Below, piece by piece: positions 1-64,000 of a stretch of 64,000 nucleotides of DNA; positions within the stretch are counted from its first letter, which is position 1, and each line of letters begins with the position of its first letter. The position numbers and the translations under genes are program-made. The notes under the pieces were generated by a model. It saw nothing but the letters and a program-made list of their open reading frames with translations, did no database searches and was not told the origin of the DNA. Origin of the DNA: Candidatus Omnitrophota bacterium. Lineage in GTDB: Bacteria > Omnitrophota > Gorgyraeia > Gygaellales > Profunditerraquicolaceae. The DNA lies in contig JBAZJY010000003.1 of the NCBI GenBank assembly GCA_041651115.1, positions 3,188-67,187 of the forward strand, read 5' to 3'.

Positions 1-523
1 ACCTCAAAAACTTCCAGCGCCCGGACGATCCTGCGCGTGTCATTAGGGTGGATTTTTTGCGCCGCTTCAGGATCAATTTTTGCCAGCCGCTGATGAAGAA
101 AATTACTGCCGTGCATTTTGGCTTCTTTATAAAGCTGCTTACGCAGCCGGCTGTCTTGCGCCTTAACATTAAATATACCGTCAACCACGATTGACATATA
201 CAAGCCTGTCCCCCCGACAAACAGCGGGATCCTGCCGCGGCCGATGATCTCTTTGATCTTTTTTATGGCGCTGCGGCGATAATCGGATACGTTGTATTCT
301 TTTGAAGGAGCGGCTATAGCAATAAGATGATGCGGGATCTTCTTTCTTAAATTTGCCGATGGCTGCGAAGAAATTATCTCCAAGCCCTTGTAAACCTGCA
401 TAGAATCACAAGAGATTATCTCGGCATTGATTTTTTTCGCCAGGCAGGCGGCAATTTCGGTTTTTCCTACGGCAGTTGGGCCGGTAAGAAAAATAATTCT
501 ATTTTTTCGTTTGTGATCTGTCA
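1..523 (-). CDS. miaA: tRNA dimethylallyltransferase MiaA (N-terminal part; C-terminus lies beyond window start)
   Basis: Reverse-complement translation from ATG at 523 gives MTDHKRKNRIIFLTGPTAVGKTEIAACLAKKINAEIISCDSMQVYKGLEIISSQP... The P-loop GPTAVGKT and DSMQVY motif are typical of MiaA. Not in the supplied ORF track because it runs off the window edge. Confidence 0.85.
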
Positions 524-1306
524 TTAAGGAAAGATTTTTGTGGGGTAGCCTTCCGCGGAAAGCCTGGCTTCCAATTCCAAAGCCTCTTGCCGGCTGGCCA
601 GCTTGCCTGATCTTACCCGGTAAACCGGCGCTCCCTGTGAAACCGCTTCTTCAATAAAAGCAGAATAGCCGCTGCGTTCCAGCCGGCGAATGAGATTTTC
701 AGCATTAGCCTTGCTGGCAAAAGAGCCCACCTGCACGGAATAATAGAAGTCATTATTTACCAATAAAAAAGCCTCCCAGCCGGGTTCAACATTCAAGGGA
801 AATTCCCGGCTAAGCCGGTCAAGATAATCCTTGGCAGCAGCGGTATTGCCAAGCTTGGCTTCGCATTGGCTTAAACGGGAATAAACAACCGCTTTTAAAT
901 TTAGCGCATCCTGCCCTGCCAACAGCTCAAGATAACCGTTCTTTGCTTTTTGGAAATCTCCCCGGAAAAAATATGTATCGCTAAGCCCCAGCCGCGCCTG
1001 GGGCGCGTAGCGGCTGGACTTAAGCTCATTAATGATTATTTCAAAAATATCCGACGCGCGCAGGAAATTGCCGTCTTTAAGATAGCTCAAACCGAGAATA
1101 TAATACAGCGCGTCCGCGTCTCTGTCGTTTCCTGCGGAGGCAAGCATCTTTTCGCCTCTGGTTATGGCTGCTCTGTAATCGCCGCTCATCAGATCGGCCT
1201 TAAGCGGATCAAGGTCTAATGCGTAAGCGGGCGTAGAAATCATAAATAATAAGAGCGCCAAATATAAAAAAACATTATCATTGCGAGCGAAGCGAAACAA
1301 TCTCAC
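524..1306 (-). CDS. TPR-repeat protein with C-terminal SPOR (peptidoglycan-binding) domain, signal peptide
   Basis: N-terminal hydrophobic signal (LYLALLLFMISTPAYA). Several TPR-like helical repeats. C-terminal YYSVQVGSF..A..L...L...GY..FI......YRVRSG segment is typical of SPOR domains. Confidence 0.65.
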   Translation of the reverse strand: MRLFRFARNDNVFLYLALLLFMISTPAYALDLDPLKADLMSGDYRAAITRGEKMLASAGNDRDADALYYILGLSYLKDGNFLRASDIFEIIINELKSSRYAPQARLGLSDTYFFRGDFQKAKNGYLELLAGQDALNLKAVVYSRLSQCEAKLGNTAAAKDYLDRLSREFPLNVEPGWEAFLLVNNDFYYSVQVGSFASKANAENLIRRLERSGYSAFIEEAVSQGAPVYRVRSGKLASRQEALELEARLSAEGYPTKIFP

Positions 1307-2445
1307 TTTTTCCCTCTTGATATTTTTTTCTGCAGCTCCAGTATCAACGCGTGCCTTCTTTCCTTTTCCTGCTTCGGCACATCATCTCCCAGCTTAAGGC
1401 TTGCGGTATTCGGCCGGGGTGAATATTTAAAGATGTATGCCGTGTCAAAGCCAACGCCCTTTACAAGATTATAGGTATGCTTAAAATCCGCTTCTGTTTC
1501 TGTCGGAAAACCTACGATGATGTCGGTTGTCAACTTAGGGCTATCTACGATTTTACGATAATTATCCGCCAATGCCAAATAGAATTTTGCCGTATAGCCG
1601 CGGTTCATCAATTTAAGTATCTTGTCCGACCCTGACTGCGCCGGAAGATGCAAATATTTTTTCAGCTTATCGCAAGCTGCCATTGCCTTGAATAATTCAA
1701 CGTCCGCGTCTTTCGGATGAGAGGTGATAAAACTGAATTCCTTCAGCCCCGCAATGGAATTAACGCGCTCAAGCAGCTTAATAAAATCAATATTCCCGTC
1801 TTGATAGGCATTAACGTTTTGGCCTAAAAGAGTGACCTTAACAATACCTTTATCCAGCGCAAGTTTTATTTCATCCAGGATATCTGCGTGCTTACGGTGC
1901 CTTAACCTGCCGCGCGTATAAGGCACAACGCAGTAAGAGCAGAAATTCGAGCAGCCTTCTGAAATAACCACAAAGGAATGCTCTTTATCTTCGTAAAAAC
2001 CCGTATGATAAATTTCCTCTGGCCTGTTCCCGCCTTCCGTTTCCCAGATTTTTACCTCATATAGGCTTTTACCTGTCGCCTGACACCTGTCGCCTGACAC
2101 CTTCTTTATGATTCCCGGGATCTTATGAATATCGGATGGCCCAACTACAAAATCCACGGCTGGACAACGCTCGAAAACCCTATCCTGATAATTCTGCGCC
2201 ATGCAACCAATGAGCCCGATAACCGGGATTCCCTGTTTCTTGAACCTTCCGATCTCGCTCCAAACCTTATCCTCGGCATGTTGCCGGACTGCGCAGGTGT
2301 TAAAGATAAGAATATCCGCCTTTTCCGGGACGCCTGCCAGTTGAAAACCGGAATCCTTCAGCAATCCGGCAACCACTTCCGAATCGCGTAGATTCATTTG
2401 ACAGCCAAAACTGCGAAGATAAACCTTTTTCTTATCTTCTTTCAT
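1303..2445 (-). CDS. radical SAM methylthiotransferase, MiaB/RimO/MtaB family (UPF0004 MTTase domain + radical SAM; TRAM domain apparently absent)
   Basis: N-terminal YLRSFGCQMNLRDSEV...NTCAVRQHAEDK (MTTase domain). CSNFCSYC radical SAM CxxxCxxC. 380 aa ends with a 4-nt ATGA overlap onto the next gene, so it is short rather than frameshifted. Adjacent to miaA. Contains an in-frame 2x14-nt repeat insert (VSGDRCQATGKS) at 2071-2103. Confidence 0.75.
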   Translation of the reverse strand: MKEDKKKVYLRSFGCQMNLRDSEVVAGLLKDSGFQLAGVPEKADILIFNTCAVRQHAEDKVWSEIGRFKKQGIPVIGLIGCMAQNYQDRVFERCPAVDFVVGPSDIHKIPGIIKKVSGDRCQATGKSLYEVKIWETEGGNRPEEIYHTGFYEDKEHSFVVISEGCSNFCSYCVVPYTRGRLRHRKHADILDEIKLALDKGIVKVTLLGQNVNAYQDGNIDFIKLLERVNSIAGLKEFSFITSHPKDADVELFKAMAACDKLKKYLHLPAQSGSDKILKLMNRGYTAKFYLALADNYRKIVDSPKLTTDIIVGFPTETEADFKHTYNLVKGVGFDTAYIFKYSPRPNTASLKLGDDVPKQEKERRHALILELQKKISRGKK

Positions 2446-5188
2446 GTTTATTCTTTTTTAAAAACCAACTGCGGCCCCACTTCTCAATTTCCACAATAAT
2501 GTAAATAAACAAGCCTATCAAAAAAATCCGCGCCCAAGCACTCAGCGAAATCGGAGCGCTATGAAAAAAACGATTCATAGCAGGAGTATACGTAAAAAGC
2601 GTCTGTAAACCGACCATAGTTAAAACACCGAAGACCAGCCAGCGGTTCGAAAATACCCCCAAAGCAAACATTGACTTCGACAGTGACCGACAGTTAAAAA
2701 GATAAAAAAGCTCTCCTATAACCAAAACACCAACGGCTGCGGTGCGCGCTTCTTCAATACTGAATCCGTTATTTCTTTCGTAGAAAAATAGCCCAAAAAC
2801 GCCAAGAGCTAAAAGCACGCCAACAGAGATTGTCCGCGTAATAAGATCCCCGGTCATAATCGGCGTTTTAGGATCACGGGGTAGACGTTGCATCAGATCA
2901 GGTTCCTTGGACTCAAAAGCTAACATCATGCCCAAACATAAAGCGGTAGTCATATTTATCCAAAGTAACTGCACCGGCGCGACAGGAAGCACCATACCTG
3001 CAAAAATGGCAACCATGATAGCAAGGGCTTCGCCTAAATTCGTCGGCAATGTCCAGACAATGAACTTTTTTAAATTATCAAAGACACATCGCCCTTCTTC
3101 GACCGCGGCTTCAATGGAAGCGAAATTATCATCAGTTAAAACCATATCCGCCGCTTCTTTTGCGACCTCTGTACCTGTGCGCCCCATGGCAATGCCTATA
3201 TTAGCTTGTTTAAGCGCCGGAGCATCATTGACGCCGTCTCCGGTCATAGCTACAATAAAACCTCTTGCTTGGATCGCTTTAACAAGCCGCAATTTTTGTT
3301 CCGGAGTCACGCGGGCAAAAACGCTGACCCGATCAACAGATTCCTGTAATTGCTTGTCATCCATATTTTCAAGTTCGCTTCCGCTCAGCGCTGCGAGGTC
3401 TTTAATTAATTCTTCTTCTCCAAGCCGACTTTTAAGGTTTAATTGTTCAGCAATGGCTTTGGCCGTCAGAATATGGTCTCCGGTTATCATCTTAACCAAT
3501 ATCCCGGCCGAATGACAACGTCGTACAGCCTCAATCGCTTCCTTGCGCGGAGGATCTATCATTCCCTGTAATCCTAAAAATGTCAGAGATTCAGTAATAT
3601 CACCGTGATCAATACTATCTTTCTGCGAAGAAATACTGCCACGGGCAAAAGCAAGCACCCTCAAGCCCTTTGCTGCCATAATTTCAACCTGACGCTCAAT
3701 AAGGGCGCGTTTTAAAGGACGGATTTCGCCATTTCCATCGAGATAATTAACGCATTTGGCTAAAATCTTTTCTACCGAACCTTTTAAATAAACAAGCCTA
3801 TTCCCGTTGGGTAAAATATGAAAAGTTACCATATATTGGTATTCCGATTCAAACGGAATAGAATCCTTGCGTGGCAACGAAGGCATGCCCTCGGGAAACA
3901 AGCGTTTGCCTTTATTCGCAGAAACAATAAGAGCCGCCTCTGTCGGGTCACCTTCCACCTGGAATAATCCTTGCCGTTCCACAATCCTGCTGTCGTTGCA
4001 CAATAAGCCTGCACTCAAGCATTCCTTCAGAGCTACATAAGCGGTGGCATCGGAGTTACGCGAAAGCTCTTGAATAGAACCTTCAAAACTATATCCCACC
4101 CCTGAAACTTGATAAGTTTTCCCTGCGCTAAAAATTTCCTGCACAGTCATTTGATTCTCAGTCAGTGTTCCGGTTTTATCAGAACAAATAACTCCGGTAC
4201 TGCCAAGTGTCTCCACTGCCGGTAGCTTACGAATGATAGCGCGGCGCTTAGCCATTCTTGCCACACCTATCGCAAGAGTTATTGTTACAGCTGCAGGCAG
4301 CCCTTCAGGGATAGCCCCTACCGCAAGCGCGACTGCGGCCATAAACATTTCCGCGGCCGATTCCCCTCTAAGGACGCCCACAACAAAAGTAAGTACAGCC
4401 AAGCCCATAATAACGAATAAAAGGTAATGGCTAAAGTGGGCTATTTTAGCGGTAAGGGGCGTCTCTAAATTTTCAGCCGTACTAACCAATTCTGAAATCC
4501 GTCCGACTTCGGTTGAGTCTCCGGTGGCGGTAACAACAGCTTTACCCCGGCCATAGGTAACAAAGGTTGAGGCATAAAGCATATTTAATCTATCCGCTAA
4601 AACAGTTTTTGAATCCAAAGGATTAATTTGCTTCTCAACTGGGACAGATTCACCGGTAAGAGGAGATTCGTTAGTTTGCAGGTCCCTCATAGAAATAAGA
4701 CGCATATCGGCTGATACCTTATCGCCAGATGCAATCATAACAACGTCTCCGGGTACCAACTCGGTAGATGCAATATGCTGTTCCTCACCGTCTCTTAATA
4801 CGGAAACAGAAGATGTCATAAAACGAGAAAGGGCTTCAAGGGCTTTTAAAGCCTTGGATTCCTGCAGAAAACCAACGATGGCATTAATAAGAACAACTCC
4901 AAAGATTACTGAAGCCTCAACCCATTCTTTTAAAAAAAGCGTAGTCACTACCGCCGCCAGAAGAATGTACACAAGGGGCTGATGGAATTGTATTAGAAAA
5001 CGTAGCCACAATGGCATGCCTTTTTTGGGGGTGATTTGATTTAAACCAAAACGTTCCATGCGCCTCTTAACCTCACCCAAGGATAAACCAACAGAAACAT
5101 CAACTTCAAGCCGTTTGATAACTTCATCAGCTGACAATGAATGCCAGGATTCTTTAGTAAGGCTTGAAATTTCACTAATCATAAACAA
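2432..5188 (-). CDS. cation-transporting P-type ATPase (type II, Ca2+/Mg2+-ATPase-like)
   Basis: 918 aa. CSDKTGTLT phosphorylation motif, TGDGVNDAPALKQANIGIAMG hinge motif, 10 predicted TM segments, N-terminal cation ATPase domain. Confidence 0.85.
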   Translation of the reverse strand: MFMISEISSLTKESWHSLSADEVIKRLEVDVSVGLSLGEVKRRMERFGLNQITPKKGMPLWLRFLIQFHQPLVYILLAAVVTTLFLKEWVEASVIFGVVLINAIVGFLQESKALKALEALSRFMTSSVSVLRDGEEQHIASTELVPGDVVMIASGDKVSADMRLISMRDLQTNESPLTGESVPVEKQINPLDSKTVLADRLNMLYASTFVTYGRGKAVVTATGDSTEVGRISELVSTAENLETPLTAKIAHFSHYLLFVIMGLAVLTFVVGVLRGESAAEMFMAAVALAVGAIPEGLPAAVTITLAIGVARMAKRRAIIRKLPAVETLGSTGVICSDKTGTLTENQMTVQEIFSAGKTYQVSGVGYSFEGSIQELSRNSDATAYVALKECLSAGLLCNDSRIVERQGLFQVEGDPTEAALIVSANKGKRLFPEGMPSLPRKDSIPFESEYQYMVTFHILPNGNRLVYLKGSVEKILAKCVNYLDGNGEIRPLKRALIERQVEIMAAKGLRVLAFARGSISSQKDSIDHGDITESLTFLGLQGMIDPPRKEAIEAVRRCHSAGILVKMITGDHILTAKAIAEQLNLKSRLGEEELIKDLAALSGSELENMDDKQLQESVDRVSVFARVTPEQKLRLVKAIQARGFIVAMTGDGVNDAPALKQANIGIAMGRTGTEVAKEAADMVLTDDNFASIEAAVEEGRCVFDNLKKFIVWTLPTNLGEALAIMVAIFAGMVLPVAPVQLLWINMTTALCLGMMLAFESKEPDLMQRLPRDPKTPIMTGDLITRTISVGVLLALGVFGLFFYERNNGFSIEEARTAAVGVLVIGELFYLFNCRSLSKSMFALGVFSNRWLVFGVLTMVGLQTLFTYTPAMNRFFHSAPISLSAWARIFLIGLFIYIIVEIEKWGRSWFLKKNKHERR

Positions 5189-5207
5189 TCCCCTATTCCT
5201 TTTACGT

Positions 5208-6686
5208 TCAGGTCTTTACCACTGATAATGTTTTTTGCAATCTCTTAAGATCATTATCATTTGCAAGCACCAATAAGACGTCGCCCCCTTCGATTACCGT
5301 AGAGCCGTTCGGGACAATAAAGGTATCTTCGCGTGAAATAATAACGACAAGGGCCTTAGGAGGAATATTGATTGCGGCGATAGATTTTCCGACAACATGC
5401 GAATTATACGGCACGATCATGTCGGTAAGCGAAGCATCAATGGCCTCCGAATATTCAAACTCAATAGGGTATTTCTTCTTTGGGTCAAACGGAGCATTAA
5501 CTTTAAGTATTTTTGATATACCCGGTATAGATGTTCCCTGAAGCAGCACAGAGGTTAAAACAACGAAAAACACTATATTAAATATCGCATGCGCCTGCGC
5601 TATCCCGGCCAGAAGCGGGAATGTCGCTAAAATAATCGGCACAGCGCCACGTAATCCTACCCAGGATATCATTGCCTTTTCCGCAAAATTGAATTTAAAC
5701 GGCAACAGGCATAAGAATACGCTGACCGGCCGCGCAAAAAGAATAAGTATAGCGGCTACCAGCAAACCGCTTACAATGATCGGCACTATCCGGGAAGGGA
5801 AAACAAGCAGGCCCAGCGTCAAAAACATCGCAATCTGCATTAACCAGGCAATCCCTTCATAAAAACGGACGATTGACCGCTTATTGACAAAATCACTCCT
5901 ACTCATCATTAACCCCAGCAGATAAACCGCGAGAAATCCGTTTCCCTTGATTAAAGTAGTAAGGGCGTAGGTAAAAACTACTAAGGCAATGGTCAAAACC
6001 GGGTATAATCCCTCATATTCAAGCTTACTCTTATTAATAAGGAAAATGCTTACCCGGGACATAAAATATCCCATCAACAGCCCGACACCCATATTAAGAA
6101 CAAAAAACGGGATCAAATTCAACACGGGAGAGCCAGGATTAATCAAAAGCCCGATACAGCCGATGGTAAGAAAAACAGCCATCGGGTCATTGCTGCCTGA
6201 TTCAAGCTCCAGGAGAGGCTTTAAGTTACCTTTAAGGGATATTTTCCGTGATCTGAGAACGCTGAAAACCGCCGCGGCATCAGTTGAGGATACAATTGAA
6301 CCAAGCAATAGCCCTTCAAGCAGTGAAAATTTAAGGATCAAAACCGCGGAAAAGCCGACAATTACAGCCGTAATAAGCACTCCGGCAGTTGATAAAATTA
6401 AACCCGGGGCGAGCAGCGGCTTAACGGATTTCCATGGCGTGTCCAAACCTCCGGAATAAATAATAAAGATCAGCGCGACGATACCGATTGATTTTGCGAT
6501 ACCATAATCGTTAAAATATATCCTGCCGATCCCCTCAGAACCTGCCAGCATTCCGATAACAAGAAACAGCAATAAGGCAGGCAGAGCAAACCTATCGGAT
6601 ATTTTACTTGCCAATACGCTGATAAGCGTTAAGACTGCAGCCCACAATATAATTGTTTCCATCGTCATGGTAATCGTTATTCCCAC
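5208..6686 (-). CDS. K+/H+ antiporter, CPA1 family with C-terminal TrkA_C/RCK_C domain (NhaP2/CvrA-like)
   Basis: About 12 TM helices followed by a soluble C-terminal domain (VVGKSIAAINIPPKALVVIISREDTFIVPNGSTVIEGGDVLLVLANDNDL) typical of TrkA_C. Confidence 0.7.
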   Translation of the reverse strand: MGITITMTMETIILWAAVLTLISVLASKISDRFALPALLLFLVIGMLAGSEGIGRIYFNDYGIAKSIGIVALIFIIYSGGLDTPWKSVKPLLAPGLILSTAGVLITAVIVGFSAVLILKFSLLEGLLLGSIVSSTDAAAVFSVLRSRKISLKGNLKPLLELESGSNDPMAVFLTIGCIGLLINPGSPVLNLIPFFVLNMGVGLLMGYFMSRVSIFLINKSKLEYEGLYPVLTIALVVFTYALTTLIKGNGFLAVYLLGLMMSRSDFVNKRSIVRFYEGIAWLMQIAMFLTLGLLVFPSRIVPIIVSGLLVAAILILFARPVSVFLCLLPFKFNFAEKAMISWVGLRGAVPIILATFPLLAGIAQAHAIFNIVFFVVLTSVLLQGTSIPGISKILKVNAPFDPKKKYPIEFEYSEAIDASLTDMIVPYNSHVVGKSIAAINIPPKALVVIISREDTFIVPNGSTVIEGGDVLLVLANDNDLKRLQKTLSVVKT

Positions 6687-7858
6687 ATCTCAAATATGTT
6701 TTTGAAAATTCCCCGTACAGCGCTCCGGGGGCTAGACTTAAATGCGTTCTTAAAACTATTGATCCTTGCCCTTATGAACTTTAATCGTAAAATATAGTCC
6801 GCTCTAACATTTAATACATAATGCCCGCATTTATCACAATCTGTCTTTTCGATCACGGTGCCTGTTTTATGTATGTTTTTAGATATCCTGCGAAACTCTC
6901 TGTACATATCCGAGAACCATATTTTACTGAACTTAGATAAACAGTTATCCCCCATCACCAAACCGGAGCCGCAACACGGAAATACCAAACCTGATGAATC
7001 TATCCTGGTAAATAGCCACCCTATGTAACATGGAGTGCTGATTGTTGTTTTCCCCCCGGCAAGGTCTTTATCTTCCTGATTGCCACAATTAAAATAATGC
7101 GATTTTAAAAGTTCGGGAATTGAATTATTGATAAAGTATTTTGCGGCTAATTTTTCCGCCTCCAAAAGGTCTTTCTGAAGATGCGAATGTTGTTCGCTAT
7201 TTAATCTCAAAGATGAGAGCTCTGAATTTAACCATATCGGGCGGATATTGATATTTTTAACTCCGGTATCAACGGCAAAGCGCACCATATTAGTCGTTTC
7301 CGAATAATTAATATTGTTTATCACGGAATGCAGCGTAATCTTGGCTTTCTTTGATTTAGAAAGGATGGAGATACGCCGTTTCAGCCGGTAAAAATCTTCA
7401 GCGGAATGCCGCGGGTGGACCTTGCACCAAACATCGGGTGTCCCCGCGTGCAAGCTTATCCAGAATCGTACGTTTGGCATAGCTAGTTCATCAATCATCC
7501 CTTCCGTAAGGTGTATGCCGCTTGTTACTAAAATACACTCCATCCCGAGAGAAACAACGAATTTTATCATCTTCCCGATTTCCGGGTTTAGGAGCGGCTC
7601 CCCCTTCCCTACTATCTGTATTTTTTTCGTGCCAAGCATGTGCAATTCCCATGCCAATTTCTTAAAAGTTTCAAAAGAGAGGAATGCCTGGCCATTAGCT
7701 TGGTTGTTCCGGCTTGGGAGCAAGGGAGAAAAATTATAGCATAGCATACAGCCAACGTCACATAGCTCCGAAACCTCAATCTGCGCGCTTCTGGGGCCGC
7801 AGAATGCTGAATTGTTGCTTACCATCCCCATAAATGTTTTTAATTTTGTAAACCGCAT
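6677..7858 (-). CDS. radical SAM / SPASM-domain protein (peptide- or protein-modifying maturase-like)
   Basis: CDVGCMLC (CxxxCxxC) near N-terminus. C-terminal Cys-rich region CYIGW...PCCGSG...CDKCGHY consistent with SPASM auxiliary clusters. No adjacent small precursor ORF seen. Confidence 0.6.
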   Translation of the reverse strand: MRFTKLKTFMGMVSNNSAFCGPRSAQIEVSELCDVGCMLCYNFSPLLPSRNNQANGQAFLSFETFKKLAWELHMLGTKKIQIVGKGEPLLNPEIGKMIKFVVSLGMECILVTSGIHLTEGMIDELAMPNVRFWISLHAGTPDVWCKVHPRHSAEDFYRLKRRISILSKSKKAKITLHSVINNINYSETTNMVRFAVDTGVKNINIRPIWLNSELSSLRLNSEQHSHLQKDLLEAEKLAAKYFINNSIPELLKSHYFNCGNQEDKDLAGGKTTISTPCYIGWLFTRIDSSGLVFPCCGSGLVMGDNCLSKFSKIWFSDMYREFRRISKNIHKTGTVIEKTDCDKCGHYVLNVRADYILRLKFIRARINSFKNAFKSSPRSAVRGIFKNIFEMWE

Positions 7859-7865
7859 AATTTTC

Positions 7866-9758
7866 TTATATTTTTCCCTGTTTCCCGGTTGAACGCGAAG
7901 CAGCTTCTATTTGACGATTAATCTCGGAGACTCTGCCCGCATAATCGCCATATTCCGTTAAAAGCTCTTTATATATCTTTAACGCCTCCGTCGGCTCGCC
8001 TTCCTGACGATAAATATCAGCCAGGCTCATGCTGGAATGATATACCCGCCCGCGGTCAGCAGGGTCTTTTTCAAGGCTGATGAGAAATGCCTCCCTTGCT
8101 TCTTTTAATTTACCGATTTCCCGGTAAGCCTGGCCGATATTTATATAGATGTCAGCGGTTTTTTGCGGATCATCATTATATTCTACCAGGAGCTTCCCGT
8201 ATATTTTCAATGCTTCCATTTGCTTATTTTCCTGGCGATCAATTCCGGCCATGGCCAGCTTAGGCCAATAGAGTTTCTCGCGGGTCCCAGGGCCTTTGGC
8301 AATACTCAAGCGAAACGCATCCCTTGCTTCTTTTAATTTACCCATGTCTATATGGACATAACCGATGCTCAAATAAGTATCTGCGATTTTATCCGATAAA
8401 CCGCTATATTCGCTTAAAAATCCTTCATAGACCTGTAAGGCTTCCGCCAATTTACCTTCGCGGCGATAGATATCGGCCAGGCACATCCTTACCCAATATA
8501 CCCGCTCACGATCATTAACGTCATTATCAATACTAAGAAGGAATGCGTCCCTTGCCTCTTTTAACCTATCCATTTCCAGGTAAATCTGCCCGATTGCGGC
8601 ATAAGCGTCTGCCAGCTTGCGCGGAGCATCTTTATATTCGGTCAATATCCGGCCGTAAGTTTTTAATGCCTCCTGCCAGTTTCCCTGCCGTAGGCGGATA
8701 TCAGCCAATGTCATTTTTATCCTATATGCCCATTCGGGATCGCCGGGTTGCATCTCTAAACTTAGCTGGAATTCCTTAGCTGATTTTTCTAATTCGCCTC
8801 CGGCTAAATATACCTGCGCAAGCTCCTCATGTAACCAGGCAAGCTGGTCTTTAGGCAAATGCTTATTTTCCAGGAGCCCGGACAATACGTCCGCTGCTGC
8901 CTTAAAATCTTTATCCAGGCGATAGATCGCGGCAATCTTAACATAAGGAAAGAGGTCGTTTATGCCGTCACGGATATAGCGGGCAGCCAATAACCGATAG
9001 ATCTCTATTGCTTTCGCGGAATTGCCGCGCATATACTCTCTTTCCGCAAGCTGCGGCAAAACGTAAGTGCTCCTGTTCTTCGGGTCGGAAAAATGCACAA
9101 TACCTGACCAAACAGGCAATGCGGCAAGAATAAATAATACCGCCTGAAGAATCCTGTTTGCCTTGAGTACAGCCGCGGCTTTTTTTAATAATACTTTTCC
9201 CCTCGTATAAATCAAACCGTTGTTTTCCTCTATGTACCTCCTCTGCGCATCCGTCAGCCCTGAAGCATAAAAAAACAGCGCGCCCTGCACCTTGGCTTTG
9301 CTAAAGTTAACGCCTGCAACATTCGCGCCTGTCAGGTCAGCCCCGGAAAAATCCGCTCCGTCAACAACGGCATTTGCCAGGTCCGCATCGCGTAAGTCTG
9401 CGCCTGAAAAATCCGCTTCCCATGCGTTTATGCCGGCAAGAGAAGCTGCGCGCAGCATGCATCCGGCAAAACTTGTCTGCAGCGCGCGGCAGCCGGATAA
9501 TCTTGCTTCTTCCAGGATCACGCCGTACAGCCTTGCCCTACTCAAGTCCGCTTCCCGCAGGTCTGCGCCGCGCATAGTTACTCCCGATAGTATCGCCGAC
9601 TCAAAATTAGAGCCGGTAAGAGTAGCGGCGTCCATATCTACCCTTAACAAGCTTACCCTGCTAAAAACCATGCCCGCGAGCTTTGCCTTACGCAAATCAA
9701 CGCCAACCATCCGGGCTGCGCCACTGTGTTTATTTAGAGGATCAATGTTTATTCTCAT
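7866..9758 (-). CDS. pentapeptide-repeat / transmembrane / TPR-repeat protein
   Basis: N-terminal tandem A(D/N)LxxA pentapeptide repeats (ADLREADLSRARL...ADFSGADLRDADLANAVVDGADFSGADLTGANVAGVNFSKA). One TM helix (ILQAVLFILAALPVWSGIV). About 10 TPR repeats (repeated EAL.IY..LL.EY, DKIADTYLSIG, KLKEARDAF). Confidence 0.6.
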   Translation of the reverse strand: MRINIDPLNKHSGAARMVGVDLRKAKLAGMVFSRVSLLRVDMDAATLTGSNFESAILSGVTMRGADLREADLSRARLYGVILEEARLSGCRALQTSFAGCMLRAASLAGINAWEADFSGADLRDADLANAVVDGADFSGADLTGANVAGVNFSKAKVQGALFFYASGLTDAQRRYIEENNGLIYTRGKVLLKKAAAVLKANRILQAVLFILAALPVWSGIVHFSDPKNRSTYVLPQLAEREYMRGNSAKAIEIYRLLAARYIRDGINDLFPYVKIAAIYRLDKDFKAAADVLSGLLENKHLPKDQLAWLHEELAQVYLAGGELEKSAKEFQLSLEMQPGDPEWAYRIKMTLADIRLRQGNWQEALKTYGRILTEYKDAPRKLADAYAAIGQIYLEMDRLKEARDAFLLSIDNDVNDRERVYWVRMCLADIYRREGKLAEALQVYEGFLSEYSGLSDKIADTYLSIGYVHIDMGKLKEARDAFRLSIAKGPGTREKLYWPKLAMAGIDRQENKQMEALKIYGKLLVEYNDDPQKTADIYINIGQAYREIGKLKEAREAFLISLEKDPADRGRVYHSSMSLADIYRQEGEPTEALKIYKELLTEYGDYAGRVSEINRQIEAASRSTGKQGKI

Positions 9759-11442
9759 TTTTATAAACCAGAATTTCTTTATCGTCCGATCTTATTTTCT
9801 GCACTAATCTGATTTTAGGAAAGATGCCGATCAAAACATCTATATGGTTTTTCTTCAACCGATAGGCAGCCGGCATTTCTTTGTCCGGATAAGATCCATC
9901 AATCACCGCAAAATATTCCGCGCAATGAAAGTCAGCCCTATTTGCCTCGTTTAGATCACGCAAAAATTCGTCATACTCCAGCCATTTATTGCCGCGGCCT
10001 ACGGAGCGCACAAACAGGTAAAAATCGCAGTTGGAAATATTTATATTATCACGATAACGGATCAAATCTACCACTTTAGATTTATTATTATATGCCTGGA
10101 GCAGCATGCTTAAATAAGCGCCGCACTCCGGGGGGTTATCATCGGTAATGTAATAGACTACTCCGGCCCTGTATCTTTTCCCCCGGTTGGCCTGATTAAG
10201 GTATTCTGCGGCAGAATACCAGGGGCGCCACTGTTTCAGCGGAAAAGGCATACATTCAACGAACGTATATCTATCTATTGCCCGCGCCAAACCCGATCGT
10301 TCAAAAAACGGCGCTGCCGCAGGAAGCAAGACCGGAGTGAAACGCAGGAACGTAAATATGCTGAAAAATAAAAAAACAACGGCCAATGCCGATCTTAAGG
10401 CCTTCGGCCGCACGTAAGACAGCCCCAATCCGCTGATAATGCCGAAAAAAGGCACATAAGGAACGGCGTATTGGAAGAATCTGGCTGTCATAATGGTCAG
10501 GATGCAAAAAGGCACGATAAACCATACAAGCAGAAGCAATTTATGCCATTTATTTTTATGCTCCCGGAAAAAATAAAAAGCGCCGGTGACGAACAAAATA
10601 ACATTTATAAGGCCAAGATGGTAATTCTTTATCGCGGTCAAATGGTATGCCAGAAAAGAGAGTTGATACGGATGGCTGACTCTCACCCCGTCCTGATTGC
10701 TCAAGAACAGGCGCGCTATACCGTCTCGATCCATACACGAAGGATGGATCAGATAATTCTTATAGTATACCAGCAAAACCAGCAGAAAGCTTAACAGCAA
10801 CGCGATAATCAGGTTGTTGCGGCCGGCTTTGTTGGCTGTTACCGGGATAAACAGATAAAAGAATACCGCGCACAACGGCCCGACAATAAAAAAGATTATG
10901 CTTTGTTTTATCAGCAGGCCTGCCGCAAGCAAAATACCGAACCAAAGCGAATATACAAGGCTGTTAAATCCGCTTGTCCTGATTAAAAAATAGAATATCC
11001 ATACGGACATCGCCGCCTGCGCCAGCTCCAGATCAAAAACCCGCGAGGCTGCATAGATAACCGGATAGAACCCAAGGATCACCGCGCTCAATAAGCCGGC
11101 TGTCCGGTCTTTAATATATTCGCCGATCTTATAGGCGCCGCATAGTAACAGGGCAAGGAACAGGCTTGAAGTCAGAAAAAAATATTTATACCCAAAGACG
11201 ATCCGGATCAAGGCGGAAATTAAATAATAAAGCGGCGGATAGCTGGGCTCAGCGGTTAAGGCGTCCAGAAAACTGTCCTGATGGTTGCCGGTCAGGACCT
11301 TGTACATGCGCGCCCCCTGGCTGGCATGGTAAGCAGTATCCTTCCACGCAAATACGTCGTAATACTGCATAAATATATAATTGGAAAAAACAAAAAAACC
11401 GATAATGGAAAACAATAATACCAGTGCGAGTTTTCTGCTCAT
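9742..11442 (-). CDS. GT-C fold membrane glycosyltransferase, ArnT/PMT-like (COG1807; GT39/GT83)
   Basis: Multi-pass membrane protein. N-terminal periplasmic loop with HASQGARM...EPSYPPLYYLISAL, like the ArnT/PMT DE...YPPL signature region. C-terminal soluble domain. Confidence 0.55.
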   Translation of the reverse strand: MSRKLALVLLFSIIGFFVFSNYIFMQYYDVFAWKDTAYHASQGARMYKVLTGNHQDSFLDALTAEPSYPPLYYLISALIRIVFGYKYFFLTSSLFLALLLCGAYKIGEYIKDRTAGLLSAVILGFYPVIYAASRVFDLELAQAAMSVWIFYFLIRTSGFNSLVYSLWFGILLAAGLLIKQSIIFFIVGPLCAVFFYLFIPVTANKAGRNNLIIALLLSFLLVLLVYYKNYLIHPSCMDRDGIARLFLSNQDGVRVSHPYQLSFLAYHLTAIKNYHLGLINVILFVTGAFYFFREHKNKWHKLLLLVWFIVPFCILTIMTARFFQYAVPYVPFFGIISGLGLSYVRPKALRSALAVVFLFFSIFTFLRFTPVLLPAAAPFFERSGLARAIDRYTFVECMPFPLKQWRPWYSAAEYLNQANRGKRYRAGVVYYITDDNPPECGAYLSMLLQAYNNKSKVVDLIRYRDNINISNCDFYLFVRSVGRGNKWLEYDEFLRDLNEANRADFHCAEYFAVIDGSYPDKEMPAAYRLKKNHIDVLIGIFPKIRLVQKIRSDDKEILVYKNENKH

Positions 11443-11490
11443 TCCTGCCCCTTAAGGTAAGCGTAACTGCCCATACAGCGCCCGAGCCGG

Positions 11491-13140
11491 TCAATAAACC
11501 CGGAAAACAATATTCTCTTCGTCTTCATATATAAGCCGGTAATTTTCTTTATAGAGTCTGATGCGGCCGCGCGCCTCTAAAGGAATAAGGTATTTATGTA
11601 TCACGATATATTTGACTTTATTGACGGACAACTGCAGCTTCTGCAGGCTTAAGTCGTTTAATTCCAGGCGGCTGATAAGCGGTTTGCCTACCCGGCGCGA
11701 AATATAGCCCTGGACTATCGGGAGAGCGTGAAAAGTCTGATACATCATATATCTTGCCGCATACATATAATTATAAGCGGGTAAATCCAAAATGCCGAAT
11801 TTTTCAGTATCCTTGCCGATCGTTTTATAGGCAGGCGGACAATATACCGGCGTTATTGCCGCGCATACCGAGTAATAATCGCAGAATAATAACAGGCTAA
11901 CCAGAAAAAATGCCAGACCCCTCCTTATCAACTTAAAGCCATAAGCCCGATACAGGTATTTTATGGCAAAAGAAACTATGACCGCCCAAAACAGATAAAC
12001 GTAAACTATGGCCCGTGACGGTGTATGCATTACCGATAACAGGGGGATGTGTTTCATCAGCGCGTAAGGAAGCGGTATAGAGCTTTGCCAGCCAAATATA
12101 TGCACGGAAGTACCCATGGACAAGGCTAAAAACGGCAGAGCGGCAAGAAAATATTTTGCGGCTTGCTTTTTTATTCCTTTAAACGCCAGAATAACAAGAA
12201 CAATGCTTATAATGCCCAGATAACCGGTCTGTTCCCACGGATTGCCGGTAAACCTGGTGTTTATGTATTGAAATATACTACTGTCGGCAAGCGCATGGTA
12301 CGGATGCGGCACTATCAAGGCCAAAAGGTCAATTACAAATATATCCGGATTACGCAAGCCGGCTGTCTCAGGGTGGTTCAGGCCTACTTTCGCCATCTTA
12401 AACAGCCACGGCCCAAGAATTAATACGGCAGGCAAAAGAGTTAAAACGGATTTTTTTAAGGCATCGGGAAGGAAAAATCTTCTTCTCCTAAAAACCAGGT
12501 ACACATAACCAAGGCAGACAAAGATAACGCCCAAAACAAAATAATAAAGACTGCTGACGCTGTTTAATGCGAAAAACAGGCCGGCAAGAAATAAATCTTT
12601 TTTGGAATTATAACGCAAGGCCTTTATGAAATACAGGACAAAAAACGGTATGAATTGGATCGTTGCCAGCTCTATGTGGTGCAGGGAATGCGCAAAATGC
12701 GAAGGGTTAAAAGCAAAAATAAAGCCCCCGACCGCGGCCGCAAACGGATCCTTTGTCAAATACCTGACTAAAAGGAAAGCGCCGATACCGGAAAGCACGA
12801 ACGTTGACAATATCAGCAGATTATAGGCAAATACCGGGCTTATGAATTGCTTTAATATTACGGCGATAAAAAGGTTATAAAAAGAAAATGCCTGGAATAA
12901 CAATGAACTGCCTTCCGGATAAAATATATAATTTGAAAAGGCCATGCTCCCGGAATGCCCTACAAACACCTTATTCGCCCACCATATATCCCAGAAATGC
13001 GACAGATTGTCTTCCGCAGGCCCGATCAGCGAAAGTGCGATCTCCTTAAGGCAGGGAGAAAAAAAGACCGCAGTAAAAAAACAATATGCCAGGATAGCGG
13101 CTAAAAAAACGTATCTACTGCTGACGGATTTTTTGGGCAT
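11491..13140 (-). CDS. polytopic membrane protein, probable GT-C type glycosyltransferase (YfhO/ArnT-like)
   Basis: More than 10 TM segments plus a ~120 aa C-terminal soluble domain. Sits between a GT-C and a GT2 gene. No sharp motif recognised. Confidence 0.35.
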   Translation of the reverse strand: MPKKSVSSRYVFLAAILAYCFFTAVFFSPCLKEIALSLIGPAEDNLSHFWDIWWANKVFVGHSGSMAFSNYIFYPEGSSLLFQAFSFYNLFIAVILKQFISPVFAYNLLILSTFVLSGIGAFLLVRYLTKDPFAAAVGGFIFAFNPSHFAHSLHHIELATIQFIPFFVLYFIKALRYNSKKDLFLAGLFFALNSVSSLYYFVLGVIFVCLGYVYLVFRRRRFFLPDALKKSVLTLLPAVLILGPWLFKMAKVGLNHPETAGLRNPDIFVIDLLALIVPHPYHALADSSIFQYINTRFTGNPWEQTGYLGIISIVLVILAFKGIKKQAAKYFLAALPFLALSMGTSVHIFGWQSSIPLPYALMKHIPLLSVMHTPSRAIVYVYLFWAVIVSFAIKYLYRAYGFKLIRRGLAFFLVSLLLFCDYYSVCAAITPVYCPPAYKTIGKDTEKFGILDLPAYNYMYAARYMMYQTFHALPIVQGYISRRVGKPLISRLELNDLSLQKLQLSVNKVKYIVIHKYLIPLEARGRIRLYKENYRLIYEDEENIVFRVY

Positions 13141-14416
13141 CTATTTTTTCCCTGTTAAAAACTCTGATAAAATCAAGAATATAGCGGGCAGCAAGAATCT
13201 CCCGTTTAAAATATAACTTACTTTCATATCTCTCGCTCCACCATATCGGGATCTCTTTTATCTTGTAGCCATGCCTGATCGCCCTTAATAATAATTCCGT
13301 ATCCCAAAATACCCCTCTTCTTAACGACCGGTCGTAACCCATTTCTTCAACCAGCGCCAGGATAACTTCTTTTTTGAAAGCCTTAAAGCCGCACATATGG
13401 TCGGCTATTCCGGTATGAAACATCAGCCGGATAAAAAAATTATATGCGCGGCTGATCGACAGCCTGAAAAGGCTCCTTTTCCTTTTTGCACCGGCAAGAT
13501 ACCTGCTTCCGGTAACAATATCATATCCGCAAACCACCTGGTCAATCAGGTCTTTCAGGAATCTTAGGCTCCTTACGGCATCTACATCAACAAACGCGAT
13601 AATATCGCCACCGGCTTTTTTAAACGACTGCGCCAGATTTTCCCTGCGCGTCGGCCCGATATCGTAATTAAGCAGGCTGACCTTGCGGTTAGAGCGCTCA
13701 ATAGCGCGGCTGATCAGTTCGGTCTGGTCCCTTGAAGCGTCATTTACGATAAATATCTCGTAATCAACGGGGATCTTCCTTATTATATATTCCAACGTAT
13801 GGATCGATCGCTTAAGCGTGCTTTCTTCGTTGAATATGGGGACAAACACGGATACGTGGTGTTTTTCGCCCGACCTGTAATCAACTTTATGTTTTACCGC
13901 TAAAATGGTCGTGCCGAAATTAAGGCGCAGGCCGGACATCCGGAAAAATAATTTATCCAGCCAGCCTGGCAATGGCCGGTGTTTCAAGCCGAAAATTTTC
14001 CGTAAGGATAAGACCGGGACCAGGAACCAAAATAGATGCGTTATTTCAAAGCCGGAAAAATCATTGGCGCTGTACCTGCGGCGGTGGCCGAGAAGCCTGT
14101 CATATTTTCCGTAAAGCCACTTATAGGCAGGGACCGTAATCACGATCTTTTTCCTTGCGACCCTGAGCAGCTCGTTTATGGCCTGCTTATGCGGCCCGAT
14201 GAACTCAAGCGCATCGGAACAAATAACGGTATCAAATGAATCATCGCCAAAGGGCAGCTTTGAAAATTCTCCGCCGATATTTACCGCGTTATCTATAATG
14301 CATCCGTATCCGACACTTAGACAGGAACCCTCAACCATTGATTCCAGGAGTTTGCGCTTATACGTGAAATAAAAATTGGGGCGGCCTTTCAGCCATTCGG
14401 CGTTAAGCTTGTCCAA
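13115..14416 (-). CDS. family 2 glycosyltransferase (polyprenyl-phosphate sugar synthase / Dpm1-ArnC-like) with degenerate N-terminal methyltransferase-like segment
   Basis: VSVFVPIFNEESTLKRSI...YEIFIVNDASRDQT...GSRYLAG is a GT2 Rossmann with DxD. N-terminal KLPFGDDSFDTVICSDALEFI resembles Methyltransf_11 motifs II/III but the GxGxG motif I is missing. Confidence 0.6.
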   Translation of the reverse strand: MDKLNAEWLKGRPNFYFTYKRKLLESMVEGSCLSVGYGCIIDNAVNIGGEFSKLPFGDDSFDTVICSDALEFIGPHKQAINELLRVARKKIVITVPAYKWLYGKYDRLLGHRRRYSANDFSGFEITHLFWFLVPVLSLRKIFGLKHRPLPGWLDKLFFRMSGLRLNFGTTILAVKHKVDYRSGEKHHVSVFVPIFNEESTLKRSIHTLEYIIRKIPVDYEIFIVNDASRDQTELISRAIERSNRKVSLLNYDIGPTRRENLAQSFKKAGGDIIAFVDVDAVRSLRFLKDLIDQVVCGYDIVTGSRYLAGAKRKRSLFRLSISRAYNFFIRLMFHTGIADHMCGFKAFKKEVILALVEEMGYDRSLRRGVFWDTELLLRAIRHGYKIKEIPIWWSERYESKLYFKREILAARYILDFIRVFNREKIDAQKIRQQ

Positions 14417-14446
14417 CGAAGGCTCCTTAAGCGGGTTTTATATAAA

Positions 14447-14488
14447 GAATAACCCCGCACTCAATTTTCTAAAGGAGTGCGGGGTTAT
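14447..14488 (-). terminator. hairpin terminator downstream of the 14514..15191 gene
   Basis: Perfect 15-bp inverted repeat AATAACCCCGCACTC / GAGTGCGGGGTTATT with a 12-nt loop, followed on the minus strand by a T-rich stretch. Confidence 0.5.
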
Positions 14489-14513
14489 TGTGAAGTATCC
14501 TGTAAATATCAAA

Positions 14514-15191
14514 TTATTTTTTCTTTACCTTATCAATAAGCTCTGATACGGCTTTCCCGGCGATATCCTTGCATCCGAGGCCGAATGCCAAAGCAGACCC
14601 AAGGCCAAGAGCGCCAAGGACGATGCTTAAGATCAGCTGCAGGGTGCGCGCGCCGATATTCAATTGCTCAAGCGCCATAATAATGGCAAAGATCATTACT
14701 ATCGCTTCCACGACCTTGCCTAAGAGCTTTTCTTCTGAAAGCCCGGCGTTCGTGGCGATAGTCACGACGATGTTCTTTAAAAGCGTGGCTATGAACATAC
14801 CAAGGATCAAAATGAACACCGCTGCGATGATGCTGGGCACGTAAAGCACAATCCGGTTCAAGAGGTCAGCGGCAATGGTCAGGCCAACAGCGTTGACAGC
14901 AACCATAAAGGTAATCAACATCGTCAGCCAATAGACTATTACCCCCAACATCTCGGAAAGCGAATACTTTATCCCGCCTTTAGCAAGCAGGCTTTCCAGC
15001 TCAATACGGTCAGAGAGGTCGTCAAGCTTGACTACTCTCAGGATCCTCGTGACGACGGTCTTTAAGACTTTTGCCACCAACCAGCCGATAACGAGAATTA
15101 CAAGCACCAGCAAAACGTTAATCATGAACTGCCCGATCTGTTCCAACATCAGCTTGGCGGGTTCAAGTAACACAATTTGCCAAGTACTCAT
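14514..15191 (-). CDS. small membrane protein with conserved TM-helix repeats (MscS-associated TM_helix family)
   Basis: Four or five TM helices with repeated LL...A.L......I....L...I pattern. Strong SD (GGAGGTGGAGG) 5 nt upstream of the ATG at 15191. Confidence 0.45.
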   Translation of the reverse strand: MSTWQIVLLEPAKLMLEQIGQFMINVLLVLVILVIGWLVAKVLKTVVTRILRVVKLDDLSDRIELESLLAKGGIKYSLSEMLGVIVYWLTMLITFMVAVNAVGLTIAADLLNRIVLYVPSIIAAVFILILGMFIATLLKNIVVTIATNAGLSEEKLLGKVVEAIVMIFAIIMALEQLNIGARTLQLILSIVLGALGLGSALAFGLGCKDIAGKAVSELIDKVKKK

Positions 15192-15270
15192 CCTCCACCT
15201 CCTTTGGTTTTATTAAAACGCCATCGGGTTAACTCTATCATAATCATCAAGTTATGTCAAGAAAAATCGG

Positions 15271-16236
15271 TTATCTGCGATAAAAAATCAGGCAGGATTT
15301 CTTTTTAACTGCGGATACGCCTTTAGGCAGGTCTACGACCGAGCCATCGGGCCGGCTTAAAATCAAATCATTTATTTCTTCGGTATGTTTAAAAGTGAGC
15401 CTGCGCGTGTCGCCGCTTACGCGGCTGAAACTGCGGCGCAGGATGAGATTTTGCATTGCCGGATGCAGCTTGAGGAACCGGGGCAGCCGGATTTTTGTTC
15501 CTAATCGCTTTAGCGCCTTTTGCGCGGCTGCGAAAAGATAATCATAATCATATCCGGCGCTTAAAGCAGTGCTGCTGAGGACTTCCTTGATATTTGCATT
15601 ATATTCTTTTTCCAATAAAGGCAGGAGCCGGTTGCGCAGCCTATTCCTTAAATAAATATCTTCCTTATTTGTTTCGTCAATGCGGAAGCTGATCTTATTT
15701 TTTTTCAGGAATGCTTCTATTTCTTTGCGCTTTACTTCCAAAAGCGGCCGGATAAGCGTAAACCCGGAGAATTTCCTTTTCGGCAGGATCGCTGATAATC
15801 CATAGAGCCCGCTGCCCCGGATCAGCCGCATCAAAACGGTTTCTGCCTGGTCATCAAGGTTATGCCCAAGGCAGATCTTCCTTGCCTTTACCTTGCCGGC
15901 TGCTTCAAATAGGAATTCCAGCCTTGCCTTACGGCAGGCTTCTTCTAACGAAACATTTTTTAGCGTCTTTTTTACATCAAATTTGGCAATTATAGCCGGA
16001 ATGCCAAGCTTTATTGCCAACGCCTTGACAAACTCCGCGTCTTTATGGGAATTCCTGCGCAGCATATGGTCCAAATGCGCAATATACAGCTTAATACACA
16101 GCTCATCCTCAAGGCCCTTAAGCAAATAAAGCATGGCCACAGAATCCGGGCCGCCGGAAACCGCGACAATCACCTTTTCCTTTTTATCGATAAGCCGGTA
16201 TTTTTTTATAGTGTTTCTGACTTTACCGGTGAGCAT
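15271..16236 (-). CDS. tilS: tRNA(Ile)-lysidine synthetase TilS
   Basis: PP-loop VAVSGGPDSVAMLYLL (SGGxDS). CLGHNLDDQAETVLMRLIRG. About 320 aa. Confidence 0.8.
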   Translation of the reverse strand: MLTGKVRNTIKKYRLIDKKEKVIVAVSGGPDSVAMLYLLKGLEDELCIKLYIAHLDHMLRRNSHKDAEFVKALAIKLGIPAIIAKFDVKKTLKNVSLEEACRKARLEFLFEAAGKVKARKICLGHNLDDQAETVLMRLIRGSGLYGLSAILPKRKFSGFTLIRPLLEVKRKEIEAFLKKNKISFRIDETNKEDIYLRNRLRNRLLPLLEKEYNANIKEVLSSTALSAGYDYDYLFAAAQKALKRLGTKIRLPRFLKLHPAMQNLILRRSFSRVSGDTRRLTFKHTEEINDLILSRPDGSVVDLPKGVSAVKKKSCLIFYRR

Positions 16237-16238
16237 AA

Positions 16239-17024
16239 TTACCTGGCAGCGAACATATCTTCAAGCTTGGCTTGGGGATGCCTGTAGCGCTTCCTGCCCG
16301 TAGTATTCTTACCGTATTGGATCGCCTGCTCCGGGCACCAGTGAAGGCAGGCAAGGCATTGCTCGCATTTATGCAGCCATACCGGTTTTCCATCAATCAT
16401 CGTGATGTTGTTTACCGGGCAAACTTTGGCGCAAATAGCGCAGCTGGTGCATTTTTCATTCGCCCAAAAACCCTTGTCCATTGCCGGTATTTTCGGGGAC
16501 ATCAATCTATACAAAATTCCGGAAAAGATCAAGTTAAACAATAACGGGCCTTTTTCAATCAGGCCTTTCTTCCTCTGCCTGACTGCCTCGGCAATTACCT
16601 TGATCTTTTCTTTCTCTTTCTCAAACATACCTTCCTGTTGCTCTGCCGGTATGGCTTCATAAAGCGGCGTATAGTTGCCGGGCATGCGGATACCGTACCC
16701 CAAAGCTAATTCCATTCCAACCGCCTTAAGCGCCTTTGCAGTCTGGATAAGCGAGCCGGCAGCAGTGCCGCCGTAAGTAGCCACGCTAAAAATATACTTA
16801 TTCTTATCGGCGACTAATGTATCGATGAATCGTTTTACGATCAGCGGCATACCGAACATATAAACGGGATAGACAATACCGATGCAATCAGCGTTCACGG
16901 CAGCCTTGCTGTTGATTGCCCTGGCAATACTCACTGCCTCTGCCTGGCCCAATTCGTTAGCCAGATCGCGGGCTACTTTAAGGCAATTTCCGGTCCCTGT
17001 AAAATAAAAAATGGTTGTATTCAT
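16239..17024 (-). CDS. flavodoxin-like / 4Fe-4S ferredoxin fusion protein (EFR1-like)
   Basis: N-terminal FYFTGTGNCLKVARDLANEL flavodoxin fold motif. C-terminal CTSCAICAKVCP and CEQCLACLHWCP are two CxxCxxCxxxCP ferredoxin motifs. Confidence 0.6.
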   Translation of the reverse strand: MNTTIFYFTGTGNCLKVARDLANELGQAEAVSIARAINSKAAVNADCIGIVYPVYMFGMPLIVKRFIDTLVADKNKYIFSVATYGGTAAGSLIQTAKALKAVGMELALGYGIRMPGNYTPLYEAIPAEQQEGMFEKEKEKIKVIAEAVRQRKKGLIEKGPLLFNLIFSGILYRLMSPKIPAMDKGFWANEKCTSCAICAKVCPVNNITMIDGKPVWLHKCEQCLACLHWCPEQAIQYGKNTTGRKRYRHPQAKLEDMFAAR

Positions 17025-17030
17025 AAGTTC

Positions 17031-17125
17031 GTTATTAAGTGGCGGAGAGTGGCCCCGCTTGCGCGGGGCTGCCGTTACTATACGACGCCACTTGTTGCGT
17101 TATTAAGTGGCGGAGAGTGGATTTC
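17031..17125. repeat. two tandem copies (17030-17052 and 17097-17119) of a 23-nt repeat CGTTATTAAGTGGCGGAGAGTGG, each with downstream hairpins. Resemble tRNA 3'-end/att-like fragments.
   Basis: Identical 23-mers at 17030 and 17097. On the minus strand they read ...CCACTCTCCGCCACTTAATAACG, similar to the tRNA 3' end CCTCTCGCCGCCACTAAT at 17200. The CTCCGCC part is complementary to the GGCGGAG 5' end of the partial tRNA at 17388-17426. Confidence 0.5.
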
Positions 17126-17199
17126 CAGCCGCCGTTATTTTAACGTCCGGCGGCGCAGTCCCCTGCTTCTTAGGGGAAAACCACCGGATAACAAATTAG

Positions 17200-17273
17200 T
17201 GGCGGCGAGAGGATTTAAACCTCTGACTTATCGGGTATGAGCCGACTACTCTATCGGGCTGAGTTACGCCGCC
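17200..17273 (-). tRNA. tRNA with CAT anticodon (elongator Met or Ile2/lysidine type). No encoded CCA.
   Basis: Minus strand: GGCGGCG-TA-ACTC-AGCCCGATA-GAGT-A-GTCGG-CTCATAC-CCGAT-AAGTC-AGAGG-TTTAAAT-CCTCT-CGCCGCC-A. It folds as a cloverleaf with a 7/4/5/5 bp stem pattern. The D-loop has GA instead of GG18-19 and the T-loop has U56 instead of C56, an apparent A19-U56 covariation. About 125 nt upstream of tilS in the same orientation. Confidence 0.75.
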
Positions 17274-17387
17274 AAAATCTACTATTATAATCCAGGCGCA
17301 TGTCCTTGCTCGCTTTGCTCGCAAGGATTAATTCGGCCAGCAAACTTATGTTTGCTATCGCTCCACAAGTTTGGGCCTCATTTAAGT

Positions 17388-17426
17388 ATGAGCCGCGTGC
17401 TCTATCAGGCTGAGCTACTCCGCCAA
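17388..17426 (-). pseudogene. tRNA(CAT)-like 5' half fragment (acceptor, D-arm, anticodon stem 5' strand and loop only)
   Basis: Minus strand: GGCGGAG-TA-GCTC-AGCCTGATA-GAGC-A-CGCGG-CTCATAC, then no complementary CCGCG or T-arm. About 80% identical to the 5' half of the intact tRNA 115 nt downstream. Confidence 0.45.
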
Positions 17427-17429
17427 ATT

Positions 17430-18026
17430 TTATTTTTTCTTGCGCAGCTGGTATTCTACATAACCGGCAAGGACTTCCGCTACCTTTATCGGAGGCTGCA
17501 CAACAAAATAACGGCTCATTATCGCGTGGGCGATCTCATGGCCAAGCACTTCTTTTGTAAAATTATCCGGAGAAGTATAAATCGTGTTTAAGTCGGCAAC
17601 AAAAAGCGTATGGTTTTCCGGTTCCCTGCCGAAAAACTCCTTATAAAGGTTGCTCAATTGCGCTTCATTGCGGCAAACCTTGATATTGCCGTGAAAACTG
17701 TAAATATGCATATCCAATATATCGGATACCCTTAAAAAAAGCGTATCGACCATATCGGCAAGGCTATCAGCAGAACCACCCGCATAATCAGAGCCCCATT
17801 TTTCAGTAGAGCCGCCGGTAAGGACTCTATCCTCTACTCCGATGTTCAGCTTTTGGCTAAGCTCCGCAGGGTCAACCTGTGAAGCGTAATACACGGTAAA
17901 ATATTTGCCCTCTACGCGGCGCGCCGAACCAAAACCGTCATCAAAACCATAAACCATTCCGGCTGCGGCAGGCACGAGCAGCAAAACGAGGCATATTATA
18001 CAATAAAACCGGGATTTCGGCATCAA
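17430..18026 (-). CDS. secreted protein with HExxH motif (putative small zincin-like metallopeptidase)
   Basis: Signal peptide (CIICLVLLLVPAAAG). HEIAHAIM motif near C-terminus. Otherwise unrecognised. Confidence 0.4.
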   Translation of the reverse strand: MMPKSRFYCIICLVLLLVPAAAGMVYGFDDGFGSARRVEGKYFTVYYASQVDPAELSQKLNIGVEDRVLTGGSTEKWGSDYAGGSADSLADMVDTLFLRVSDILDMHIYSFHGNIKVCRNEAQLSNLYKEFFGREPENHTLFVADLNTIYTSPDNFTKEVLGHEIAHAIMSRYFVVQPPIKVAEVLAGYVEYQLRKKK

Positions 18027-18736
18027 GATTTAAAATACCGGATTATTCTGTCTAATTCGTCGGATATCCTTTTAATATCGGTTAAGTGGCTACGCTTGTG
18101 CTCCGGAAGCTCACCCTCGGAAAGCTTATCCATTTTTTCTTTCAAAGAACCGAAATTAAGCTTAAGCAAATTGATCTGCTCCCTGTTCTTTGCGATCATG
18201 CTATTGAATGCGTTTGTCACGTCCTGCAGCTGGTCAAGCTTGCGGGTCTGGAATTCCGAACAATAATCGCCTCCCTCTACTGCCTTTAGCACTTTTTTAA
18301 ACCGAAAAAGCGGGCCGGCGATCTTATGCGAAATAAACAATGTCACGGCGATCGTAGCAATGCCGACAATTATCCCTACCACCACTACCGTTTGAACCAG
18401 CACCGGCAGGATAAAGTCTGCGGTGGAACGCACCAGCACGCGCGAATGCACAACCGAAACCGTGGTAGAGCGCATTGCCAGGAGGTAAACGCCGCCTACG
18501 GTAAGGATACCTCCCAAGAAAACCAGGGAGCAGAACTTTAAAATAAAATCCGTCTGGAATTTTTTACCGATAAAATAATTCCCGCGCTTGTAAGTTTTGG
18601 CTGCTTCCGCCATCTTAGTCTCCCTCTGCACAGAAAGTGCGCACCAAACCATTCCAGCAGTAAGCGACACTTGCCCATCCTCTAGGGCAAGGTGCCTATT
18701 GGTTTGGGTGTTATTTATTATCTGCTTTAAGGTCAA
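18023..18736 (-). CDS. two-TM membrane protein with HAMP domain and C-terminal coiled coil (real start probably internal ATG near 18613)
   Basis: TM1, periplasmic segment, TM2 (VVVVGIIVGIATIAVTLFISHKIAGPL), then an LFRFKKVLKAVEGGDY...NAFNSMIAKNRE HAMP-like amphipathic helices. No kinase or MCP output domain. The first 41 codons overlap the upstream gene. Confidence 0.45.
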   Translation of the reverse strand: MTLKQIINNTQTNRHLALEDGQVSLTAGMVWCALSVQRETKMAEAAKTYKRGNYFIGKKFQTDFILKFCSLVFLGGILTVGGVYLLAMRSTTVSVVHSRVLVRSTADFILPVLVQTVVVVGIIVGIATIAVTLFISHKIAGPLFRFKKVLKAVEGGDYCSEFQTRKLDQLQDVTNAFNSMIAKNREQINLLKLNFGSLKEKMDKLSEGELPEHKRSHLTDIKRISDELDRIIRYFKS

Positions 18737-19313
18737 GCAGGTTCAAGTTCAGCTTGGTGTCGGCTTGGCTGCGCAACGAAGCCATCCAATCACCCAGTAT
18801 ACGGCTCTCTTTTACGCGGGTAAGCTCCCATTTGATCTGATTATAGAGCTGATCATAGGGCTTATCGGTTTTCCCCTCTTCTTTTAACTTATTATATACT
18901 GCTTCGATCTCTTTATCCGTAACAACTACCGCTCCGGCAACCTCTTTTGCTTTCCTGTCCAGGGTCAATTTTAAAAGCGACTGCTCCCAGAAGCGCTCCA
19001 CCATTTTAAGGAAGTCCTTATCCCTGTCAATGCCCTTTGCCTCGGCATCCTGGAGGATAACCTTGCGGTTGATCAGCATATTCAGGAATTCCTTCCGGGA
19101 ATCGGGAGTATCGATCCTGCCGTAGGCTGAAAGCTTGAATTCTTCGTCAAATTCTTCCTTTGTAATTTCATAATTATTGATCTTGGCAAGGATCTCTTTG
19201 TTTTTAGGCGCTTGCTTTGCGCATCCGCAGATAACAAATACTACCAATAATAAAAAGGCAATTAATCTCTTCATTGCCGGCTCCTTTCCTGGTAAATTTA
19301 CATCATTATACAA
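18711..19313 (-). CDS. lipoprotein with SurA N-terminal-like chaperone domain
   Basis: MKRLIAFLLLVVFVICGC lipobox-like signal. KINNYEITKEEFDEE...RKVILQDAEAKGI resembles the SurA_N / PpiD N-terminal chaperone module. Confidence 0.45.
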   Translation of the reverse strand: MYNDVNLPGKEPAMKRLIAFLLLVVFVICGCAKQAPKNKEILAKINNYEITKEEFDEEFKLSAYGRIDTPDSRKEFLNMLINRKVILQDAEAKGIDRDKDFLKMVERFWEQSLLKLTLDRKAKEVAGAVVVTDKEIEAVYNKLKEEGKTDKPYDQLYNQIKWELTRVKESRILGDWMASLRSQADTKLNLNLLDLKADNK

Positions 19314-19352
19314 TACCTCGCTAGAATTTACTATTAAAAAATCATGCGGGTT

Positions 19353-22300
19353 TTACTTCAAAAACGGCAGCAAGCCTTCATGGCCGAGGATGTTTATCCG
19401 GCCGTCAATAAACTCATAGGCGTCTTCTTCAAGTATGAACTGATCAAAAGCAGAATAATCAGCGCTTACCAGAGGATGATAGAAATAAACCACCGGCATA
19501 AGGGTAAAAGTATTTATCCGGTATAAAGCCATATCTGTCTCGCTAAGCACCGGCTTAAGCAGCGCGTCAGCAGTTGCCAATTGAGAGATAACCGCAGGTA
19601 ATGATCCGGTAATATTAAAATTACCCGATGTTATAGCACTTAAACCTGCCGCAGAAGCAGTCAGCGCATAGCCGGTACCTGGCAGGTTAATGAATAAGTC
19701 GCCAAAAGTAACTACTCCGCCTGAAGCAGTGTGGGTGAGCGTTCCGGAAAGAGCTGCTCCGGAAGGATTAATGCCAAGTGCAATACTCACGGAAGTCGCA
19801 TTATCCGTGCTGGCAGTATTGCCGAATTGATCTCTAAGCGTAATGGTTATTGCCGGCGCGATCAACGTATTAAAATCAACGCTGGACGGCTGCTGGCTAA
19901 ATACCATTATAGCCGCAGCAGCAGGGTTCACGGTTACTGCCAAAGGAACCGATGTAGTAACCGCACCCTGCGTTGCGGAGATCGCGGCGCTTTCCGCGTT
20001 ATATAATACTGCGCTGCCTCCGCTGGTTGAAACGCCGTTAGTAAAAGTAACCACGGTATTTGCGCCAAAACTTATTGCTGCGCCGTTCTTATCCGTGACC
20101 GTAGGAACGAAGCTGCCAATAGAATTTGCTCCGCTAAAGACCAGGGTTTTGTCTCCGGAGTAAGACAAGGCTGTGCCGCCGACCCCGTCAATTGCCGTGA
20201 TCGTCAGGAGATTGGCTGCCCCGGCATTCTGTGAGCCGGAGCCGGAGACTACGAAATGGTCCACCAGGTTCCAGTTAGTATTATTGCCGCTGTCTTTTGA
20301 GCTTGTTGCCGTTATCACAGAAGCGTTGATATTATTTGAATCTTTTACATCTACAAAAGAAACACTGCGGCTTCCTTGCGGATCGATCAGCCATTGCGAG
20401 CCGCTTACTGAACTGCGCAGGATGATCAGGTTACCCGATGTGCCGGTAAGTGTCAACGCTCCGTTAATAGTCAGCGTTGTGCCTGCGGTAAAGGTAACCT
20501 GATTACCCGCGGATACGGTAAAGCTTCCGGTAACAAGCTTATCGCTTAACGAGGCAAACGTCGCCTTGTTGGTATTGGTATCATTAATGCTCAAATTAAA
20601 GTAGTCCGTTGCCCCGAAATCTTTGATCGTAATGGTTTCCGCGATATTCCTGCCTACATATTCCCAGGTTCCGGAGTCAGTATCATTCACTGTCCAGGAT
20701 ACGGTTTCTATTCCCTGCAGCCGCAAGGTACCGTTATTCACGAAAGAAGTGGTAGTGGTAATATTAAATCCGTTAAGATAAAGCACCCCCGAGCTGATCG
20801 TCAGGGTGCCGTTTATATCCAGGTTATTATTGATCAGCGTAACTACCGCTCCGCCGGATTTATTAATCACTAAATCCTGGAAATCGTCGCCTGCAGCAAC
20901 GCCGCCTGAATCAAGCGTAGAATTAATTGAACCGTCAAACGTAACTATGCTATCCTGGGAATTAAACGTTGCGGAATTTGACCAATTACCGGCAACGTTA
21001 ATACTAAAATCGGACGCACTTGTATTAAGTGTGCCGCCTGAGATCGTCAAATTGCCGTCTACATCAAGATTACCGGCAAGGGTTGAGGTACCACCGGTGA
21101 ATTCAATATTATCAAATGCCATAGTGGTTGAGGTCCCCTGTCCGTCTATAGTATTCGCGCCGTTAAAGACCACAAGCGAATTATTGGTAGTAGCGTCCAC
21201 TGTTCCCGCGATATAAGTCCAGGCTCCTGCGCCTGCCCCATTTATGCGGATCGTACCTGCCAGCGTTAAAGTGCCTGCGCTCTTATTAATCGTCAAATCA
21301 GGCAGCTCGCCGGCGCTGACCGTAGCATTGCCGGTAAAAAGCTGGTTGGCAGATCCCGTGATCTGAAGCAGCGCAGAGCCGCCATCAGTCAAACTTCCCT
21401 GGATCAGATCTCCCTGCACATTAATAGTTCCGGTATTGATCGTTCCATCGGTATAGGTAAAAGTACCGGTTATAGTAAGCGTAGTGCCGCTTGCGATTAC
21501 CCTGGTCCCGGCATTATTGAAAGTCACATTATTCAGGGTATGCGAACCCGTAATAGTCATACCGCCGTCAAATACCAGCGTGCTTGAGCCGGTATTCAGC
21601 GTCCCTGCCGTATATGTCCAGGCATTCGCGCCCTGCCCATTGGTACGGATAGTGCCGGCGAGGAAAAGCGTACCGCTGGCCTTGTTGATCGTAACATCGG
21701 GTAATTCGCCTGCCGTTGTAGTGGCGCTGCCGGTAAAAGTCTGATCAGAAGCGCCGTCAATAATCAGCGTAGCTGTGCCTCCGTCAAACGTGGATAATTG
21801 AACAATATTCCCGCGCGCGGAAACTGTGCCGGAATTAATACCGCCGTCGGTCAACGTAAGAGTTCCCATAATAATAATCGTATCTGCTGCAGCTACTGTC
21901 TTGTTTGCGGTAGAATTAAAATTTACATTGTGGAATGTTTCGGTGGTAAGCACATTGATCGTGGCGCCTGCGCCGCTAAAAGTAACGCTGCTGGTACCCT
22001 CGTTAAACGCGCCTGCGCCGGAAATAGTAAAATTATTGGCAATGTCAAGATTAGCTGAACCCGCGTTAAATATGCCTGTGCCTGAAGCAGCAAAGTTATT
22101 CGCTATGTTTATATTGCCGGTACCTGCATTGAAAGTGCCGCCGGAAACGCTAAAATTACGGCTTACTGTCAAAGTTTGACCGCCTAAATTAACCGTACCT
22201 CCTGCCTGGCTGAAATCCCTGACTGAAAGCGAACGCTCAAAAGTAATAGTGCCTGTATAACCCGAACCGATCAACAGGTCGCGGATCGTGCCGGCAAAGG

Positions 22301-24035
22301 CTGCGTCTACAATAGAATCTTTGGTTGAGGTAGCGTCAAAGGTCGCGTCAGTAGTAGAGATTGGCAGGGTATTGCCTGACCAGTTATCCGCGTCAGACCA
22401 GTTATTGGTAGTACCGCCGCCGTCCCAGGTAGGGTCAATTTCAAAATTAACGTTGTTTCCCGCGTCAACGCCGATCGGGATAATAACGGTATTTAACGCG
22501 TAGGCATCACGGATATTCACTCTTTCAAGGAGATATCCTGCAGCCTGAAGGTCCAGATACCAATATTCGCCTGCCTGGCTTGAACGCAGTTTAATGAAAA
22601 ATTCTTCAGGGCCGATATCAACAGCGCCGATTATACTCAAGCTTCCTTTAAAAGTATATGTCTTTCCCGCTTCAAAATATATTTCTTTATCGGGGATCGC
22701 TAAATTGAGATTATAAAAAGTAATATTTCCGTAAAGATATACGGGTTCATTTCCTAAAAAGCTTACTTCTGCTGCCTCTAATGTAAGGCTTGAGCCTTTA
22801 TCATAGAGGATCGCGCCGAATCCATCCGGAGGACCGCGCAGCAACACACTTGTGCCGATGCCTAAGCTTTCCAATATATCTATGTTGCCTAATGACCGGA
22901 TAAAATGAATATGCTCCGCGTCAATTGCGATAGGAAAACCTGCTGCGCCAAGGCTCCTGGCAGTGATATTTACTTCACTTGCCCGGATAACCACAGCTAA
23001 AGTTGCCACGTCAGCTAAAGGATCGCTGTTTAAAGTCGTCTTTATGTTTTCAGCTTCAATAACTACTTCTCCGCCAACAGCTTCTATTAAGCCATCCTGG
23101 ATTACGTCTGCTGCCTTTATATAAACCGCTCCGGCCCCTGCTTCTAACGCCCCGGCATTAATCACCGGAGCGCCTTCGGCTACCAGCTCAATTATCCCAT
23201 TATTGCTTACAAGGTTAGTTGCCTGGATTATACCTGAATTATTGATCGCGTGATCAAAGATATGATTCAAAGCTTTGACGGCTAAAATTACTTTGCCTCC
23301 CGGATTAAGGATTGTCCCGCTATTGCGAACGGCCGAGCTTAATTTTTCGCCGTCAAAGCCAAATATTTCTTCTTTTACAGCTTCATCGATCACTACGGAA
23401 ATCATGCCGGCAGTATCAAGATTAAGGGTGATCTTCTCTCCGGCTGCCAGGACTACCGAGCCTAATGTCGTTTCAATGGTGCCGGCATTAGCTACCGCAG
23501 AGCCCAATAAAACCGCCTGTCCGCCTTCCCTTATTTTTATGTAGCCGTTATTTATTACCGGCTTGCCTACTTTATCTACCCATTTAGTAAAAATATAATT
23601 TGAAGAAAGGAAATCGCTGTTTTGTATATTTAATGTGGAAGCGATAATGCCTGCGGCATCTATCCTTGCCAATGGGCCGATATTTATGCCGTTGGGATTG
23701 ATCAGATAAATTATGCCGTTTGCGCTAAGCGTGCCGAATATGCCGCTTATTTGGTCGCCCAAAACGCGGTTCAAGGCAGCAGAGGTTGCGGACGGCTGAT
23801 AAAAATAAACCGATTCGCCGGCTGCAATGCTAAAACTGTTATAATCAATGATTAATTTATCGGAAGGAGTGGTGATCTTAAGGATGTTCGGTTCGGAGCG
23901 GTCAAAACTGGCGCTACCCTCAATTATGCTTTCTCCTTCAGGAAGGGCAAAAGCAGAATTCAGGCTGATAAGCCAAAGGCTTACCAGTGCCAGTATCCAT
24001 ACGCTTATCTTTTTAACTCTATGCACCCTCAACAT
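19353..24035 (-). CDS. two-partner secretion exoprotein TpsA (filamentous-haemagglutinin family), 1560 aa, beta-helical with internal tandem repeats
   Basis: Signal peptide. N-terminal TPS domain (IIDYNSFSIAAGESVYFYQPSATSAALNRVLGDQISGIFGTLSANGIIYLINPNGINIG) with the NPNGI motif. Long Gly/Thr/Asn-rich beta-helix region with two ~133-aa tandem repeats. C-terminal 50 aa shared with the 24980..26581 protein. Confidence 0.8.
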   Translation of the reverse strand: MLRVHRVKKISVWILALVSLWLISLNSAFALPEGESIIEGSASFDRSEPNILKITTPSDKLIIDYNSFSIAAGESVYFYQPSATSAALNRVLGDQISGIFGTLSANGIIYLINPNGINIGPLARIDAAGIIASTLNIQNSDFLSSNYIFTKWVDKVGKPVINNGYIKIREGGQAVLLGSAVANAGTIETTLGSVVLAAGEKITLNLDTAGMISVVIDEAVKEEIFGFDGEKLSSAVRNSGTILNPGGKVILAVKALNHIFDHAINNSGIIQATNLVSNNGIIELVAEGAPVINAGALEAGAGAVYIKAADVIQDGLIEAVGGEVVIEAENIKTTLNSDPLADVATLAVVIRASEVNITARSLGAAGFPIAIDAEHIHFIRSLGNIDILESLGIGTSVLLRGPPDGFGAILYDKGSSLTLEAAEVSFLGNEPVYLYGNITFYNLNLAIPDKEIYFEAGKTYTFKGSLSIIGAVDIGPEEFFIKLRSSQAGEYWYLDLQAAGYLLERVNIRDAYALNTVIIPIGVDAGNNVNFEIDPTWDGGGTTNNWSDADNWSGNTLPISTTDATFDATSTKDSIVDAAFAGTIRDLLIGSGYTGTITFERSLSVRDFSQAGGTVNLGGQTLTVSRNFSVSGGTFNAGTGNINIANNFAASGTGIFNAGSANLDIANNFTISGAGAFNEGTSSVTFSGAGATINVLTTETFHNVNFNSTANKTVAAADTIIIMGTLTLTDGGINSGTVSARGNIVQLSTFDGGTATLIIDGASDQTFTGSATTTAGELPDVTINKASGTLFLAGTIRTNGQGANAWTYTAGTLNTGSSTLVFDGGMTITGSHTLNNVTFNNAGTRVIASGTTLTITGTFTYTDGTINTGTINVQGDLIQGSLTDGGSALLQITGSANQLFTGNATVSAGELPDLTINKSAGTLTLAGTIRINGAGAGAWTYIAGTVDATTNNSLVVFNGANTIDGQGTSTTMAFDNIEFTGGTSTLAGNLDVDGNLTISGGTLNTSASDFSINVAGNWSNSATFNSQDSIVTFDGSINSTLDSGGVAAGDDFQDLVINKSGGAVVTLINNNLDINGTLTISSGVLYLNGFNITTTTSFVNNGTLRLQGIETVSWTVNDTDSGTWEYVGRNIAETITIKDFGATDYFNLSINDTNTNKATFASLSDKLVTGSFTVSAGNQVTFTAGTTLTINGALTLTGTSGNLIILRSSVSGSQWLIDPQGSRSVSFVDVKDSNNINASVITATSSKDSGNNTNWNLVDHFVVSGSGSQNAGAANLLTITAIDGVGGTALSYSGDKTLVFSGANSIGSFVPTVTDKNGAAISFGANTVVTFTNGVSTSGGSAVLYNAESAAISATQGAVTTSVPLAVTVNPAAAAIMVFSQQPSSVDFNTLIAPAITITLRDQFGNTASTDNATSVSIALGINPSGAALSGTLTHTASGGVVTFGDLFINLPGTGYALTASAAGLSAITSGNFNITGSLPAVISQLATADALLKPVLSETDMALYRINTFTLMPVVYFYHPLVSADYSAFDQFILEEDAYEFIDGRINILGHEGLLPFLK

Positions 24036-24103
24036 CTTAAGCTCCTGTCTGATTGTATCCCCTTTTTTCTACACTATTTAGATGCTTCAGGAGCTAAAAT
24101 GTT

Positions 24104-24886
24104 TCAGGATTTTTTGCGGATAAAATCCGCTATTTTCACCTCCAATTCAATCGGCAAGTCACGGCATTCCAAGAACTTAGCGACTTTGATCGCTTTAGAG
24201 TATTTGCTCAGGAATAATTTGCATGGCCGGCAGTCTTTAATATGCCTATCAAAGGCTTTTTTGCGGGTCTTGCCTAAAGAACCGCGGCTATAGTTATATA
24301 CGAACCCTTCCCAGATGCTGCAGCGGGGGTTTTCCTCTTCATTTTTCTCCAGTTTATCCTTAAAATAATCCTTTGTTTCCGCGGCAAGCATCATCTCTGC
24401 CCTGCGCAGCCTTGTCCTGAATGATGCTTCCTTAAGCTTTAAAACCGCAGCCGCGGCTTCACCCGGCATACGTTCAACATAGTGCAGCACCAAAGGCATA
24501 CGGTATTCAATCGGCAGCTGCTTGATCGCGTTATCAACCCGCTGCCGGAATTCGACATCAAGCGCCTGTTCATCAGGCATTTTTGACCAGTTAACGAACA
24601 GCCCGGAAAGCTCCTTCTTTGTCCCGTCTTTAAAACCGTCAATCAGCTTGAAGCGGCTTGAACGCTTTCGCAGATACATCAACGCTTCATTATAGGCGAT
24701 CTTATATATCCAGGTAGAAAGGTATTCGCGGTTCTTCAGCTCTTTAATGTTATCAATGATCTTCACGAATACGGACTGCACCACGTCTTCAGCATCAGTC
24801 TGATTCCTGGTAATGCTCAAGGCAAGGCCGTAGATCTTATTTTTATAGTTCTTGAAGATCTCTTCTATTTTGATTCGTGGCTTCAT
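24104..24886 (-). CDS. ECF-type sigma-70 factor fused to a C-terminal zf-HC2 anti-sigma domain
   Basis: Region 2 (DAEDVVQSVFVKIIDNIKELKNREYLSTWIYKIAYNEALMYLRKR). Region 4 (LPIEYRMPLVLHYVERMPGEAAAAVLKLKEASFRTRL). Then FDRHIKDCRPCKLF, the HxxxCxxC anti-sigma zinc finger. No TM segment. Confidence 0.7.
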   Translation of the reverse strand: MKPRIKIEEIFKNYKNKIYGLALSITRNQTDAEDVVQSVFVKIIDNIKELKNREYLSTWIYKIAYNEALMYLRKRSSRFKLIDGFKDGTKKELSGLFVNWSKMPDEQALDVEFRQRVDNAIKQLPIEYRMPLVLHYVERMPGEAAAAVLKLKEASFRTRLRRAEMMLAAETKDYFKDKLEKNEEENPRCSIWEGFVYNYSRGSLGKTRKKAFDRHIKDCRPCKLFLSKYSKAIKVAKFLECRDLPIELEVKIADFIRKKS

Positions 24887-24929
24887 AATACCTAATTATA
24901 TACCGCGTTAAAGAAAATGCTACAAAAAA

Positions 24930-24975
24930 AAGAGGGGACGTTTCTAAGGAAACGTCCCCTCTTTTTTAAGAGCTT
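24930..24975 (-). terminator. rho-independent terminator after the 533-aa tpsA gene
   Basis: Perfect hairpin AGAGGGGACGTTTC-(loop)-GAAACGTCCCCTCT flanked by an A-tract on one side and a T-tract on the other. On the minus strand it is followed by TTTTTTTT. Confidence 0.65.
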
Positions 24976-24979
24976 AGTT

Positions 24980-26581
24980 TTACTTTATGCCTTCAAGGAT
25001 CGGAAGCAAGCCCTGATGGCCTTTGATGTTGAGCGAACCTTCAATGAAGTCATAGGCGCCTTCTTCAAGGACAAATTCATCAAACCCGTTCATTGCCGAA
25101 GCAGTGATCGGATGATAGAAATATACCAATCTCGGGTCAACCGCATTATACTGCCAAACGGCAAACTGCTCGTTATAAGGCAAGCCTTCCTTGCCCCACA
25201 AATCGCTCGCAGAAACCCGGGGAGTAGGATCCGGCTCAGGCGGTAAATCCGGGTAGGTGGCAAAGCTTGAGGCAAAACGTATTACAGCATCATCAAAATC
25301 CTGATCCCCGCCGTTGGGATAATCCTCAAACCCATATATGACTCCAGTCTCTTTTACATGATCCTGTTTTGAACCGCTGTTAAGGGAAGATTCTTCATAC
25401 CAGATATAATCATTCTTCCCGTTCTGGAAAATACAATACAGCTTAAACTCAGTGGCATCTAAAGAAGTCTGACCTGTTCCAGAACCACTCTTGATATCTT
25501 TTCCCGGAAGAGCCTGAGCAAAAGGCACGCGCGTAAGCACACCATTATCATAATAGTAATAGCCGAGTTCAATCAATTTAAAACCCCTTGAACCGCTCAA
25601 ATACTCCCATGAAAACACGCCTAAGCTATCTATCTCGCTGCTGTTAAAGCCGGAAACCAGCATGCCGGTATTTGTGACGTCATCAATTATCGGGTCGCCT
25701 TCTGCCACCAACTCGATCACGCCGTTATGATTTACAAGGTTGATTGCCTGAATAACTCCGGTGTTATTAATCGCATAATCAAAAATACCATTAAGGATCT
25801 CAGCATTTAAAATAACTTTCCCGCCGTCAGCACGGATCACACCGGAATTTTTTATCGCACATTTCATACCCAGTACGTCATTCTTCACCACATCATCGAT
25901 GACTACGGATATCGTGCCCGCAGGATCAAGGTTAAGGGTCATTTTTTCTCCTGCTGCCAAAACTACGGTGCCGAGATCAGCAATGATCACCCCGCGGTTT
26001 TCAACTGCCTGCGACAAAAGGCAGACATAACCGCCGTTATTAACATTAATATTGCCTTCGTTAATAATGGAGCCGTCTACTCCGACCTTTTTTAAAAAAT
26101 TATACGCCCCAAGACGGAAATCCGCATCGCTAATCTCAAGGGTAGAAGCAACTAATGCGGGGGCGTCAACGCGTGAACCTGCGCCAAAGATTACACCATT
26201 AGGATTAACTACAAAGATCTTTGCGGTTTCAGAATAGAGCGTACCGAGGAAATTCGTAGGGCTGCCGTTTGCAATACGGTTTAAAACTGTTGAGCCTCCG
26301 TAAAAATTTACCGCTTGGCCTGAATCAGTATCAAAGGTACCCCAATTAATAATTGCGTTGGCTGAAGGATTAGTAATCACGACATCAACTTTAGTATCGG
26401 GAACAGTAGTGACAACAGCTAAACCACTGGTAATATCATCTCCACTTGCCCCGGACGGCAAACAAAACGCCAATGCAGGAGTAATTAAAGTAAGGATTAT
26501 TGCAGCTAAGATTCTTTTATGACGGGCCATTTTGAAGGTCTCCTTATAGTTATGAAAACGCTTTCTTTTTAGCACGAACAA
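24980..26581 (-). CDS. second TpsA-family exoprotein, 533 aa (TPS domain + distinct middle + shared C-terminal tail)
   Basis: Signal peptide. TPS domain (IINWGTFDTDSGQAVNFYGGSTVLNRIANGSPTNFLGTLYSETAKIFVVNPNGVIFG). Region through NHNGVIELVAEG collinear with the large TpsA. Last ~50 aa (VYFYHP...FDEFVLEEGAYDFIEGSLNIKGHQGLLP) about 60% identical to the large TpsA C-terminus. Confidence 0.75.
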   Translation of the reverse strand: MFVLKRKRFHNYKETFKMARHKRILAAIILTLITPALAFCLPSGASGDDITSGLAVVTTVPDTKVDVVITNPSANAIINWGTFDTDSGQAVNFYGGSTVLNRIANGSPTNFLGTLYSETAKIFVVNPNGVIFGAGSRVDAPALVASTLEISDADFRLGAYNFLKKVGVDGSIINEGNINVNNGGYVCLLSQAVENRGVIIADLGTVVLAAGEKMTLNLDPAGTISVVIDDVVKNDVLGMKCAIKNSGVIRADGGKVILNAEILNGIFDYAINNTGVIQAINLVNHNGVIELVAEGDPIIDDVTNTGMLVSGFNSSEIDSLGVFSWEYLSGSRGFKLIELGYYYYDNGVLTRVPFAQALPGKDIKSGSGTGQTSLDATEFKLYCIFQNGKNDYIWYEESSLNSGSKQDHVKETGVIYGFEDYPNGGDQDFDDAVIRFASSFATYPDLPPEPDPTPRVSASDLWGKEGLPYNEQFAVWQYNAVDPRLVYFYHPITASAMNGFDEFVLEEGAYDFIEGSLNIKGHQGLLPILEGIK

Positions 26582-26776
26582 AAGAAAGTTTACCCAATGG
26601 AAACGGCTTTGTCAAGGCGATATTTTAATGAGGCCATGGCTTATTGAGCGAATAAAAACGAGCGAAAATAAGCCATTGGGCCGAATTGAGATCCTTAAGT
26701 TTTGATTTAGCGAAATCCCGCAGCTGCGAGTAGATTTCTACAAAATCTACGAGCTGCTTGCTGTCGGGATCTATCC

Positions 26777-28480
26777 CTAGAACGTTTTGGAAACTTCCGC
26801 CCAGGTTTGCACGCCTTTTCCGTCAGACGGCTTCTGGTCCAGAGGCCAGGCAAATTCTACGCGCGCGCTGAAATCTTCCGGTAAATTAATGCGCAAACCG
26901 CATCCCGCGCCTCTTAAGGTCTTATTCTTCTGTTCTCCTGCCTGCGGCCTTCTTAACCTGACATTTGCCCAGTCATAAAAAGTAACGATCCTTACCGCAT
27001 CATAGATTTTTGCCTTTGAAAGCGGGAATCCGATGGACTTCGGCACAAAATACGGCGGGATTGACCATTCCCAGGTCATGGAATAACCATTATCGCCTAC
27101 TGCTTCCGCAGCCGGATAACCGCGCACGTTGACAATGCTGCCGATCTGAAACTGTTCTGTAGAAGTAAGGATATTGGGGGTAAGCTGTATCTGGTTTTTC
27201 CAGTATATGGAAGAATCAAACGGCAGTTTCTGGCGATGTAAAAGGTTTATTATCTCTTTGGTAAACTCCCCGCCTGCGCCGTCGCGGGACGCGCGGGTAT
27301 CGCGCTTCTTCAAGCCTGCCATAATATCCGGGATGCCATAATCAAATTCTGCCATAAGCAGCGTGCGGCTTAACCTGGTGGTAACATCCCAGTCAAAGCC
27401 TATGCGGCTGATGCGCAGCCGGTCGCGGCTGGTTTCCTCTCCTGCCTGGAAATTAAAAACATCCTTGTAATCAAAACCAAGGTTTAAGACTAAATTGCTA
27501 TTCTCGTTATTGACTAATATCTGCTGGGCATAAACGCCATAGATCCGGCTCTTGCCGCGGACATTCAGGTCCTCAAATTCTTTTTGCAGCTTGATCCGTG
27601 AGTTTGCGGCTACAAAGCCGATATTCAGGTCTCTGGTTACCGGCAGGATATAACGGCCGCTCAACAAAACATAATTTTCGCCTTCCGAGCCCTGATAATT
27701 AACCTCCAGGCTGTCGTCAAAGCCTAAAAGGTTATTATGCGTAAGCGTAGTTTTAAAACGATTGTAATTAATATAGCGCGAGCCAAAATTATCCCAGGCA
27801 AGGCCCAAATGTATGGGCAGGCGGTCCTTTACCTCTACCAGCACATCGGTTGTCCCGGGGTCTTTGCCCGGAGCAATGACTGCCTTAGCGTTACGGTCTG
27901 CCTGTTCATTGATCAGGCTTAAGCCTTCGCGCAATTTTTCGTAATTAAAAGGCTGCCCCTTTTTAAGCGCGATCTTACGCTGATACAGGGAAGATTTAAA
28001 GAACCGGTTACCTTTTATTTCTACGTCGCCGGTAATTCCTTCCAGGACTTTTACTTCAAGGTTTCCGCTTTCAATTTTTTGCGGGGGCAGGTAGGCGCGG
28101 GAAGTAACAAAGCCTTTCCTGCGGTAGATATCGGTGATCATGTCTACCATCTTCTGCATATCCTTAAGCATAAGCTCTTTGTTTTTGAATTCCGCGGTAA
28201 CCGCATTGATCTCGTCTTCCGTAATAAGCGTAGCGCCGGTTACGGTAATACTCGTAACCATGACTTTTTCGGTTGACTCCGGGAGCCGGGGCTGCGCAGC
28301 CTGAGGCTCTTCCTCAATTTCCGCCTTTGGGCTGGGCTTATCAAACTTTTCCTGCAACCGTATTTCCTTGTCAATCTTACGCTGGGACGTAGAAATCGTG
28401 CCCGCCTCGTCAGCGGCATATACAAAACCAAACGCAAAGATAAAAACTAAACCTAAAAGAATCGCGGGCGCCTTTTTCAT
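26777..28480 (-). CDS. TpsB outer-membrane transporter (ShlB/FhaC family; POTRA domains + 16-strand beta-barrel)
   Basis: Start assigned to the internal ATG at 28480 (MKKAPAILLGLVFIFAFGFVYA signal peptide; AGGAGG SD 8 nt upstream; ATGA overlap with the upstream stop). POTRA-like VTSITVTGATLITEDEI...DIYRRKGFVTSRAYLPPQKIESGNLEVKVLEG. Ends ...WAEVSKTF with the aromatic terminal residue typical of OMPs. Confidence 0.8.
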   Translation of the reverse strand: MKKAPAILLGLVFIFAFGFVYAADEAGTISTSQRKIDKEIRLQEKFDKPSPKAEIEEEPQAAQPRLPESTEKVMVTSITVTGATLITEDEINAVTAEFKNKELMLKDMQKMVDMITDIYRRKGFVTSRAYLPPQKIESGNLEVKVLEGITGDVEIKGNRFFKSSLYQRKIALKKGQPFNYEKLREGLSLINEQADRNAKAVIAPGKDPGTTDVLVEVKDRLPIHLGLAWDNFGSRYINYNRFKTTLTHNNLLGFDDSLEVNYQGSEGENYVLLSGRYILPVTRDLNIGFVAANSRIKLQKEFEDLNVRGKSRIYGVYAQQILVNNENSNLVLNLGFDYKDVFNFQAGEETSRDRLRISRIGFDWDVTTRLSRTLLMAEFDYGIPDIMAGLKKRDTRASRDGAGGEFTKEIINLLHRQKLPFDSSIYWKNQIQLTPNILTSTEQFQIGSIVNVRGYPAAEAVGDNGYSMTWEWSIPPYFVPKSIGFPLSKAKIYDAVRIVTFYDWANVRLRRPQAGEQKNKTLRGAGCGLRINLPEDFSARVEFAWPLDQKPSDGKGVQTWAEVSKTF

Positions 28481-29238
28481 CGCTGTCCCTCCTTTTTGTC
28501 TAAACTTGTAATTTCGCTTTTTATGCAAACTTCAAGAATGTCACCTTTAATTTCTGTTGTTATTTCATCGGCTGCCAGCTTAACGCCTTTTTTCTCATAA
28601 GCCTGCGTAAGCGCGCCGGCTATCTGGTTGATATCGTCTTCAGTCAGCCAGTGCCCTTCAAGCGGCGGAATGATCTCCCCGATTTCTTTTTCATTGAGCA
28701 ATTCGGCGCCTTTTATGCTGATTTTTTTAACGAATACTTTGTCCGGGCTATTGATCTTTTGCCTTAGCGCCGCCTCTTCTTCAAGCAACTCCTCAAACCG
28801 CGCTATTTCGCCGGCGGTTTTTTGCGCAAAGCAAAGAGGTATACCGCCATCGATAATATTGGCAATCCTTTTTGCAAATAAAGCATAACCTACGGCAAGC
28901 GCGTTCAGGCAGGCGATCAAAGAAACTGCCGCGGCAATGTCTTTAACCAGCTTTATCAGGATATGATACTTGCGGGTAGTCATATCAATCATCATTTCAA
29001 TTGCCGTATTGAAGATCTCCGCCATAAATACGAGAGTGATGGTAATGCATAGCGCGATCAATTCAAGGCCGTTTAATCCAAAATAGACGCCCAAAAGGAA
29101 TGCCGCGACCCCGAGCATGAACATGATGCGCATATTGCGGTGATAAAGGAACAGATAGCCGACGCCTTGCGCTGCCAGCCGCATGCTTTGAAAAAATCCC
29201 GTGAAACGGAAGATATGCTTAAGTACCCGCTTTTTCAT
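28477..29238 (-). CDS. prokaryotic diacylglycerol/undecaprenol kinase (DgkA) fused to a C-terminal POTRA-like periplasmic domain
   Basis: N-terminal 125 aa has three TM helices and the DgkA signature EIFNTAIEMMID plus KDIAAAVSLIACLNALAVGY. C-terminal 125 aa (VFVKKISIKGAELLNEKEIGEII...DDINQIAGALTQAYEKKGVKLA...GDILEVCI) is collinear with the POTRA_2 region of the adjacent TpsB. Start TAATG overlaps the acsE stop. Stop overlaps the tpsB start. Confidence 0.6.
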   Translation of the reverse strand: MKKRVLKHIFRFTGFFQSMRLAAQGVGYLFLYHRNMRIMFMLGVAAFLLGVYFGLNGLELIALCITITLVFMAEIFNTAIEMMIDMTTRKYHILIKLVKDIAAAVSLIACLNALAVGYALFAKRIANIIDGGIPLCFAQKTAGEIARFEELLEEEAALRQKINSPDKVFVKKISIKGAELLNEKEIGEIIPPLEGHWLTEDDINQIAGALTQAYEKKGVKLAADEITTEIKGDILEVCIKSEITSLDKKEGQR

Positions 29239-30026
29239 TATTTTTTTCTATACGCGTCCAAATAAGAATCGCAATAAATATGCTTATTGAGGATCAATTC
29301 CGCGGTTATCGCTGAATCTACAAGCTCTTTATCTTTAGGATCCATTATAGCAGCATCTAAGCCATAAGCAACTGCCATTGTTAAGAACGTGCGGTTGATC
29401 AAACCACGCACACAGCTGCCCTGCGATACGTTGCTTAAGCCCAGGATTGTCTTGGGCGAAGGCTCGGAGATAATCTTAAATTCACGGATAGATTCCAGAA
29501 TGTCTAGCATCTGCGGCTGGGCAACGTTCACCGGCAGCACGATCGGATCAAGAAAAAGGTCATCAATAGCAAAACCCTGGTCAACGCAGGTAGAGACAAT
29601 AGTTGCTGCCAGTTCCAGGCGCTGGTCTTTATTCTGCGGAATGCCTTTTGCGCTTATGGTGATGCCGATCAGCCTGGCCTTATATTGCTTTGCCAACCCT
29701 ACCAAAACCTCTAATTTGTCCGGATCAGCAGTAGTAGAATTGATGATCGGCCTGCTCTTTATCACTTTTAAGCCGGACTCAATGACTTTAGGCTTGCTGG
29801 AATCAAGCGCCAGCGGCTTATCGGTTACTTCCTGTATGGTTTCCACCAGCCACTGAATATCGGAAACCGGGTCGCGCGACACCGGGCCGCAATTCACATC
29901 TAAAGCGTCTGCGCCTGCCTCAACCTGTTCAAGCGCGCATTTTTGTATGGCTGACTTATCGTGCTCCTTGATCGCTTTGCCGATATTCTGATACATCCCA
30001 TTGATCAGCTCGCCGATTATGAACAT
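29238..30026 (-). CDS. acsE: methyltetrahydrofolate:corrinoid/iron-sulfur protein methyltransferase AcsE (pterin-binding MeTr)
   Basis: MFIIGELINGM...DVNCGP...INSTTAD...LGLSNVSQ...IYCDSYL matches AcsE/MeTr. Start placed at ATG 30026 (AAGGAG SD 7 nt upstream) rather than the TTG at 30056, which lies inside a palindromic repeat. Confidence 0.75.
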   Translation of the reverse strand: MFIIGELINGMYQNIGKAIKEHDKSAIQKCALEQVEAGADALDVNCGPVSRDPVSDIQWLVETIQEVTDKPLALDSSKPKVIESGLKVIKSRPIINSTTADPDKLEVLVGLAKQYKARLIGITISAKGIPQNKDQRLELAATIVSTCVDQGFAIDDLFLDPIVLPVNVAQPQMLDILESIREFKIISEPSPKTILGLSNVSQGSCVRGLINRTFLTMAVAYGLDAAIMDPKDKELVDSAITAELILNKHIYCDSYLDAYRKK

Positions 30027-30040
30027 ATAGCTCCTTAGAT

Positions 30041-30117
30041 TAGGGACGGTTCTCAACTCAAAGCTAAAGTGTCCCCCCTACGGGGACACTTTACGATTGG
30101 CTTGAGAACCGTCCCTA
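30041..30117. repeat. ~76-bp nested palindromic intergenic element, copy 1 (REP/MITE-like)
   Basis: TAGGGACGGTTCTCA...GTGTCCCC-CCTAC-GGGGACAC...TGAGAACCGTCCCTA. 15-bp perfect terminal inverted repeats plus an inner 8-bp hairpin. A second copy with identical termini is at 61018-61093. Confidence 0.6.
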
Positions 30118-31073
30118 AACAGGTTATCGATATATTTTTTTATTTTCTCAATTGCGACCGGATGTCTCATCACCAGGATATCCGCGCCTGCCTGGACCAG
30201 CGCGGCTGCGGTTACAGCTTCCCAGGTCACGCCCCGCTCCATTTCCGGGCCCCATGCCGGCATTTCTGCAACAGGCAATTTCGCTTCTTTTGCCCGCCAT
30301 GATTCCTGACCCACAAAACAGATAAACGGGCTGGCAACGGTTTTATCTCCGGCTAAAGCTGCCAGACGGCTGCGTTCCATAATTGAATAAGCATACTCAA
30401 GCCCATACCCCAGGGCGCCGATCGTCGGGTTGATCACGATCCGCTCTAAGGGCAATCCCATATCTGAAATCAAGATATTCAACTGCTTGGCAATATTTAT
30501 GTCTATGGGCGATTCGGCAATAATGCTGTGGCCGTCAGCCAGGACCGCGGCTGCCAGCGTTTTATAATTATCCTGCACAGCGCTCCCGATCAAGCAGCGT
30601 TCACCTTTGGCAGCTTCACAACAGGCAGGCAAAACCTGATTATCTTTGGCATCATCCCCGCATCCGGTGATCACCAGCGGCACAGTTATCTTTTTCAATA
30701 GTTTTTTAATAAAGTCTGCTGCCTCGGCAGGCCCCTTATTGCCGGATTCAGGATGCGTTCCCTGTAATTTTACGCAAAGCAGCTCGGCCTTATATTCGCG
30801 CACGCATTTCTCCGCCCAGGCAAAGGGATCCTTTAGAACTTTTCCGTAGGCACAAGCTAATGCTTCCGGCCAGTCATTCGGAAGTATATCCCAAACCTCA
30901 TAAGCGATCACCGGCTTATTGGGGATCGCGCCTTCTGCGAATAAATACGGTAAGGCTTTTTGGCCGCCGACCTTGACCTGCCGGCTGCGTGAACCGCCCT
31001 CTTGCTTTGTCGCTCCGATAGTTACCGTAAAAACTTCACCCGACCATTTTTCCAGCATCAACTCAGTTGCCAT
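30078..31073 (-). CDS. acsD: corrinoid iron-sulfur protein small subunit AcsD (CdhD-like, TIM-barrel)
   Basis: 331 aa. WSGEVFTVTIGAT...VITGCGDDAKDNQVLPACCEAA... Collinear with CFeSP small subunits. The last ~13 codons overlap the palindromic element. Confidence 0.7.
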   Translation of the reverse strand: MATELMLEKWSGEVFTVTIGATKQEGGSRSRQVKVGGQKALPYLFAEGAIPNKPVIAYEVWDILPNDWPEALACAYGKVLKDPFAWAEKCVREYKAELLCVKLQGTHPESGNKGPAEAADFIKKLLKKITVPLVITGCGDDAKDNQVLPACCEAAKGERCLIGSAVQDNYKTLAAAVLADGHSIIAESPIDINIAKQLNILISDMGLPLERIVINPTIGALGYGLEYAYSIMERSRLAALAGDKTVASPFICFVGQESWRAKEAKLPVAEMPAWGPEMERGVTWEAVTAAALVQAGADILVMRHPVAIEKIKKYIDNLFRDGSQANRKVSP

Positions 31074-31815
31074 TCTTAATTTCCCCCCATATCTTGTTTA
31101 ACGCGCGCAAGCTTAAACTATCGGTTTCCAATTTCCATAACGAAGTTCCGTTAAGGCTGATTTTAGCAATCTCCTCATCCAAAGGCAGGTTACCTATATA
31201 TTGCAGGCCTAAGGCTTCAAGTTTTTCTTTTTCCATTTTGCCGTTCCAGCGGTTTATGATCAGCTGCTTGGCCCTAGCCTTAATGCCTAACTGCCCTACT
31301 AAAAGCGCGATCCTTGCCGCAGCCTTCAGCCCTACTCCGGTTGCGTCTGAAATCACCAACAGCACATCCGCGCTTCTTGTGGTGCGCCGCGAGAGATGTT
31401 CCAGGCCCGCCTCGTTATCCATAACCACAAAATCATAATCATCCGTCAGCTTGCTCATTACCGACCTTAAAATGTTATTCACGTAACAATAACAACCCGG
31501 GCCTTCGGGCTTGCCCATTGTAATAATATCAAAGCCGTCTTCTTCCTGAACTGCCGATTGCACGCGGTATTCAACAAAGCGATCCTTGGTCCATCCTTGC
31601 GGTATTTTATCCGGATGCGCCGCGACTTGATCAAGAATATCCCCGATGGTTTCTTTTACTTCCACGCCGAGGCTTTCCGCCAGGTTTGAATTCGGGTCGG
31701 CATCCACTGCCAAAACCGAACCCAAACCAGCCTCCTTGATTAACCTGACAAGAAGGGCAGCAATCGTAGTTTTACCCGTACCGCCTTTACCGGCAAGGGC
31801 GATCGTATAGCTCAT
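31063..31815 (-). CDS. CooC/AcsF-type P-loop ATPase (Ni-insertion accessory protein of CODH/ACS; MinD/ParA fold)
   Basis: IALAGKGGTGKTTIAALL deviant Walker A. 250 aa. Located inside the acs cluster. Confidence 0.7.
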   Translation of the reverse strand: MSYTIALAGKGGTGKTTIAALLVRLIKEAGLGSVLAVDADPNSNLAESLGVEVKETIGDILDQVAAHPDKIPQGWTKDRFVEYRVQSAVQEEDGFDIITMGKPEGPGCYCYVNNILRSVMSKLTDDYDFVVMDNEAGLEHLSRRTTRSADVLLVISDATGVGLKAAARIALLVGQLGIKARAKQLIINRWNGKMEKEKLEALGLQYIGNLPLDEEIAKISLNGTSLWKLETDSLSLRALNKIWGEIKNGN

Positions 31816-33731
31816 AATTTAACACTGGGGAATCTGGCCAGGTCCGTATGCGGAAAAAATAAAGCCGCCACATATTCATCCATATACGCCGGTTCAGTGG
31901 ATAATTCCAGGTAAGTCATTTTCCGGGCGATTTCTTCTGCCTGCCTCATTGCTTCATAAGATAAAATTATTGCCCTGGCCCCGGAAAGCGAGCTATTGCC
32001 GACAAAAACGATCCGGCTGCGCTGGATATCCGGCAGTAATCCGATGTTTATGGCGTTATTGATGTCAACTGAAGTGCCAAAGCCTCCGGCAATGAATAAT
32101 TTCTTCACGTCATTAAGGTCAATGTCCATGCGCCGCAGCAACACCAGCATAGCCGAATAGATCGCGGCCTTGGCGCGCTTAAGATTATCTATATCAACTT
32201 CCGTAATTACTATATCTGAAGTTGAATCCGCGTCTTCCTTAAATACCACGACGAATTCCCTGCCCATTTCCGACTGGCGGATACGCTTATGTTTAAGATC
32301 CTTGATCTTACCGCCCTTATCCAATATTCCGGCAGCCAGCATTTCCGCGATCAAGTCAATATAGCCTGAGCCGCAGATACCTTTGGCTTTCATCCCGCCG
32401 ATCGTCTCATAAGAAATGTTAAAATCTTTACCGGAAATCTTTACTTTTTGCACCGCGCCTTTTGTCGCGCGCATGCCGCAGCTAACACCGCTTCCTTCAA
32501 ACGCCGGCCCGGCAGACGCAGCACAACTGACCATAAAATCCCTATCTCCCAGGACGATCTCTCCGTTGGTGCCGATATCAATAAGGATGCTTAAATCATC
32601 CGCCTTATCTATGCCGCAGGACAATACTCCGCTGGTTACGTCTCCGCCCACATAACTTGCCACGCCCGGCACGCAGGTTAACAAGCCGCGCGGGTTTATT
32701 TTTACGCCGGCTTCTGTGGCGCGCAAAGGCGGGATAAAATTCGCTGCCGGCACATACGGCTCTTTCCTGATATAGGTCGGGTCAATGCGTAAAAGCAGAT
32801 GCATCATTGTGGTATTACCGGCGCACAACACGCAGGTAACGTCGTTTAAGTCTATGCTATGCTCGGCGATCAACTCCTGGCTCATACGGTTCATTTCTTC
32901 TGCCACGGCGCAATGCAGCTTTTCCAGGCCGTCCGGCTCGCGGGCATAGATTATGCGCGTGATCACATCGCTGCCAAAAGTCGCCTGCTTGTTATAAGCT
33001 ACCTTGGTGCCCAGGACCTTGCTTTTATTTAAATCCACAAGCTGGCCGGTAACCGTAGTTGTGCCGATATCAAAACACATCCCAAAATTCCTCTGTGAAG
33101 TATCTCCCGGCTCGATCTGAATGATCTCTGTCACGCCGTTACGCCTGGCAAGGGTTACCGTAATCTTCCATCCGGAAGAACGCAGCAACTCACTTAAATT
33201 GCGAATACTGACAATGCCGGTCTGGATGATCAAGGCATTGGGAAGCATTTTATTTATCTGCCGGTACAACCGCTCCAGATCGCTGACCTTATCATCCAGG
33301 TCAGGAGCCGGAAGCTCAAGATAGAACTTTGAAGTAAACGGAAGATTGCTAAATGCCTGCTCTGCCAGCCCGGGCTTTACCGGTTCAATATCCTCAATAT
33401 CGGAATAAGTATTTTTCAGCTCTTGATCGCTGACTTTTTCAAAATCCGCTGCCGATTCCGGAGGGATTTCAACTTCCAGATCGCCCTGGACTTCAGAAAG
33501 GCAGGCAAGATATACGCCCCTTGCTTTTTCTTCGCTGCTTAAAAGACCGGTTGCCTGCATCAGGACACTGCCTTTTTTCAAAACTACTTTGCAGCGGCCG
33601 CATACGCCGTCTCCGCCGCAGACTGAATTAAGCGGCACTCCCGCGGAAACCGCCGCGGAAAGAATGGTAGTATCCTTTTCCACTTCCACGGTTTTGTTAT
33701 AAGGATAGAATGTAACTTTGAATTTACTCAT
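31812..33731 (-). CDS. reductive activator of corrinoid Fe-S protein (RACo): N-terminal [2Fe-2S] ferredoxin + ASKHA-type ATPase
   Basis: Start assigned to ATG at 33731 (MSKFKVTFYPYNKTVEV...). CGGDGVCGRCKV plant-type ferredoxin cysteines. About 600 aa ATPase body. Gene order acsC-RACo-cooC-acsD-acsE. Confidence 0.7.
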   Translation of the reverse strand: MSKFKVTFYPYNKTVEVEKDTTILSAAVSAGVPLNSVCGGDGVCGRCKVVLKKGSVLMQATGLLSSEEKARGVYLACLSEVQGDLEVEIPPESAADFEKVSDQELKNTYSDIEDIEPVKPGLAEQAFSNLPFTSKFYLELPAPDLDDKVSDLERLYRQINKMLPNALIIQTGIVSIRNLSELLRSSGWKITVTLARRNGVTEIIQIEPGDTSQRNFGMCFDIGTTTVTGQLVDLNKSKVLGTKVAYNKQATFGSDVITRIIYAREPDGLEKLHCAVAEEMNRMSQELIAEHSIDLNDVTCVLCAGNTTMMHLLLRIDPTYIRKEPYVPAANFIPPLRATEAGVKINPRGLLTCVPGVASYVGGDVTSGVLSCGIDKADDLSILIDIGTNGEIVLGDRDFMVSCAASAGPAFEGSGVSCGMRATKGAVQKVKISGKDFNISYETIGGMKAKGICGSGYIDLIAEMLAAGILDKGGKIKDLKHKRIRQSEMGREFVVVFKEDADSTSDIVITEVDIDNLKRAKAAIYSAMLVLLRRMDIDLNDVKKLFIAGGFGTSVDINNAINIGLLPDIQRSRIVFVGNSSLSGARAIILSYEAMRQAEEIARKMTYLELSTEPAYMDEYVAALFFPHTDLARFPSVKL

Positions 33732-35065
33732 GCCATATTCTTTAAAAATGACGGCAGACCGGCAGCTTCCTTTGGCCCGACAATGATCTCCCATCCGGAT
33801 TTATCCTCCAGCTCGCCGCTCATCATTGCTACGTAACCGGGGATGATCAACCGTTTATGGGAAACCGTATCCTTGATCCCGAATTTATTCATTGAATCGG
33901 CGATCTTTTCAGGAGTGAATTTTTCCGCTGCCCAGGCAGTTAAAACCGACATGCCCTCCGTATCCACGCTAATGATATACGACGGGATCTTGCTGGCTTC
34001 AACTTCGCCTAAGACTGTAAAATAGGAAAGCGAAAAGTTAGTAGTCACTAAAACCGGAGATTTATCGTTTACGCTGCCTACCGGATAAACCTTGGGCTCG
34101 ATCTGCAGAGGTTTTTGCGGGTCAGTGTAGATATTCTGGCGTAAAGTTAAAAGCGCCAGCGCCTGCTGGGGCTCTGCGCCTTTAAGCAGCACAATACCGG
34201 CGTACTTAGCAATATAACCGGATGCTTCTATCGCCTCTTCATACGGGTCAACGGATGAAGTCATTGTCATTACCGGATACCCTAAACTGCGATTGGATTT
34301 TTTTAAGGCCTGCCTTCTTATTTGCGTCAGGTCCCAGATCTTTTCTGCCGGAGATTTTATGCCGGTATCTAAAACCAGTTCACTTACGCCCTGGTTATTC
34401 AATTCTTTTGTAATCGCGGTTAAACTATCCAGGTCATGGGCGCTTACCGCAAGCGCGGTATTGAATTCTTTGGCGAGCTTCCCCATTTCCGCGGCATTAG
34501 AGGCATTCGCATAACAAACCAGCGGCTTTCGCGCTTTAGACAATTCAAGCGCAGGCCGCAACGCGCTCAGATCTCCGGAGATCAGGGCAATGTTCAGCTT
34601 GGTCGCCTTTAAAACCAGCTCCGCTGCTTTAACAAACCTGTCTTTAGTGCTATTTTGCTTTATCGCCACGAGGTTCACATCCAGCTTCTGGCCCACGCGC
34701 TCAAATGCCAGGCGGTTTATCTTTTCCAGCTTCTTGCTGATCTCTCCGTCCGTTAAGCTGTCGTCAATGATAAAGCCAATGCCGCATGGCCGGTGGAATT
34801 TTTCTTCGTGCCGGAAAAGCACTGATTCATTGCCGATCTCAAGTTTGTTTTCGCCCTCGCCGACAGTAACCAACTTGATCGGCGGCTGCGAAGATGCCTC
34901 AAGGACTTTTTTTGCCTCTGCGCTTAAAAACGGGCATTTATCAATGCTCACTGCTTTTTTGGCAAGCTGCATTGCAAAGGCAAGGCAAGTGACAAAGCCG
35001 CATTCGCGGCAGTTGGTTTTCGGCAATAACTTGTAGATGTCCAATCCGGAAAGAGCCATGCGCAA
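33728..35065 (-). CDS. acsC: corrinoid iron-sulfur protein large subunit AcsC ([4Fe-4S] domain + TIM barrel + B12-binding Rossmann domain)
   Basis: MALSGLDIYKLLPKTNCRECGFVTCLAFAMQLAKKAVSIDKCP is the N-terminal CxxCxxxxC...C cluster motif of CFeSP large subunits. 445 aa. Confidence 0.8.
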   Translation of the reverse strand: MRMALSGLDIYKLLPKTNCRECGFVTCLAFAMQLAKKAVSIDKCPFLSAEAKKVLEASSQPPIKLVTVGEGENKLEIGNESVLFRHEEKFHRPCGIGFIIDDSLTDGEISKKLEKINRLAFERVGQKLDVNLVAIKQNSTKDRFVKAAELVLKATKLNIALISGDLSALRPALELSKARKPLVCYANASNAAEMGKLAKEFNTALAVSAHDLDSLTAITKELNNQGVSELVLDTGIKSPAEKIWDLTQIRRQALKKSNRSLGYPVMTMTSSVDPYEEAIEASGYIAKYAGIVLLKGAEPQQALALLTLRQNIYTDPQKPLQIEPKVYPVGSVNDKSPVLVTTNFSLSYFTVLGEVEASKIPSYIISVDTEGMSVLTAWAAEKFTPEKIADSMNKFGIKDTVSHKRLIIPGYVAMMSGELEDKSGWEIIVGPKEAAGLPSFLKNMA

Positions 35066-35076
35066 TCCTCCTAAGA

Positions 35077-35742
35077 TTACTTATTAATCAAGCTCGCAAA
35101 ATACCCCGCGCCAAATCCATTATCTATGTTGACTACCGTAACTCCCGGAGAGCAGCCGTTAAGCATTGAAAGCAATGCCGCAAGCCCCCCGAAACTCGCT
35201 CCATAACCGCAGCTCGTCGGAACGGCGATCACCGGCGAACTTACCAGGCCGCTGACTAAACTTGCCAGCGCGCCTTCCATACCGGCGACCACGACGATCA
35301 CCTTGGCCTTCTTTAAATAGTCCAGATTATGCATCAGCCTGTGCACGCCGGCAACCCCGACATCATAAAGCTTGACCGCGCGGTTACCCATTACTTCAAG
35401 CGTGACAAAGGCTTCATCGGCTATGGGAATGTCGGAAGTGCCCGCGGAAATAACTACCGCCAACCCCTTAGCGGGCCTTTTAACTGCGACAGAATATCCC
35501 AACCTGGCGGAAATATTATATTTTAGGCGAGGAAAACTTTTTTTCAGGTAAGCGTAAACCGGCTTATCCAGCCGGGTAAGTAACAAATCCTGCTTATTGG
35601 CAATAAGCTTGCGGCAAATTTCCCTGATATGCTCTCTTGTCTTACCAGCGCAATATATGACTTCAGGAAAACCCCTGCGCCTATGCCGGTCAATATCCAC
35701 TTTGGCAAAGCCAAGGTCGCAGAAACCAGTTTCAGAAACCAT
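35077..35742 (-). CDS. larB: LarB-like PurE-fold carboxylase (pyridinium-3,5-biscarboxylic acid mononucleotide synthase family)
   Basis: DLGFAKVDIDRHRRRGFPEVIYCAGKT N-terminal motif. Flavodoxin-like PurE fold (VVISAGTSDIP...VVAGMEGALASLV). 11 nt upstream of acsC. Confidence 0.55.
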   Translation of the reverse strand: MVSETGFCDLGFAKVDIDRHRRRGFPEVIYCAGKTREHIREICRKLIANKQDLLLTRLDKPVYAYLKKSFPRLKYNISARLGYSVAVKRPAKGLAVVISAGTSDIPIADEAFVTLEVMGNRAVKLYDVGVAGVHRLMHNLDYLKKAKVIVVVAGMEGALASLVSGLVSSPVIAVPTSCGYGASFGGLAALLSMLNGCSPGVTVVNIDNGFGAGYFASLINK

Positions 35743-36053
35743 TAAAATCCCCGGAAAATGATCACCAGTATTGCCGCGATGATTAAAGCGGACAGGATAT
35801 AAAAATCGTTAAAATAGAAGAAATCCCCGACCTTTTCTCCGAAACTCGCCTTCAGGAGAGCGCTACTCTTCTGCGCATGCGGTTTGGAATTCTTTTTGAA
35901 CTCTTCAACCTGATAGCGCTTGAACCTTAAATATACGCCGCCGATCTTATAGGCAGGCAAGATCTGGCTTTCAGCCAAGTCAATGACTTCCTTTTCCGAT
36001 ATATCAAGGAATAGCGACACTTCCCTTATAGTCAAAAGTTTTTCTTCAGACAT
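35742..36053 (-). CDS. small protein: N-terminal excisionase-type HTH (HTH_17) + C-terminal TM helix
   Basis: LLTIREVSLFLDISEKEVIDLAESQILPAYKIGGVYLRFKRYQVEEF HTH. C-terminal FYILSALIIAAILVIIF membrane anchor. Stop/start overlap with larB. Confidence 0.45.
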   Translation of the reverse strand: MSEEKLLTIREVSLFLDISEKEVIDLAESQILPAYKIGGVYLRFKRYQVEEFKKNSKPHAQKSSALLKASFGEKVGDFFYFNDFYILSALIIAAILVIIFRGF

Positions 36054-36089
36054 ATTAATAGTAAATAATCGCGGCGTTTATGAGTTAAT

Positions 36090-36179
36090 CCCGTAGCTAT
36101 TTCGAAAAATACCTGTATGCTACGGGATAAGTTCGGACATATAAGTTATGTTCGCTTCGCTCCATAACTTCTTATGTCC
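36090..36179. promoter_or_regulatory. two intergenic palindromes (CCCGTAGC...GCTACGGG and GGACATATAAGTTATG...CATAACTTCTTATGTCC), candidate operator sites
   Basis: Inverted repeats between the bactofilin-HTH gene stop and the HTH-TM gene start. No U-tract after either, so not classical terminators. Confidence 0.3.
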
Positions 36180-36183
36180 TTAC

Positions 36184-36696
36184 TTATTTTCCTACTTTTC
36201 CCGAAGCGACCCACGAATCAATCGCCTTCCTCTCGAATTTCCAGTTCTCGCCTTCCTTGAACCCGGGGACTTTACCGGAATTGGCCCATTCAAACACCGA
36301 ATTCAGGTCCACTTCAAGGTAGCGCGCCAGTTCTTCGGAGTTCAGGAAATCGTGCAGCATCAAACAGCGGCCTTCAAGTATTGCGCCTTCTGCGACGTTG
36401 AGTTTCGCCGGGTATATGTCTCCCTCAACGATCGCGCTGGGCAAGAGGGTCAATCTTTCTTTCGCGGTGATCTTACCTTTTACCCTGCCGCCGATAACGA
36501 TGTTGTCGCCGATAATGTCGGCGAAAACTATCGCCGAATTCCCGACGGTAAGGTTGCCTTTAGTATCAAGGTTGCCTTCAAACTTGCCGTTGATACGCAG
36601 GTTAACCGGGTCCTTAAAACTTAAGGTGCCCTGCATTGCCGCGTCTACATCAAGGACTTTCTCTTCCGGTTTCTTATTAAACGCCATTGCCCTCAC
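36184..36696 (-). CDS. bactofilin (DUF583) polymer-forming protein fused to a C-terminal excisionase-type HTH (HTH_17) domain
   Basis: Bactofilin beta-helix repeats (GNLTVGNSAIVFADIIGDNIVIGGRVKGKITAKERLTLLPSAIVEGDIYPAKLNVAEGAILEG). C-terminal LNSEELARYLEVDLNSVFEWANSGKVPGFKEG.NWKFERKAIDSWV HTH. Confidence 0.6.
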   Translation of the reverse strand: MRAMAFNKKPEEKVLDVDAAMQGTLSFKDPVNLRINGKFEGNLDTKGNLTVGNSAIVFADIIGDNIVIGGRVKGKITAKERLTLLPSAIVEGDIYPAKLNVAEGAILEGRCLMLHDFLNSEELARYLEVDLNSVFEWANSGKVPGFKEGENWKFERKAIDSWVASGKVGK

Positions 36697-37144
36697 CTCC
36701 TTTAATTTTTTCTTCTTTTCCGAGTATCATGCCGTCAACATAACGTAGAAAGAAAAGAACCATAAGCGTAAGGATGGTAGTAACAATAGCCGCGCTGTAG
36801 AAACCGCAGCCCACGGCAAGGCCGATGCCGGCAACCGTCCAAAGGCTGGCAGCCGTGGTCAGGCCTTTTACGCCCTGCCCCTGCGTGATTATTGCGCCTG
36901 CGCCCAGGAATCCTACTCCGGTAATCACTCCGGCGGCAATGCGCGCCGGGTCAAGCGCTACTATATTTTTATATATATCAAAAATATACAGCGATGTCAA
37001 CATTATAAGGCAAGAGCCGAGGCATACCAAAATATGCGTGCGCAATCCGGCTGTGCGGCGGTGTAACTGCCGCTCAAGGCCGATCAGGCCGCTCAATGCC
37101 ACTGACATGACTAACCGCGCTGTGACCTGAAAATCCGTAAGCAT
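36677..37144 (-). CDS. MgtC/SapB family membrane protein
   Basis: LIGLERQLHRRTAGLRTHILVCLGSCLIM...AAGVITGVGFLGAGAII is the MgtC signature. 155 aa. Confidence 0.7.
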   Translation of the reverse strand: MLTDFQVTARLVMSVALSGLIGLERQLHRRTAGLRTHILVCLGSCLIMLTSLYIFDIYKNIVALDPARIAAGVITGVGFLGAGAIITQGQGVKGLTTAASLWTVAGIGLAVGCGFYSAAIVTTILTLMVLFFLRYVDGMILGKEEKIKGGEGNGV

Positions 37145-37159
37145 AAGTACCTCGCTTTC

Positions 37160-38131
37160 TTAAAAGTCTAACTCCGATTTATGCCCTCTTTTAAATAACT
37201 GAAAACCCAAGCCGGCCACCATTGCCGCGTTATCCATGCATAACTGCCGGGAAGGAAAATGCAGGCTGACCTTGCGGCTTTGCGCATGCAGGGAAAATTT
37301 TTCCCTTAAGTAGCTGTTTGCCGCCACCCCGCCGCCAATCACCAACCGGTTAATTTTTTTCATCCTGCAGGCAAGCAGAGATTTTTCTACCAGCGTATCG
37401 GTTACTGCCTCCTGGAACGAAGCGGCAATATCACAGACAGTTTGCCGACTTAGGGTTTTTTCTGCCTTTACGCGGTAAAGAACCGCGGTTTTTATGCCGC
37501 TGAAACTAAAGTCAAGTTGGCCATGCGTGCCCGAACAACGGAATTTTATCTTTTTAGGGTTGCCTTTTTTTGCCAACTGCTCGATCAACGGGCCGCCGGG
37601 ATAACCCAATCCGAGGAGCTTGGCAATTTTGTCAAATGCTTCTCCGCAGGCGTCATCCTGCGTTGCGCCGAGTGTTTTGATATTGTCAAAATCCTTCACC
37701 AGAAAAAGGCTGGTGTGGCCGCCGGAAACGATCAGGGCAATAAATGGCAGCTGGATCGGTTTCCTGTCCAAGGCACTGGCATAGATATGCGCGTAAATAT
37801 GGTCAACAGCTAAAAGCGGCGCGCCTAAACTAAAAGCTATTGCCTTGGCAAATGATGTCCCCACCAAAAGCGACCCCGGCAAGCCCGGCCCTGCAGTTAC
37901 GCTAACCAGCCCGATATCTTTAAGTTTTATCCCTGCCTCTTCTACTGCCGAATCAACGACCTGGGTTATCGTCTCCAGCTGCATGCGTGAGGCGATCTCC
38001 GGGATAACGCCTCCATACTTGGCGTGAAATTTAATGCTTGAACTGACTACGTTAGAGAGGATGTCTCTGCCGTCTTTTACGATCGCCGCGGATGTTTCAT
38101 CGCAGGACGTCTCAATGCCTAATACGCGCAT
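37160..38131 (-). CDS. tsaD: tRNA N6-adenosine threonylcarbamoyltransferase TsaD (Kae1/YgjD)
   Basis: MRVLGIETSCDETSAAIV...SGGHTSL...GGVAAN. ASKHA fold. 323 aa. Confidence 0.85.
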   Translation of the reverse strand: MRVLGIETSCDETSAAIVKDGRDILSNVVSSSIKFHAKYGGVIPEIASRMQLETITQVVDSAVEEAGIKLKDIGLVSVTAGPGLPGSLLVGTSFAKAIAFSLGAPLLAVDHIYAHIYASALDRKPIQLPFIALIVSGGHTSLFLVKDFDNIKTLGATQDDACGEAFDKIAKLLGLGYPGGPLIEQLAKKGNPKKIKFRCSGTHGQLDFSFSGIKTAVLYRVKAEKTLSRQTVCDIAASFQEAVTDTLVEKSLLACRMKKINRLVIGGGVAANSYLREKFSLHAQSRKVSLHFPSRQLCMDNAAMVAGLGFQLFKRGHKSELDF

Positions 38132-38934
38132 TATTTTATCAGCTCCGATACAAAAACGAACCTGTAGCCTTCTTTTTCCATCTGCGGCATTAACTCCTTC
38201 AAAACCTGCAAGGTAAGCCTGCGGTCATGGCCAATGCCGATTGCCTTGCCATAGAGGCGCGCTTTCTTTTTTAGTTGGTTAACCTGATTTTTTATATATT
38301 CGGCGTCTTCTTTATTATCAAGGAACACGTTCCTGCGCGCATAGCCTACCTCCATCGTGCCAGCCAGGCCAGCAGCAACATTTCCTGAAGTAACATAGCT
38401 ATCAAGGAAATATAAGCCGCGCCTCTTTAATTCGGCGAAAATAACGGTCATTGTCCGCATATCACTTACCGCTGCGGAACCCATATGATTGGAAATGCCC
38501 CTGGCGGAATTCACACTGTCAAGGTCTAAGGCAAGGATCTGCCTGATCGTCGGCTCATCCATTCCTGTCATGATCGTGTTCTGCTCAAGATGGGATTTTT
38601 CCTGCGGTTCCATCGGGAAATGCAGGATCACCTCCTGGCCCAAGGCCCGCGCTTCCTGGCTGATCTTGACGGAATAGGGCAGATTCGGCAGTATTGCCAA
38701 TGTGACGCGCTGCTTGATCTGCTTTAATAAGGCTAAATTATTCTGATTATACCCCCAATCGTCTATGACAATGGCGATCTTGCCGATTTGCGCGGCAGGC
38801 GCAGGACGCCGCTTTACTTTCATTATCTTTTTTTTCGGCCGGGAAAAAAGCAGCGCGAAAATCGCGATTGCTTCAATGACAACAACCAGCGCCAGGATAA
38901 CAACCAGTTTTTTATATTTATTACGATGCGCCAT
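38131..38934 (-). CDS. divergent polysaccharide deacetylase (YibQ family) with N-terminal membrane anchor
   Basis: IAIVIDDWGYN...LPNLPYS...ILHFPMEP is the YibQ-like motif series. Confidence 0.55.
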   Translation of the reverse strand: MAHRNKYKKLVVILALVVVIEAIAIFALLFSRPKKKIMKVKRRPAPAAQIGKIAIVIDDWGYNQNNLALLKQIKQRVTLAILPNLPYSVKISQEARALGQEVILHFPMEPQEKSHLEQNTIMTGMDEPTIRQILALDLDSVNSARGISNHMGSAAVSDMRTMTVIFAELKRRGLYFLDSYVTSGNVAAGLAGTMEVGYARRNVFLDNKEDAEYIKNQVNQLKKKARLYGKAIGIGHDRRLTLQVLKELMPQMEKEGYRFVFVSELIK

Positions 38935-40216
38935 GTGCCTTATCGCCGGTGTCTTGCTGATAGACCTTTATTGCTTTCAACGCGTCTATCGCAGCCATAA
39001 GCTGCTTATCGGACTTATAATCCATAACAGGCGCGGCTTCTTTTTCTTCAGGCTTGGCTTCAAGTTGTTCAAAGACGTCTTCGGTCTTAACAGCCGGCTG
39101 TTCCTGTTTCTCTTCTTTTTTTAGCGGCTCGCTCTCTACCTCGATATCCGGCATTATGCCGATACCCTGTATCGGCCTGTCTAAAGGAGTAAAATAACGG
39201 CTGGTAGTAAGTTTTATTGCTGACCCGTCGCCCAGCGGGATCACCGTCTGCACAAAACCCTTGCCGAAGGATTTTTTCCCCAGGATCACTGCGCGCTTAT
39301 AGTCCTGAAAACATCCGGCAACGATTTCGCTTCCGGAAGCAGAGCCCTCGTTGATCAATACGGCAATGGGAATATCCTGGTATATCCGGCGGCCATGAGC
39401 AAAAAACTGCAGGTTCTGCGAATCCTTACGGCCTTTAGTGGAAACGATGAGCTTGCCTTCCGGTATGAATTTTTCGCTGACCTTCGCGGCAATATCCAAC
39501 AGCCCTCCGGGGTTATTGCGCAGGTCAAGCACCAGCGCGCTCATTCCTTCTTTGCTCAATCTATCCAGTACTTTATCCATATCCCCGGGAGTATTTTCCC
39601 GGAATTCAATTAATCGGATATAGGCAATGCCGTCCTCAAGTATCCTGGCATCTTTAATATCCCGGATCTTGATGATGTCGCGGACAATCCTGAATTCCAA
39701 AACCTTTTTTTCCGATTCACGCCAGATCGCCAGGTCAACCGCCTCTCCGGGCTTGCCGCGCATTTTTTTCACTGCGTCGGTAAGGGTAATGTCACGCGTC
39801 AACTCATTATTGATCTTAACGATCCGGTCTCCGGCTTTTATCCCGGCTTTCCACGCCGGCGTATCTTCAATCGGCGTGATTATCGTCAGCAACCCGTCTT
39901 TAATGGAAATCTCAATGCCCAGCCCGCCGAATTGCCCCTCTGTATCAATCTTAAGTTCGTTATAGTCATTCGGGTCAAGGAACTGGCTGTGCGGGTCAAG
40001 CGCAGAAAGCATTCCTTTTAACGCGCCGTAGATCAGGTCTTTGCCGGATACATTGTCTACATATTCATCCTCAACGATCACCAGCGCATTAGAAAAAAGC
40101 TCAACCTGCTTAAGCATGTCGTCTTTCTTCTTTTTATCTATCCCGGAAACCGCAAAAGACGTCGCGACGAGGATAGCGCTGCAAAGCGCCGCTGCGCCAA
40201 GGATCTTTTTAAACAC
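38921..40216 (-). CDS. ctpA: carboxyl-terminal processing protease (S41 family, PDZ domain), secreted
   Basis: Signal peptide. PDZ (GIKAGDRIVKINNE). S41 catalytic region (VLINEGSASGSEIVAG..., KSFGKG). Confidence 0.8.
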   Translation of the reverse strand: MFKKILGAAALCSAILVATSFAVSGIDKKKKDDMLKQVELFSNALVIVEDEYVDNVSGKDLIYGALKGMLSALDPHSQFLDPNDYNELKIDTEGQFGGLGIEISIKDGLLTIITPIEDTPAWKAGIKAGDRIVKINNELTRDITLTDAVKKMRGKPGEAVDLAIWRESEKKVLEFRIVRDIIKIRDIKDARILEDGIAYIRLIEFRENTPGDMDKVLDRLSKEGMSALVLDLRNNPGGLLDIAAKVSEKFIPEGKLIVSTKGRKDSQNLQFFAHGRRIYQDIPIAVLINEGSASGSEIVAGCFQDYKRAVILGKKSFGKGFVQTVIPLGDGSAIKLTTSRYFTPLDRPIQGIGIMPDIEVESEPLKKEEKQEQPAVKTEDVFEQLEAKPEEKEAAPVMDYKSDKQLMAAIDALKAIKVYQQDTGDKAHGAS

Positions 40217-41639
40217 TTTCCAGCCTCCGCTTTAGCATTTCCTGCACTACCTTTGGGTTTGCCTTGCCGCCGGTCTTTTTCATCACTTGCCCGACAAGGA
40301 ACATCAAGGCATTGGCTTTTCCCGAACGGTAATCCGCAACTGACTTGGCGTTCTCAGAGATCGCTGCCTCCATCTCTTTCTCTAGTGCGCCTTCGTCAGA
40401 AATCTGCGCCAGGTTCTTTTCCTGAATAATAAGCGCCGGCGGCTTACCAGTAGCAGCCATTTCAGCCAACACTTCTTTTCCTTTAAGATTAGAGATTACC
40501 TGCTTATTCTCCACAAGGTCGATCAATTCCAGAAAGTCACCTGTAGAAATTTTAATTTCCGAAATTTCAATGTTATTGCTGCCGGCTATTCCGGCCAATG
40601 GCCCGATTAACCAATTGGCTACCGATTTCTTATTTTTACCTTGCCTAAGGCGATCTTCGGCATAATCAGCGTTGTCTTTAGTTGAAACTAAAATCCCGGC
40701 ATCATATTCGGAAAGGCCGTATTCTTTCATAAAGCGCAATGCCTTTGCCTTAGGCAACTCCGGGATCTGTTTACGAATTGCCTCGATCTGATCCTTGGCG
40801 ATGATAAACGGCGGCAGGTCAGGTTCCGGAAAATAACGGTAATCCTTTGCCTCTTCCTTTGTGCGCATAGGGAATGTTTTCATTGCCTTGACATCCCAGA
40901 GCCTTGTCTCCTGGATGATCGTTTCCCCGTTTTCCAGCGCATGCTCCTGCCTTTCTATCTCATAAGCAAGCGCATCCTTAACACCCTTAAAAGAATTCAT
41001 ATTTTTCAGCTCGGCCTTTGTGCCTAACCGTGTCTGGCCTTTTTTCCTGATGGAAATATTGGCATCGCAGCGCAAAGACCCCTTTTCCATATCGCAGTCG
41101 GAAACGTCAAGGTACTCAATAATACTCTTTAACGCAGAAAGATATTCGTACGCTTCCTGCGCCGAGTTGATATCCGGCTCAGTAACGATCTCCAAGAGCG
41201 GTATGCCGGCGCGGTTTAAGTCAACCTGGCTTGAATTTGCAGCGTGGATAAGCTTGCCTGCGTCTTCTTCCAGATGCGCGCGCTTGATGCGGATGCGCTT
41301 AGGCGTATTGCCAACGTTAATATCTAAAAATCCGTCTTTAGAAACCGGCAGGTCATACTGCGAGATCTGATAATTTTTCGGAAGGTCAGGATAGTAATAA
41401 TGCTTGCGGTCAAATTTAGTATATTCCTGCACGCTGCAGCCTAATGCCAATCCGACTTTAATGGCGTATTCCAACGCGGTCTTATTTAATACCGGTAGCG
41501 ACCCCGGAAATCCCAGGCAAACCGGGCAAACCTGAGAGTTGGGCTCAGCGCCGAATTCAGTGGAACAGCCGCAAAAAGCCTTGGTCTTAGTACTTAGATG
41601 AATATGGACCTCAAGTCCGATTACTGCTTCGTATTCCAT
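40209..41639 (-). CDS. gatB: Asp-tRNA(Asn)/Glu-tRNA(Gln) amidotransferase subunit B
   Basis: MEYEAVIGLEVHIHL...CGCSTEFGAEPNSQVCPVCLGFPGSLPVLN is the canonical GatB N-terminus. C-terminal GatB/YqeY domain. Confidence 0.9.
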   Translation of the reverse strand: MEYEAVIGLEVHIHLSTKTKAFCGCSTEFGAEPNSQVCPVCLGFPGSLPVLNKTALEYAIKVGLALGCSVQEYTKFDRKHYYYPDLPKNYQISQYDLPVSKDGFLDINVGNTPKRIRIKRAHLEEDAGKLIHAANSSQVDLNRAGIPLLEIVTEPDINSAQEAYEYLSALKSIIEYLDVSDCDMEKGSLRCDANISIRKKGQTRLGTKAELKNMNSFKGVKDALAYEIERQEHALENGETIIQETRLWDVKAMKTFPMRTKEEAKDYRYFPEPDLPPFIIAKDQIEAIRKQIPELPKAKALRFMKEYGLSEYDAGILVSTKDNADYAEDRLRQGKNKKSVANWLIGPLAGIAGSNNIEISEIKISTGDFLELIDLVENKQVISNLKGKEVLAEMAATGKPPALIIQEKNLAQISDEGALEKEMEAAISENAKSVADYRSGKANALMFLVGQVMKKTGGKANPKVVQEMLKRRLESV

Positions 41640-41642
41640 ATT

Positions 41643-43103
41643 TTATAACTTTGGTTTTTGCAAATGCCACGCCGTGCCTTGTTCATAAGCATGGGCCGCG
41701 CGTAAAATGGCCTCTTCGTTAAAAGGCCTGGCCAAGATCTGCAAGCCGACAGGCAGCCCGGCCTTCGTAAAGCCGCATGGTAGGGATATTGCCGGAATAC
41801 CTGCCAGGTTCACGGATATCGTATAGATATCCGACAAATACATACTTAAAGGGTCTTGCGCCTTCTCCCCGATCTTAAACGCCGGAGTAGGTGAAGTAGG
41901 GGTAATAATACAGTCAAAATCAGCGAACACAGCGTCAAAATCCTGTTTGATCAGAGTCCTCACCTTTAATGCGCGTAAATAGTAAGCATCGTAATAGCCG
42001 TGTGAAAGCGCGAATGTTCCCAAAAGAATCCTGCGTTTTGCCTCTTCGCCAAAACCCTGGCCGCGCGTTCTTTTATACATCTCAATCATGCTCTGGCCAT
42101 GCGCAGCAGTATTTTTGGCGCGATAGCCGTATTGCACGCCGTCAAAACGGGCGAGATTAGAGCTCGCCTCGGCAGTGGCAATAATATAATAAACCGGAAC
42201 AGCATATTCGGTATGGGGCAAAGACACCTGCTTGCAAGAAGCGCCCAAACTTTTTAATTTTTCAACTGCTTCTTCAACAATGCTCCTTACTTCCGGGTCC
42301 ATTCCATCAATAAAATATTCTTTAGGCAATGCGATCTTCATTCCCTTAATATCATTGGTCAGCGATCTTGTGTAATCCGGCACCGGCAGGTCGACAGAAG
42401 TAGAATCGTTTGTATCATGGCCGGAAATAACATTCATTAGCAGCGCCGAATCGCGCACATCTTTGGTGATCGGGCCGATCTGATCAAGGCTTGAGGCAAA
42501 TGCGATCAAGCCGTAACGGGAAACCCTGCCGTATGTCGGCTTCAACCCAACCACTCCGCAGAAGGCTGCCGGTTGGCGGATGGAACCGCCGGTATCAGAG
42601 CCTAATGCCATAATTGCTTCATCCGCGGCAATTGCCGCAGCAGATCCACCGGATGAGCCGCCGGGCACGCGCTCCAAATCCCAGGGGTTGCGCGTGGGGC
42701 CAAAACAGGAATTCTCCGTAGATGAACCAAACGCAAATTCATCCATATTTGCCTTGGCAGCTAAAACTACTGCTCCTGCACTTTTAAGTTTTTTTATGAC
42801 TGTCGCATCATAAGGAGGCTTAAATCCGGCAAGGATCTTTGAGCAGCATTCGGTATTCTGGCCGTCGGTGCAGATATTGTCCTTGATGGTAACGGGGATG
42901 CCGCTTAGGTGATAGGTGTCAGGTGTCAGGTGTTGGGCGTCAGGTGATAGGCCCAAGGGATCAGAAAGCCTGACATAGGCCTTAACCTTAGGATCGGTTT
43001 TTTTAATACATCGTTCTAAATCTGCAATAACATCCCGGGAGGTTATTTCTTTTTTCCCTAATTTCCCTAAAAATTCATGCGCAGTTAATCTATTTAGTTC
43101 CAT
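41643..43103 (-). CDS. gatA: Asp-tRNA(Asn)/Glu-tRNA(Gln) amidotransferase subunit A (amidase signature)
   Basis: [13 protein letters not shown] amidase signature. 486 aa. Contains an in-frame heptamer-repeat-derived insert ([13 protein letters not shown]) at 42908-42952. Confidence 0.9.
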
Positions 43104-43152
43104 TATATTCTTTCTAACCTGACACCTAACACCTAAGACCTAACACCTATCA
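43104..43152. repeat. tandem heptanucleotide repeats (mRNA strand GATAGGT GTTAGGT CTTAGGT GTTAGGT GTCAGGT) filling the gatC-gatA junction
   Basis: Five tandem GTYAGGT units on the minus (mRNA) strand between the gatC stop (43150) and the gatA start (43103). Each unit carries an SD-like AGGT(G). Confidence 0.65.
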
Positions 43153-43437
43153 TTCAATGACTTTCGGCACGATGAAAAACGTATCGCGTTTTTCCGGCGC
43201 GTTTGCCAGCGCCTTTTGGCTGGACAGGGAAATCCCCGGATGATCTTGCCGCAATACATTGCTTAACGGAAGGATATGGCTTGTCGCTGCGATATTATCC
43301 GTGTTTACGCCTTTTAGCTTATCAATAAAATCAAGTATACTGCTAAGCTGCCCGGAGATCTTCTCCAATTCCTGCGGCTCAAGCTCAATGCGGCTTAAAT
43401 GCGCGACATATTCAACTATTTCTTTATTTATTGCCAT
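43150..43437 (-). CDS. gatC: Asp-tRNA(Asn)/Glu-tRNA(Gln) amidotransferase subunit C
   Basis: 95 aa. IEYVAHLSRIELEPQELEKISGQLSSILDFIDKL is the typical GatC sequence. Confidence 0.8.
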   Translation of the reverse strand: MAINKEIVEYVAHLSRIELEPQELEKISGQLSSILDFIDKLKGVNTDNIAATSHILPLSNVLRQDHPGISLSSQKALANAPEKRDTFFIVPKVIE

Positions 43438-43473
43438 ATTTACCTCGGTTTTAAGCCTTTATAATACCATCAC

Positions 43474-45177
43474 TTGCTTAAAAAGTCTATACAAAAATGC
43501 TGCTTGGAAATAAGCCGGTTTGGTGGTAATATGTCCGGTAAGATGCTCTCTCGTGGCTCTAAAATATATCTTTTTGGTCTATTGGCGATTATAGCATTCT
43601 GCGGTATCAATAATTATATCTGGTTGAGCCTGAACCAGCACCCTCCTGTTGACGATGAAGCCTTCCACCTGATCGCCAGCCTGCGCTACATGGACATCTT
43701 ATCTAATTTGCCCGCGTATACATTTCGCGAATTTGTCCAGGTGGACCAACTTTACCCTCCGCTGACCCCGCTGGTTGCCAGCTTGTTCGGGTTGGCCTTC
43801 GGCAGGAACACTATTACCCTGATCATGTCTAACGTGTTCTTTCTCATAGGCACTCTTATATCTTTGTATCTTATCGGGATAAAGGCAGGAAACAGAAAAG
43901 CCGGCTTGCTGGCTGCCCTCTTGTTGTGTCTCTACCCCATGTTTTTCCATCTAAGCCGGATGTTCATGTTTAGCGCGACGTTCTGTTTTACGGTAACTGC
44001 CGGCATTACTGCTTTATATTATTCCGAAGGCTTCAGAAAAACAGGCGCGAGCCTCTTATTCGGCTTATTCCTGGGCCTCGGCCTGCTTACAAAACAAACC
44101 TACCTGGTATTTATAGCCGGGCCGCTGCTTTTTTTAGTATCGGGGTCTTTCCCTAACGCGAATACCGTCGTAAGAAAAAAGATAGTCGGAAATCTGATAC
44201 TTTCTATTATCATCGGGGCTATCATGGCCTCCTGGTGGTACATCCCAAATCTAACAAACATGCTGCCGCTGGCGATAGACTCGGCTACAGACCCATTATT
44301 AGTGCCGCACGACATACCGATATTTTCATTTCGTTCGCTTTTCTTTTATCTTCGCGTATTGATCACCGAACAGATATTATTGTTTTTCTTTGCGTTGTTT
44401 GTGATATCCCTTTATTCGCTTTCTAAAAAGAAAAAGACTGAATTATTTTTCCTGTGCCTGGCATGGATTATTGTTCCTTACATCTTTTTTACCTTTGTCA
44501 AAAACAAATTCTGGTATTACACATTGCCGTATTTGCCGGCCATTGCCCTGATTTCCGCTTACGGCGTCACGAAGATAAAAAGGGCTATTTTTAAAAAAAT
44601 AACTGTTTTTTTAATACTCGCGATCGGCCTTTTCCAGTTCTTTATTATTTCTTATACCAAATATAAGCATACGCGGCTGCATCTTAATCTTTACGGGTAC
44701 AGGTTCAATATCTTGCTTGTTCCCACCGCGGATATCCTGGGCGGGGTGAAGTATTTTCCCCGCAAGGGCAAATGGAAACAAAAAGCCATAATTGAGTGCA
44801 TATTAAAGGAAACTACCAAGGCAAAGCCACTGGTAGGAGTCATTAGCTTTGACCCGAACCTGGAAGAAAGAAAAGATCCGCAAAAATCTATTATTATGAG
44901 CAGGTTGAGCAGTTACACCGGCACTGATTTTGAGAGCTTACGCTACCATTTGCTGCTAAGCAATATTCCTTTAAAGATCATCCATCTCCATGATATTTTA
45001 CCGGCAGAGAAAAGGAAAAAACTGGATTTCATAGTCAGCCCCATAGAATTAAAACACGCGCCTGACTACGGGATCCGGGCAGAAGATTTCACGGTCGTAA
45101 GAGAATTTGTCATGCCGGACAAGAGCAAGGTCTATCTGTATAAATCAAAGAAAATAGCCAACGGAAGAAAAGCATAG
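43474..45177 (+). CDS. GT-C fold membrane glycosyltransferase, ArnT/PMT-like (COG1807). True start probably the internal Met near 43531.
   Basis: HPPVDDEAFHLIASLRYMD...VDQLYPPLTPLVASL is the DE/YPPL signature loop of ArnT/PMT-type enzymes. About 12 TM segments. One of only two plus-strand genes. Confidence 0.55.
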   Translation: MLKKSIQKCCLEISRFGGNMSGKMLSRGSKIYLFGLLAIIAFCGINNYIWLSLNQHPPVDDEAFHLIASLRYMDILSNLPAYTFREFVQVDQLYPPLTPLVASLFGLAFGRNTITLIMSNVFFLIGTLISLYLIGIKAGNRKAGLLAALLLCLYPMFFHLSRMFMFSATFCFTVTAGITALYYSEGFRKTGASLLFGLFLGLGLLTKQTYLVFIAGPLLFLVSGSFPNANTVVRKKIVGNLILSIIIGAIMASWWYIPNLTNMLPLAIDSATDPLLVPHDIPIFSFRSLFFYLRVLITEQILLFFFALFVISLYSLSKKKKTELFFLCLAWIIVPYIFFTFVKNKFWYYTLPYLPAIALISAYGVTKIKRAIFKKITVFLILAIGLFQFFIISYTKYKHTRLHLNLYGYRFNILLVPTADILGGVKYFPRKGKWKQKAIIECILKETTKAKPLVGVISFDPNLEERKDPQKSIIMSRLSSYTGTDFESLRYHLLLSNIPLKIIHLHDILPAEKRKKLDFIVSPIELKHAPDYGIRAEDFTVVREFVMPDKSKVYLYKSKKIANGRKA

Positions 45178-45227
45178 ACAAAGCTGAAAAAATATGTAGA
45201 ATATCATCGTTAATATAACCCACTGCG

Positions 45228-48200
45228 ATGAAGACAAATACAGCAATAAGAAAACCTGAATACCAGCTTGATCCAAACGGCGAGTTTGTGATTGAAAACT
45301 TCAATTTTTCCAAGCCGTTTGCCAACTTTTTTCCCGGTATTGCCGGCCCATACGGCATACCGATTTGGGCGTTTTACGTTAACCGCGGCCAGGCAATCTC
45401 CAGTTTCGGCACAAAAGATAAAGATAACGCCTTTCTTGAATTCCAGCCGGCAAACAAGGCCTGGGAAACTACCCCCCTGCGCGGCTTTCGCACGTTCATC
45501 AAAACCTCAAACCGTAAAAACGAATACTTTTACGAGCCGTTTGCCAACGGGACGGTGAATCTTGGCTTTGCGCTGTCCAACCGCATGGCAATTACTTCCT
45601 GGAACTTGAAGCTTGAAGAGATCAACGCTACTTTAGGCTTAAAAATAAACGTTGAATACTTTACCATTCCCAATGATAATTTCGGCGCATTAGCCAGGGC
45701 CGTGACTATCACTAATACCGGTAAAAAAACAAAAAAAATCAGCCTGCTCGACGGACTGCCGCAGATAGTGCCGTTCGGAACAAATAATTTTTTCCTGAAG
45801 GAAATGAGCCGCACCATCGAAGCATGGATGAATATTTTAAACCTTGAAAACGGCGTGCCCTTCTATAAATTGGCAGTCGACCCGGTAGACAAGCCGGAAG
45901 TAGTCCACATTAGAGAAGGGAACTTTTATCTCGGGTTCCACTATCATAAAGGTAAGCCCGAGATCATAAAACCGATCGTAGATCCCCGCTCTATATTCGG
46001 CCCGGTAACCGACTTTACCTGCCCTTACTTATTCCTGCACGCGAAAAAGTTCCGCTATCCAGGCGAACAACTGATAAAAAGCCAGACGCCGTGCGCGTTC
46101 TCATTGCTGGACTTTGAATTGGCGGCAGGCGGACAAAAATCATTCTATGCTGCCGCAGGCTATATGCCCAGCGAGGCAACCCTGAATGCCGCCGCAAAAA
46201 AAATAATCGCAGCCGGATATCTGGCCGATAAATGCGAAGAAAATAAACAGCTTATCAATTCGCTTCAGGACAATATAAATACCGAAAGCAGCTTGCCTGA
46301 ATTTGACCTCTATGCCCGCCAGACCTATCTGGATAACCTGCTGCGCGGAGGCTATCCCGTAACTTTTAAGTCCAAATACGGCAGCGCGATATTCTACCTT
46401 TATTCACGCAAGCACGGCGACCTGGAGCGCGATTATAACAAATTCCAGCTCCAGCCTGCTTATTTTTCGCAAGGCAACGGTAACTACCGCGACGTTAACC
46501 AGAACCGGCGTTCTGACGTCTGGTTTAATCCTGAGATCAAAGACGAAAATATCGTCGGCTTCTTTAACCTTCTGCAACTCGACGGGTTTAACCCCCTGGT
46601 GGTCAAAGGCTCGACATTCATTGCCAGGAATGTGCAGGATATAAAAACAGCGTTAGCGAGGCTAACAAGCCAGGAAAATTTGAATAAGATCGCCGGCATT
46701 ATAAACAAGCCGTTCTCTCCCGGAGAACTGATACTCCACATTGAAGAAAGTAAAATAAAACTTAATCTCTCATATGATGAATTCCTTGATATCCTCCTTC
46801 CGCTCTGCGACAAAAATCAGGAGGCAGAGCACGGGGAGGGATTTTGGACAGACCATTGGACTTATAATTTAGACCTTCTGGAAAATTACCTGGGGGTTTA
46901 TCCGGAGAACTTGAAAGAGATTATTTTTGAGAAAAAAGACTTCACCTTCTACGATAACGCCGAGGTCGTACGGCCGCGGAATAAAAAATACGTTATTTAT
47001 AAAGGAAGCGTCAAGCAATTGCATTCTGTCGGGATCGACCCGGTAAAAAAAGAAATGATCCGCAAGCGCCACAGCCAGCCCAATACTGTCCGGGCGGGCT
47101 TCGGCGAAGGCCAGATCTACCGGACAACATTGATCAATAAATTATTAAGCCTGGCAGCGGTCAAGGCTGCTTCGCTTGACCCTTTTGGCGTGGGCGTAGA
47201 AATGGAAGCTAACAAGCCGAACTGGTACGACGCGCTTAACGGCCTTCCTGCGCTATGCGGCTCATCTGTTTGCGAAACCATGGAATTAAAACGCCTTGTC
47301 CTTTTTATTATCTCCGCTATAACGCAATCCGGAAAAAGTAAAATTACCGTTACGGAAGAGATTTACGGGTTGCTCAGCGCCATTGACGGATTGATCCGGG
47401 AATATTTCACTTCCGGCAGCCAAAATAAAGATTTTACCTTCTGGGATAAAAGCCATAGCCTGATGGAGGAATACCGGCTGAAAACGAAAACCGGATTAAG
47501 CGGCGCGGAAACAGAAATCCCTGCCGCCGGCCTTTCTTCCATTATGAAAGAGATCCTGAAAAAATTAAACGAAGGCATTGAGAAGGCGCTGGATAAAAAG
47601 ACAAATATTTACTGCGCCTATTTTATAAACGAAGTGGTTAAATACGAACTTACGGCGGATAATTTTGTAAGGCCGCTTGCGTTCAGGCAAAAAAGGCTGC
47701 CCCTGTTCCTGGAATCGCAAGTCCACGCTTTAAAACTGGCTAAAAATAGCGCTGCGGCAAAATTCCTTTATGAGCCGGTTAAGGCCAGCCCCCTCTATGA
47801 TAAAAAACTTAAGATGTATAAGGAAACCGCGGACTTAAGCCAAATGCCGGAAGAGATCGGCAGATGCCGGATATTCACTCCGGGATGGCTGGAAAATGAA
47901 TCTATCTGGCTGCATATGGAATACAAATATTTACTGGAGATTTTGCGCGCCGGGCTATATGAAGAATTCTATAAAGAATTCAGGAATATCCTTATCCCGT
48001 TCATGGACCCGCAAATTTACGGCCGCAGCATCCTGGAAAATTCTTCGTTTATCGCAAGCAGCGCCTTTCCGGATAAAAATATACACGGGCAAGGCTTTGT
48101 TGCCAGGCTTTCCGGATCAACCGCGGAATTTCTAAGCATCTGGCTGGCGATGAACAGCGGCCTAAAACCGTTCTTCCTGAATGAGAACGGCGAATTAAAC

Positions 48201-48464
48201 CTGCGTTTTGCACCGGTACTGCCCGGCTGGTTATTTGATAAAAAAGGTGATTATAAATTCAATTTCTTCGGTAAAACCCTGGTGACTTATCACAATAAAA
48301 AAAGAAAGAATACTTTTGGCAAAGACTGCGCGCAGATCAAACGGATCAGCCTCACGGAAAACTCCGGGAAACTCACTGAGTTTGCCCAAAAGATCATCCC
48401 CGCCCCTTACGCTGAAAAAATCAGGAACCTGGAAGTAAAATCAATAGAGATATACTTGGAATAA
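45228..48464 (+). CDS. large cytoplasmic glycoside hydrolase/phosphorylase-like protein ((alpha/alpha)6-barrel; cellobiose-phosphorylase/GH94-like N-terminus). Tentative.
   Basis: 1078 aa, no signal peptide. N-terminal FVIENFNF..PFANFFPGIAGPYGIPIWAFYVNRGQ resembles the N-terminal beta-sandwich of GH94/GH65-type phosphorylases. Family assignment not secure. Confidence 0.3.
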   Translation: MKTNTAIRKPEYQLDPNGEFVIENFNFSKPFANFFPGIAGPYGIPIWAFYVNRGQAISSFGTKDKDNAFLEFQPANKAWETTPLRGFRTFIKTSNRKNEYFYEPFANGTVNLGFALSNRMAITSWNLKLEEINATLGLKINVEYFTIPNDNFGALARAVTITNTGKKTKKISLLDGLPQIVPFGTNNFFLKEMSRTIEAWMNILNLENGVPFYKLAVDPVDKPEVVHIREGNFYLGFHYHKGKPEIIKPIVDPRSIFGPVTDFTCPYLFLHAKKFRYPGEQLIKSQTPCAFSLLDFELAAGGQKSFYAAAGYMPSEATLNAAAKKIIAAGYLADKCEENKQLINSLQDNINTESSLPEFDLYARQTYLDNLLRGGYPVTFKSKYGSAIFYLYSRKHGDLERDYNKFQLQPAYFSQGNGNYRDVNQNRRSDVWFNPEIKDENIVGFFNLLQLDGFNPLVVKGSTFIARNVQDIKTALARLTSQENLNKIAGIINKPFSPGELILHIEESKIKLNLSYDEFLDILLPLCDKNQEAEHGEGFWTDHWTYNLDLLENYLGVYPENLKEIIFEKKDFTFYDNAEVVRPRNKKYVIYKGSVKQLHSVGIDPVKKEMIRKRHSQPNTVRAGFGEGQIYRTTLINKLLSLAAVKAASLDPFGVGVEMEANKPNWYDALNGLPALCGSSVCETMELKRLVLFIISAITQSGKSKITVTEEIYGLLSAIDGLIREYFTSGSQNKDFTFWDKSHSLMEEYRLKTKTGLSGAETEIPAAGLSSIMKEILKKLNEGIEKALDKKTNIYCAYFINEVVKYELTADNFVRPLAFRQKRLPLFLESQVHALKLAKNSAAAKFLYEPVKASPLYDKKLKMYKETADLSQMPEEIGRCRIFTPGWLENESIWLHMEYKYLLEILRAGLYEEFYKEFRNILIPFMDPQIYGRSILENSSFIASSAFPDKNIHGQGFVARLSGSTAEFLSIWLAMNSGLKPFFLNENGELNLRFAPVLPGWLFDKKGDYKFNFFGKTLVTYHNKKRKNTFGKDCAQIKRISLTENSGKLTEFAQKIIPAPYAEKIRNLEVKSIEIYLE

Positions 48465-48465
48465 G

Positions 48466-51243
48466 TTAGAACTTGCGGCGGTAATAAAGGCGGAAGATGT
48501 GCTCTGTGTCCAGGGTTTCTACGCTGCTGCCATAAGGATCCCATCCGACGTTAAGCAAACCTCCCTCATAGGGGTTACGGCTTGCTTCGCCGTATTGGAA
48601 AACAAAATTTTCCAATTCCGACTTACGGTACATCAGCTCAATGAACGCGTTGTGATGGCTGTATAATTTTGTGCTGCCGGCGATCAATTTATCAAGGTCC
48701 TGCCAACGGGAATAAATATATTTAAAGAAAATACCTAATTTCGGAGTAGGCGAATAAGAAACCTCCAGGCCGATATGGTTCAAGTTACCGTCTACCTGCC
48801 CTGCTTTTTCATATGAATTGCGCGTATAATCAAGGTAAAACTGCCATTTCTCCGAAGGAGTAAGAGTCAGGCCGGTGCGGAATATATTATAAAAATCATA
48901 GGGCGGCTTTGGAAAAAACTGCTGACTGTAAAGGAACGCGCGCTCTTGCCGGTATTGGTTATCGTATTCGGAAAATGTCGAGCCCATATCCGTACTTGAT
49001 AATATCGACCTTGGAAACCCGTCATAACCAAGGGTATAATCATTGGTATATTCCCAGATGCCGTTTACCGTCATCCAATCATTAAGGGCATATTCAAGCC
49101 CCAGGGAACCGGTTTTTAGCGTAGGATCCAGGCCGTCGGTAATTTCGGAATTGGCATAATACTGCCGCGTCAGCGGATCAAAAAGGAACGGATCAAGGCC
49201 TGCCGTTGTCCTCGGCAGCTTATTATAAATACCTAACATCTTCGTCGTCAATTTTTCGTTTGCCTGCCATGTCAATTCATCCCGCACGACATTCTCAATA
49301 AATTTCCCGTTTGTCCCATGGACATTGCGCACGTCAAAGAGATTATCCACCTGCTTATCCCATAACTGAGATTCTATGCGCAGGCCAATAGTGTTACGGC
49401 CGATATCAATGCCGTTACCGACTTTGCGATTCTTTACATCATCCCAAGTCAATAGTTTGCCTTCCCCCTGGTCTCCTTCATAGAAAAACCGGAACGGCTG
49501 CCGGAAATTCAAGTGCCTTCCCCACCATTCGTCATCGCGCGTTTCCACATAAGAAGACAGGGACTGATCAAAAGACTCATCCATGCGGGATACGAAGAAC
49601 CGGAATTTGTTAAAGAAGCGGTCTTTCTCATCCGGCTGTATTCCGTCATAACCATATTTAGTGTTAATAACGCTGGCAAAGGGAAATCTTCCGATAAGCG
49701 AAAAATAGTACGCATTGCCGCCTTTTTCGGATTTGAATTGGTCGTCGCTCAAGTCATAGTATGATTTTGATGCGGCAACTTCTGCGCTGGCCATGATGCC
49801 GTTAATCGGCTCATAGTTTATGTCTCCGCCGGCAACGTAATTCTTTGCATCGGTCCGGTACTCTTTCTCCGTCTCAAATCCTAAGCGGGCGGTATAAGTG
49901 GCGCCGATATTAAGGCTATCCCAGATTCGGTGTTTTAGCCGCGTAGCGGAAATAATATTATCTGCATCCGAATAATCCTGCCAAAGGTCCTTTGGGGTCG
50001 CAAAATTGGAAACTATGGACGTCCCTTCCCACGGGGTCAGCTGAAGATCCAAACCCCGCAGTCCGGTCAGGCGTTGGCCCTCGCTGTCGCGCGTATAAAA
50101 AGAAAGTGTATTGTCCCAGTAGCCCCTGGTGAAATCAACCGGCGTAAGCCCGGAATTCCTTCTGCCCGGAGTCCACCTGCGTATCCACGGGCTGTCTTCC
50201 CACCACTGCCGGTTATTGGACAGCCTTAAAGGATCGTCAAACGTCGAAGCCTGGTTCTCGTAGGCAAGCGGATAAAATTTGGCGCTAAAAATATCGCTAT
50301 TATAACCAGCCCATAATTCGCGTACCGGCTGGAATTGATAATAGATTTTCGTTGCGGGAATGGTAAAACTGTCGGAAACAGGAATAGTATAATCACCGGC
50401 CTTGGTAAACGCGTCTGTACGTCCGTCTTTAACTTTTATTTCGGGGAGGTTAAATGAATTACCCAGGCTGGTTGTATAGGCTTTCTCATTAATCGTATAA
50501 CCCGTATTGGACCAATATTTTAATTCTACTTCGGCGGTATCGCCAAATGCGCTGGAGACAGTGGTCTTAGCGCTCTTACCAGTAAAGCTCCAGGGATCGA
50601 CGACCACATTACTATAAAAACTAAGGCCTTCTTCGTTATTTCCTTTTTCCAGCTTTACCGCCATACGGTCGTATATCCGCGGATCGTATGTATTTTCCTT
50701 ATTATCGAAAGCAGAATCTGAATTCCTGCGGTAATTACGCTCATTCAAATCCCAGTTCGCCCTCTTCCATACGGCATCGCCGGAATCCATACCAACCCTT
50801 ATCTGCGCTTCTCCGGTAACCTTTACGCCGGCGATCTCTAAAGCTTCGTCAACTGCCTCATCTTTGGCAGCGGGCTTAACAACGGGAGCTGCCGGTTTAG
50901 CTTGAGCCTTGGGAGCCTCTTTATAATTATTCAACGCCTGTTCCATAGCGTCGTATTTATCGGCTTTGAATTGCGCGGGAACTGCTTCCAGCTGCTGCGC
51001 AGGTTCAGATGATGCGGAAAAAATATCGTTTATGTATCTTAAAGCAGTCTTATTGGAAGAGTCTAGACTAAGCGCTTTTTTAAACTCGGTAAGCGCGTCA
51101 TCGTATCTTCCTTGACGGTAGAATTGAATGCCTAATTCGCAGAGATATTCTACCGTAGCGGGGGCACTATGGGCGGGCTCGATACAGATAAAACCTGATA
51201 TCCAAATTACTACTAAAGCTAGGGAAAATAATTTCTTGAGCAT
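48466..51243 (-). CDS. large outer-membrane beta-barrel protein with N-terminal TPR module (BcsC/PgaA-like exopolysaccharide export porin architecture)
   Basis: Signal peptide. N-terminal TPR-like helices (YLCELGIQFYRQGRYDDALTEFKKALSLD). Long region of alternating amphipathic beta-strands ending ...HIFRLYYRRKF (terminal Phe). Converges stop-to-stop (1 nt gap) with the plus-strand gene. Confidence 0.5.
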   Translation of the reverse strand: MLKKLFSLALVVIWISGFICIEPAHSAPATVEYLCELGIQFYRQGRYDDALTEFKKALSLDSSNKTALRYINDIFSASSEPAQQLEAVPAQFKADKYDAMEQALNNYKEAPKAQAKPAAPVVKPAAKDEAVDEALEIAGVKVTGEAQIRVGMDSGDAVWKRANWDLNERNYRRNSDSAFDNKENTYDPRIYDRMAVKLEKGNNEEGLSFYSNVVVDPWSFTGKSAKTTVSSAFGDTAEVELKYWSNTGYTINEKAYTTSLGNSFNLPEIKVKDGRTDAFTKAGDYTIPVSDSFTIPATKIYYQFQPVRELWAGYNSDIFSAKFYPLAYENQASTFDDPLRLSNNRQWWEDSPWIRRWTPGRRNSGLTPVDFTRGYWDNTLSFYTRDSEGQRLTGLRGLDLQLTPWEGTSIVSNFATPKDLWQDYSDADNIISATRLKHRIWDSLNIGATYTARLGFETEKEYRTDAKNYVAGGDINYEPINGIMASAEVAASKSYYDLSDDQFKSEKGGNAYYFSLIGRFPFASVINTKYGYDGIQPDEKDRFFNKFRFFVSRMDESFDQSLSSYVETRDDEWWGRHLNFRQPFRFFYEGDQGEGKLLTWDDVKNRKVGNGIDIGRNTIGLRIESQLWDKQVDNLFDVRNVHGTNGKFIENVVRDELTWQANEKLTTKMLGIYNKLPRTTAGLDPFLFDPLTRQYYANSEITDGLDPTLKTGSLGLEYALNDWMTVNGIWEYTNDYTLGYDGFPRSILSSTDMGSTFSEYDNQYRQERAFLYSQQFFPKPPYDFYNIFRTGLTLTPSEKWQFYLDYTRNSYEKAGQVDGNLNHIGLEVSYSPTPKLGIFFKYIYSRWQDLDKLIAGSTKLYSHHNAFIELMYRKSELENFVFQYGEASRNPYEGGLLNVGWDPYGSSVETLDTEHIFRLYYRRKF

Positions 51244-51285
51244 ATTTGCTATATATTATAGCGGCTGCTCCAATATGTCAAGAAA

Positions 51286-51335
51286 AAAATAGGGACAGAG
51301 ACTACTTTTCCGTACGAAAAGTAGTCTCTGTCCCT
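51286..51335 (-). terminator. rho-independent terminator
   Basis: 19-bp perfect hairpin AGGGACAGAGACTACTTTT-CCGTACG-AAAAGTAGTCTCTGTCCCT. Flanked by an A-run upstream and a T-run downstream, so it could terminate in both directions. Lies after the 51345..51677 ORF. Confidence 0.65.
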
Positions 51336-51344
51336 ATTTTTATT

Positions 51345-51677
51345 CTATTTTATCAGCCCTTGCTGCGCTGCGAAAAGGCTGATCTTAAGCGAATGCACAA
51401 AAAGTATAAGGAACAACTTGCCGTTACTGACTGCGCAGACGCTCCCTTTTATCTTACAAAAAAACTTCTCTTTCTGCTCCCGGCTGTTATGCTCTTTTAC
51501 CACATGTACATATGGCTGAGGCCGCGAAACATCGGAGTCCGGGATCTCTTTTACCATGCACACAAAGTGCCGGTTAATCACGCTGCGCACACCTTCCCTG
51601 TCTACGACCTCAGAGCTGGTGATGATCTTGCGCCGCTTGTCATCCGAAGTTAAATTTTTGAATAATAGATTTCTCAC
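51345..51677 (-). CDS. hypothetical small protein (110 aa)
   Basis: ORF on the dominant coding strand followed by a strong terminator. Mixed charged composition. No motif recognised. The overlapping plus-strand ORF 51246..51653 has unprotein-like composition. Confidence 0.35.
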   Translation of the reverse strand: MRNLLFKNLTSDDKRRKIITSSEVVDREGVRSVINRHFVCMVKEIPDSDVSRPQPYVHVVKEHNSREQKEKFFCKIKGSVCAVSNGKLFLILFVHSLKISLFAAQQGLIK

Positions 51678-51829
51678 TTTGCGCCTCTTTTCTTAAGCTG
51701 ACTATTATAATCCTTAAGAGAAGTATAGCTTCGCAACCTGGCGCAAACAAGGCAATAACGCGGATTTTAGAAAGCGCTTCCAAATCTTAATGTTTGATGC
51801 TGAAGTTTAACTTTATTATTTACAACGAG

Positions 51830-52432
51830 TTACACGAGGCGGGATTCCTTGCCTTGCGACAGCCTTTTAATATTAGGTTTATGCCGCAAGATCACTAATA
51901 GCGAGAGCACAACACTAAGAGAAACTACAATAACGGATTGTTTGAATGACAACGCCAGTACCGGAAGGGCAATTACGCTGACTATCGAAGCCAGGGAAAC
52001 AATACGAGAAACTATAAAGGTAAGCAGCCATACAAGCAGGGTTATCCCTAAAACAATCCTTAGTCCGGGTATTTTAAGGGCAAGCCCGATCAAGACTCCC
52101 AAGGTAGTAGCCATGCCCTTCCCGCCCTTAAACCCTAAGAAAACAGTCCAGATATGCCCGACTACGCAGCTTAGGCCAAAACTTATCCACAACAATTCTC
52201 CGGAAAAATATCCGCCCACAAACGCCACAGCCGCAACGCCCTTAAGCGCATCCAGAATTAAAACAAGTATGCCCGGGCCTTTGCCTAATACGCGAAATGC
52301 ATTGGTCGCCCCGATATTCCCGGAACCGAACTTGCGGATATCGATCCCTTTTAATACCCTGCCGAAAATATAAGCAGTAGGTATTGAGCCGATAAGATAA
52401 CTAATGAGTATTCCGGTGATTATCCGCAGCAT
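51830..52432 (-). CDS. plsY: glycerol-3-phosphate acyltransferase PlsY (acyl-phosphate dependent)
   Basis: LIGSIPTAYIFGRVLKGIDIRKFGSGNIGATNAFRVLG is the PlsY signature. 200 aa. Confidence 0.85.
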   Translation of the reverse strand: MLRIITGILISYLIGSIPTAYIFGRVLKGIDIRKFGSGNIGATNAFRVLGKGPGILVLILDALKGVAAVAFVGGYFSGELLWISFGLSCVVGHIWTVFLGFKGGKGMATTLGVLIGLALKIPGLRIVLGITLLVWLLTFIVSRIVSLASIVSVIALPVLALSFKQSVIVVSLSVVLSLLVILRHKPNIKRLSQGKESRLV

Positions 52433-52964
52433 AGAGAATTTTAAACCCCCTCATCACGTAATCAATCCCTGAAATAAGCGTTAAACCCGCTGCCAGCCAC
52501 CAAAAGATATAAGCTGAATTCCATTGCAACAGGACCACAAGCACTGCCGACATCTGAAAAGTAGTGGTAAGTTTTCCCCAGCGCGTGGGAAAGATCGCGA
52601 TATTCTGTTTCACAAGATAAATCACCAGCGCGCCGATAAGAATGATCGTATCGCGGCTGATTACGATCAATACCACCCACAAAGGAAACCTGATCGCAAA
52701 GTTTTCAATAAAAGCTAAACTTATGAATGCGGTCATCAACAGCAGCTTATCGCCTAATGGATCAAGGATCAGCCCGGCCTTTGACTGCTGGCCGGACTTG
52801 CGGGCAATATAGCCGTCTGCCGCATCGGAGATCACCCCTAAAATAAAGATCGCCAGGGCGACAAATCTTAAGTATGGCCTTTCCGGAGAATAATAGATCA
52901 GGCTGGCAAAGAAAAACGGAACGCTTAAAATACGGAACGTGGAAATCTTATTGGCAAAATTCAC
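52401..52964 (-). CDS. pgsA: CDP-diacylglycerol--glycerol-3-phosphate 3-phosphatidyltransferase (CDP-alcohol phosphatidyltransferase family)
   Basis: DAADGYIARKSGQQSKAGLILDPLGDKLL matches the CDP-OH transferase motif D..DG....(8)G..LD...D. Start assigned to the GTG at 52964, which overlaps the lepB stop as GTGA. The upstream 27 codons of the tracked ORF lie inside lepB. Confidence 0.75.
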   Translation of the reverse strand: MNFANKISTFRILSVPFFFASLIYYSPERPYLRFVALAIFILGVISDAADGYIARKSGQQSKAGLILDPLGDKLLLMTAFISLAFIENFAIRFPLWVVLIVISRDTIILIGALVIYLVKQNIAIFPTRWGKLTTTFQMSAVLVVLLQWNSAYIFWWLAAGLTLISGIDYVMRGFKILYAADNHRNTH

Positions 52965-53566
52965 TTTATTATCCTTACCCTTTGCGGCGGCCAATATACT
53001 ACCATTGCCTGCCCCAGGATATTCTCCGCCGGAACAAACCCCCAATAACGGCTGTCTTGCGAAGAAGCAGAGTTATCACCCAAAACAAAATAGCTGTCCT
53101 TCGGGACAGCGATCTTTACCCCTTCCGGCGCGAAATCACCCCGGTTATAGTAATACCTCTGGCTAAAGCCATAATCAATAAGCGGATGGTTATTGATATA
53201 TATGGTGCCGTTCTTGATCTCAACCGTATCTCCGGGCAAACCCACCAGCCGTTTTATGAAATCTTTTTTCGGGTCGTCAGGATAAATAAAAACTACGATA
53301 TCCCCTCTTTTCGGTATGCGTACTTTCGGTATCCTGAAGTTGATAAAAGGTACCTTTGCCCCGTAAATGAATTTATTGACCAGGATAATATCTCCCTCTA
53401 AAAGCGTCGGCCGCATTGAACCGGTGGGTATCTTAAAAGCCTGCACTACGAACGTGCGGATGAACATCGCCAAAATAAAAGCGATAAGAATAGACTCTGC
53501 CCATTCACGGACAACCGATTTCTTTTTTATGCCTGCGCTTTCATGCCCTGTAGCTTTGTCGCTCAT
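52961..53566 (-). CDS. lepB: signal peptidase I (S26)
   Basis: SMRPTLLEGDIILVNK (catalytic Ser box) and GDNSASSQDSRYWGFVPAENILGQA (box E). Confidence 0.85.
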   Translation of the reverse strand: MSDKATGHESAGIKKKSVVREWAESILIAFILAMFIRTFVVQAFKIPTGSMRPTLLEGDIILVNKFIYGAKVPFINFRIPKVRIPKRGDIVVFIYPDDPKKDFIKRLVGLPGDTVEIKNGTIYINNHPLIDYGFSQRYYYNRGDFAPEGVKIAVPKDSYFVLGDNSASSQDSRYWGFVPAENILGQAMVVYWPPQRVRIIK

Positions 53567-55359
53567 ATTTTTAATACCTCCAAAAATGCCTCTTGCGGGA
53601 TTTCTACCCTGCCGAATTGCTTAAGCCGCTTCTTGCCTTCCTTCTGCTTATCCCAAAGTTTACGTTTACGGGTGATATCCCCGCCGTAGCATTTGCTGGT
53701 TACTGCCTTTGCCAGCGCCCGGATCTTCTGCGAAGCAATAATCTGGCTGCCTACCGCTGCCTGGATCACAACTTCAAATACCTGCCGCGGGATCAACTCT
53801 CTAAGCTTGTCAACTAAGGCATGCGCCTTATGCGCAGCCTTATCCTTATGCATTAAAGAAGAAAACGCGTCGCAAACAATGCCGTTTAAAAGAATATCCA
53901 GTTTTACCAGCTTAGTCGGCAGATAATCGCTGAATTCATAATCAATAGAACCGTAGCCCTTGGTCAGTGATTTCATCCGGTCATAAAAATCCACGATGAT
54001 CTCCGAAAGCGGGATCTCAAATACCACCTTCACCCTATCCTCTCCCAGATAATCGCTGGAACGGAATGTCCCCCGCCGCGATTTAGCCAGTTCGCATACC
54101 AGGTCAATGGTATCCACGGGAATGATCATCAATAAATTCACATAAGGCTCATACGCCTCTAAAACGTCCTGCGGCGAGAATTTTGCCGGGGTATCTACCT
54201 CAATGACCGCGCCGTCCCTGCCTTTTACTTTATAGACTACATTCGGGACAGTAAGTATCAAATTTAAATTATATTCCCGCTCTAATCGTTCCTGCACGAT
54301 CTCCATATGCAAAAGGCCTAAGAATCCGCAGCGGAAACCAAAACCGAATGACTGTGAATTTTCCGGCTCAAATACGAACGAGGCGTCGGATAATTTCAGC
54401 TTATCCATTGCCTCGCGCAGGTCGGGAAAATCCGCGGCATTCACCGGATAGATGCCGCAGAAAACCAAAGGCTTAAGGATTTTGTAACCGGGTAGAACAC
54501 CGTCGCAAGGATTGCGGTTATCGGCGATCGTGTCGCCGATGATGATCTCGCGCGCGTCGCGGATATTGGCGGTAAAATAACCTACTTCGCCTGCGGTCAA
54601 ACTGCCGACTTTCGTATATTTGAGGTTTGCCAGAACGCCCAATTCTTCGATTTTATAAATCGTCCCGGAATGCATCATTTTAAGCGGGGTATTCGGCATA
54701 ACTTCTCCGTCCACTACCCTGACAAAAACTACCACTCCCTTAAAAGGATCATAACGGCAGTCAAAAACCAGCGCCTTCAAAGGCCGGCTGTTCTCCCCTG
54801 CCGGTTCAGGCACCACCTCAATGATCCGCTCTAAGATATCTTCAATGCCGATGCCTTCTTTGGCGGAAGCAAGAATAATCTCTTCTTCCTCAAACCCCAG
54901 GACAGTATTGATCTGCCGTTTTACACGCGGCAGATCAATGGCAGTCAAGTCGATCTTATTGATCACCGGGATTATTTTCAGGTTATTTTCCCGCGCCAGA
55001 TAATAATTCGCCACTGTCTGCGCTTCAATACCCTGGCCTGCATCCACGACCAGCACCGCGGCTTCGCAGGCAGCTAAAGATTTAGAAACTTCGTAAGTAA
55101 AATCTACGTGGCCGGGGGTATCAATGAGGTTCAGGATATAATCTTTACCGGTTTTTTTAGAACGATAGGCAAGCCTGACCATTGAGGCCTTAATGGTAAT
55201 GCCGCGCTCTCGCTCAAGGTCCATATCGTCTAAAAGCTGGGCGCGCGACGTCCGCTTATCTACCGCCCCGGTCAATTCAAGGATACGGTCGGCAAGTGTA
55301 GATTTGCCGTGGTCTATATGGGCGATTATTGAAAAATTACGGATCAAAGATTTATCCAT
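53563..55359 (-). CDS. lepA: translation elongation factor 4 (LepA/EF4)
   Basis: IRNFSIIAHIDHGKSTLADRIL G-domain plus the LepA-specific C-terminal domain. 598 aa. No SD visible upstream of the ATG. Confidence 0.9.
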   Translation of the reverse strand: MDKSLIRNFSIIAHIDHGKSTLADRILELTGAVDKRTSRAQLLDDMDLERERGITIKASMVRLAYRSKKTGKDYILNLIDTPGHVDFTYEVSKSLAACEAAVLVVDAGQGIEAQTVANYYLARENNLKIIPVINKIDLTAIDLPRVKRQINTVLGFEEEEIILASAKEGIGIEDILERIIEVVPEPAGENSRPLKALVFDCRYDPFKGVVVFVRVVDGEVMPNTPLKMMHSGTIYKIEELGVLANLKYTKVGSLTAGEVGYFTANIRDAREIIIGDTIADNRNPCDGVLPGYKILKPLVFCGIYPVNAADFPDLREAMDKLKLSDASFVFEPENSQSFGFGFRCGFLGLLHMEIVQERLEREYNLNLILTVPNVVYKVKGRDGAVIEVDTPAKFSPQDVLEAYEPYVNLLMIIPVDTIDLVCELAKSRRGTFRSSDYLGEDRVKVVFEIPLSEIIVDFYDRMKSLTKGYGSIDYEFSDYLPTKLVKLDILLNGIVCDAFSSLMHKDKAAHKAHALVDKLRELIPRQVFEVVIQAAVGSQIIASQKIRALAKAVTSKCYGGDITRKRKLWDKQKEGKKRLKQFGRVEIPQEAFLEVLKI

Positions 55360-55360
55360 A

Positions 55361-55500
55361 TGGTAATTTTAGGTTAAGTTATTAGGTTAAGGTTAAGAGG
55401 CCAGTATGGTAAATAGGTTAGGGTTAAGTATCAATGGCCTAAACTTAACCCTTAAACCATACCGGCTTCCTGCCCCTAACCCTAACCATAACCTACAGAT
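55361..55500. repeat. ~135-nt imperfect inverted repeat built from telomere-like heptamers (GGTTAAG/GGTTAGG ... CCCTAACC) between cmk and lepA
   Basis: Left arm GGTTAAGTTATTAGGTTAAGGTTAAG...GGTTAGGGTTAAGT. Right arm ACTTAACCCTTAAACC...CCCTAACCCTAACC is its approximate reverse complement. Immediately adjacent to the lepA start codon. Confidence 0.55.
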
Positions 55501-56146
55501 ATCCCGAAAGTGCTTTCACAACTTCTTCTATACTCATTTCCGTCGTATCTATGTAAATTGCGTCGTCTGCTTTCTTAAGCGGCGAATGCGAGCGCGTTGA
55601 ATCGATCGTGTCGCGGTTACACAGGTCAGCCTGAACGTCTTCTAAGGTAACGGCCTGGCCTGCGGCAATAAGTTCCTTATGCCGCCTTACTGCCCGCTCC
55701 TCAAACTGCGCGTCCACATAAAATTTCCTGTCTGCTGCGGGAAAAACCACGGTCCCGATATCGCGGCCGTCAAGCACGCTGTCTTTATAGGCCCCCAGCC
55801 GCCTTTGCAGCTTAACAAGGATCTCCCGCACTTCTTTTATCTTGGCTACGTCAGAAACAACGGCAGTAACCCGCGGCTCTCTGATCTCCTGCGAAACGTC
55901 GCGGCCGTCTAAAAATACTTTTAGCGGGCCTGCGCCGGGGTCATTTACCAGGTCGATATCGCTGGCTGATGCCATTTTCACTACCGCGGCAGCATCTTTA
56001 ATGTCAATCCCGGATTCAATCGCCTTTAATGCCAGGGCGCGGTACATTGCCCCGGTGTCAATATAAAGAAAGCCCAGTTTCTGGGCCAATAATTTCGCGA
56101 CTGTGCTCTTGCCCGCGCCTGCCGGGCCGTCAATGGCAATGATCAC
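55493..56146 (-). CDS. cmk: cytidylate kinase
   Basis: IIAIDGPAGAGKSTVAKLLAQKLGFLYIDTGAMYRA is the canonical Cmk N-terminus. Confidence 0.85.
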   Translation of the reverse strand: MIIAIDGPAGAGKSTVAKLLAQKLGFLYIDTGAMYRALALKAIESGIDIKDAAAVVKMASASDIDLVNDPGAGPLKVFLDGRDVSQEIREPRVTAVVSDVAKIKEVREILVKLQRRLGAYKDSVLDGRDIGTVVFPAADRKFYVDAQFEERAVRRHKELIAAGQAVTLEDVQADLCNRDTIDSTRSHSPLKKADDAIYIDTTEMSIEEVVKALSGYL

Positions 56147-56970
56147 AAATTGTCCCTTTTTTTCTTTGCCGATTTAAGGATTTTATTCAGGTTATTGATA
56201 TCTTTTGCCGCGATTGCTTTTTTTATCGCCGCGATATTTTTTTCCAGCGACCTGACCGCAAAAAGCAGGTTCTTGCGGTTGCTCAAAAAAATACTGCTCC
56301 AGATCTCACTGTCAGATGCGGCGATGCGCGTAGTATCACGCAATCCGCTTGCGGCAAATTTAAAATATTGCTGCGGCACGCTGTTGATCAATGAAAACGC
56401 GGCAATATGGGGCAGGTGGCTGACAAAAGAAAGCGCGCGGTCATGGCTTGCGGAAGGCATGACAATGACCTTTGCTCCGAGGCAAACCCATAACTTTCTC
56501 ACCTTTAATAGGACCTTTTTATCTGTCTTTGGCGTAGGGGTCAATATGCAGGTTGAGCCTTTGAACATCCCGGGATCTGAATTAGTAATGCCGCGCTTCT
56601 CCGATCCGGCCATCGGGTGGCTGCCCACATACCGGGGAAAGACCCGGCTAAGCTTTGTTACGATCGCCTGTTTTGTGCTTGCCACATCAAAGACAATGCA
56701 TTCCGGGCCGATAAGTTTGGCGATCTGCGGAGCAAGCCTTAATACGCTGCCTACGGGCACAGCAATGATCACCAGGTCTGCGCCGCGGATAACACTTAGG
56801 TCCTGCGACCCCTTATCAATGGCCCTACGGCGTTTTGCCAGCAACAGATTCTTCTTATGACGGCTGGTGCCCACGACCGTACCCGCCAGATTATTTTTCT
56901 TTATTGCCGCAGCAATCGAACCGCCGATCAGGCCAACTCCGATAACCGCGACTTTTTTAAATAGTCTCAT
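56143..56970 (-). CDS. tyrA: prephenate/arogenate dehydrogenase
   Basis: VAVIGVGLIGGSIAAAIK Rossmann motif. GSHPMAG... consistent with the TyrA family. Confidence 0.7.
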   Translation of the reverse strand: MRLFKKVAVIGVGLIGGSIAAAIKKNNLAGTVVGTSRHKKNLLLAKRRRAIDKGSQDLSVIRGADLVIIAVPVGSVLRLAPQIAKLIGPECIVFDVASTKQAIVTKLSRVFPRYVGSHPMAGSEKRGITNSDPGMFKGSTCILTPTPKTDKKVLLKVRKLWVCLGAKVIVMPSASHDRALSFVSHLPHIAAFSLINSVPQQYFKFAASGLRDTTRIAASDSEIWSSIFLSNRKNLLFAVRSLEKNIAAIKKAIAAKDINNLNKILKSAKKKRDNL

Positions 56971-56972
56971 CT

Positions 56973-57989
56973 TTAAACTTCCCTACCTACTGCCCTTGCC
57001 ACGCTTTTCAAGCTTTCTACCAGCTGGGCAAAATTTGACGGGATCAATGACTGTACGCCGTCTGAAAGCGCGTCTTCCGGATGGCAATGCACTTCAATGA
57101 TCAAACCGTCTGCGCCGCAGGCGACTGCTGCCCTGGAAAGCGGGGCAACTAAACCCCATTTGCCTGCAGCGTGGCTCGGGTCAACGATGATCGGAAGATG
57201 CGAAAGTTGCTTGATCACCGGCACCGCGCTGATATCCAGGGTATTGCGCGTAGAATCTTCAAAGGTCCGGATGCCGCGCTCGCATAAAATAATATTAAAA
57301 TTCCCTCCGGCGGCAATATATTCCGCGGACATCAATAATTCCTTGATCGTTGAAGACAGGCCGCGCTTCAAGAGTACCGGCTTTTTCGTCTGGCCGATCT
57401 CTTTTAATAAATGGAAATTCTGCATATTGCGCGCGCCGACCTGCAGCACATCCACATAGCGCGAGACCAGGTCCACGTCTCCGGAATCCATCACCTCGCT
57501 TACCGTGACCATATCCAATTCATCGCCGGCTTTTTTCAAATACTCCAGGCCTTCTTTTCCCAGGCCCTGGAAGCTGTAAGGCGAGGAACGCGGCTTAAAT
57601 GCGCCGCCGCGCAGCACCTTTGCCCCGGCCTTTTTCACTTCTTTAGCAATATCAAAAAGGGTCTGATAATTTTCTATCGCGCAAGGCCCGGCCATCATCA
57701 CCAGCTTATTGCCGCCGATCTTTACCCCCTTACCAAGGTCAATGAGCGAACCTTCTTTGCGAAATTCCCGGGAAACCAGCTTATACGGGGCAAGCACCGG
57801 CATAACTTGTTCTACGCCGGGAAAAACTTCCAAAGGAGTAACGCGTAAAATATCCTCCGGCCCGATAACGCCGATTATCGTGCGCTCCGTGCCTTTGGAA
57901 ACATGCGGCTTAAGGCCGAGTTTCTGCACGCGCTCAATTATATGGTTTATCTGTTCATCTGTTGCGTCAGGCCTTAATACGATAATCAT
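56973..57989 (-). CDS. 3-deoxy-7-phosphoheptulonate (DAHP) synthase, type I-beta with N-terminal regulatory domain
   Basis: N-terminal ACT/ferredoxin-like domain (MIIVLRPDATDEQINHII...). Then MMAGPCAIE...KVLRGGAFKPRSSPYSFQGLG, the DAHPS/KDO8PS TIM-barrel motifs. Confidence 0.8.
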   Translation of the reverse strand: MIIVLRPDATDEQINHIIERVQKLGLKPHVSKGTERTIIGVIGPEDILRVTPLEVFPGVEQVMPVLAPYKLVSREFRKEGSLIDLGKGVKIGGNKLVMMAGPCAIENYQTLFDIAKEVKKAGAKVLRGGAFKPRSSPYSFQGLGKEGLEYLKKAGDELDMVTVSEVMDSGDVDLVSRYVDVLQVGARNMQNFHLLKEIGQTKKPVLLKRGLSSTIKELLMSAEYIAAGGNFNIILCERGIRTFEDSTRNTLDISAVPVIKQLSHLPIIVDPSHAAGKWGLVAPLSRAAVACGADGLIIEVHCHPEDALSDGVQSLIPSNFAQLVESLKSVARAVGREV

Positions 57990-58007
57990 AAATACCCCCT
58001 TATATCT

Positions 58008-58250
58008 TTACCAGACCTTCACCAAAAAAGCCATCAATGAAACTATCAAAAAGGCAATGCCAAGGCTTATCCTGCGCTTGGGATGGCCCATGAAAAATTT
58101 ATCCAGATCTATGGTCTTTGATAAAAAGTGGCTGATCGCGGAGGTTATGTGGGCGCCGAGCACGGCATCCAGGCCGAATACTAATCCGCCCAAGCCGATA
58201 AAGAAAGAAACCTTTTTGATCAAAAGCACCGTTGCTAAATTCTCATCCAT
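58008..58250 (-). CDS. hypothetical small membrane protein (80 aa, 2 TM)
   Basis: ORF on the coding strand between hisC and the DAHP synthase gene. Two hydrophobic helices. No motif recognised. Confidence 0.3.
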   Translation of the reverse strand: MDENLATVLLIKKVSFFIGLGGLVFGLDAVLGAHITSAISHFLSKTIDLDKFFMGHPKRRISLGIAFLIVSLMAFLVKVW

Positions 58251-58266
58251 TTCTTGCCCCCCCTCG

Positions 58267-59358
58267 TTATGAAATTTTCTTTAACGCCTCCACGAACTTC
58301 CGGTTTTCCTTTTTTGTACCGATGGTTACGCGGATAAAATTCTTTAAGCCGTATTGTTTCATGTCCCTGACAATCACTCCGCGCTTAAGCAGGTCCTTGA
58401 ATACAGCCGAGCCGTCCCTGCCTGTATCAACCAGTATAAAATTGGCTACTGACGGTACAAAGGCAAGCCCCATTTTCTTCAACTCCTCATAAAGGTAATT
58501 CTTACCTTCCAGTACTGCCCTGCGCGATTTCTGCAGGAATTTTTTATCGTCAAGGGCCGCTGCGGCAGCAGCCTGGGCCAAGCTATTCACGTTAAACGGC
58601 TGGCGCGCTTTTTCCATTGCCTGGATCAATTCCTGCTTGGCAACGGCATAACCAACGCGCAAGCCCGCAAGGCCGTAAACCTTAGAGAACGTCTTCAGAA
58701 TAATCACATTCCCGCCGCCAATGTGGCTGATGCTTGAAGGAAAATCATTCACGTCAATGAAAGTCTCATAAGCCTCATCAAGCACGAGTAAAACATCGTC
58801 CGGCAGGCTCTTAAGGAATTCCTGCACTTCATGGCGCGTAATATAGGTACCGGTCGGGTTATTGGGATTGGCGATAAATATTGTCTTTGTTTTCCTGTCA
58901 ATCTTTTTCCTGATCGCTTCAAGGTCAAATTTAAAATATTTCAGCGGCGCGGTGACCACCTTGCGGTTATTTACCTTGGCAATGATCGCGTATTCAAGGA
59001 ACGTGGTATCGGCGGTAACAATGTTCTCATCTTCCTCAACAAAGGTCTTGATGATAATATCGATGATCTCATCCGAGCCGTTACCCAGAAGGATATTTGC
59101 CGGTTTAAGGTTAAGGCAGCGCGCCAGCTTCTTCTTCAGGTAAAATCCTCCGGAATCCGGATAGCGGTTGATCTTACCGAGGCTTTTCCTTATTGCCTCG
59201 ATCGCCTTAGGGGGCGCCCCAAGCGGATTTTCATTAGAAGCAAGCTTGATCACGTCCTTAAGGCCGAACTCGCGCTTTGTCTCTTCAATCGGCTTTCCCG
59301 CGATATACGGAGTTATCTCAGCTATATTTTTTCTTACCAGATCTTTCATCATAATCAC
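58267..59358 (-). CDS. hisC: histidinol-phosphate/aromatic aminotransferase (class II PLP aminotransferase)
   Basis: KLASNENPLGAPPKA...YPD N-terminal motif. PLP-lysine region (TFSKVYGLAGLRVGY). GTG start at 59358 or ATG at 59352/59349. Confidence 0.75.
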   Translation of the reverse strand: MIMMKDLVRKNIAEITPYIAGKPIEETKREFGLKDVIKLASNENPLGAPPKAIEAIRKSLGKINRYPDSGGFYLKKKLARCLNLKPANILLGNGSDEIIDIIIKTFVEEDENIVTADTTFLEYAIIAKVNNRKVVTAPLKYFKFDLEAIRKKIDRKTKTIFIANPNNPTGTYITRHEVQEFLKSLPDDVLLVLDEAYETFIDVNDFPSSISHIGGGNVIILKTFSKVYGLAGLRVGYAVAKQELIQAMEKARQPFNVNSLAQAAAAAALDDKKFLQKSRRAVLEGKNYLYEELKKMGLAFVPSVANFILVDTGRDGSAVFKDLLKRGVIVRDMKQYGLKNFIRVTIGTKKENRKFVEALKKIS

Positions 59359-59386
59359 CTAATGCCTATCACCTAACACCTAATTA
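59355..59386. repeat. tandem heptanucleotide repeats (mRNA strand TTAGGTG TTAGGTG ATAGGCA TTAGGTG AT) at the pheA-hisC junction
   Basis: Same GTYAGGT family as at the gatC-gatA junction. Gives AGGTGAT SD-like motifs 4-8 nt before the hisC start codons. Confidence 0.65.
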
Positions 59387-60445
59387 TTCCCCCACCGGAT
59401 ATGATCCGAGGACCTTCATGAATTTACATTTTCCTTCCAGCTCTTGCAGCGCTTTTTTTACCCTGATTTCGCTTACATGCCCCTGAAGATCAACGTAGAA
59501 ATAATAGTCCCATGCCTTTTTCTTGGAAGGCCGTGACTCGATCTTTGTCAGGTTAAGCTTATATTTTTTAAAAGGTAAAAGCATGTCATGCAGCGCGCCG
59601 ACTTTGTCCTTAATAGAAAACATTATTGACGTGCGGTCATTGCCGGTTGCCGGGACGTCGGATTTTCCGATCACAAGGAACCGGGTGATGTTATGCGGAG
59701 AATCTTCTATGCCGGAAGCGATTACCTTGAGCTTATATATTTTTGCCGCCAAGAGCGAAGCAATACAGGCGCTGCCTTTTTCTTTCGCAGCGATCTGCGC
59801 GGCGCGAGTGGTACTGGAAACCTCTATTTTCTGCGCGCAGGCAAGGTTCTTCTCAAGCCACAGCCGGCATTGCCCGAATACGTTCGGATTGGAATACACT
59901 TTTTTAATTTTATTTTTTGGGCAATTCGCCAAAAGATTATGCGATATATCAAGGATTATCTGGCTGCAGATCTTTAGATCCGAGTCAATGAACATATCCA
60001 ACGTATAGCTGATCGCTCCTTCAATGGAATTTTCTATCGGCACCACACCGTAATCGGCATTACCTCTTTCCACTTCCAAAAATACCTCGCCGATAGAATC
60101 ACAGGCAAGATACTCTACCTGCGTGCCGAATCTTTTTATTGCCGCAAGATTGCTGAAAGATGCCTCGGGCCCCATATAAGCGACCTTCATCGCCTTACCT
60201 AGCGCAAGGCTGGACGACATGATCTCCCGGTATATTGCTTCCAAAGCCCCGGTGCCAAGCGGCCCCCTGCCAAGCGATGCTACTTTTTTCAAGACTTCTC
60301 TTTCGCGGTCAGGCGAATAAACGCTTTTTCCGGAGCTGATCTTTACCTTAGCAATGCCGGAGCTGACCTTGGCGCGCGCGTTCAAAAGCCCGATGATCTT
60401 TTTATCAATGCCGTCAATTTCCTTCCGTAGCTTTTGCAGGCTCAT
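59384..60445 (-). CDS. pheA: bifunctional chorismate mutase / prephenate dehydratase with ACT domain
   Basis: N-terminal chorismate-mutase helix (LRKEIDGIDKKIIGLLNARAKV). PDT domain. C-terminal ACT (IMFSIKDKVGALHDMLLPF). Confidence 0.8.
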   Translation of the reverse strand: MSLQKLRKEIDGIDKKIIGLLNARAKVSSGIAKVKISSGKSVYSPDREREVLKKVASLGRGPLGTGALEAIYREIMSSSLALGKAMKVAYMGPEASFSNLAAIKRFGTQVEYLACDSIGEVFLEVERGNADYGVVPIENSIEGAISYTLDMFIDSDLKICSQIILDISHNLLANCPKNKIKKVYSNPNVFGQCRLWLEKNLACAQKIEVSSTTRAAQIAAKEKGSACIASLLAAKIYKLKVIASGIEDSPHNITRFLVIGKSDVPATGNDRTSIMFSIKDKVGALHDMLLPFKKYKLNLTKIESRPSKKKAWDYYFYVDLQGHVSEIRVKKALQELEGKCKFMKVLGSYPVGE

Positions 60446-61010
60446 CTTTCTTCTCCTCTACCTTTTCTTCTGCCTTTTCCTCTATTATTTTTGGCTCGGA
60501 AAAATCTTCCATCTTAGGCAAGTCTTCCAGGGACTTTAAACCGAAATGTTCCAGGAATTGCCGTGTTGTCCCGTATACGATCGGCCGTCCGGGCGCGTTC
60601 TTTCTACCGGTGATACGGATCAACCCCTTTTCAAGCAGGCTGGACATTACGCCGTCAACGTTCACGTTCCTTAAAGATTCAATTTCAATCTTTGTCAACG
60701 GCTGTTTATAGGCAATGATCGCCAGTGTTTCAAGCGCCGGCTTGGAAAGTTTTTCTGCCCTGCGCTGTTTATACATTTTTCTTAAAAACGGCGCCAGCGC
60801 AGGCGGAGTGATCATCCTGAAACCCCCGGCAACCTCGGTAATGCGGATGCCGCGGTTTGATTCTTCATATCCGGCGTTGAGCTCGGCAACGACCTTGCGC
60901 ACCCCATTGGCGTCAAGGCCGTCAACAACGTCTTTTATCTGTTCGATAGTCAGCGGCTTTTCGCTGATAAAAAGCATTGCCTCAACTACAGCGTGCGTAT
61001 TTTCCAGCAT
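60414..61010 (-). CDS. scpB: segregation and condensation protein B
   Basis: VEAMLFISEKPLTIEQIKDV and two winged-helix repeats. 198 aa. Confidence 0.8.
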   Translation of the reverse strand: MLENTHAVVEAMLFISEKPLTIEQIKDVVDGLDANGVRKVVAELNAGYEESNRGIRITEVAGGFRMITPPALAPFLRKMYKQRRAEKLSKPALETLAIIAYKQPLTKIEIESLRNVNVDGVMSSLLEKGLIRITGRKNAPGRPIVYGTTRQFLEHFGLKSLEDLPKMEDFSEPKIIEEKAEEKVEEKKDEPAKATEGN

Positions 61011-61017
61011 ATCTCTT

Positions 61018-61093
61018 TAGGGACGGTTCTCAGACCAAGGGAAAAGTGTCCCCATTCGGGGACATTTTTCTCCTTGGCCGAGAACCGTCCCTA
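61018..61093. repeat. ~76-bp nested palindromic intergenic element, copy 2
   Basis: TAGGGACGGTTCTCA...GTGTCCCC-ATTC-GGGGACAT...GAGAACCGTCCCTA. Fills the gap between the ruvA stop (61091) and the scpB start (61010). Termini identical to copy 1 at 30041-30117. Confidence 0.6.
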
Positions 61094-61717
61094 TCCCATT
61101 TTCCTCTGTTTATATACCTCATTAAGCAGCTCTTCAGTGGTCTCGATATCCGGCGATCTTTCCAGCGCTTTCCTGACCATGGCCTGGGCTTCCGATTTCT
61201 TATATTCCAGCTGGGTCAATACTGCCATCGCTTCTTCCTGAATATCGCGGGTTTCCGCCCCCGGCTCTCTCCTGCCGGCATCCTGGATCAGGCCGAACTT
61301 GCCGACTTTATTTTGCAGCTTGGCAACGATCTCTTTTGCCCGCTGTTGGCCGATACCGGGTAAAGATTTCAGGAAGTCAATATTTGCTTCATCTATTGCC
61401 TGCGCAATCAATGATATCGGCTTATTAAGCGCCCTGACTGCCGCGCGCGGCCCGATGCCTGAAACCGTAATGAATGCTTCAAAAAATTCTTTTTCTATTT
61501 CATTTAAAAAACCTATCAATACCGGGATGCTGCGCGAAGGCTCGACCTGGTGATAATGGTAAGTAATCAGGCTTACCGGCCCCTCGCCCGGCACATTCTC
61601 GTCAATATTCTGCATCACTGCCTGCGGGATAAGCACCTCATAGCAGAACCCGCCGGCTTCAAGGATAAGAAAGCCGCTTCCCCTCTCGATTATTTTTCCC
61701 GAAATGCGCGCGATCAT
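61091..61717 (-). CDS. ruvA: Holliday junction branch-migration complex subunit RuvA
   Basis: MIARISGKIIERGSGFLILEAGGFCYEVLIP N-terminal OB fold. HhH motifs (LPGIGQQRAKEIV). Confidence 0.85.
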   Translation of the reverse strand: MIARISGKIIERGSGFLILEAGGFCYEVLIPQAVMQNIDENVPGEGPVSLITYHYHQVEPSRSIPVLIGFLNEIEKEFFEAFITVSGIGPRAAVRALNKPISLIAQAIDEANIDFLKSLPGIGQQRAKEIVAKLQNKVGKFGLIQDAGRREPGAETRDIQEEAMAVLTQLEYKKSEAQAMVRKALERSPDIETTEELLNEVYKQRKMG

Positions 61718-62196
61718 AGCTTAAATTTTATGATATTTGAATGCGCGATTGCCAGCGCCAGGGCATCGGTCACATCCAGGTATTCCGGCAGCTTCTTAAG
61801 ATTAAGCAAATTTGCCACCATTCTCTGGACCTGATACTTTGATGCCATGCCGTTTCCGGCAATTGCTTTTTTTATGCGCGTGGCCGCGTATTCAACTACC
61901 GGCACGCCTGCTTCAGCCGCTGCCAGGTATATTACGCCCCTGGCGTGGCCCAATAAATACGACGTAGTTGGATGATGATAATGCGCAAATAATTTTTCCA
62001 ACACCATCACATCCGGCTTGGTTTCCGAGATAAGGTCGGTTATGCCCCGGAATATTTTGCTTAAACGCTGCGATAAAAGCTGCTTGGCAGAAGTCTTGAT
62101 GATGCCTGCTTCAAGCAGCTGCGGGCTGCTACGCTGGAAATCCACAATGCCGTAGCCGGTGATTGTCAGCGCCGGGTCAACCCCTAATATCCTCAT
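61714..62196 (-). CDS. ruvC: Holliday junction resolvase RuvC
   Basis: MRILGVDPALTITGYGIV catalytic Asp motif. 160 aa. Confidence 0.85.
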   Translation of the reverse strand: MRILGVDPALTITGYGIVDFQRSSPQLLEAGIIKTSAKQLLSQRLSKIFRGITDLISETKPDVMVLEKLFAHYHHPTTSYLLGHARGVIYLAAAEAGVPVVEYAATRIKKAIAGNGMASKYQVQRMVANLLNLKKLPEYLDVTDALALAIAHSNIIKFKL

Positions 62197-62954
62197 TCTT
62201 CAGATGACGCAGCGATCTGCTCCATTATCTCATCCGGTATGTCAAAATTAGCATAGACCTGTTGGACATCATCATGCTCTTCCAGCGCGTCAATAAGCGT
62301 TAATACCTGCTTCGCTTCATTACCCGCGACCTTCACGCTTGAAGAAGGTATCATCGTCAGTTCTGCGTCCTGCCACTTTATGCCTTTATCCTGTATCGCC
62401 TTTTTTACATTTTCCAGGTCCTGCACGGCGGTAGTGATTTCATAATTCTTATCATCGGATTTGAAATCCTCTGCGCCTGCTTCAAGGGCGATATTCATCA
62501 GTTCGTCCTCTTTAGCCTGCGATTTCTCAATCAGGATATAACCTTTCTTGGCAAACATCCAGCTTACCGCGCCGGCGCCTGCCATATTCGCGCCTTTTTT
62601 GGACATTATGTTACGGATCTCCGCGGTGGTGCGATTCTTGTTATCGGTCAGCGCCTCGATCAATATTGCCACGCCGCCCGGGCCATAGGCTTCATACATA
62701 ACTGTCTCGTATACAACGCCGGGAAGCTCGCCGGTACCGCGCTTAATCGCCATTTTAACGTTGTCATTGGGCATATTAGCTTCTTTTGCCTTTTGCATGA
62801 CTGCGCGTAATTTAGGATTGGTATCGGGGTTACCGCCGCCTTCACGGGCAAGCACGGTAAGCTCTTTAATGATCTTCGTATAGGTTGCCCCTTTTTTGGC
62901 GTCAGCCGCCATTTTTTTACCCTTATTTGTTTTCCATTTAGAGTGACCTGACAT
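62193..62954 (-). CDS. yebC: YebC/PmpR family DNA-binding transcriptional regulator
   Basis: MSGHSKWKTNKGKK...AKKGATYTKIIKEL is the YebC signature. AGGAGG SD upstream. Confidence 0.85.
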   Translation of the reverse strand: MSGHSKWKTNKGKKMAADAKKGATYTKIIKELTVLAREGGGNPDTNPKLRAVMQKAKEANMPNDNVKMAIKRGTGELPGVVYETVMYEAYGPGGVAILIEALTDNKNRTTAEIRNIMSKKGANMAGAGAVSWMFAKKGYILIEKSQAKEDELMNIALEAGAEDFKSDDKNYEITTAVQDLENVKKAIQDKGIKWQDAELTMIPSSSVKVAGNEAKQVLTLIDALEEHDDVQQVYANFDIPDEIMEQIAASSEE

Positions 62955-62989
62955 CTGTTCCTCCTATTTTTTGTTTTTAATTAATAGAC

Positions 62990-63320
62990 AAGCAGGATAA
63001 GCCGGGTTCTGTGTGGGATGCGAATATCCGCTTCCTAAAGTGGCCATTCCTCTAAACCCCGGCGTTGCCGCCGGGATCAAGCAGCCTACCCGAGACTATT
63101 AACGGAGAGGCACTCCTCGTCTCTTATTCGGCCTTGCTCCTCGTAGAGATTGCTCGTTTCACCCCCGCCGTTTTGAGGCGGCGGGACTCGTCTCTGTAGC
63201 TCTGATCCTCACCCCGGCAATACTGCCTGAGCGGACGGGTGTTACCCGCTACGGTGCCTTCTGGAGCCCGGACTTTCCTCCCCCGCAGCTTAAACTGCGG
63301 GGGCAGCCACATCCTGCCTG
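62990..63320 (-). ncRNA. rnpB: RNase P RNA (bacterial type A)
   Basis: Minus strand contains GGAAAGTCCGGGCTCC (P4 5' strand), a P3 hairpin CCCGCAG..CTGCGGG, GGGTAGGCTGCTTGA and 3' ACAGAACCCGGCTTATC. The P1 strands GCAGGAT/ATCCTGC pair. The ORF 63124..63312 in the track is therefore spurious. Confidence 0.8.
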
Positions 63321-63321
63321 C

Positions 63322-63735
63322 CTAAACCTTTTTCCTTACGGCTTTTTTAACCGCTTCATTAGCCAATTTATCCGCGCCGCGGTTTTCCTCGCGCGGAATG
63401 TGTTTTATGGAAACCTTCTTGAATCCGGACAGCAAATGCACTGCCTGATTATACAAACCGATGATGCTTTGGCTTTTAACCTTATATTCTTTATTCAACT
63501 GGCGGCAAAGAAGCTGGCTGTCCGATTTGATATTTACCGCTTCCGCCTTGTTAACCAATGCTTCCTGCAGCGCGTAGATGAGCGCCGTATATTCGGCAAA
63601 ATTATTCGTTGCCTCTCCGATATATTCCGAAATGTTTTTTACGACTTCACCTTCCCGGCAGATGACTACGCCAATACCCGCAGGCCCCGGGTTATTCTTT
63701 GAAGCGCCGTCAATATAGATATCAAGCAGTTTCAT
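63322..63735 (-). CDS. rnhA: ribonuclease H (RNase HI-like)
   Basis: IYIDGASKNNPGPAGIGVV...NNFAEYTALIYAL...D are the DEDD RNase H catalytic motifs. 137 aa. Confidence 0.75.
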   Translation of the reverse strand: MKLLDIYIDGASKNNPGPAGIGVVICREGEVVKNISEYIGEATNNFAEYTALIYALQEALVNKAEAVNIKSDSQLLCRQLNKEYKVKSQSIIGLYNQAVHLLSGFKKVSIKHIPREENRGADKLANEAVKKAVRKKV

Positions 63736-64000
63736 CGTCTATATACAATATCCGGTTGCACATTTCGCAAGTAATAATATGGTCATACATTTTTATTAAA
63801 TTTATCACCTGCGGGGGCACGTACATATTGCATCCCTGGCAGGAATTATTTTTTGCCAGGACGATCGCCAAACCGTCACGATTGGCGAGGATCCTTTCAT
63901 ATTGAGTGATTATCTTTGGATCGATCGCCGGCGCGATCTGCTTGCGCTGGCCGTCTAAAACGCTGACCCGGTCGTCAATCTCTTTTACCCTTACCTGGAC
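63725..64000 (-). CDS. C-terminal part of a COG1579-type zinc-ribbon domain protein (partial; N-terminus beyond window end)
   Basis: Reverse-strand translation ...DGLAIVLAKNNSCQGCNMYVPPQVINLIKMYDHIITCEMCNRILYIDDETA has a CxxC...CxxC zinc ribbon. An 11-nt overlap with the rnhA start (ATGAAACTGCTTGA) suggests coupling. Confidence 0.5.

Follow-up and report, generated by a model that had tools for sequence, protein, structure and literature searches.

The two nested palindromes found in the window, a 64,000-nt stretch of a Candidatus Omnitrophota MAG (ENA ERZ27247363, contig k141_297481), are in our reading REPINs of a REPIN-RAYT system, a known kind of bacterial repeat, and we put the probability of this assignment at roughly 0.9. 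A REPIN is a REP doublet that folds into a hairpin, a small mobile element without coding capacity that depends in trans on a single-copy REP-associated tyrosine transposase (RAYT) of the HUH/Y1 family. The occurrence of REPIN-RAYT in Omnitrophota is no new kind of system; it extends the range of these systems to an uncultured phylum with small, tightly packed genomes. To our knowledge, REPIN-RAYT systems have been studied almost only in Proteobacteria. The literature that we searched contained no paper linking Omnitrophota with REP elements, and a literature search by the sequence string of the element returned only unrelated primer matches.

Two nested palindromes in the window

Copy 1 occupies positions 30041-30117 of the window (77 nt) on the plus strand, which corresponds to the RAYT-sense orientation, with profile scores of 79.5 bits on this strand and 61.8 bits on the minus strand. 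It is composed of a left REP (30041-30076) of the 'AAAGC' type, as found 5' of RAYT genes, an apical loop (30077-30081) and a right REP (30082-30117) of the 'AATCG' type, as found 3' of RAYT genes. Copy 2 (61018-61093, 76 nt) comprises a left REP (61018-61053), a loop (61054-61057) and a right REP (61058-61093), and was assigned no strand, its profile scores being 50.3 and 50.4 bits on the two strands. Searched with a profile built from 47 family members, the 64-kb window contains only these two copies.

The arms of copy 1, TAGGGACGGTTCTCA and TGAGAACCGTCCCTA, are perfect over 15 nt and surround an inner hairpin GTGTCCCC...GGGGACAC. The initial annotation had attributed perfect 15-bp terminal inverted repeats to both copies. 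This is correct for copy 1 but not for copy 2, which has the same left arm as copy 1 and a right arm, CGAGAACCGTCCCTA, that matches at 14 of 15 positions; one mismatch is also present in its inner hairpin GTGTCCCC / GGGGACAT. The repeats exist as sequence, and we recast them as the outer stems of two inverted REP units. Copy 2 belongs to a subfamily distinct from that of copy 1, characterized by the spacers CCAAGGGAAAAG and CCAAGGAGAAAAA, and is 96-98% identical to copies in four other loci (L182, L195, L214 and L133).

Folding of the two copies as RNA gave -54 to -61 kcal/mol, compared to about -25 kcal/mol for shuffled sequences (z from -9.5 to -11.7). As single-stranded DNA, copy 1 reached -29.9 kcal/mol (z of -11), and the single REP halves of the window copies, with -2 to -5 kcal/mol, did not fold better than shuffles. 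When up to three mismatches were allowed, the 15-mer arm matched the window five times against 0.82 expected, a count that 0 of 100 shuffles reached. The long nested palindromes first noticed at these two sites are therefore real, with extreme folds and an arm motif far above chance.

Size of the family

An exact pattern made of the two arms retrieved at least 115 loci and at least 119 elements from metagenomes (114 unique among the matches listed), with a modal length of 77 nt. In species-representative genomes, a 14-mer of the arm detected the same nested element, of about 73-77 nt, in at least five other Omnitrophota MAGs (L042, L053, L064, L090 and L109), and half copies in L046 and L058. 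Most of the matches of this 14-mer scan were in unrelated genomes, yet they exposed the cross-phylum hairpins described below, as well as the first RAYTs. The density is about 3 copies per 100 kb, as estimated from the window and from the extra copies in fetched loci; extrapolated from this density, a genome would hold tens to about 100 copies. Such copies can break assemblies, and they are good markers of strain-level insertion polymorphism. The two-arm element pattern had no match in 2.9 million viral contigs, and the 77-mer had none in plasmid or phage collections. Rfam searches returned nothing at either site at the gathering score, and permissive searches returned sub-threshold look-alikes of miRNA precursors.

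These numbers bear on the simplest alternative, namely that the resemblance of the two copies is fortuitous, whether they are palindromes arisen by chance or ordinary bidirectional intrinsic terminators. The presence of only two copies in 64 kb would agree with it, and intergenic hairpins are common. We nevertheless give it next to no credence, as the shuffled windows never attained the observed motif count and at least 119 near-identical elements are found on independent contigs. Furthermore, the hairpins are not followed by a proper T-tract, and both window copies lie inside co-directional runs whose relatives have overlapping stop and start codons.

Anatomy of the element

The element is an inverted doublet of a REP unit of about 35 nt, arranged around an apical loop of 4-5 nt. 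Each unit consists of a TAG foot, the stem core GGGACGGTTCTC, a spacer of 8-10 nt and the sequence AGAAC(T/G)GTCCCC. In aligned copies, a motif M (GGGACNGTTCT) occurs four times in the order M, M', loop, M, M'. The two units are consistently unlike in their spacer, which is of the CAAAGC type in one and of the CAATCG, CAAAGG or GTTCG type in the other. We counted 35 pairings of AAAGC with AATC, 23 of AAAGC with AAAGG and 8 further heterodimers, against a single AAAGC homodimer. Within the REP, the palindrome is incomplete: GGGACGGTTCT pairs to AGAAGTGTCCC at 9 of 11 positions in the family consensus.

The foot was analysed on 104 copies. The base located 5' of TAG was T in 52 copies, G in 22, C in 18 and A in 12, TAG itself being fixed by the search pattern. 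The foot of the family is therefore not the canonical GT[AG]G of REPs and is better described as NTAG, mostly TTAG. This foot and the weak internal palindrome of the single REP halves in the window copies depart from the usual description of REPINs. Copies flanking RAYT genes show TTAGGG, CAGGG and CCCTG, and relatives in PVC bacteria carry GTAGGGACGG.

In the consensus of 47 oriented 77-mers, the outer 16 and the inner 10 positions are paired, and conserved mismatches are present at stem positions 17-18 and 22-24. Elsewhere the pairing of the stem is nearly invariant, with few double-sided changes. Covariation is uninformative on RNA structure because the pairing follows from the inverted-repeat origin of the element and the variable positions are the conserved mismatches. 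Of the RNA folding and covariation analysis that the initial annotation had suggested, folding gave clear-cut values (z of about -10) and the alignment gave no independent covariation support.

RAYT genes between inverted REP halves

Y1/HUH transposases were sought by regular expression and then with phmmer among all the ORFs of the fetched loci. Six independent Omnitrophota loci encode a HUH/Y1 transposase of 156-160 aa with one inverted REP half on each side. In four of them (L149, L156, L191 and L195) a left REP, TAGGGACGGTTCTC...GTGTCCCC, and a right REP, GGGGACAC...GAGAACCGTCCCTA, exactly enclose the RAYT gene; the same REP-RAYT-REP arrangement is seen in L241/L242 and L243/L244, which hold two RAYTs from the window's own sample. 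The REP located 5' of the RAYT gene is of the AAAGC type and the REP located 3' is of the other type. The REPIN is therefore the RAYT unit minus its gene.

The protein of locus L195, P0121 (158 aa), scored 92 bits against the NCBIfam model NF047646 (REP_Tyr_transpos, cut-off 80) and 26.5 bits against NF033573 (transpos_IS200, cut-off 55). It was assigned to PF01797. Four other Omnitrophota RAYTs fell just below the cut-off of 80 of NF047646, with 77.7-78.6 bits. The only PDB match of P0121 was the E. coli TnpA-REP structure 4ER8 (E = 5e-6, 30 bits), and the alignment covers nHiHli, lWQdRF and dYIegNPV, corresponding to the HUH, WQxRF and YIxxNPV motifs. Homologs of the RAYT numbered 1464 at E <= 1e-20. 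The best 120 of these 1464 are 156-244 aa long, nearly all of them 156-162 aa, and fall into clusters present on 1-7 contigs; every one that bears an organism name is from Omnitrophota/Omnitrophica, and two carry the JGI name 'REP element-mobilizing transposase RayT'.

In six of six loci, the RAYT gene lies between a ribonucleotide-reductase or phosphoglycerate-mutase-like gene and gidA/mnmG, and the GidA proteins of these RAYT lineages are only 62-71% identical. As expected of a RAYT, the gene thus appears to be single-copy and vertically inherited at a fixed chromosomal site. This matches published accounts of RAYTs, according to which the gene is present once, keeps to one intergenic position and is passed on vertically (bioRxiv 10.1101/2021.07.10.451892; PMC5581495). 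In L195 the block made of the ribonucleotide reductase, the phosphoglycerate-mutase-like gene where present, REP-RAYT-REP and gidA spans 7167-12029 and is common to L149, L156, L191 and L241-L244. A further whole REPIN is found in L195 at 11954-12029, directly past the end of the gidA match.

P0121 is likely the cognate RAYT in the genome of the window. Its contig, Ga0265297_10000299, and the window derive from one sample, and the tetranucleotide correlation between the two is 0.976, compared to 0.93-0.97 for controls internal to the window and 0.81-0.91 for the sample's other contigs. The REP located 5' of the P0121 gene has exactly the sequence of the left half of copy 1, and the contig carries a REPIN of the copy 2 type that is 96% identical to that of the window. 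It is on sample, composition and shared REP subtypes that this assignment is based. Integron attC sites, CRISPR repeats, type III toxin-antitoxin RNA repeats, DNA uptake sequences and Tn3-type ends had also been considered in view of the tandem arrays of L025 and L070 (see below), and were dropped given the RAYT flanks.

Host genes and insertion polymorphism at the two junctions

As initially annotated, both elements sit inside co-directional gene runs and in transcribed regions, all flanking genes being on the minus strand. The acsD/cdhD-like gene (CODH/ACS delta subunit, 331 aa, 30078-31073, minus strand) reads into copy 1, and its last 12 residues, RDGSQANRKVSP, together with the stop codon (30078-30116), are encoded by the REPIN. 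AcsD homologs are 319-323 aa long and cover 95-97% of the query, those of relatives ending in ...KYIGQLMEG before the stop codon. In the alignment the 77-nt insert sits a few codons ahead of the native stop, and the tail RDGSQANRKVSP is therefore element-encoded. Downstream, the acsE-like methyltransferase gene (29238-30026, minus strand) starts at ATG 30024-30026 with a ribosome-binding site AAGGAG at 30031-30036, 4 nt past copy 1. This ATG aligns with the starts in relatives, and the gene call in L239 is 262 aa. The element had been said to swallow an upstream start codon of acsE: an in-frame TTG (30054-30056) does lie inside copy 1, but the real start is the ATG, and it is the insertion that produces the longer, spurious ORF beginning with TTG and extending to 30056. 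At the second junction, the TAG stop (61091-61093) of ruvA (61091-61717, minus strand) is the terminal TAG of copy 2, and scpB (60414-61010, minus strand) starts at ATG 61008-61010, 7 nt past the element. For genome annotation this means that the elements create false extended ORFs (the TTG start of acsE), alter protein ends (the 12-residue tail of AcsD) and donate stops (ruvA).

In relatives with 79-83% AcsD identity, acsD and acsE are separated by -1 to +5 nt and there is no element. Likewise, ruvA and scpB overlap or abut (TAATG) in relatives with 86-90% RuvA identity; in the window, 76 nt are inserted at this junction, ruvA ends at a new TAG and the start of scpB is remodelled. Judged from these alignments, both window copies are lineage-specific insertions and the orthologous junctions of relatives are empty. 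The initial annotation had held that chance would be the explanation if only two copies existed and relatives lacked them. Relatives do lack them, but more than 100 copies exist elsewhere; absence at orthologous junctions combined with such a number of copies therefore indicates mobility, not chance. The proposal of a miniature mobile element thus agrees with the empty junctions and can be refined to a REPIN, as opposed to a MITE of the terminal-inverted-repeat type.

No target-site duplication was detected above chance among the 104 canonical copies (8/104, 1/104, 3/104 and 0/104 for 2, 3, 4 and 5 nt, respectively). At 10-20% protein divergence, the relatives do not fix the cut point in the pre-insertion target of the window copies. 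We weighed these data against a classical MITE, that is a DDE-type IS, for instance one like IS630/Tc1 that targets TA, which has lost its interior and depends on full-length copies elsewhere for a transposase that binds its 15-bp terminal inverted repeats. Perfect terminal inverted repeats with TA at both ends, a size typical of MITEs and insertion at non-orthologous sites are all features of such an element. However, no target-site duplication is seen beyond TA, which the search pattern fixed, and no DDE transposase was found within these termini in about 1.7 Mb of fetched loci, screened without a dedicated DDE search. The only gene located between the halves is the Y1/HUH RAYT, at a fixed syntenic locus that is not IS-like, and the halves differ from each other in a conserved manner that matches the 5' and 3' flanks of RAYT. 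A MITE of this type was rejected for want of a duplication and of a parent IS, and we regard it as very improbable.

Placement of the copies relative to genes

Ninety-four of 104 copies lie outside long ORFs. Among 75 copies with two close neighbours, 70 are between co-directional genes, a share equal to the background of these genomes, in which 659 of 726 junctions (91%) are co-directional. The TAG of the element is the stop codon of the upstream gene in 23 of 82 cases, in line with the use of the TAG of REP termini as a stop codon reported by Di Nocera et al. (PMC3733652); in most other cases a native stop is found 0-13 nt upstream of the element. The downstream start is usually 6-25 nt past the element. 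With respect to transcription, the two orientations are unequally represented (39:18; p of about 0.008, binomial estimate), and this bias would fit strand-specific targeting of single-stranded DNA as in IS200/IS605.

The same data could be read as the signature of a selected cis-acting RNA, an inter-cistronic stem-loop serving in mRNA stabilisation, RNase processing or attenuation. The RNA hairpins are indeed very stable, the 70 copies between co-directional genes are held tightly between stop codon and ribosome-binding site, and the 39:18 bias is relative to transcription. Moreover, the inner hairpins weakly match a terminator-like consensus on the transcribed strand, and for E. coli REPs both stabilisation of the mRNA upstream and termination of transcription have been reported (PMC6006769). 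Nevertheless, the orthologous junctions of relatives do without the element, the co-directional context does not exceed the 91% of the genomic background and one third of the copies have the opposite orientation. There is no match to an Rfam family, positions 22-24 are conserved mismatches with few double-sided changes in the stem, and the conservation of the sequence is accounted for by the REPs that flank RAYT. A function as RNA is, as the primary identity of the element, refuted by insertion polymorphism as far as the compared junctions tell, and overall we consider it improbable.

Proposed mechanism

Returning to the REPIN-RAYT reading, a course of events can be proposed on the model of E. 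coli TnpA-REP and IS200/IS605. RAYT would bind REP hairpins in single-stranded DNA, then cut and rejoin the REPs, so that REPINs would be copied in trans to new sites and leave no target duplication. In these compact genomes, the insertions that survive occupy the short gap separating a stop codon from the ribosome-binding site of the next gene, and the terminal TAG often turns into the stop of the upstream gene. Copy 1 landed in the last codons of acsD, giving rise to the new 12-residue tail, and copy 2 replaced the overlapping ruvA stop and scpB start. Once transcribed, the copies would form an RNA hairpin of about 35 bp which, by analogy with E. coli REPs, may affect mRNA decay, termination or translational coupling.

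Comparison with known systems

The REPINs and RAYTs described here agree with the account given in bioRxiv 10.1101/2021.07.10.451892. They share with the REPIN-RAYT systems of Pseudomonas and Enterobacteria (Bertels & Rainey 2011, PMC3116915; RAYT groups 2 and 3, PMC5581495) an inverted pair of REPs forming a long hairpin, the lack of target duplication and, to judge from the contigs sampled, many dispersed copies outside genes. In both, a single-copy HUH/Y1 RAYT is flanked by the same REP in a conserved vertical locus and is not carried on plasmids or phages. They differ by the host phylum, the uncultured Omnitrophota, by the length of the element (77 nt instead of about 100) and by the foot, mostly TTAG instead of GT[AG]G. 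In addition, one REP stands on each side of the Omnitrophota RAYT, whereas whole REPINs flank the gene in Pseudomonas and Enterobacteria, and at about 3 per 100 kb the elements seem sparser than in RAYT groups 2 and 3, for which hundreds of copies per genome are typical.

Similarities extend to the BIMEs and REPtron of E. coli (4ER8; PMC3479197, PMC6006769), in which unlike REPs are also inverted, Y with Z1/Z2 there and AAAGC with AATCG/AAAGG here. The protein has the HUH, WQxRF and YIxxNPV motifs of E. coli TnpA-REP, and the REP termini can supply stops in both (PMC3733652). On the other hand, the similarity to E. coli TnpA-REP is distant at the protein level (see the E-value and score above), no IHF-type linker motifs were recognised in the Omnitrophota element and the REPs of E. 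coli, which are 35-40 nt long, rich in GC and built on a GTAG foot, are unrelated in sequence. IS200/IS605 elements and their gene-less PATEs offer another parallel: a Y1 HUH enzyme lies between unlike left and right subterminal hairpins, non-coding derivatives keep the two ends only, there is no target duplication and the orientation is biased. Here, however, the protein is below the IS200 cut-off and above the RAYT cut-off, and the RAYT is single-copy and syntenic by gidA, not multi-copy and mobile. The fixed position of the RAYT, with a single REP on either side, is relevant to the origin of REPINs from IS200-like elements.

REP sequences are usually described as species-specific. The 12-mer core of the Omnitrophota REP is found also as hairpin arms in Bacillaceae, Clostridia and PVC bacteria, and this sharing of a REP core by several phyla is the least expected observation of the analysis, which we present as a lead. 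Two Firmicutes RAYT loci (L067, a Tepidanaerobacteraceae MAG, and L099, Halobacillus locisalis) have an identical REP stem core, GGGACGGTTCTC / GAGAACCGTCCC, directly flanking the RAYT, and the RAYT of L099 is 38% identical to P0121. The Firmicutes proteins are nevertheless longer, with 250-280 aa and a C-terminal HTH domain, and instead of the 77-nt doublet with four motifs their repeats take the form of single 40-55-nt hairpins or of tandem arrays. The Omnitrophota repeats also recall the 'double-foot' REPs of TnpA-REP subclass 2.4 (Quentin et al., PMC6006769), which have TAG/TGG feet at both ends of the hairpin. The Firmicutes RAYTs and REPs look similar to the double-foot, HTH-bearing subclasses of the same study (PMC6006769).

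Whether the 12-nt core reflects a conserved recognition of DNA by RAYT across phyla is a testable question. As a tentative idea, to which we grant well under an even chance, Omnitrophota may preserve an ancestral form of REPIN-RAYT, in which an IS200-like RAYT still has a single REP on its left and another on its right but has become fixed beside gidA, and from which REPINs derive by exact removal of the gene. The 12-nt stem GGGACGGTTCTC, common to RAYT clades of Omnitrophota, Bacillota and PVC bacteria with proteins of only about 38% identity, would mean a cross-phylum recognition code, and the placement relative to stop codons and ribosome-binding sites might reflect the target choice of the enzyme and not only selection.

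Several other repeat loci were noted among the fetched sequences. In an Opitutae MAG (L106, 6600-7330), a 149-aa RAYT has whole REPINs, GGTAGGGTCAGCACTGCGTGCTGACC..., on both sides, which shows a second REPIN-RAYT family with the canonical GTAG foot in PVC bacteria. In L152 (3675-4931), a 234-aa RAYT is flanked by repeated TAGGGACGGTTCTC motifs and adjoins a 419-aa protein with a RAYT-like N-terminal domain and a long C-terminal extension containing a hydrophobic segment. Head-to-tail arrays of GAGAACCGTCCC occur in Oribacterium sp. NK2B42 (L025, 1982-2126; 8 units with a 19-nt period) and in Clostridiales UBA3678 (L070, 454-548; 5 units with a 21-nt period); each array follows the end of a gene or a promoter and precedes a start codon.

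Other features of the window

A perfect 26-bp inverted repeat, AAAAATAGGGACAGAGACTACTTTTC / GAAAAGTAGTCTCTGTCCCTATTTTT, with runs of A and T beside it, is present at 51285-51341 and is followed on the minus strand by TTGACA...TATAAT upstream of a 925-aa ORF (48466-51243). It looks like a bidirectional intrinsic terminator combined with a promoter. We had considered this repeat as a further REPIN, as it starts with TAGGGAC like a REP, and rejected it: it is unique in all fetched DNA. Short repeats CCTGACACCT / AGGTGTCAGG gave 9 matches against 1.4 expected, at 2066-2102, 42905-42950 and 43117-43152. One set falls within the 5' portion of a gatA-like ORF, an inverted set is found at a distance of 171 nt in the interval preceding this ORF, and the third is that at 2066-2102.

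Two RNA genes were identified on the minus strand: a bacterial class A RNase P RNA (62985-63320, 195 bits) and a tRNA gene (17200-17273). A similar stretch at 17386-17437 suggests two adjacent tRNA genes. Finally, a 70-nt unit is repeated three times at 8051-8576 with a spacing of exactly 228 nt and 71-77% identity, and is probably a repeated domain within a coding region.

Follow-up and report, generated by a model that had tools for sequence, protein, structure and literature searches.

The locus lies within a 64,000-nucleotide stretch of Omnitrophota DNA (hereafter the window) and comprises two neighboring minus-strand genes, here called gene A and gene B, of which gene A is part of a long co-directional gene array. 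The features that matter for the argument are as follows.

36677..37144, minus strand: gene for an MgtC-family membrane protein (Pfam MgtC, 141 bits), overlapping the start of gene A by 11 nt
36696..36700, minus strand: Shine-Dalgarno sequence GGAGG, 8 nt 5' of the gene A ATG and holding the GTG of a longer, 170-aa ORF (direct reading)
36184..36687, minus strand: gene A, a bactofilin-winged-helix fusion of 167 aa, start ATG 36685-36687, stop 36184-36186 (ORF and Pfam)
36667..36687, minus strand: N-terminal peptide MAFNKKP (family consensus MAFKKK), similar to a membrane-targeting sequence (MTS) (conservation; disordered in the model)
36355..36648, minus strand: bactofilin beta-helix domain, residues 14-111, including L104 (Pfam, 83.7 bits; model; Foldseek; profile against PDB)
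36190..36348, minus strand: winged helix-turn-helix of gene A, residues 114-166, b1-a1-a2-b2-b3-a3 (Pfam; model; Foldseek; profile)
36127..36187, no strand assigned: spacer hairpin 1, with outer arms of 15 nt and inner arms at 36143-36150/36163-36170, overlapping the gene A stop (inverted-repeat scan and fold)
36088..36128, no strand assigned: spacer hairpin 2, with perfect 10-nt arms and a 21-nt loop, one copy in the window (inverted-repeat scan and fold)
35742..36053, minus strand: gene B, a tail-anchored winged-helix protein of 103 aa (ORF; Pfam HTH_17, 36.1 bits)
35877..36041, minus strand: winged helix of gene B, residues 5-59, with the acidic second helix S-E-K-E-V-I-D-L-A-E (model, Foldseek and conservation)
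35799..35825, minus strand: invariant juxtamembrane motif DFFYFNDFY, residues 77-85 (alignment columns)
35748..35801, minus strand: C-terminal transmembrane helix of gene B, residues 85-102 (Kyte-Doolittle and model)

An earlier note on this DNA described gene A as a 170-aa bactofilin with a C-terminal HTH_17 domain, and while both domains exceed their Pfam thresholds as it had anticipated (Bactofilin PF04519, residues 14-111, 83.7 bits against 27.9; HTH_17 PF12728, residues 117-166, 35.9 bits against 27), the length has to be corrected. The GTG at 36696 from which the 170-aa version would start lies inside the Shine-Dalgarno sequence of the region upstream of the ATG (AAAGGAGGTGA), and the homologues all begin with MAF at the ATG at 36687; the protein is therefore 167 aa long, as is a database entry that is 100% identical and carries the name [quoted passage not shown]. 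A frameshift or annotation artefact that joins two separate ORFs can be ruled out, since gene A is a single unbroken ORF and the two-domain protein of 167-170 aa recurs with equal length and architecture in hundreds of database clusters and in the 85 loci that we fetched. Distant family members score 30.6-41 bits against HTH_17 in Pfam.

The first domain passes as a bactofilin fold, predicted to be a right-handed beta-helix like those of BacA and TtBac. Residues 21-110 are modeled with pLDDT >90, Foldseek matches the predicted beta-helix to BacA (2n3d, TM 0.83) and TtBac (6rib, TM 0.88), and the domain profile finds bactofilins in the PDB at 1e-14, in an alignment that places L104 on BacA F130 and TtBac F105. 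Among 86 family sequences this position is Leu in 47, Phe in 37 and Met in 2, and gene A thus retains a hydrophobic residue at the position of the end-to-end polymerization interface. A membrane-targeting peptide is typical of most bactofilins without being obligatory, and residues 1-6 of the gene A family read M/A/F/K/K/K in 65-85 of the 86 sequences. The family N terminus, MAFKKK(L/M/V)EEK, is similar to the global consensus of the bactofilin MTS, MFSKKKK (PMC12448750), but has an extra alanine and acidic residues after the basic stretch. In BacA, the MTS is weak and polymerization supplies avidity (PMC12448750).

For the winged helix, searches of the PDB with single-sequence HTH pieces returned nothing useful and profiles were required, which put the DNA-binding domain of RacA closest (3.1e-5), followed by BldC (1e-3) and mycobacteriophage Xis; Foldseek with the predicted model found BldC (rmsd 1.5 Å over 49 residues) and also RdfS, Xis and RacA. 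The linker that joins it to the beta-helix measures 2-3 residues and is nearly invariant (C108-x-M-L-H-D-F-L-N116). Such a very short linker might put the winged helix where end-to-end polymerization suffers.

Gene B, the stop codon of which overlaps the start of LarB (TAATG, by direct reading), belongs to a family with 758 matches in Omnitrophota, each of about 103 aa. Its HTH_17 domain (PF12728, residues 6-55) scores 36.1 bits against a threshold of 27 in Pfam, and the modeled winged helix matches BldC (rmsd 1.2 Å), RacA, Xis, the MerR family and CbpM in Foldseek. The claim that gene B carries the same HTH as gene A holds as far as both belong to one Pfam family (hhalign probability 97.7%), but the two domains share just 24% identity. 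The C-terminal transmembrane helix that had been proposed for gene B was borne out by a 19-residue Kyte-Doolittle maximum of 2.45 at residues 85-103 and by an AlphaFold helix at 83-102 with pLDDT 85-93. In the second helix of the winged helix, the acidic columns E20, E/D22, D25 and E28 are conserved in the close clade. No second bactofilin and no further HTH_17 genes were found within the window.

Scanning species-representative genomes with an alignment of 8 sequences gave about 550 matches to the fusion, all named ones belonging to Omnitrophota and none seen outside this phylum, and the most divergent family (L091, 25% identity) is likewise labeled Omnitrophica. We take the records labeled Planctomycetales, Margulisiibacteriota and Pacebacteria to be mislabeled bins, because they share the same gene order. 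The architecture had been called unusual, and it does depart from characterized bactofilins, in which the core domain is flanked by short unstructured tails (PMC10945521); the fusion is real but not rare, being common in nature as half of a conserved pair across the phylum. In each of the 85 close loci whose sequence continues beyond A, gene B comes next, as it also does in the more distant loci L086-L090, L092 and L094, which represent five contexts with different neighbors. The block TsaD-MgtC-A-B-LarB is fixed in 84 of the 85 close loci, the remaining one (L076) lacking a detected MgtC. Beyond the close loci, MgtC lies directly upstream of gene A in L086, L087/88 and L092 and is absent there in L089/90 and L094, making it a frequent, not an obligatory, neighbor. 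Moreover, the mean pairwise distances of the gene A bactofilin (0.21) and winged helix (0.25) are smaller than those of TsaD (0.36) and LarB (0.30); gene A evolves more slowly than TsaD, and both of its domains are strongly constrained. Genes A and B are one co-inherited two-gene module, and a literature search found no paper that pairs a bactofilin with an excisionase or with Omnitrophota, or that describes the gene pair. The fusion and gene B are a strongly conserved, so far undescribed gene pair of an uncultured phylum.

This conservation bears on the idea that the HTH_17 domains represent excisionases, also called recombination directionality factors, or else defense components of the MADS1 type, and came to lie beside, or became fused to, a bactofilin by accident. 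Both proteins carry the JGI name "excisionase family DNA binding protein", and their top NCBIfam matches are MADS1 and TIGR01764, but these matches stay below their curated cut-offs (MADS1, NF047737, 49.7 and 33.3 bits against 80; TIGR01764, 23.8 and 24.6 bits against 28.8), and there is no integrase, methylase or defense gene nearby. With a gene order fixed around housekeeping genes in nearly all close loci and a gene A that changes more slowly than TsaD, synteny and conservation effectively refute a mobile-element remnant, to which we give hardly any credence.

Both winged helices have the predicted fold of DNA-binding proteins such as BldC and RacA, but they lack most of the basic contact residues. 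In BldC, Arg30 contacts a base and the substitution R30A abolishes binding, as does H46E, and RacA uses the equivalent arginine (PMC5859096). The equivalent of Arg30 is Glu or Asp in all 85 close gene A sequences (E133 here) and Asp, Glu or Asn in 69 of 70 close gene B sequences (Asp in 57; D25 here), and that of Lys33 is Asn in gene A (N136) and Glu in gene B (E28). Gene A has N148, mostly Asp in the family, in place of His46 and a tryptophan (W149) in place of Arg47. The contact positions that gene A does keep are W134 (BldC W31), S130 (T27) and K150 (R48). BldC K26 corresponds to N129 in gene A and K21 in gene B. Taking the equivalents of K26, R30, K33, H46, R47 and R48 together, only K150 of gene A and K21 of gene B are basic; neither winged helix carries the set of basic base- and phosphate-contacting residues on recognition helix and wing. 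Net charges are about -1 for the winged helix of gene A (range -3 to 0) and about 0 (+0.3) for that of gene B. With the base-reading arginine absent, and acidic in the close clade, and with domains that are neutral to slightly acidic overall, DNA binding by the winged helices of A and B is not assured. The earlier note, which suggested that the polymer would be linked directly to DNA, argued only from family membership, and the acidic residues at the Arg30 position speak against it.

These same observations lead us to consider that the winged helices are protein-protein adaptors that bind no DNA, with that of gene A binding that of gene B, possibly head to tail as in BldC, and gene B serving the polymer as integral-membrane anchor or client, much as LmdC and PbpC serve other bactofilins, in an envelope or cell-shape role. 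In favor of such adaptors, which we regard as possible though rather unlikely, the second helices of both domains are acidic or neutral and lack the base-reading arginine, surface charges are strongly conserved, and the BldC dimer "head" residues F21, V23 and W31 are kept hydrophobic in gene A as L124, V126 and W134. CbpM, a MerR-fold protein that binds protein, is among the structural neighbors of gene B. Bactofilin genes, moreover, typically adjoin those of bitopic membrane clients, whose binding is mediated by an N-terminal region in the cytoplasm (PMC10945521; PMC12448750), and in several contexts envelope genes (S41/CtpB-like protease, Polysacc_deac_2, SPOR, PDZ/TPR) are neighbors of the pair. 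However, the closest structural relatives of both domains are all DNA binders, and co-evolution of the A and B winged helices did not exceed background in a mirror-tree comparison of distance matrices (partial correlation 0.15, about that of other segment pairs). Gene A may also need no anchor, given its own MTS-like peptide, and gene B has no periplasmic domain to position.

Comparison with known systems shows what the module shares and where it departs. Like the canonical bactofilins C. crescentus BacA, T. thermophilus TtBac and H. neptunium BacA, gene A has a PF04519 domain whose predicted beta-helix superposes on 2n3d and 6rib (TM 0.83-0.88), has the hydrophobic L104 where BacA has F130 and TtBac F105, and starts with a short basic-hydrophobic peptide that resembles an MTS, and its locus likewise places the gene for a bitopic membrane protein alongside. 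The differences are that the short disordered C-terminal tail of canonical bactofilins is replaced in gene A by a folded, conserved winged helix, and that gene B, unlike their membrane neighbors, has no periplasmic enzyme domain. With BldC, Xis and RdfS the two domains share the fold (rmsd 1.1-1.6 Å over 47-51 residues) and the topology b1-a1-a2-b2-b3-a3, and gene A retains the equivalents of BldC W31, T27 and R48, while those of R30, K33, H46 and R47 are non-basic. BldC assembles into oligomeric arrays when it works on DNA (PMC5859096), and RdfS is described in one report as an oligomeric winged-helix protein (PMC11963761). The oligomerization of BldC is DNA-templated and head to tail, whereas in A and B it would come from the fused polymer or the membrane anchor; the A/B domain, fused in one protein and tail-anchored in the other, also scores 15.9 bits against the curated cut-off of 77 for the BldC family in NCBIfam (NF033787).

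The RacA-DivIVA system of B. subtilis follows a shared logic, in that a MerR-like winged helix is coupled to a membrane-associated polymeric scaffold. RacA binds its separate scaffold through a coiled coil, whereas gene A is fused to its scaffold, which is a bactofilin and not DivIVA, and has no coiled coil in the predicted model. Furthermore, the arginine with which RacA makes its YpG base contacts is Glu or Asp in gene A; we do not class gene A as a RacA. In Myxococcus xanthus, BacNOP-PadC-ParB/ParA also uses bactofilins as the scaffold on which complexes bound to the chromosome are positioned, but it does so through a separate ParB-like adaptor and ParABS, and the Omnitrophota module has neither a ParB-like nor a ParA gene.

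Our best reading of the gene pair is a membrane-bound polymer that displays arrayed winged helices, with a tail-anchored partner; it would serve as a tether between nucleoid and membrane or as a module for protein-protein anchoring. Bactofilins form polymers independently of nucleotides; gene A would polymerize through its bactofilin beta-helix, each subunit displaying a rigidly attached winged helix of the RacA/BldC/Xis type and so producing a periodic array along the polymer, and gene B would be a tail-anchored inner-membrane protein whose own winged helix of the same family faces the cytoplasm. The arrayed winged helices would most probably bind DNA with little preference for sequence, gaining affinity from multivalency and not from canonical base-reading residues, and the polymer and gene B would hold or organize the nucleoid at the membrane, an outcome like that of RacA-DivIVA or BacNOP-PadC-ParB, except that a single chain would contain both the scaffold and the DNA-binding domain. 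That the array and tail-anchored gene B form such a multivalent nucleoid holder or organizer is plausible to us, if somewhat short of an even chance. We are more doubtful of the stricter form, a self-contained Omnitrophota nucleoid-membrane tether in which every subunit of a membrane-bound bactofilin polymer carries a RacA-like, DNA-binding winged helix, an obligate tail-anchored winged-helix partner works alongside the polymer, and DNA is bound by avidity through a non-canonical, non-basic surface.

A tether is favored by the identity of the closest solved sequence relative of the gene A winged helix, the chromosome-anchoring RacA (E 3.1e-5), and by BldC, which gains affinity through head-to-tail multimerization on DNA direct repeats (PMC5859096). 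Bactofilins have also been tied to DNA-binding proteins before, as with PadC/ParB (PMC5703909) and BacR (PMC13649987). Further points in its favor are the contact positions that gene A keeps (W134, S130 and K150), its MTS-like N terminus, the Leu or Phe at position 104, the strong constraint on both of its domains and the constant pairing with gene B. Against it stand the non-basic equivalents of Arg30, Lys33, His46 and Arg47 in gene A and winged helices that are not basic, the four conserved acidic residues in the second helix of gene B in the close clade, the ability of MerR-like folds to bind protein (CbpM being among the structural matches of gene B), and DNA sites, of which no conserved one was found, the spacer palindromes being unconserved.

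The bactofilins studied so far recruit partners through short disordered tails, and in none of them is a folded effector domain part of the protein itself. Here a whole phylum of uncultured bacteria keeps a bactofilin that includes a winged helix and is paired with a membrane-anchored protein, and keeps it under greater constraint than the essential enzyme TsaD. Should the domains bind DNA, this would be the simplest known link of polymer, DNA and membrane and a compact model for chromosome organization by bactofilins; as a tether, it would be a two-gene module combining the roles of scaffold, adaptor and DNA-binding protein, for which RacA-DivIVA and BacNOP-PadC-ParB use different proteins. 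If the domains do not bind DNA, they would show plainly that a MerR/Xis-type winged helix can be converted into a connector between proteins.

BacR (YhbD, DUF4004), encoded with the bactofilins BacE and BacF in B. subtilis, is another case of an HTH protein with a genetic link to bactofilins, which recruit it to the membrane, and it connects bactofilin, DNA and membrane. It is, however, a free-standing soluble protein of some 210 aa, and its family (PF13171), which occurs in Bacilli and Clostridia, is a different one; the Omnitrophota pair instead has one HTH within the bactofilin chain and a second that is tail-anchored, and neither gene A nor gene B matched PF13171 in Pfam up to E 1. One or both winged helices might, by analogy, control transcription of the local operon or of a limited regulon, with access to DNA set by sequestration on the membrane-bound polymer (A) or tethering to the membrane (B), as BacR binds DNA and loses it when bound by its bactofilins (PMC13649987) and as single-domain winged helices of the BldC type regulate transcription (PMC5859096). 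We nevertheless think such a switch improbable: the base-reading residues of its relatives are missing, as is a DUF4004 match; a fused or tail-anchored factor would be stuck on its tether unless proteolysed; and there is no conserved operator, with spacer and upstream regions variable and the start of gene A overlapping MgtC in a co-directional array.

The two palindromes that the earlier note saw between the genes are present as inverted repeats (36088-36097/36119-36128, 10 nt, perfect; 36127-36141/36173-36187, 15 nt, 87%), in a spacer whose RNA fold reaches -40.3 kcal/mol (z = -4.2), but they are not conserved across the module. Over 85 loci the spacer measures 0-174 nt with a median of 15, many species having 0-7 nt, and the conserved HTH can therefore not have the palindromes as its general target. 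We rejected them as a conserved operator, and no further copies were found in the window or the fetched loci, nor any conserved candidate DNA site for the module in spacers and upstream regions. An intrinsic terminator was likewise rejected, as no T-run follows them and a terminator scan was negative there, and the one match to a known RNA family, RAGATH-28, is weak enough to be taken as chance (E 0.19, 24 against 45 bits). The palindromes are real but lineage-specific, with hairpin 1 homologous to part of the spacer of a single other locus, L065.

The two domains of gene A, a bactofilin and a C-terminal helix-turn-helix in one protein, are as the earlier note had described them: in Pfam, Bactofilin matches residues 14-111 (83.7 bits vs. 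a threshold of 27.9) and HTH_17 residues 117-166 (35.9 bits vs. 27). The proposed length of 170 aa, from the GTG start first called in the ORF listing (36184-36696, minus strand), gives way to 167 aa from the ATG at 36687, because every homologue begins with MAF and because that GTG falls within the Shine-Dalgarno sequence AAAGGAGGTGA 5' of the ATG.

36184-36687, minus strand: gene A, ORF with Pfam Bactofilin and HTH_17
35742-36053, minus strand: gene B, 103-aa ORF with Pfam HTH_17

An AlphaFold2 model of A, built on a 38-sequence alignment, confidently predicts a beta-helix (pLDDT above 90) followed, at residues 114-161, by a winged helix of topology b1-a1-a2-b2-b3-a3 (pLDDT about 75), with the first 8 residues disordered. 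In Foldseek searches of the PDB, the N-terminal part matched the bactofilins BacA (2n3d, TM 0.83) and TtBac (6rib, TM 0.88), and the C-terminal part matched BldC (6ama, rmsd 1.5 A over 49 residues), RdfS, Pukovnik Xis and RacA. By sequence, the A-family profile matched BacA at 1.2e-14 and TtBac at 5.8e-14, and a profile of the winged helix alone scored RacA best (3.1e-5), with BldC at about 1e-3 and mycobacteriophage Xis at 0.028. The N terminus reads MAFKKK(L/M/V)EEK in nearly all of 86 sequences; the global consensus for bactofilin membrane targeting is MFSKKKK, which works by way of two hydrophobic and two lysine residues and to which polymerisation adds avidity (PMC12448750). L104 (L47/F37 in the family) aligns with BacA F130 and TtBac F105, where Arg substitution blocks polymerisation. 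Because of this N terminus and this polymerisation position, A looks like a working and putatively membrane-associated bactofilin.

The second HTH_17 protein with a membrane anchor was borne out as well, since B matches HTH_17 at residues 6-55 (36.1 bits) and is strongly hydrophobic at its C terminus (Kyte-Doolittle 2.45, residues 85-103). It is predicted to form a winged helix (6-59) of A's topology, a poorly ordered linker and helices at 67-81 and 83-102. Its best Foldseek matches are BldC, RacA, Xis and MerR-family proteins, and CbpM, a protein binder, is also among them. The winged helix of B is conserved, the linker is free-running (22% identity), and DFFYFNDFY, immediately N-terminal of the transmembrane helix, is invariant. 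That both proteins carry the same HTH holds for homology (hhalign probability 97.7%) and not for close likeness (24% identity); judged by their sequences, the two domains are homologous but distant.

A word-index search returned 2225 matches to A, the best 120 of which are all two-domain proteins, 80-100% identical and 167-181 aa long (mostly 167-168), with names such as 'polymer-forming cytoskeletal protein [Candidatus Omnitrophota]' or 'excisionase family DNA binding protein'; B gave 758 matches of about 103 aa in the same phylum. When one genome per GTDB species was scanned by pattern, at least 599 stretches matched, at least 550 of them were confirmed, and the best 80 of those matches are 75-87% identical, nearly all labelled Omnitrophota. 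An exhaustive HMMER search of 1.84 billion representatives gave about 20 clusters (made at 50% identity) that are full-length and span both A domains; they share 25-57% identity with the protein in the window. No A-family member outside Omnitrophota was present among the word-index, GTDB-species scan and HMMER matches, and the most divergent family (25% identity, locus L091) is also labelled Omnitrophica. In the 85 close loci (L001-L085), the order is TsaD-MgtC-A-B-LarB wherever the contig has room, except in L076, where MgtC was not detected. B directly follows A in 5 of 5 fetched distant members, with varying neighbours.

Gene order in distant loci
L086: MgtC-A-B
L087/88: BatD-TPR-MgtC-A-B-PDZ
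L089/90: S41-Polysacc_deac_2-TsaD-A-B-SNase
L092: TsaD-MgtC-A-B-LarB
L094: SPOR-TPR/PDZ-A-B

Mean pairwise distances over 56 distinct loci
A bactofilin domain: 0.21
A winged helix: 0.25
MgtC: 0.28
LarB: 0.30
B winged helix: 0.32
TsaD: 0.36
B tail: 0.37

Both A domains therefore evolve more slowly than TsaD, an essential tRNA-modification enzyme. The junction C108-x-M-L-H-D-F-L-N116 of A is almost invariant in the close clade, a sign that the winged helix may be held in one orientation relative to the beta-helix.

The winged-helix fold and all of its closest relatives argue for DNA binding. BldC-DNA contacts (PMC5859096) were mapped onto A and B through their sequence alignments and column counts.

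BldC contact positions and their equivalents in A and B
Lys26, base contact: A N129 (N/S); B K21
Thr27, phosphate contact: A S130; B E22 (E/D)
Arg30, bidentate base contact: A E133 (E74/D11 of 85); B D25 (D57/E9/N3/G1 of 70)
Trp31, phosphate contact and DNA kink: A W134 (kept); B L26
Lys33, phosphate contact: A N136; B E28
His46, minor groove: A N148 (mostly D); B V40
Arg47, wing in minor groove: A W149; B Y41
Arg48, wing in minor groove: A K150 (kept); B not cleanly aligned

Either R30A or H46E abolishes DNA binding by BldC, and RacA uses the Arg equivalent to Arg30 (PMC5859096). At the Arg30 position, distant members of A usually have E, Q or D, with R or K only now and then; distant members of B have S/H/D, never a basic residue. 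Because contact residues are replaced and net charge is about -1 (A) and about 0 (B), sequence-specific major-groove reading of the BldC/RacA kind is unlikely; non-specific, avidity-driven DNA binding and a protein-binding role are both possible.

The simplest model has A as a bactofilin polymer bound to the membrane, with its winged helices displayed in an array, and B as the tail-anchored winged-helix protein that works with it. We tentatively rank first that such an array would tether DNA by avidity at low specificity, since the domain's nearest relatives bind DNA as architectural proteins, BldC in the form of an oligomeric array; RacA is an exact functional precedent for such a domain coupled to a membrane scaffold. 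A close second, and more doubtful, is that the winged helices connect polymer to anchor by protein-protein contacts, a reading favoured by their acidic helices and by the rule that bactofilin clients are, in general, bitopic membrane proteins of adjacent genes (PMC10945521). A BacR-like regulatory switch (PMC13649987) is possible and distinctly less likely than DNA tethering or such a connector. Sub-threshold scores and the fixed housekeeping synteny rule out an origin in a mobile element or a defence system.

A full-text literature search found no paper on bactofilin with Omnitrophota or with excisionase, and papers on bactofilin and helix-turn-helix concern separate proteins, e.g., BacR and PadC. 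The A family is known in databases under automatic names only. What is new is that a folded effector domain is fused to the bactofilin and that the protein has an obligate partner; the system itself is of a known kind.

The palindromes noted between A and B are present as inverted repeats, and the spacer folds; as targets of the conserved domains they did not hold up. The spacer is 130 nt in the window and 0 to 174 nt (median, 15) in close loci, long spacers mostly fold strongly (z -4 to -9) with unrelated sequences, and hairpin 1 (36127..36187) has a recognisable homologue in L065 only. The window holds no further palindrome copies, no T-run follows the palindromes, and the spacer has no convincing Rfam match. 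RAGATH-28 at 36154-36227 (minus strand; 24.1 bits vs. a gathering threshold of 45.3, E 0.19), overlapping hairpin 1 and the 3' end of A, was taken as chance. The palindromes are most plausibly lineage-specific stem-loops between the two cistrons, which may shift the expression of A relative to that of B. The 30 nt 5' of the B ATG (36054-36086, minus strand; …CGATTATTTACTATTAATATG) are without a Shine-Dalgarno-like purine run, and B begins 0-15 nt past the A stop in most relatives; initiation of B translation may differ in the window genome.

The MgtC-family membrane protein gene (36677-37144, minus strand) precedes A, whose start overlaps its stop by 11 nt. MgtC (155-219 aa) also lies 5' of A in L086, L087 and L092, three of the five distant contexts, is absent from L089/90 and L094, and may be a third component of the A-B module. 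LarB is split in L002 (5828-6498; ORFs of 143 and 68 aa) and MgtC truncated in L004 (4542-4820; 92 aa), with intact genes in the near-identical L001 and L003; these defects are probably assembly errors or recent pseudogenes. The TsaD-MgtC-A-B-LarB block also occurs in several species-representative MAGs titled 'uncultured Planctomycetales', 'Candidatus Margulisiibacteriota' and 'Candidatus Pacebacteria' (L007, L008, L016, L018, L022, L072 and others), where wrong labels or mis-binned contigs look likely because A is 77-84% identical to the window's. In L091 (1-4848; JGI 3300009777, Ga0105164_10002154), a second, very divergent bactofilin-HTH_17 family lies downstream of a Volactin-like (PF25216) gene, of a ParA/MinD-like ATPase that has an AMPK1_CBM domain, and of unannotated genes (about 209-217 aa); the gene that follows is not B-like, and the locus may be a cytoskeletal or partition cluster of its own.

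A and B lie within a tightly packed co-directional array of about 42 kb (524-43103), in which nearly every long ORF, including one of 1560 aa (19353-24035), is on the minus strand. The B stop overlaps the larB start (TAATG), and immediately 3' of B (31812-35742, minus strand) are LarB (nickel-pincer cofactor synthesis), a CdhD/AcsD-type corrinoid Fe-S protein and a RACo-type reductive activator, genes of Wood-Ljungdahl type that are followed in relatives by a CooC/CbiA-like ATPase.

What the first reader, a model, noticed from the sequence alone, without database searches (positions are those of the whole stretch)
42908..42952. The same heptamer repeat inserted in-frame inside coding sequences (gatA and the MiaB-like gene)
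Within gatA the DNA is ggtgataggtgtcaggtgtcaggtgttgggcgtcaggtgatagg on the plus strand. On the mRNA strand this encodes an extra Pro/Asp/Thr/His-rich segment ([13 protein letters not shown]) just before the conserved GIP..KDNI motif. At 2071-2103 two 14-nt units (acctgtcgcctgac x2) encode VSGDRCQATGKS in the linker of the methylthiotransferase.

Internal SD-like AGGTG runs inside ORFs are normally selected against because they cause translational pausing. Tolerated coding insertions of an intergenic repeat point to an actively spreading element or a slippage hotspot, and are candidate phase-variable sites.
Basis: seen in the sequence. Interest (0 to 1): 0.5.

Follow-up and report, generated by a model that had tools for sequence, protein, structure and literature searches.

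The report
Heptamer repeats inside gatA and miaB
In this Omnitrophota genome a 7-base repeat really does sit in frame inside two housekeeping genes, filling protein linkers that are free to vary, and the gatA copy is the mirror image of a repeat just upstream of gatA, an arrangement shared by ten related lineages that use different repeat units.

Summary
Four arrays of one heptamer family (AGGTGNN / NNCACCT) lie in the window: inside gatA, inside a MiaB-like gene, and in two spacers between genes of one operon.

- In gatA the mRNA carries CACCU, the complement of a Shine-Dalgarno (SD) motif.
- The tract replaces an ancestral helix and adds no length. In MiaB it adds about 6 residues.
- Across roughly 120 Omnitrophota orthologues of each protein, both sites are hypervariable linkers built from lineage-specific 7-nt repeats. 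A 7-residue periodicity is 2- to 4-fold enriched.
- Two GatA proteins of one 90% cluster differ there by seven extra residues (21 nt, three units) plus substitutions.
- This fits heptanucleotide simple-sequence repeats evolving by slippage in permissive loops. It does not fit on/off phase variation or a mobile element.

The new finding is that the gatA array is complementary (36 nt, 86%) to the gatC-gatA spacer array. The two bracket the gatA start and about 50 codons. Ten other lineages show the same pairing with four different repeat units. Arrays at a second gatA site have no partner.

I think an mRNA stem affecting gatA translation is most likely. DNA-level homogenisation is not excluded, because the G-U versus A-C test was inconclusive.

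The parts
42905..42951 (-). Heptamer array inside gatA, about 6.7 units. The mRNA reads CCUAUC ACCUGAC GCCCAAC ACCUGAC ACCUGAC ACCUAUC ACCUAAG and encodes [16 protein letters not shown]. It is the 3' (coding) arm of the inverted repeat.
   Evidence: Inverted pair I1 uses 42910-42945.
43114..43152 (-). Heptamer array filling the gatC-gatA spacer. The mRNA reads UGA UAGGUGU UAGGUCU UAGGUGU UAGGUGU CAGGUUAG. It begins with the gatC stop codon and ends 14 nt before the gatA ATG. It is the 5' (spacer) arm.
   Evidence: I1 arm 43117-43152 is 36 nt and 86% complementary to 42910-42945.
42946..43116 (-). The 171-nt segment enclosed by the two arms: the last 13 nt of the spacer, the gatA start codon (43101-43103) and codons 1 to about 52.
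   Evidence: 171 nt between the arms. In one search the minimum-free-energy fold of 42880-43170 closes this segment with the long stem: -99 kcal/mol, z -6.8.
41643..43103 (-). gatA, amidase subunit of GatCAB, 486 aa.
43150..43437 (-). gatC, 95 aa.
   Evidence: PF02686.
2068..2102 (-). Heptamer array inside the MiaB-like gene. The mRNA reads AGGUGUC AGGCGAC AGGUGUC AGGCGAC AGGUAAA and encodes (K)VSGDRCQATGK. It sits in the linker between the UPF0004 and radical-SAM domains and has no complementary partner nearby.
1303..2445 (-). MiaB-like methylthiotransferase, 380 aa: UPF0004 at residues 7-102 and Radical_SAM at 159-328. No TRAM domain was detected.
59354..59383 (-). Heptamer array filling the spacer between pheA (59384-60445) and a class I/II aminotransferase gene (58267-59352). 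The mRNA reads UUAGGUG UUAGGUG AUAGGCA UUAGGUG AUU AUG. It has no partner.

Best explanation
**What the tracts are**
- They are arrays of a genome-specific heptanucleotide simple-sequence repeat (AGGTGNN on one strand, NNCACCT on the other).
- In GatA and MiaB they occupy linkers with little or no sequence constraint. In most Omnitrophota these linkers are made of whichever short repeat the lineage carries: 7-mers, sometimes 8-mers or a GC-rich palindrome.
- They change by replication slippage. Only changes of three units (21 nt, 7 residues) would keep the reading frame, so those should be the ones that survive in these genes. Repeated contraction and re-expansion replaces the unit sequence. 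(Inferred from comparison; not observed directly.)

**What is specific to the gatA array**
- On the mRNA it is complementary to the array that fills the gatC-gatA spacer. Together they form a 36-bp long-range inverted repeat. (Shown.)
- The repeat starts at the gatC stop codon and encloses the end of the spacer, the gatA start codon and about 50 codons. (Shown.)
- The same arrangement is kept in ten other lineages although the repeat unit differs. (Shown.)

**Most likely function (inferred, not shown)**
- In the gatCAB mRNA the stem restricts free ribosome access to the gatA start.
- Ribosomes terminating on gatC would melt the outer turns of the stem. Ribosomes already translating through gatA codons 53-66 would melt the rest.
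- gatA translation would thereby be tied to ongoing translation of the operon.
For: **Repeat nature and chance:**

**Permissive, repeat-built linkers**
- 120 GatA orthologues are hypervariable between KAYVR and GIPVSIKDN, with peptides such as NTQHPTPNTQHLIP, NSQLPTPNSQL and EPANLRTKEPEN.
- 120 MiaB orthologues have a linker of 0-45 residues, commonly about 10 with a 7-residue period.
- Offset-7 residue identity is 0.142 against about 0.07 at other offsets (GatA), and 0.193 against about 0.05 (MiaB).
- DNA of relatives shows (CCATCGT)x5.3, (CTGCAAN)x5 and similar arrays at the same GatA site.
- Outgroups and PDB structures have an ordinary helix there.

**Slippage in three-unit steps:** P0110 and P0132 differ in the loop by seven extra residues plus six substitutions.

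**Pairing**
- I1 arms are 36 nt, 86% complementary and 171 nt apart.
- The minimum-free-energy fold contains the stem, z -6.8.
- An ungapped helix score between spacer and loop exceeds all 200 shuffles in 11 lineages. Their units are AGGTG/CACCT (window, L014, L162, L167, L170, where the arms reach 74 nt), GTTC/GAAC (L082, L086, L165), GAGTT/AACTC (L166, L171) and AAGCT/AGCTT (L168).
- The distance between arms is always 155-189 nt.
- Folds contain 24-66 long-range base pairs.
- A T-A pair in L165 corresponds to a C-G pair in L082 at the same stem position.
- The pairing is specific. Eight arrays at a second gatA site (around codon 325) and the MiaB array have no partner.
- Unit families do not follow the GatA C-terminal tree.
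Against: **Weaknesses of the pairing evidence**
- With scoring that treats G-U and A-C alike, G-U is not significantly commoner: 18 vs 8 (p = 0.076), 24 vs 19, and 38 vs 35. Nothing therefore shows that the sense RNA, rather than the DNA, is what is kept complementary.
- Most mismatches are transversions at the variable unit positions, so several stems are interrupted every 4-6 bp. Fold z-scores are weak in L082, L168 and L171 (-1.0 to -1.6).

**Weaknesses of the functional reading**
- The stem usually ends 5-21 nt before the ATG and often leaves an SD-like AGG free.
- About half of the Omnitrophota loci examined have no spacer array at all; there the gatC stop abuts the gatA ATG. The device is dispensable.
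- Two or three lineages carry both arrays without complementarity (L088, L172, and weakly L164).
- A near-perfect 36-74 bp duplex should be an RNase III substrate, which would destroy gatA mRNA.

**Missing data**
- No read-level or expression data were available.
Confidence: 0.55

Rival explanations
1. The complementarity is a neutral by-product at the DNA level. Two nearby arrays of one repeat family in opposite orientation are kept alike by template switching or gene conversion between inverted repeats (quasipalindrome correction), or they travel together when the gatA 5' region recombines. No RNA function is involved. The coding orientation is set by which strand encodes a tolerable, A/C-rich, hydrophilic peptide.
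For: - There is no G-U over A-C excess under unbiased scoring.
- Many lineages manage without the spacer array.
- Genome-specific heptamer arrays in inverted pairs are common in spacers of many phyla.
- Coding arms are always A/C-rich on the sense strand.
- L171 and L172 are about 99-100% identical for more than 2.8 kb downstream of the loop but about 65-70% identical upstream, so the 5' module can be exchanged.
Against: - Genomes carry several different heptamer units. The second gatA array in L082, L162, L165 and L168 has another unit. Same-family arrays at both the spacer and loop 1 in 11 of about 14 lineages that have both need a link.
- Second-site arrays and the MiaB array never have partners.
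- The arms are 155-189 nt apart, which is far for simple hairpin-templated copying.
Confidence: 0.3
2. One reading: the tracts are copies of an actively spreading intergenic element, or contingency loci whose unit number switches gatA and miaB on and off.
For: - The same unit occurs at four places in 64 kb, in coding sequence and in spacers.
- The loops differ greatly between close relatives.
Against: - Gain or loss of one or two 7-nt units shifts the frame, and both genes are core translation-related housekeeping genes.
- The arrays are short and imperfect (72% matches).
- All roughly 240 orthologues listed are full-length proteins.
- The one close-relative loop-length gain examined is seven residues, i.e. 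three units.
- No terminal repeats or target duplications were evident.
- The same two protein sites are occupied phylum-wide with different units. That points to in-place turnover, not insertion.
Confidence: 0.07
3. The arrays are binding sites for a trans-acting protein that recognises tandem heptamers on DNA or RNA. This has been proposed for TAACTGA repeats in Beggiatoaceae and for tandem heptamer sites in Geobacter. The coding copies would be tolerated extra sites.
For: - Three of the four arrays put AGGUG on the mRNA. Two of them fill spacers immediately upstream of start codons.
- Precedents are PMC4679880 and PMC2700814.
Against: - The unit differs between lineages whose GatA C-terminal regions are 87-91% identical. 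A cognate binding protein would have to change with it.
- No candidate protein was identified.
Confidence: 0.1
4. The two arms are recombination sites for a DNA inversion that flips the gatA 5' end, acting as a programmed on/off switch or swapping in an alternative N-terminus.
For: 36-74 bp inverted repeats bracket the 5' end of a gene.
Against: - A simulated inversion gives no ORF reading into GIPVTIKDN; a stop sits directly before the loop.
- No invertase was noted beside the operon.
- Every assembly examined has the 'on' orientation.
Confidence: 0.03

Closest known systems
Long heptanucleotide simple-sequence repeats of prokaryotes (Mrazek et al. 2007, as summarised in PMC4679880 and PMC4692102), including cyanobacterial heptanucleotide tandem repeats and Xanthomonas GGGAATC arrays
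   Same: Tandem 7-nt units, a few copies per array, one unit reused at many places in a genome. They are mostly between genes, vary in length and sequence between close relatives, and sometimes occur as inverted pairs.
   Different: Here half of the arrays seen are inside conserved housekeeping genes, at the same two linker sites across a phylum. One coding array pairs with a spacer array 171 nt away.
TAACTGA direct repeats of marine Beggiatoaceae (MacGregor 2015, PMC4679880)
   Same: Heptamer arrays of 2-6 copies lie directly upstream of start codons, often in spacers without a canonical SD. A minority lie inside ORFs at the protein periphery, in the orientation that avoids stop codons.
   Different: TAACTGA is one unit shared across phyla. 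Here the unit is lineage-specific. No complementary coding partner was reported for TAACTGA.
Geobacter metallireducens multicopy elements of four tandem heptamers (GGACCGG, 49 copies within and between genes) and paired tandem hepta/octamer sites (PMC2700814)
   Same: Four or five tandem heptamers, both intragenic and intergenic, and some families found in pairs on opposite strands.
   Different: Those were interpreted as regulator sites or RNA elements, without comparison of orthologous sites. No bracket around a start codon was described.
REP/BIME-type intercistronic hairpins of enterobacteria (my own knowledge)
   Same: Genome-specific repeats fill spacers within operons and fold into mRNA hairpins. 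The cmk-lepA spacer in this window is such a hairpin.
   Different: REP arms are adjacent and extragenic. Here one arm is coding sequence and the loop holds the start of an essential gene. No RAYT-type transposase was looked for.
Long-range mRNA pairing that masks a translation start until an upstream or the same cistron is translated, as in the MS2 coat-replicase operator region and structure-dependent coupling in operons (my own knowledge)
   Same: A 5' arm next to the upstream stop codon pairs with a 3' arm inside the downstream ORF, so ribosomes on either cistron would open the stem.
   Different: The arms are simple-sequence repeats that change unit between lineages. The SD is often left unpaired. 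Function is untested.

Membership tests
Heptanucleotide long simple-sequence repeat (LSSR / STRR-like) | Head-to-tail tandem units of 7 nt, at least 3-4 copies | tested here: met
   Tandem Repeats Finder gives period 7 with 4.0-6.7 copies at four sites; register scan.
Heptanucleotide long simple-sequence repeat (LSSR / STRR-like) | More frequent or longer than expected from composition | tested here: met
   12 matches against 1.5 expected; 0 of 100 shuffles reach 12.
Heptanucleotide long simple-sequence repeat (LSSR / STRR-like) | One unit reused at dispersed loci of the same genome | tested here: met
   Four arrays across 57 kb of the window. The whole genome was not available.
Heptanucleotide long simple-sequence repeat (LSSR / STRR-like) | Copy number or sequence varies between close relatives | tested here: met
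   Members of 90% clusters differ in the loop, including a seven-residue (21-nt) gain between P0110 and P0132. Not testable within this genome's own population.
Phase-variable contingency locus | Unit changes reversibly switch the reading frame or promoter spacing | not testable with these tools
   No reads were available. Indirectly: all orthologues listed are full-length proteins, and the one close-relative loop-length gain examined is 21 nt.
Phase-variable contingency locus | Long, near-perfect tract | tested here: not met
   72% matches over 6.7 and 4.6 units at period 7.
Phase-variable contingency locus | Sits in dispensable surface, restriction-modification or virulence genes | tested here: not met
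   The hosts are gatA and a MiaB-like tRNA methylthiotransferase.
MITE / transposable repeat | Terminal inverted repeats bounding a mobile unit, with target-site duplication | tested here: not met
   The inverted arms enclose the conserved N-terminal coding region of gatA. No duplication was evident, and the same protein sites are occupied phylum-wide.
Start-region-masking long-range mRNA stem / structure-dependent translational coupling | Complementarity between the region upstream of the start and a downstream coding segment | tested here: met
   36 nt at 86% complementarity; the stem is present in the minimum-free-energy fold, z -6.8.
Start-region-masking long-range mRNA stem / structure-dependent translational coupling | Pairing preserved while the sequence changes (covariation) | tested here: met
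   11 lineages with four unit families, each z above 4 against shuffles. Caveat: lineages within a family may share ancestry.
Start-region-masking long-range mRNA stem / structure-dependent translational coupling | Strand-specific RNA signature (G-U tolerated, A-C not) | tested here: inconclusive
   18 vs 8 (p = 0.076), 24 vs 19, and 38 vs 35, depending on the scoring scheme.
Start-region-masking long-range mRNA stem / structure-dependent translational coupling | SD or start codon lies within the paired region | tested here: inconclusive
   The spacer arm ends at -14 here and between -21 and +5 in the others. Only L166 includes the ATG.
Start-region-masking long-range mRNA stem / structure-dependent translational coupling | Expression depends on pairing | not testable with these tools
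   Needs reporter constructs or structure probing.

The most novel reading that the evidence does not exclude
Across Omnitrophota, the coding sequence of a dispensable GatA surface loop has been recruited as the 3' arm of a long-range mRNA stem. Its 5' arm is the gatC-gatA spacer. Both arms are simple-sequence repeats that slip, are replaced and stay complementary. The result would be a translational control element for an essential gene that evolves through repeat dynamics.
Probability: 0.3. Interest if true: 0.75.

Novelty: new variant of a known kind. Interest (0 to 1): 0.55.

Why it matters
- It shows that genome-specific heptamer repeats, usually regarded as intergenic curiosities, routinely form part of conserved housekeeping proteins in a little-studied phylum. 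This affects annotation, alignment and phylogeny built on GatA and MiaB.
- It gives a natural series (11 lineages, four units) for testing whether simple-sequence repeats can build and maintain functional long-range RNA structure around a start codon.
- If the pairing is instead maintained at the DNA level, the same series is a clean case of concerted evolution between inverted arrays 155-189 nt apart.

Tried and rejected
- **RNAduplex energies between spacer and loop.** Long internal loops made them uninformative, and the run timed out. I replaced them with an ungapped helix score compared with shuffles.
- **Partners for the MiaB array and the pheA-aminotransferase spacer array.** None was found.
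- **Inversion switch.** A simulated inversion gives no ORF.
- **Hypermutable cassette between the arms.** The N-terminal 40 residues evolve faster than the C-terminus in lineages with and without arrays alike: about 55-62% identity at 81% C-terminal identity, and 75-77% at 92%. This is not array-specific.
- **AGGTG as this genome's usual SD.** Upstream regions mostly show GGAG/GGAGG or nothing. AGGTG appears in 3 of 51 upstream regions, two of them at the arrays.
- **G-U versus A-C strand test.** Inconclusive once the scoring bias was removed.
- **AlphaFold2 model of GatA from 64 close homologues.** Mean pLDDT was 67.5 with many low regions, so the low confidence at residues 51-62 says little.
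- **Mosaic pairs among the held loci.** blastn found only L171/L172.
- **Literature.** No paper in the library links Omnitrophota with heptamer repeats.

Full report
**1. The observation**

- The gatA tract lies in minus-strand ORF 41643-43103. This ORF is 100% identical to a protein annotated GatA from a Candidatus Omnitrophota MAG.
- The second tract lies in ORF 1303-2445. That ORF has UPF0004 and radical-SAM domains and is annotated MiaB in the same MAG.
- Tandem Repeats Finder reports period-7 arrays at 2071-2102, 42905-42951, 43117-43149 and 59356-59383.
- The two-unit pattern AGGTGNNAGGTG occurs 12 times against 1.5 expected. None of 100 shuffles reaches 12.

So this is one heptamer family with four arrays. 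Two are coding. Two fill spacers within operons: gatC-gatA, and pheA to a class I/II aminotransferase gene.

One correction matters for the interpretation. AGGTG is on the sense strand in the MiaB array and in both spacers. It is on the antisense strand in gatA, so the gatA mRNA carries CACCU.

**2. Insertion or replacement?**

*GatA.*
- In 120 Omnitrophota GatA sequences, the stretch between KAYVR and GIPVSIKDN is hypervariable in length and sequence.
- Nitrospirota and other outgroups carry an ordinary charged helix there.
- S. aureus GatA has 29 residues at that place and Aquifex 23, against 24 in the window.
- The tract therefore replaces an ancestral helix and adds no length.

*MiaB.*
- Bacteroides MiaB (PDB 7MJV) shows a 6-residue gap opposite DRCQAT.
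- Omnitrophota orthologues have linkers of 0-45 residues at that point.

**3. Both linkers are built from repeats across the phylum**

- Many orthologue loops read as translated heptamer arrays. GatA examples are NTQHPTPNTQHLIP, NSQLPTPNSQL, EPANLRTKEPEN and NLQLTTYNLQL. MiaB examples are TSHQSPVTSQ, SAVSCQPSAK and STIDHRLST.
- Residue identity at offset 7 is 0.142 against about 0.07 at other offsets in 111 GatA loops. It is 0.193 against about 0.05 in 74 MiaB linkers.
- DNA from relatives confirms this. L009 has (CCATCGT)x5.3 and L096 has (CTGCAAN)x5. L088, L091 and L169 have octamers. L005, L007, L100 and L101 carry a GC-rich palindrome.
- GatA has a second hot spot near codon 325 in at least eight relatives.
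- Two proteins of one 90% cluster (P0110 and P0132) have identical N-termini. Their loops differ by seven extra residues (21 nt, three units) plus six substitutions.

This fits slippage in which only frame-preserving changes survive. It does not fit on/off switching of core housekeeping genes.

**4.

- The gatA array and the spacer array are inverted repeats: 36 nt, 86% complementary, 171 nt apart.
- The spacer arm begins with the gatC stop codon and ends 14 nt before the gatA ATG.
- Folded as RNA, 42880-43170 closes on this stem: -99 kcal/mol, z -6.8.

I fetched gatA loci from genomes, metagenomes and exact-protein look-ups. I then scored ungapped antiparallel complementarity between the 120 nt upstream of gatA and the loop DNA, against 200 shuffles per locus. 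No shuffle reaches the observed score in eleven lineages:

| Unit family (spacer / coding) | Lineages |
|---|---|
| AGGTG / CACCT | window, L014, L162, L167, L170 (74-nt arms) |
| GTTC / GAAC | L082, L086, L165 |
| GAGTT / AACTC | L166, L171 |
| AAGCT / AGCTT | L168 |

- The arms are always 155-189 nt apart.
- Minimum-free-energy folds include 24-66 long-range pairs.
- The unit families do not follow the GatA C-terminal tree. L162, L165, L167 and L171 are 87-91% identical there yet use three different units.
- The pairing is specific to this site. Arrays at the second gatA site, the MiaB array and the pheA spacer array have no partner.

**5. Limits of the pairing result**

- About half of the Omnitrophota loci examined have no spacer; there the gatC stop abuts the gatA ATG.
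- Six lineages have a coding array only.
- L088 and L172 have both arrays without complementarity.
- With unbiased scoring, G-U is not significantly commoner than A-C: 18 vs 8 (p = 0.076), 24 vs 19, and 38 vs 35. I therefore cannot say whether complementarity is kept in the RNA or in the DNA.
- Several stems are interrupted every few base pairs and fold only weakly.

**6. Mechanism**

*Shown:*
- The repeat nature of the tracts.
- Permissive linkers occupied by repeats across the phylum.
- A three-unit length gain between two close relatives.
- Complementary arms bracketing the gatA start in eleven lineages with four units.

*Inferred:*
- In the gatCAB mRNA the stem limits free access to the gatA start.
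- The stem is opened by ribosomes finishing gatC, whose stop codon is its first paired triplet.
- It is also opened by ribosomes already passing gatA codons 53-66.

*Main rival:* DNA-level homogenisation between nearby inverted arrays, or joint inheritance of the arms with a recombining 5' module.

*Rejected or weakened:*
- An inversion switch is unlikely, since inversion leaves no ORF.
- A 'hypermutable cassette' is rejected. The N-terminus evolves fast with or without arrays.

**7. Comparison with what is known**

Heptamer simple-sequence repeats are a described class.
- They are over-represented among long repeats in many bacteria (Mrazek 2007, as cited in PMC4679880 and PMC4692102).
- TAACTGA arrays lie upstream of start codons, and occasionally inside ORFs, in Beggiatoaceae.
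- Geobacter metallireducens has 49 four-heptamer elements within and between genes, plus paired sites.
- The loci fetched here show genome-specific heptamer arrays, often as adjacent inverted pairs in spacers, in Nitrospirota, Dehalococcoidales, Deferribacteres and Verrucomicrobiales as well.

The new elements are three: an Omnitrophota-wide occupation of fixed linker sites in housekeeping proteins, the split arrangement with one arm in coding sequence, and pairing that persists while the unit changes. No paper in the library links Omnitrophota with such repeats.

**8. Verdict**

Noticed in passing
window 55360-55492: The whole spacer between cmk (55493-56146) and lepA (53563-55359) is one long imperfect hairpin made of inverted TTAGGG/TTAGGT-like 6-7-nt units. 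Arms are 42 nt at 71% complementarity; RNA fold -60.4 kcal/mol, z -6.3.
   Followed up: partly
L007 1279-1312; L082 6971-7004; L102 1362-1388; L161 3983-4005; L162 3976-4009; L163 1504-1530; L165 3982-4011; L168 3981-4014: There is a second heptamer hot spot inside gatA near codon 325, in the loop between YGYR and LIDMY. Units are lineage-specific, some arrays are perfect (e.g. (CAGTCCA)x4.9, (TCAGAAG)x4.9), and none has a complementary partner. The window's GatA has no array there.
   Followed up: partly
L005, L007, L100, L101 (GatA loop); P0172, P0194, P0205, P0213, P0226, P0230, P0265 (MiaB linker): A GC-rich palindromic element (ggggacagtcccc; gtaggggcgaac..gttcgcccctac) is translated inside the same two linkers as ...GQSP..GDSPL.... 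A REP-like hairpin therefore also occupies these coding sites in some lineages.
   Followed up: no
L171 vs L172; protein clusters of P0020, P0110, P0078, P0055: There is a sharp mosaic. L171 and L172 are about 99-100% identical from just after the GatA loop through gatB (more than 2.8 kb) but about 65-70% identical upstream. Within 90% clusters the C-terminal 415 residues are 94-100% identical, while the N-terminal 45 residues fall to about 65% in members whose loop uses a different repeat unit. This is either recombination with a breakpoint at the array or assembly chimeras.
   Followed up: partly
L018 4075-4167 and 16230-16332; L074 11439-11581; L026 6853-6924; L070 15424-15510; L021 6792-6868; L060 1798 and 18520: Genome-specific heptamer arrays, often as adjacent inverted pairs that fill spacers between genes, occur in MAGs of several other phyla (Nitrospirota, Verrucomicrobiales, Deferribacteres, Dehalococcoidales). 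Several lie beside gatA or gatB.
   Followed up: partly
window 1303-2445: The MiaB-like protein is 380 aa and shows no TRAM domain. Its alignment to PDB 7MJV ends at residue 388 of 457. The Omnitrophota orthologues are 362-448 aa (one 660-aa exception carrying an extra PF05036 domain) and show only PF00919 and PF04055.
   Followed up: no
window 1-64000: 47 of the 51 long non-overlapping ORFs are on the minus strand. RNase P RNA lies at 62985-63320 (-) and tRNA-Met at 17199-17273 (-).
   Followed up: no
L088 (loop), L091 (loop), L169 (loop): In some lineages the GatA loop carries 8-nt tandem units (AACTCGCC, GAACTCAA, AACGGGCA) that give 8-residue periodic peptides. None has a complementary spacer array.
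   Followed up: no
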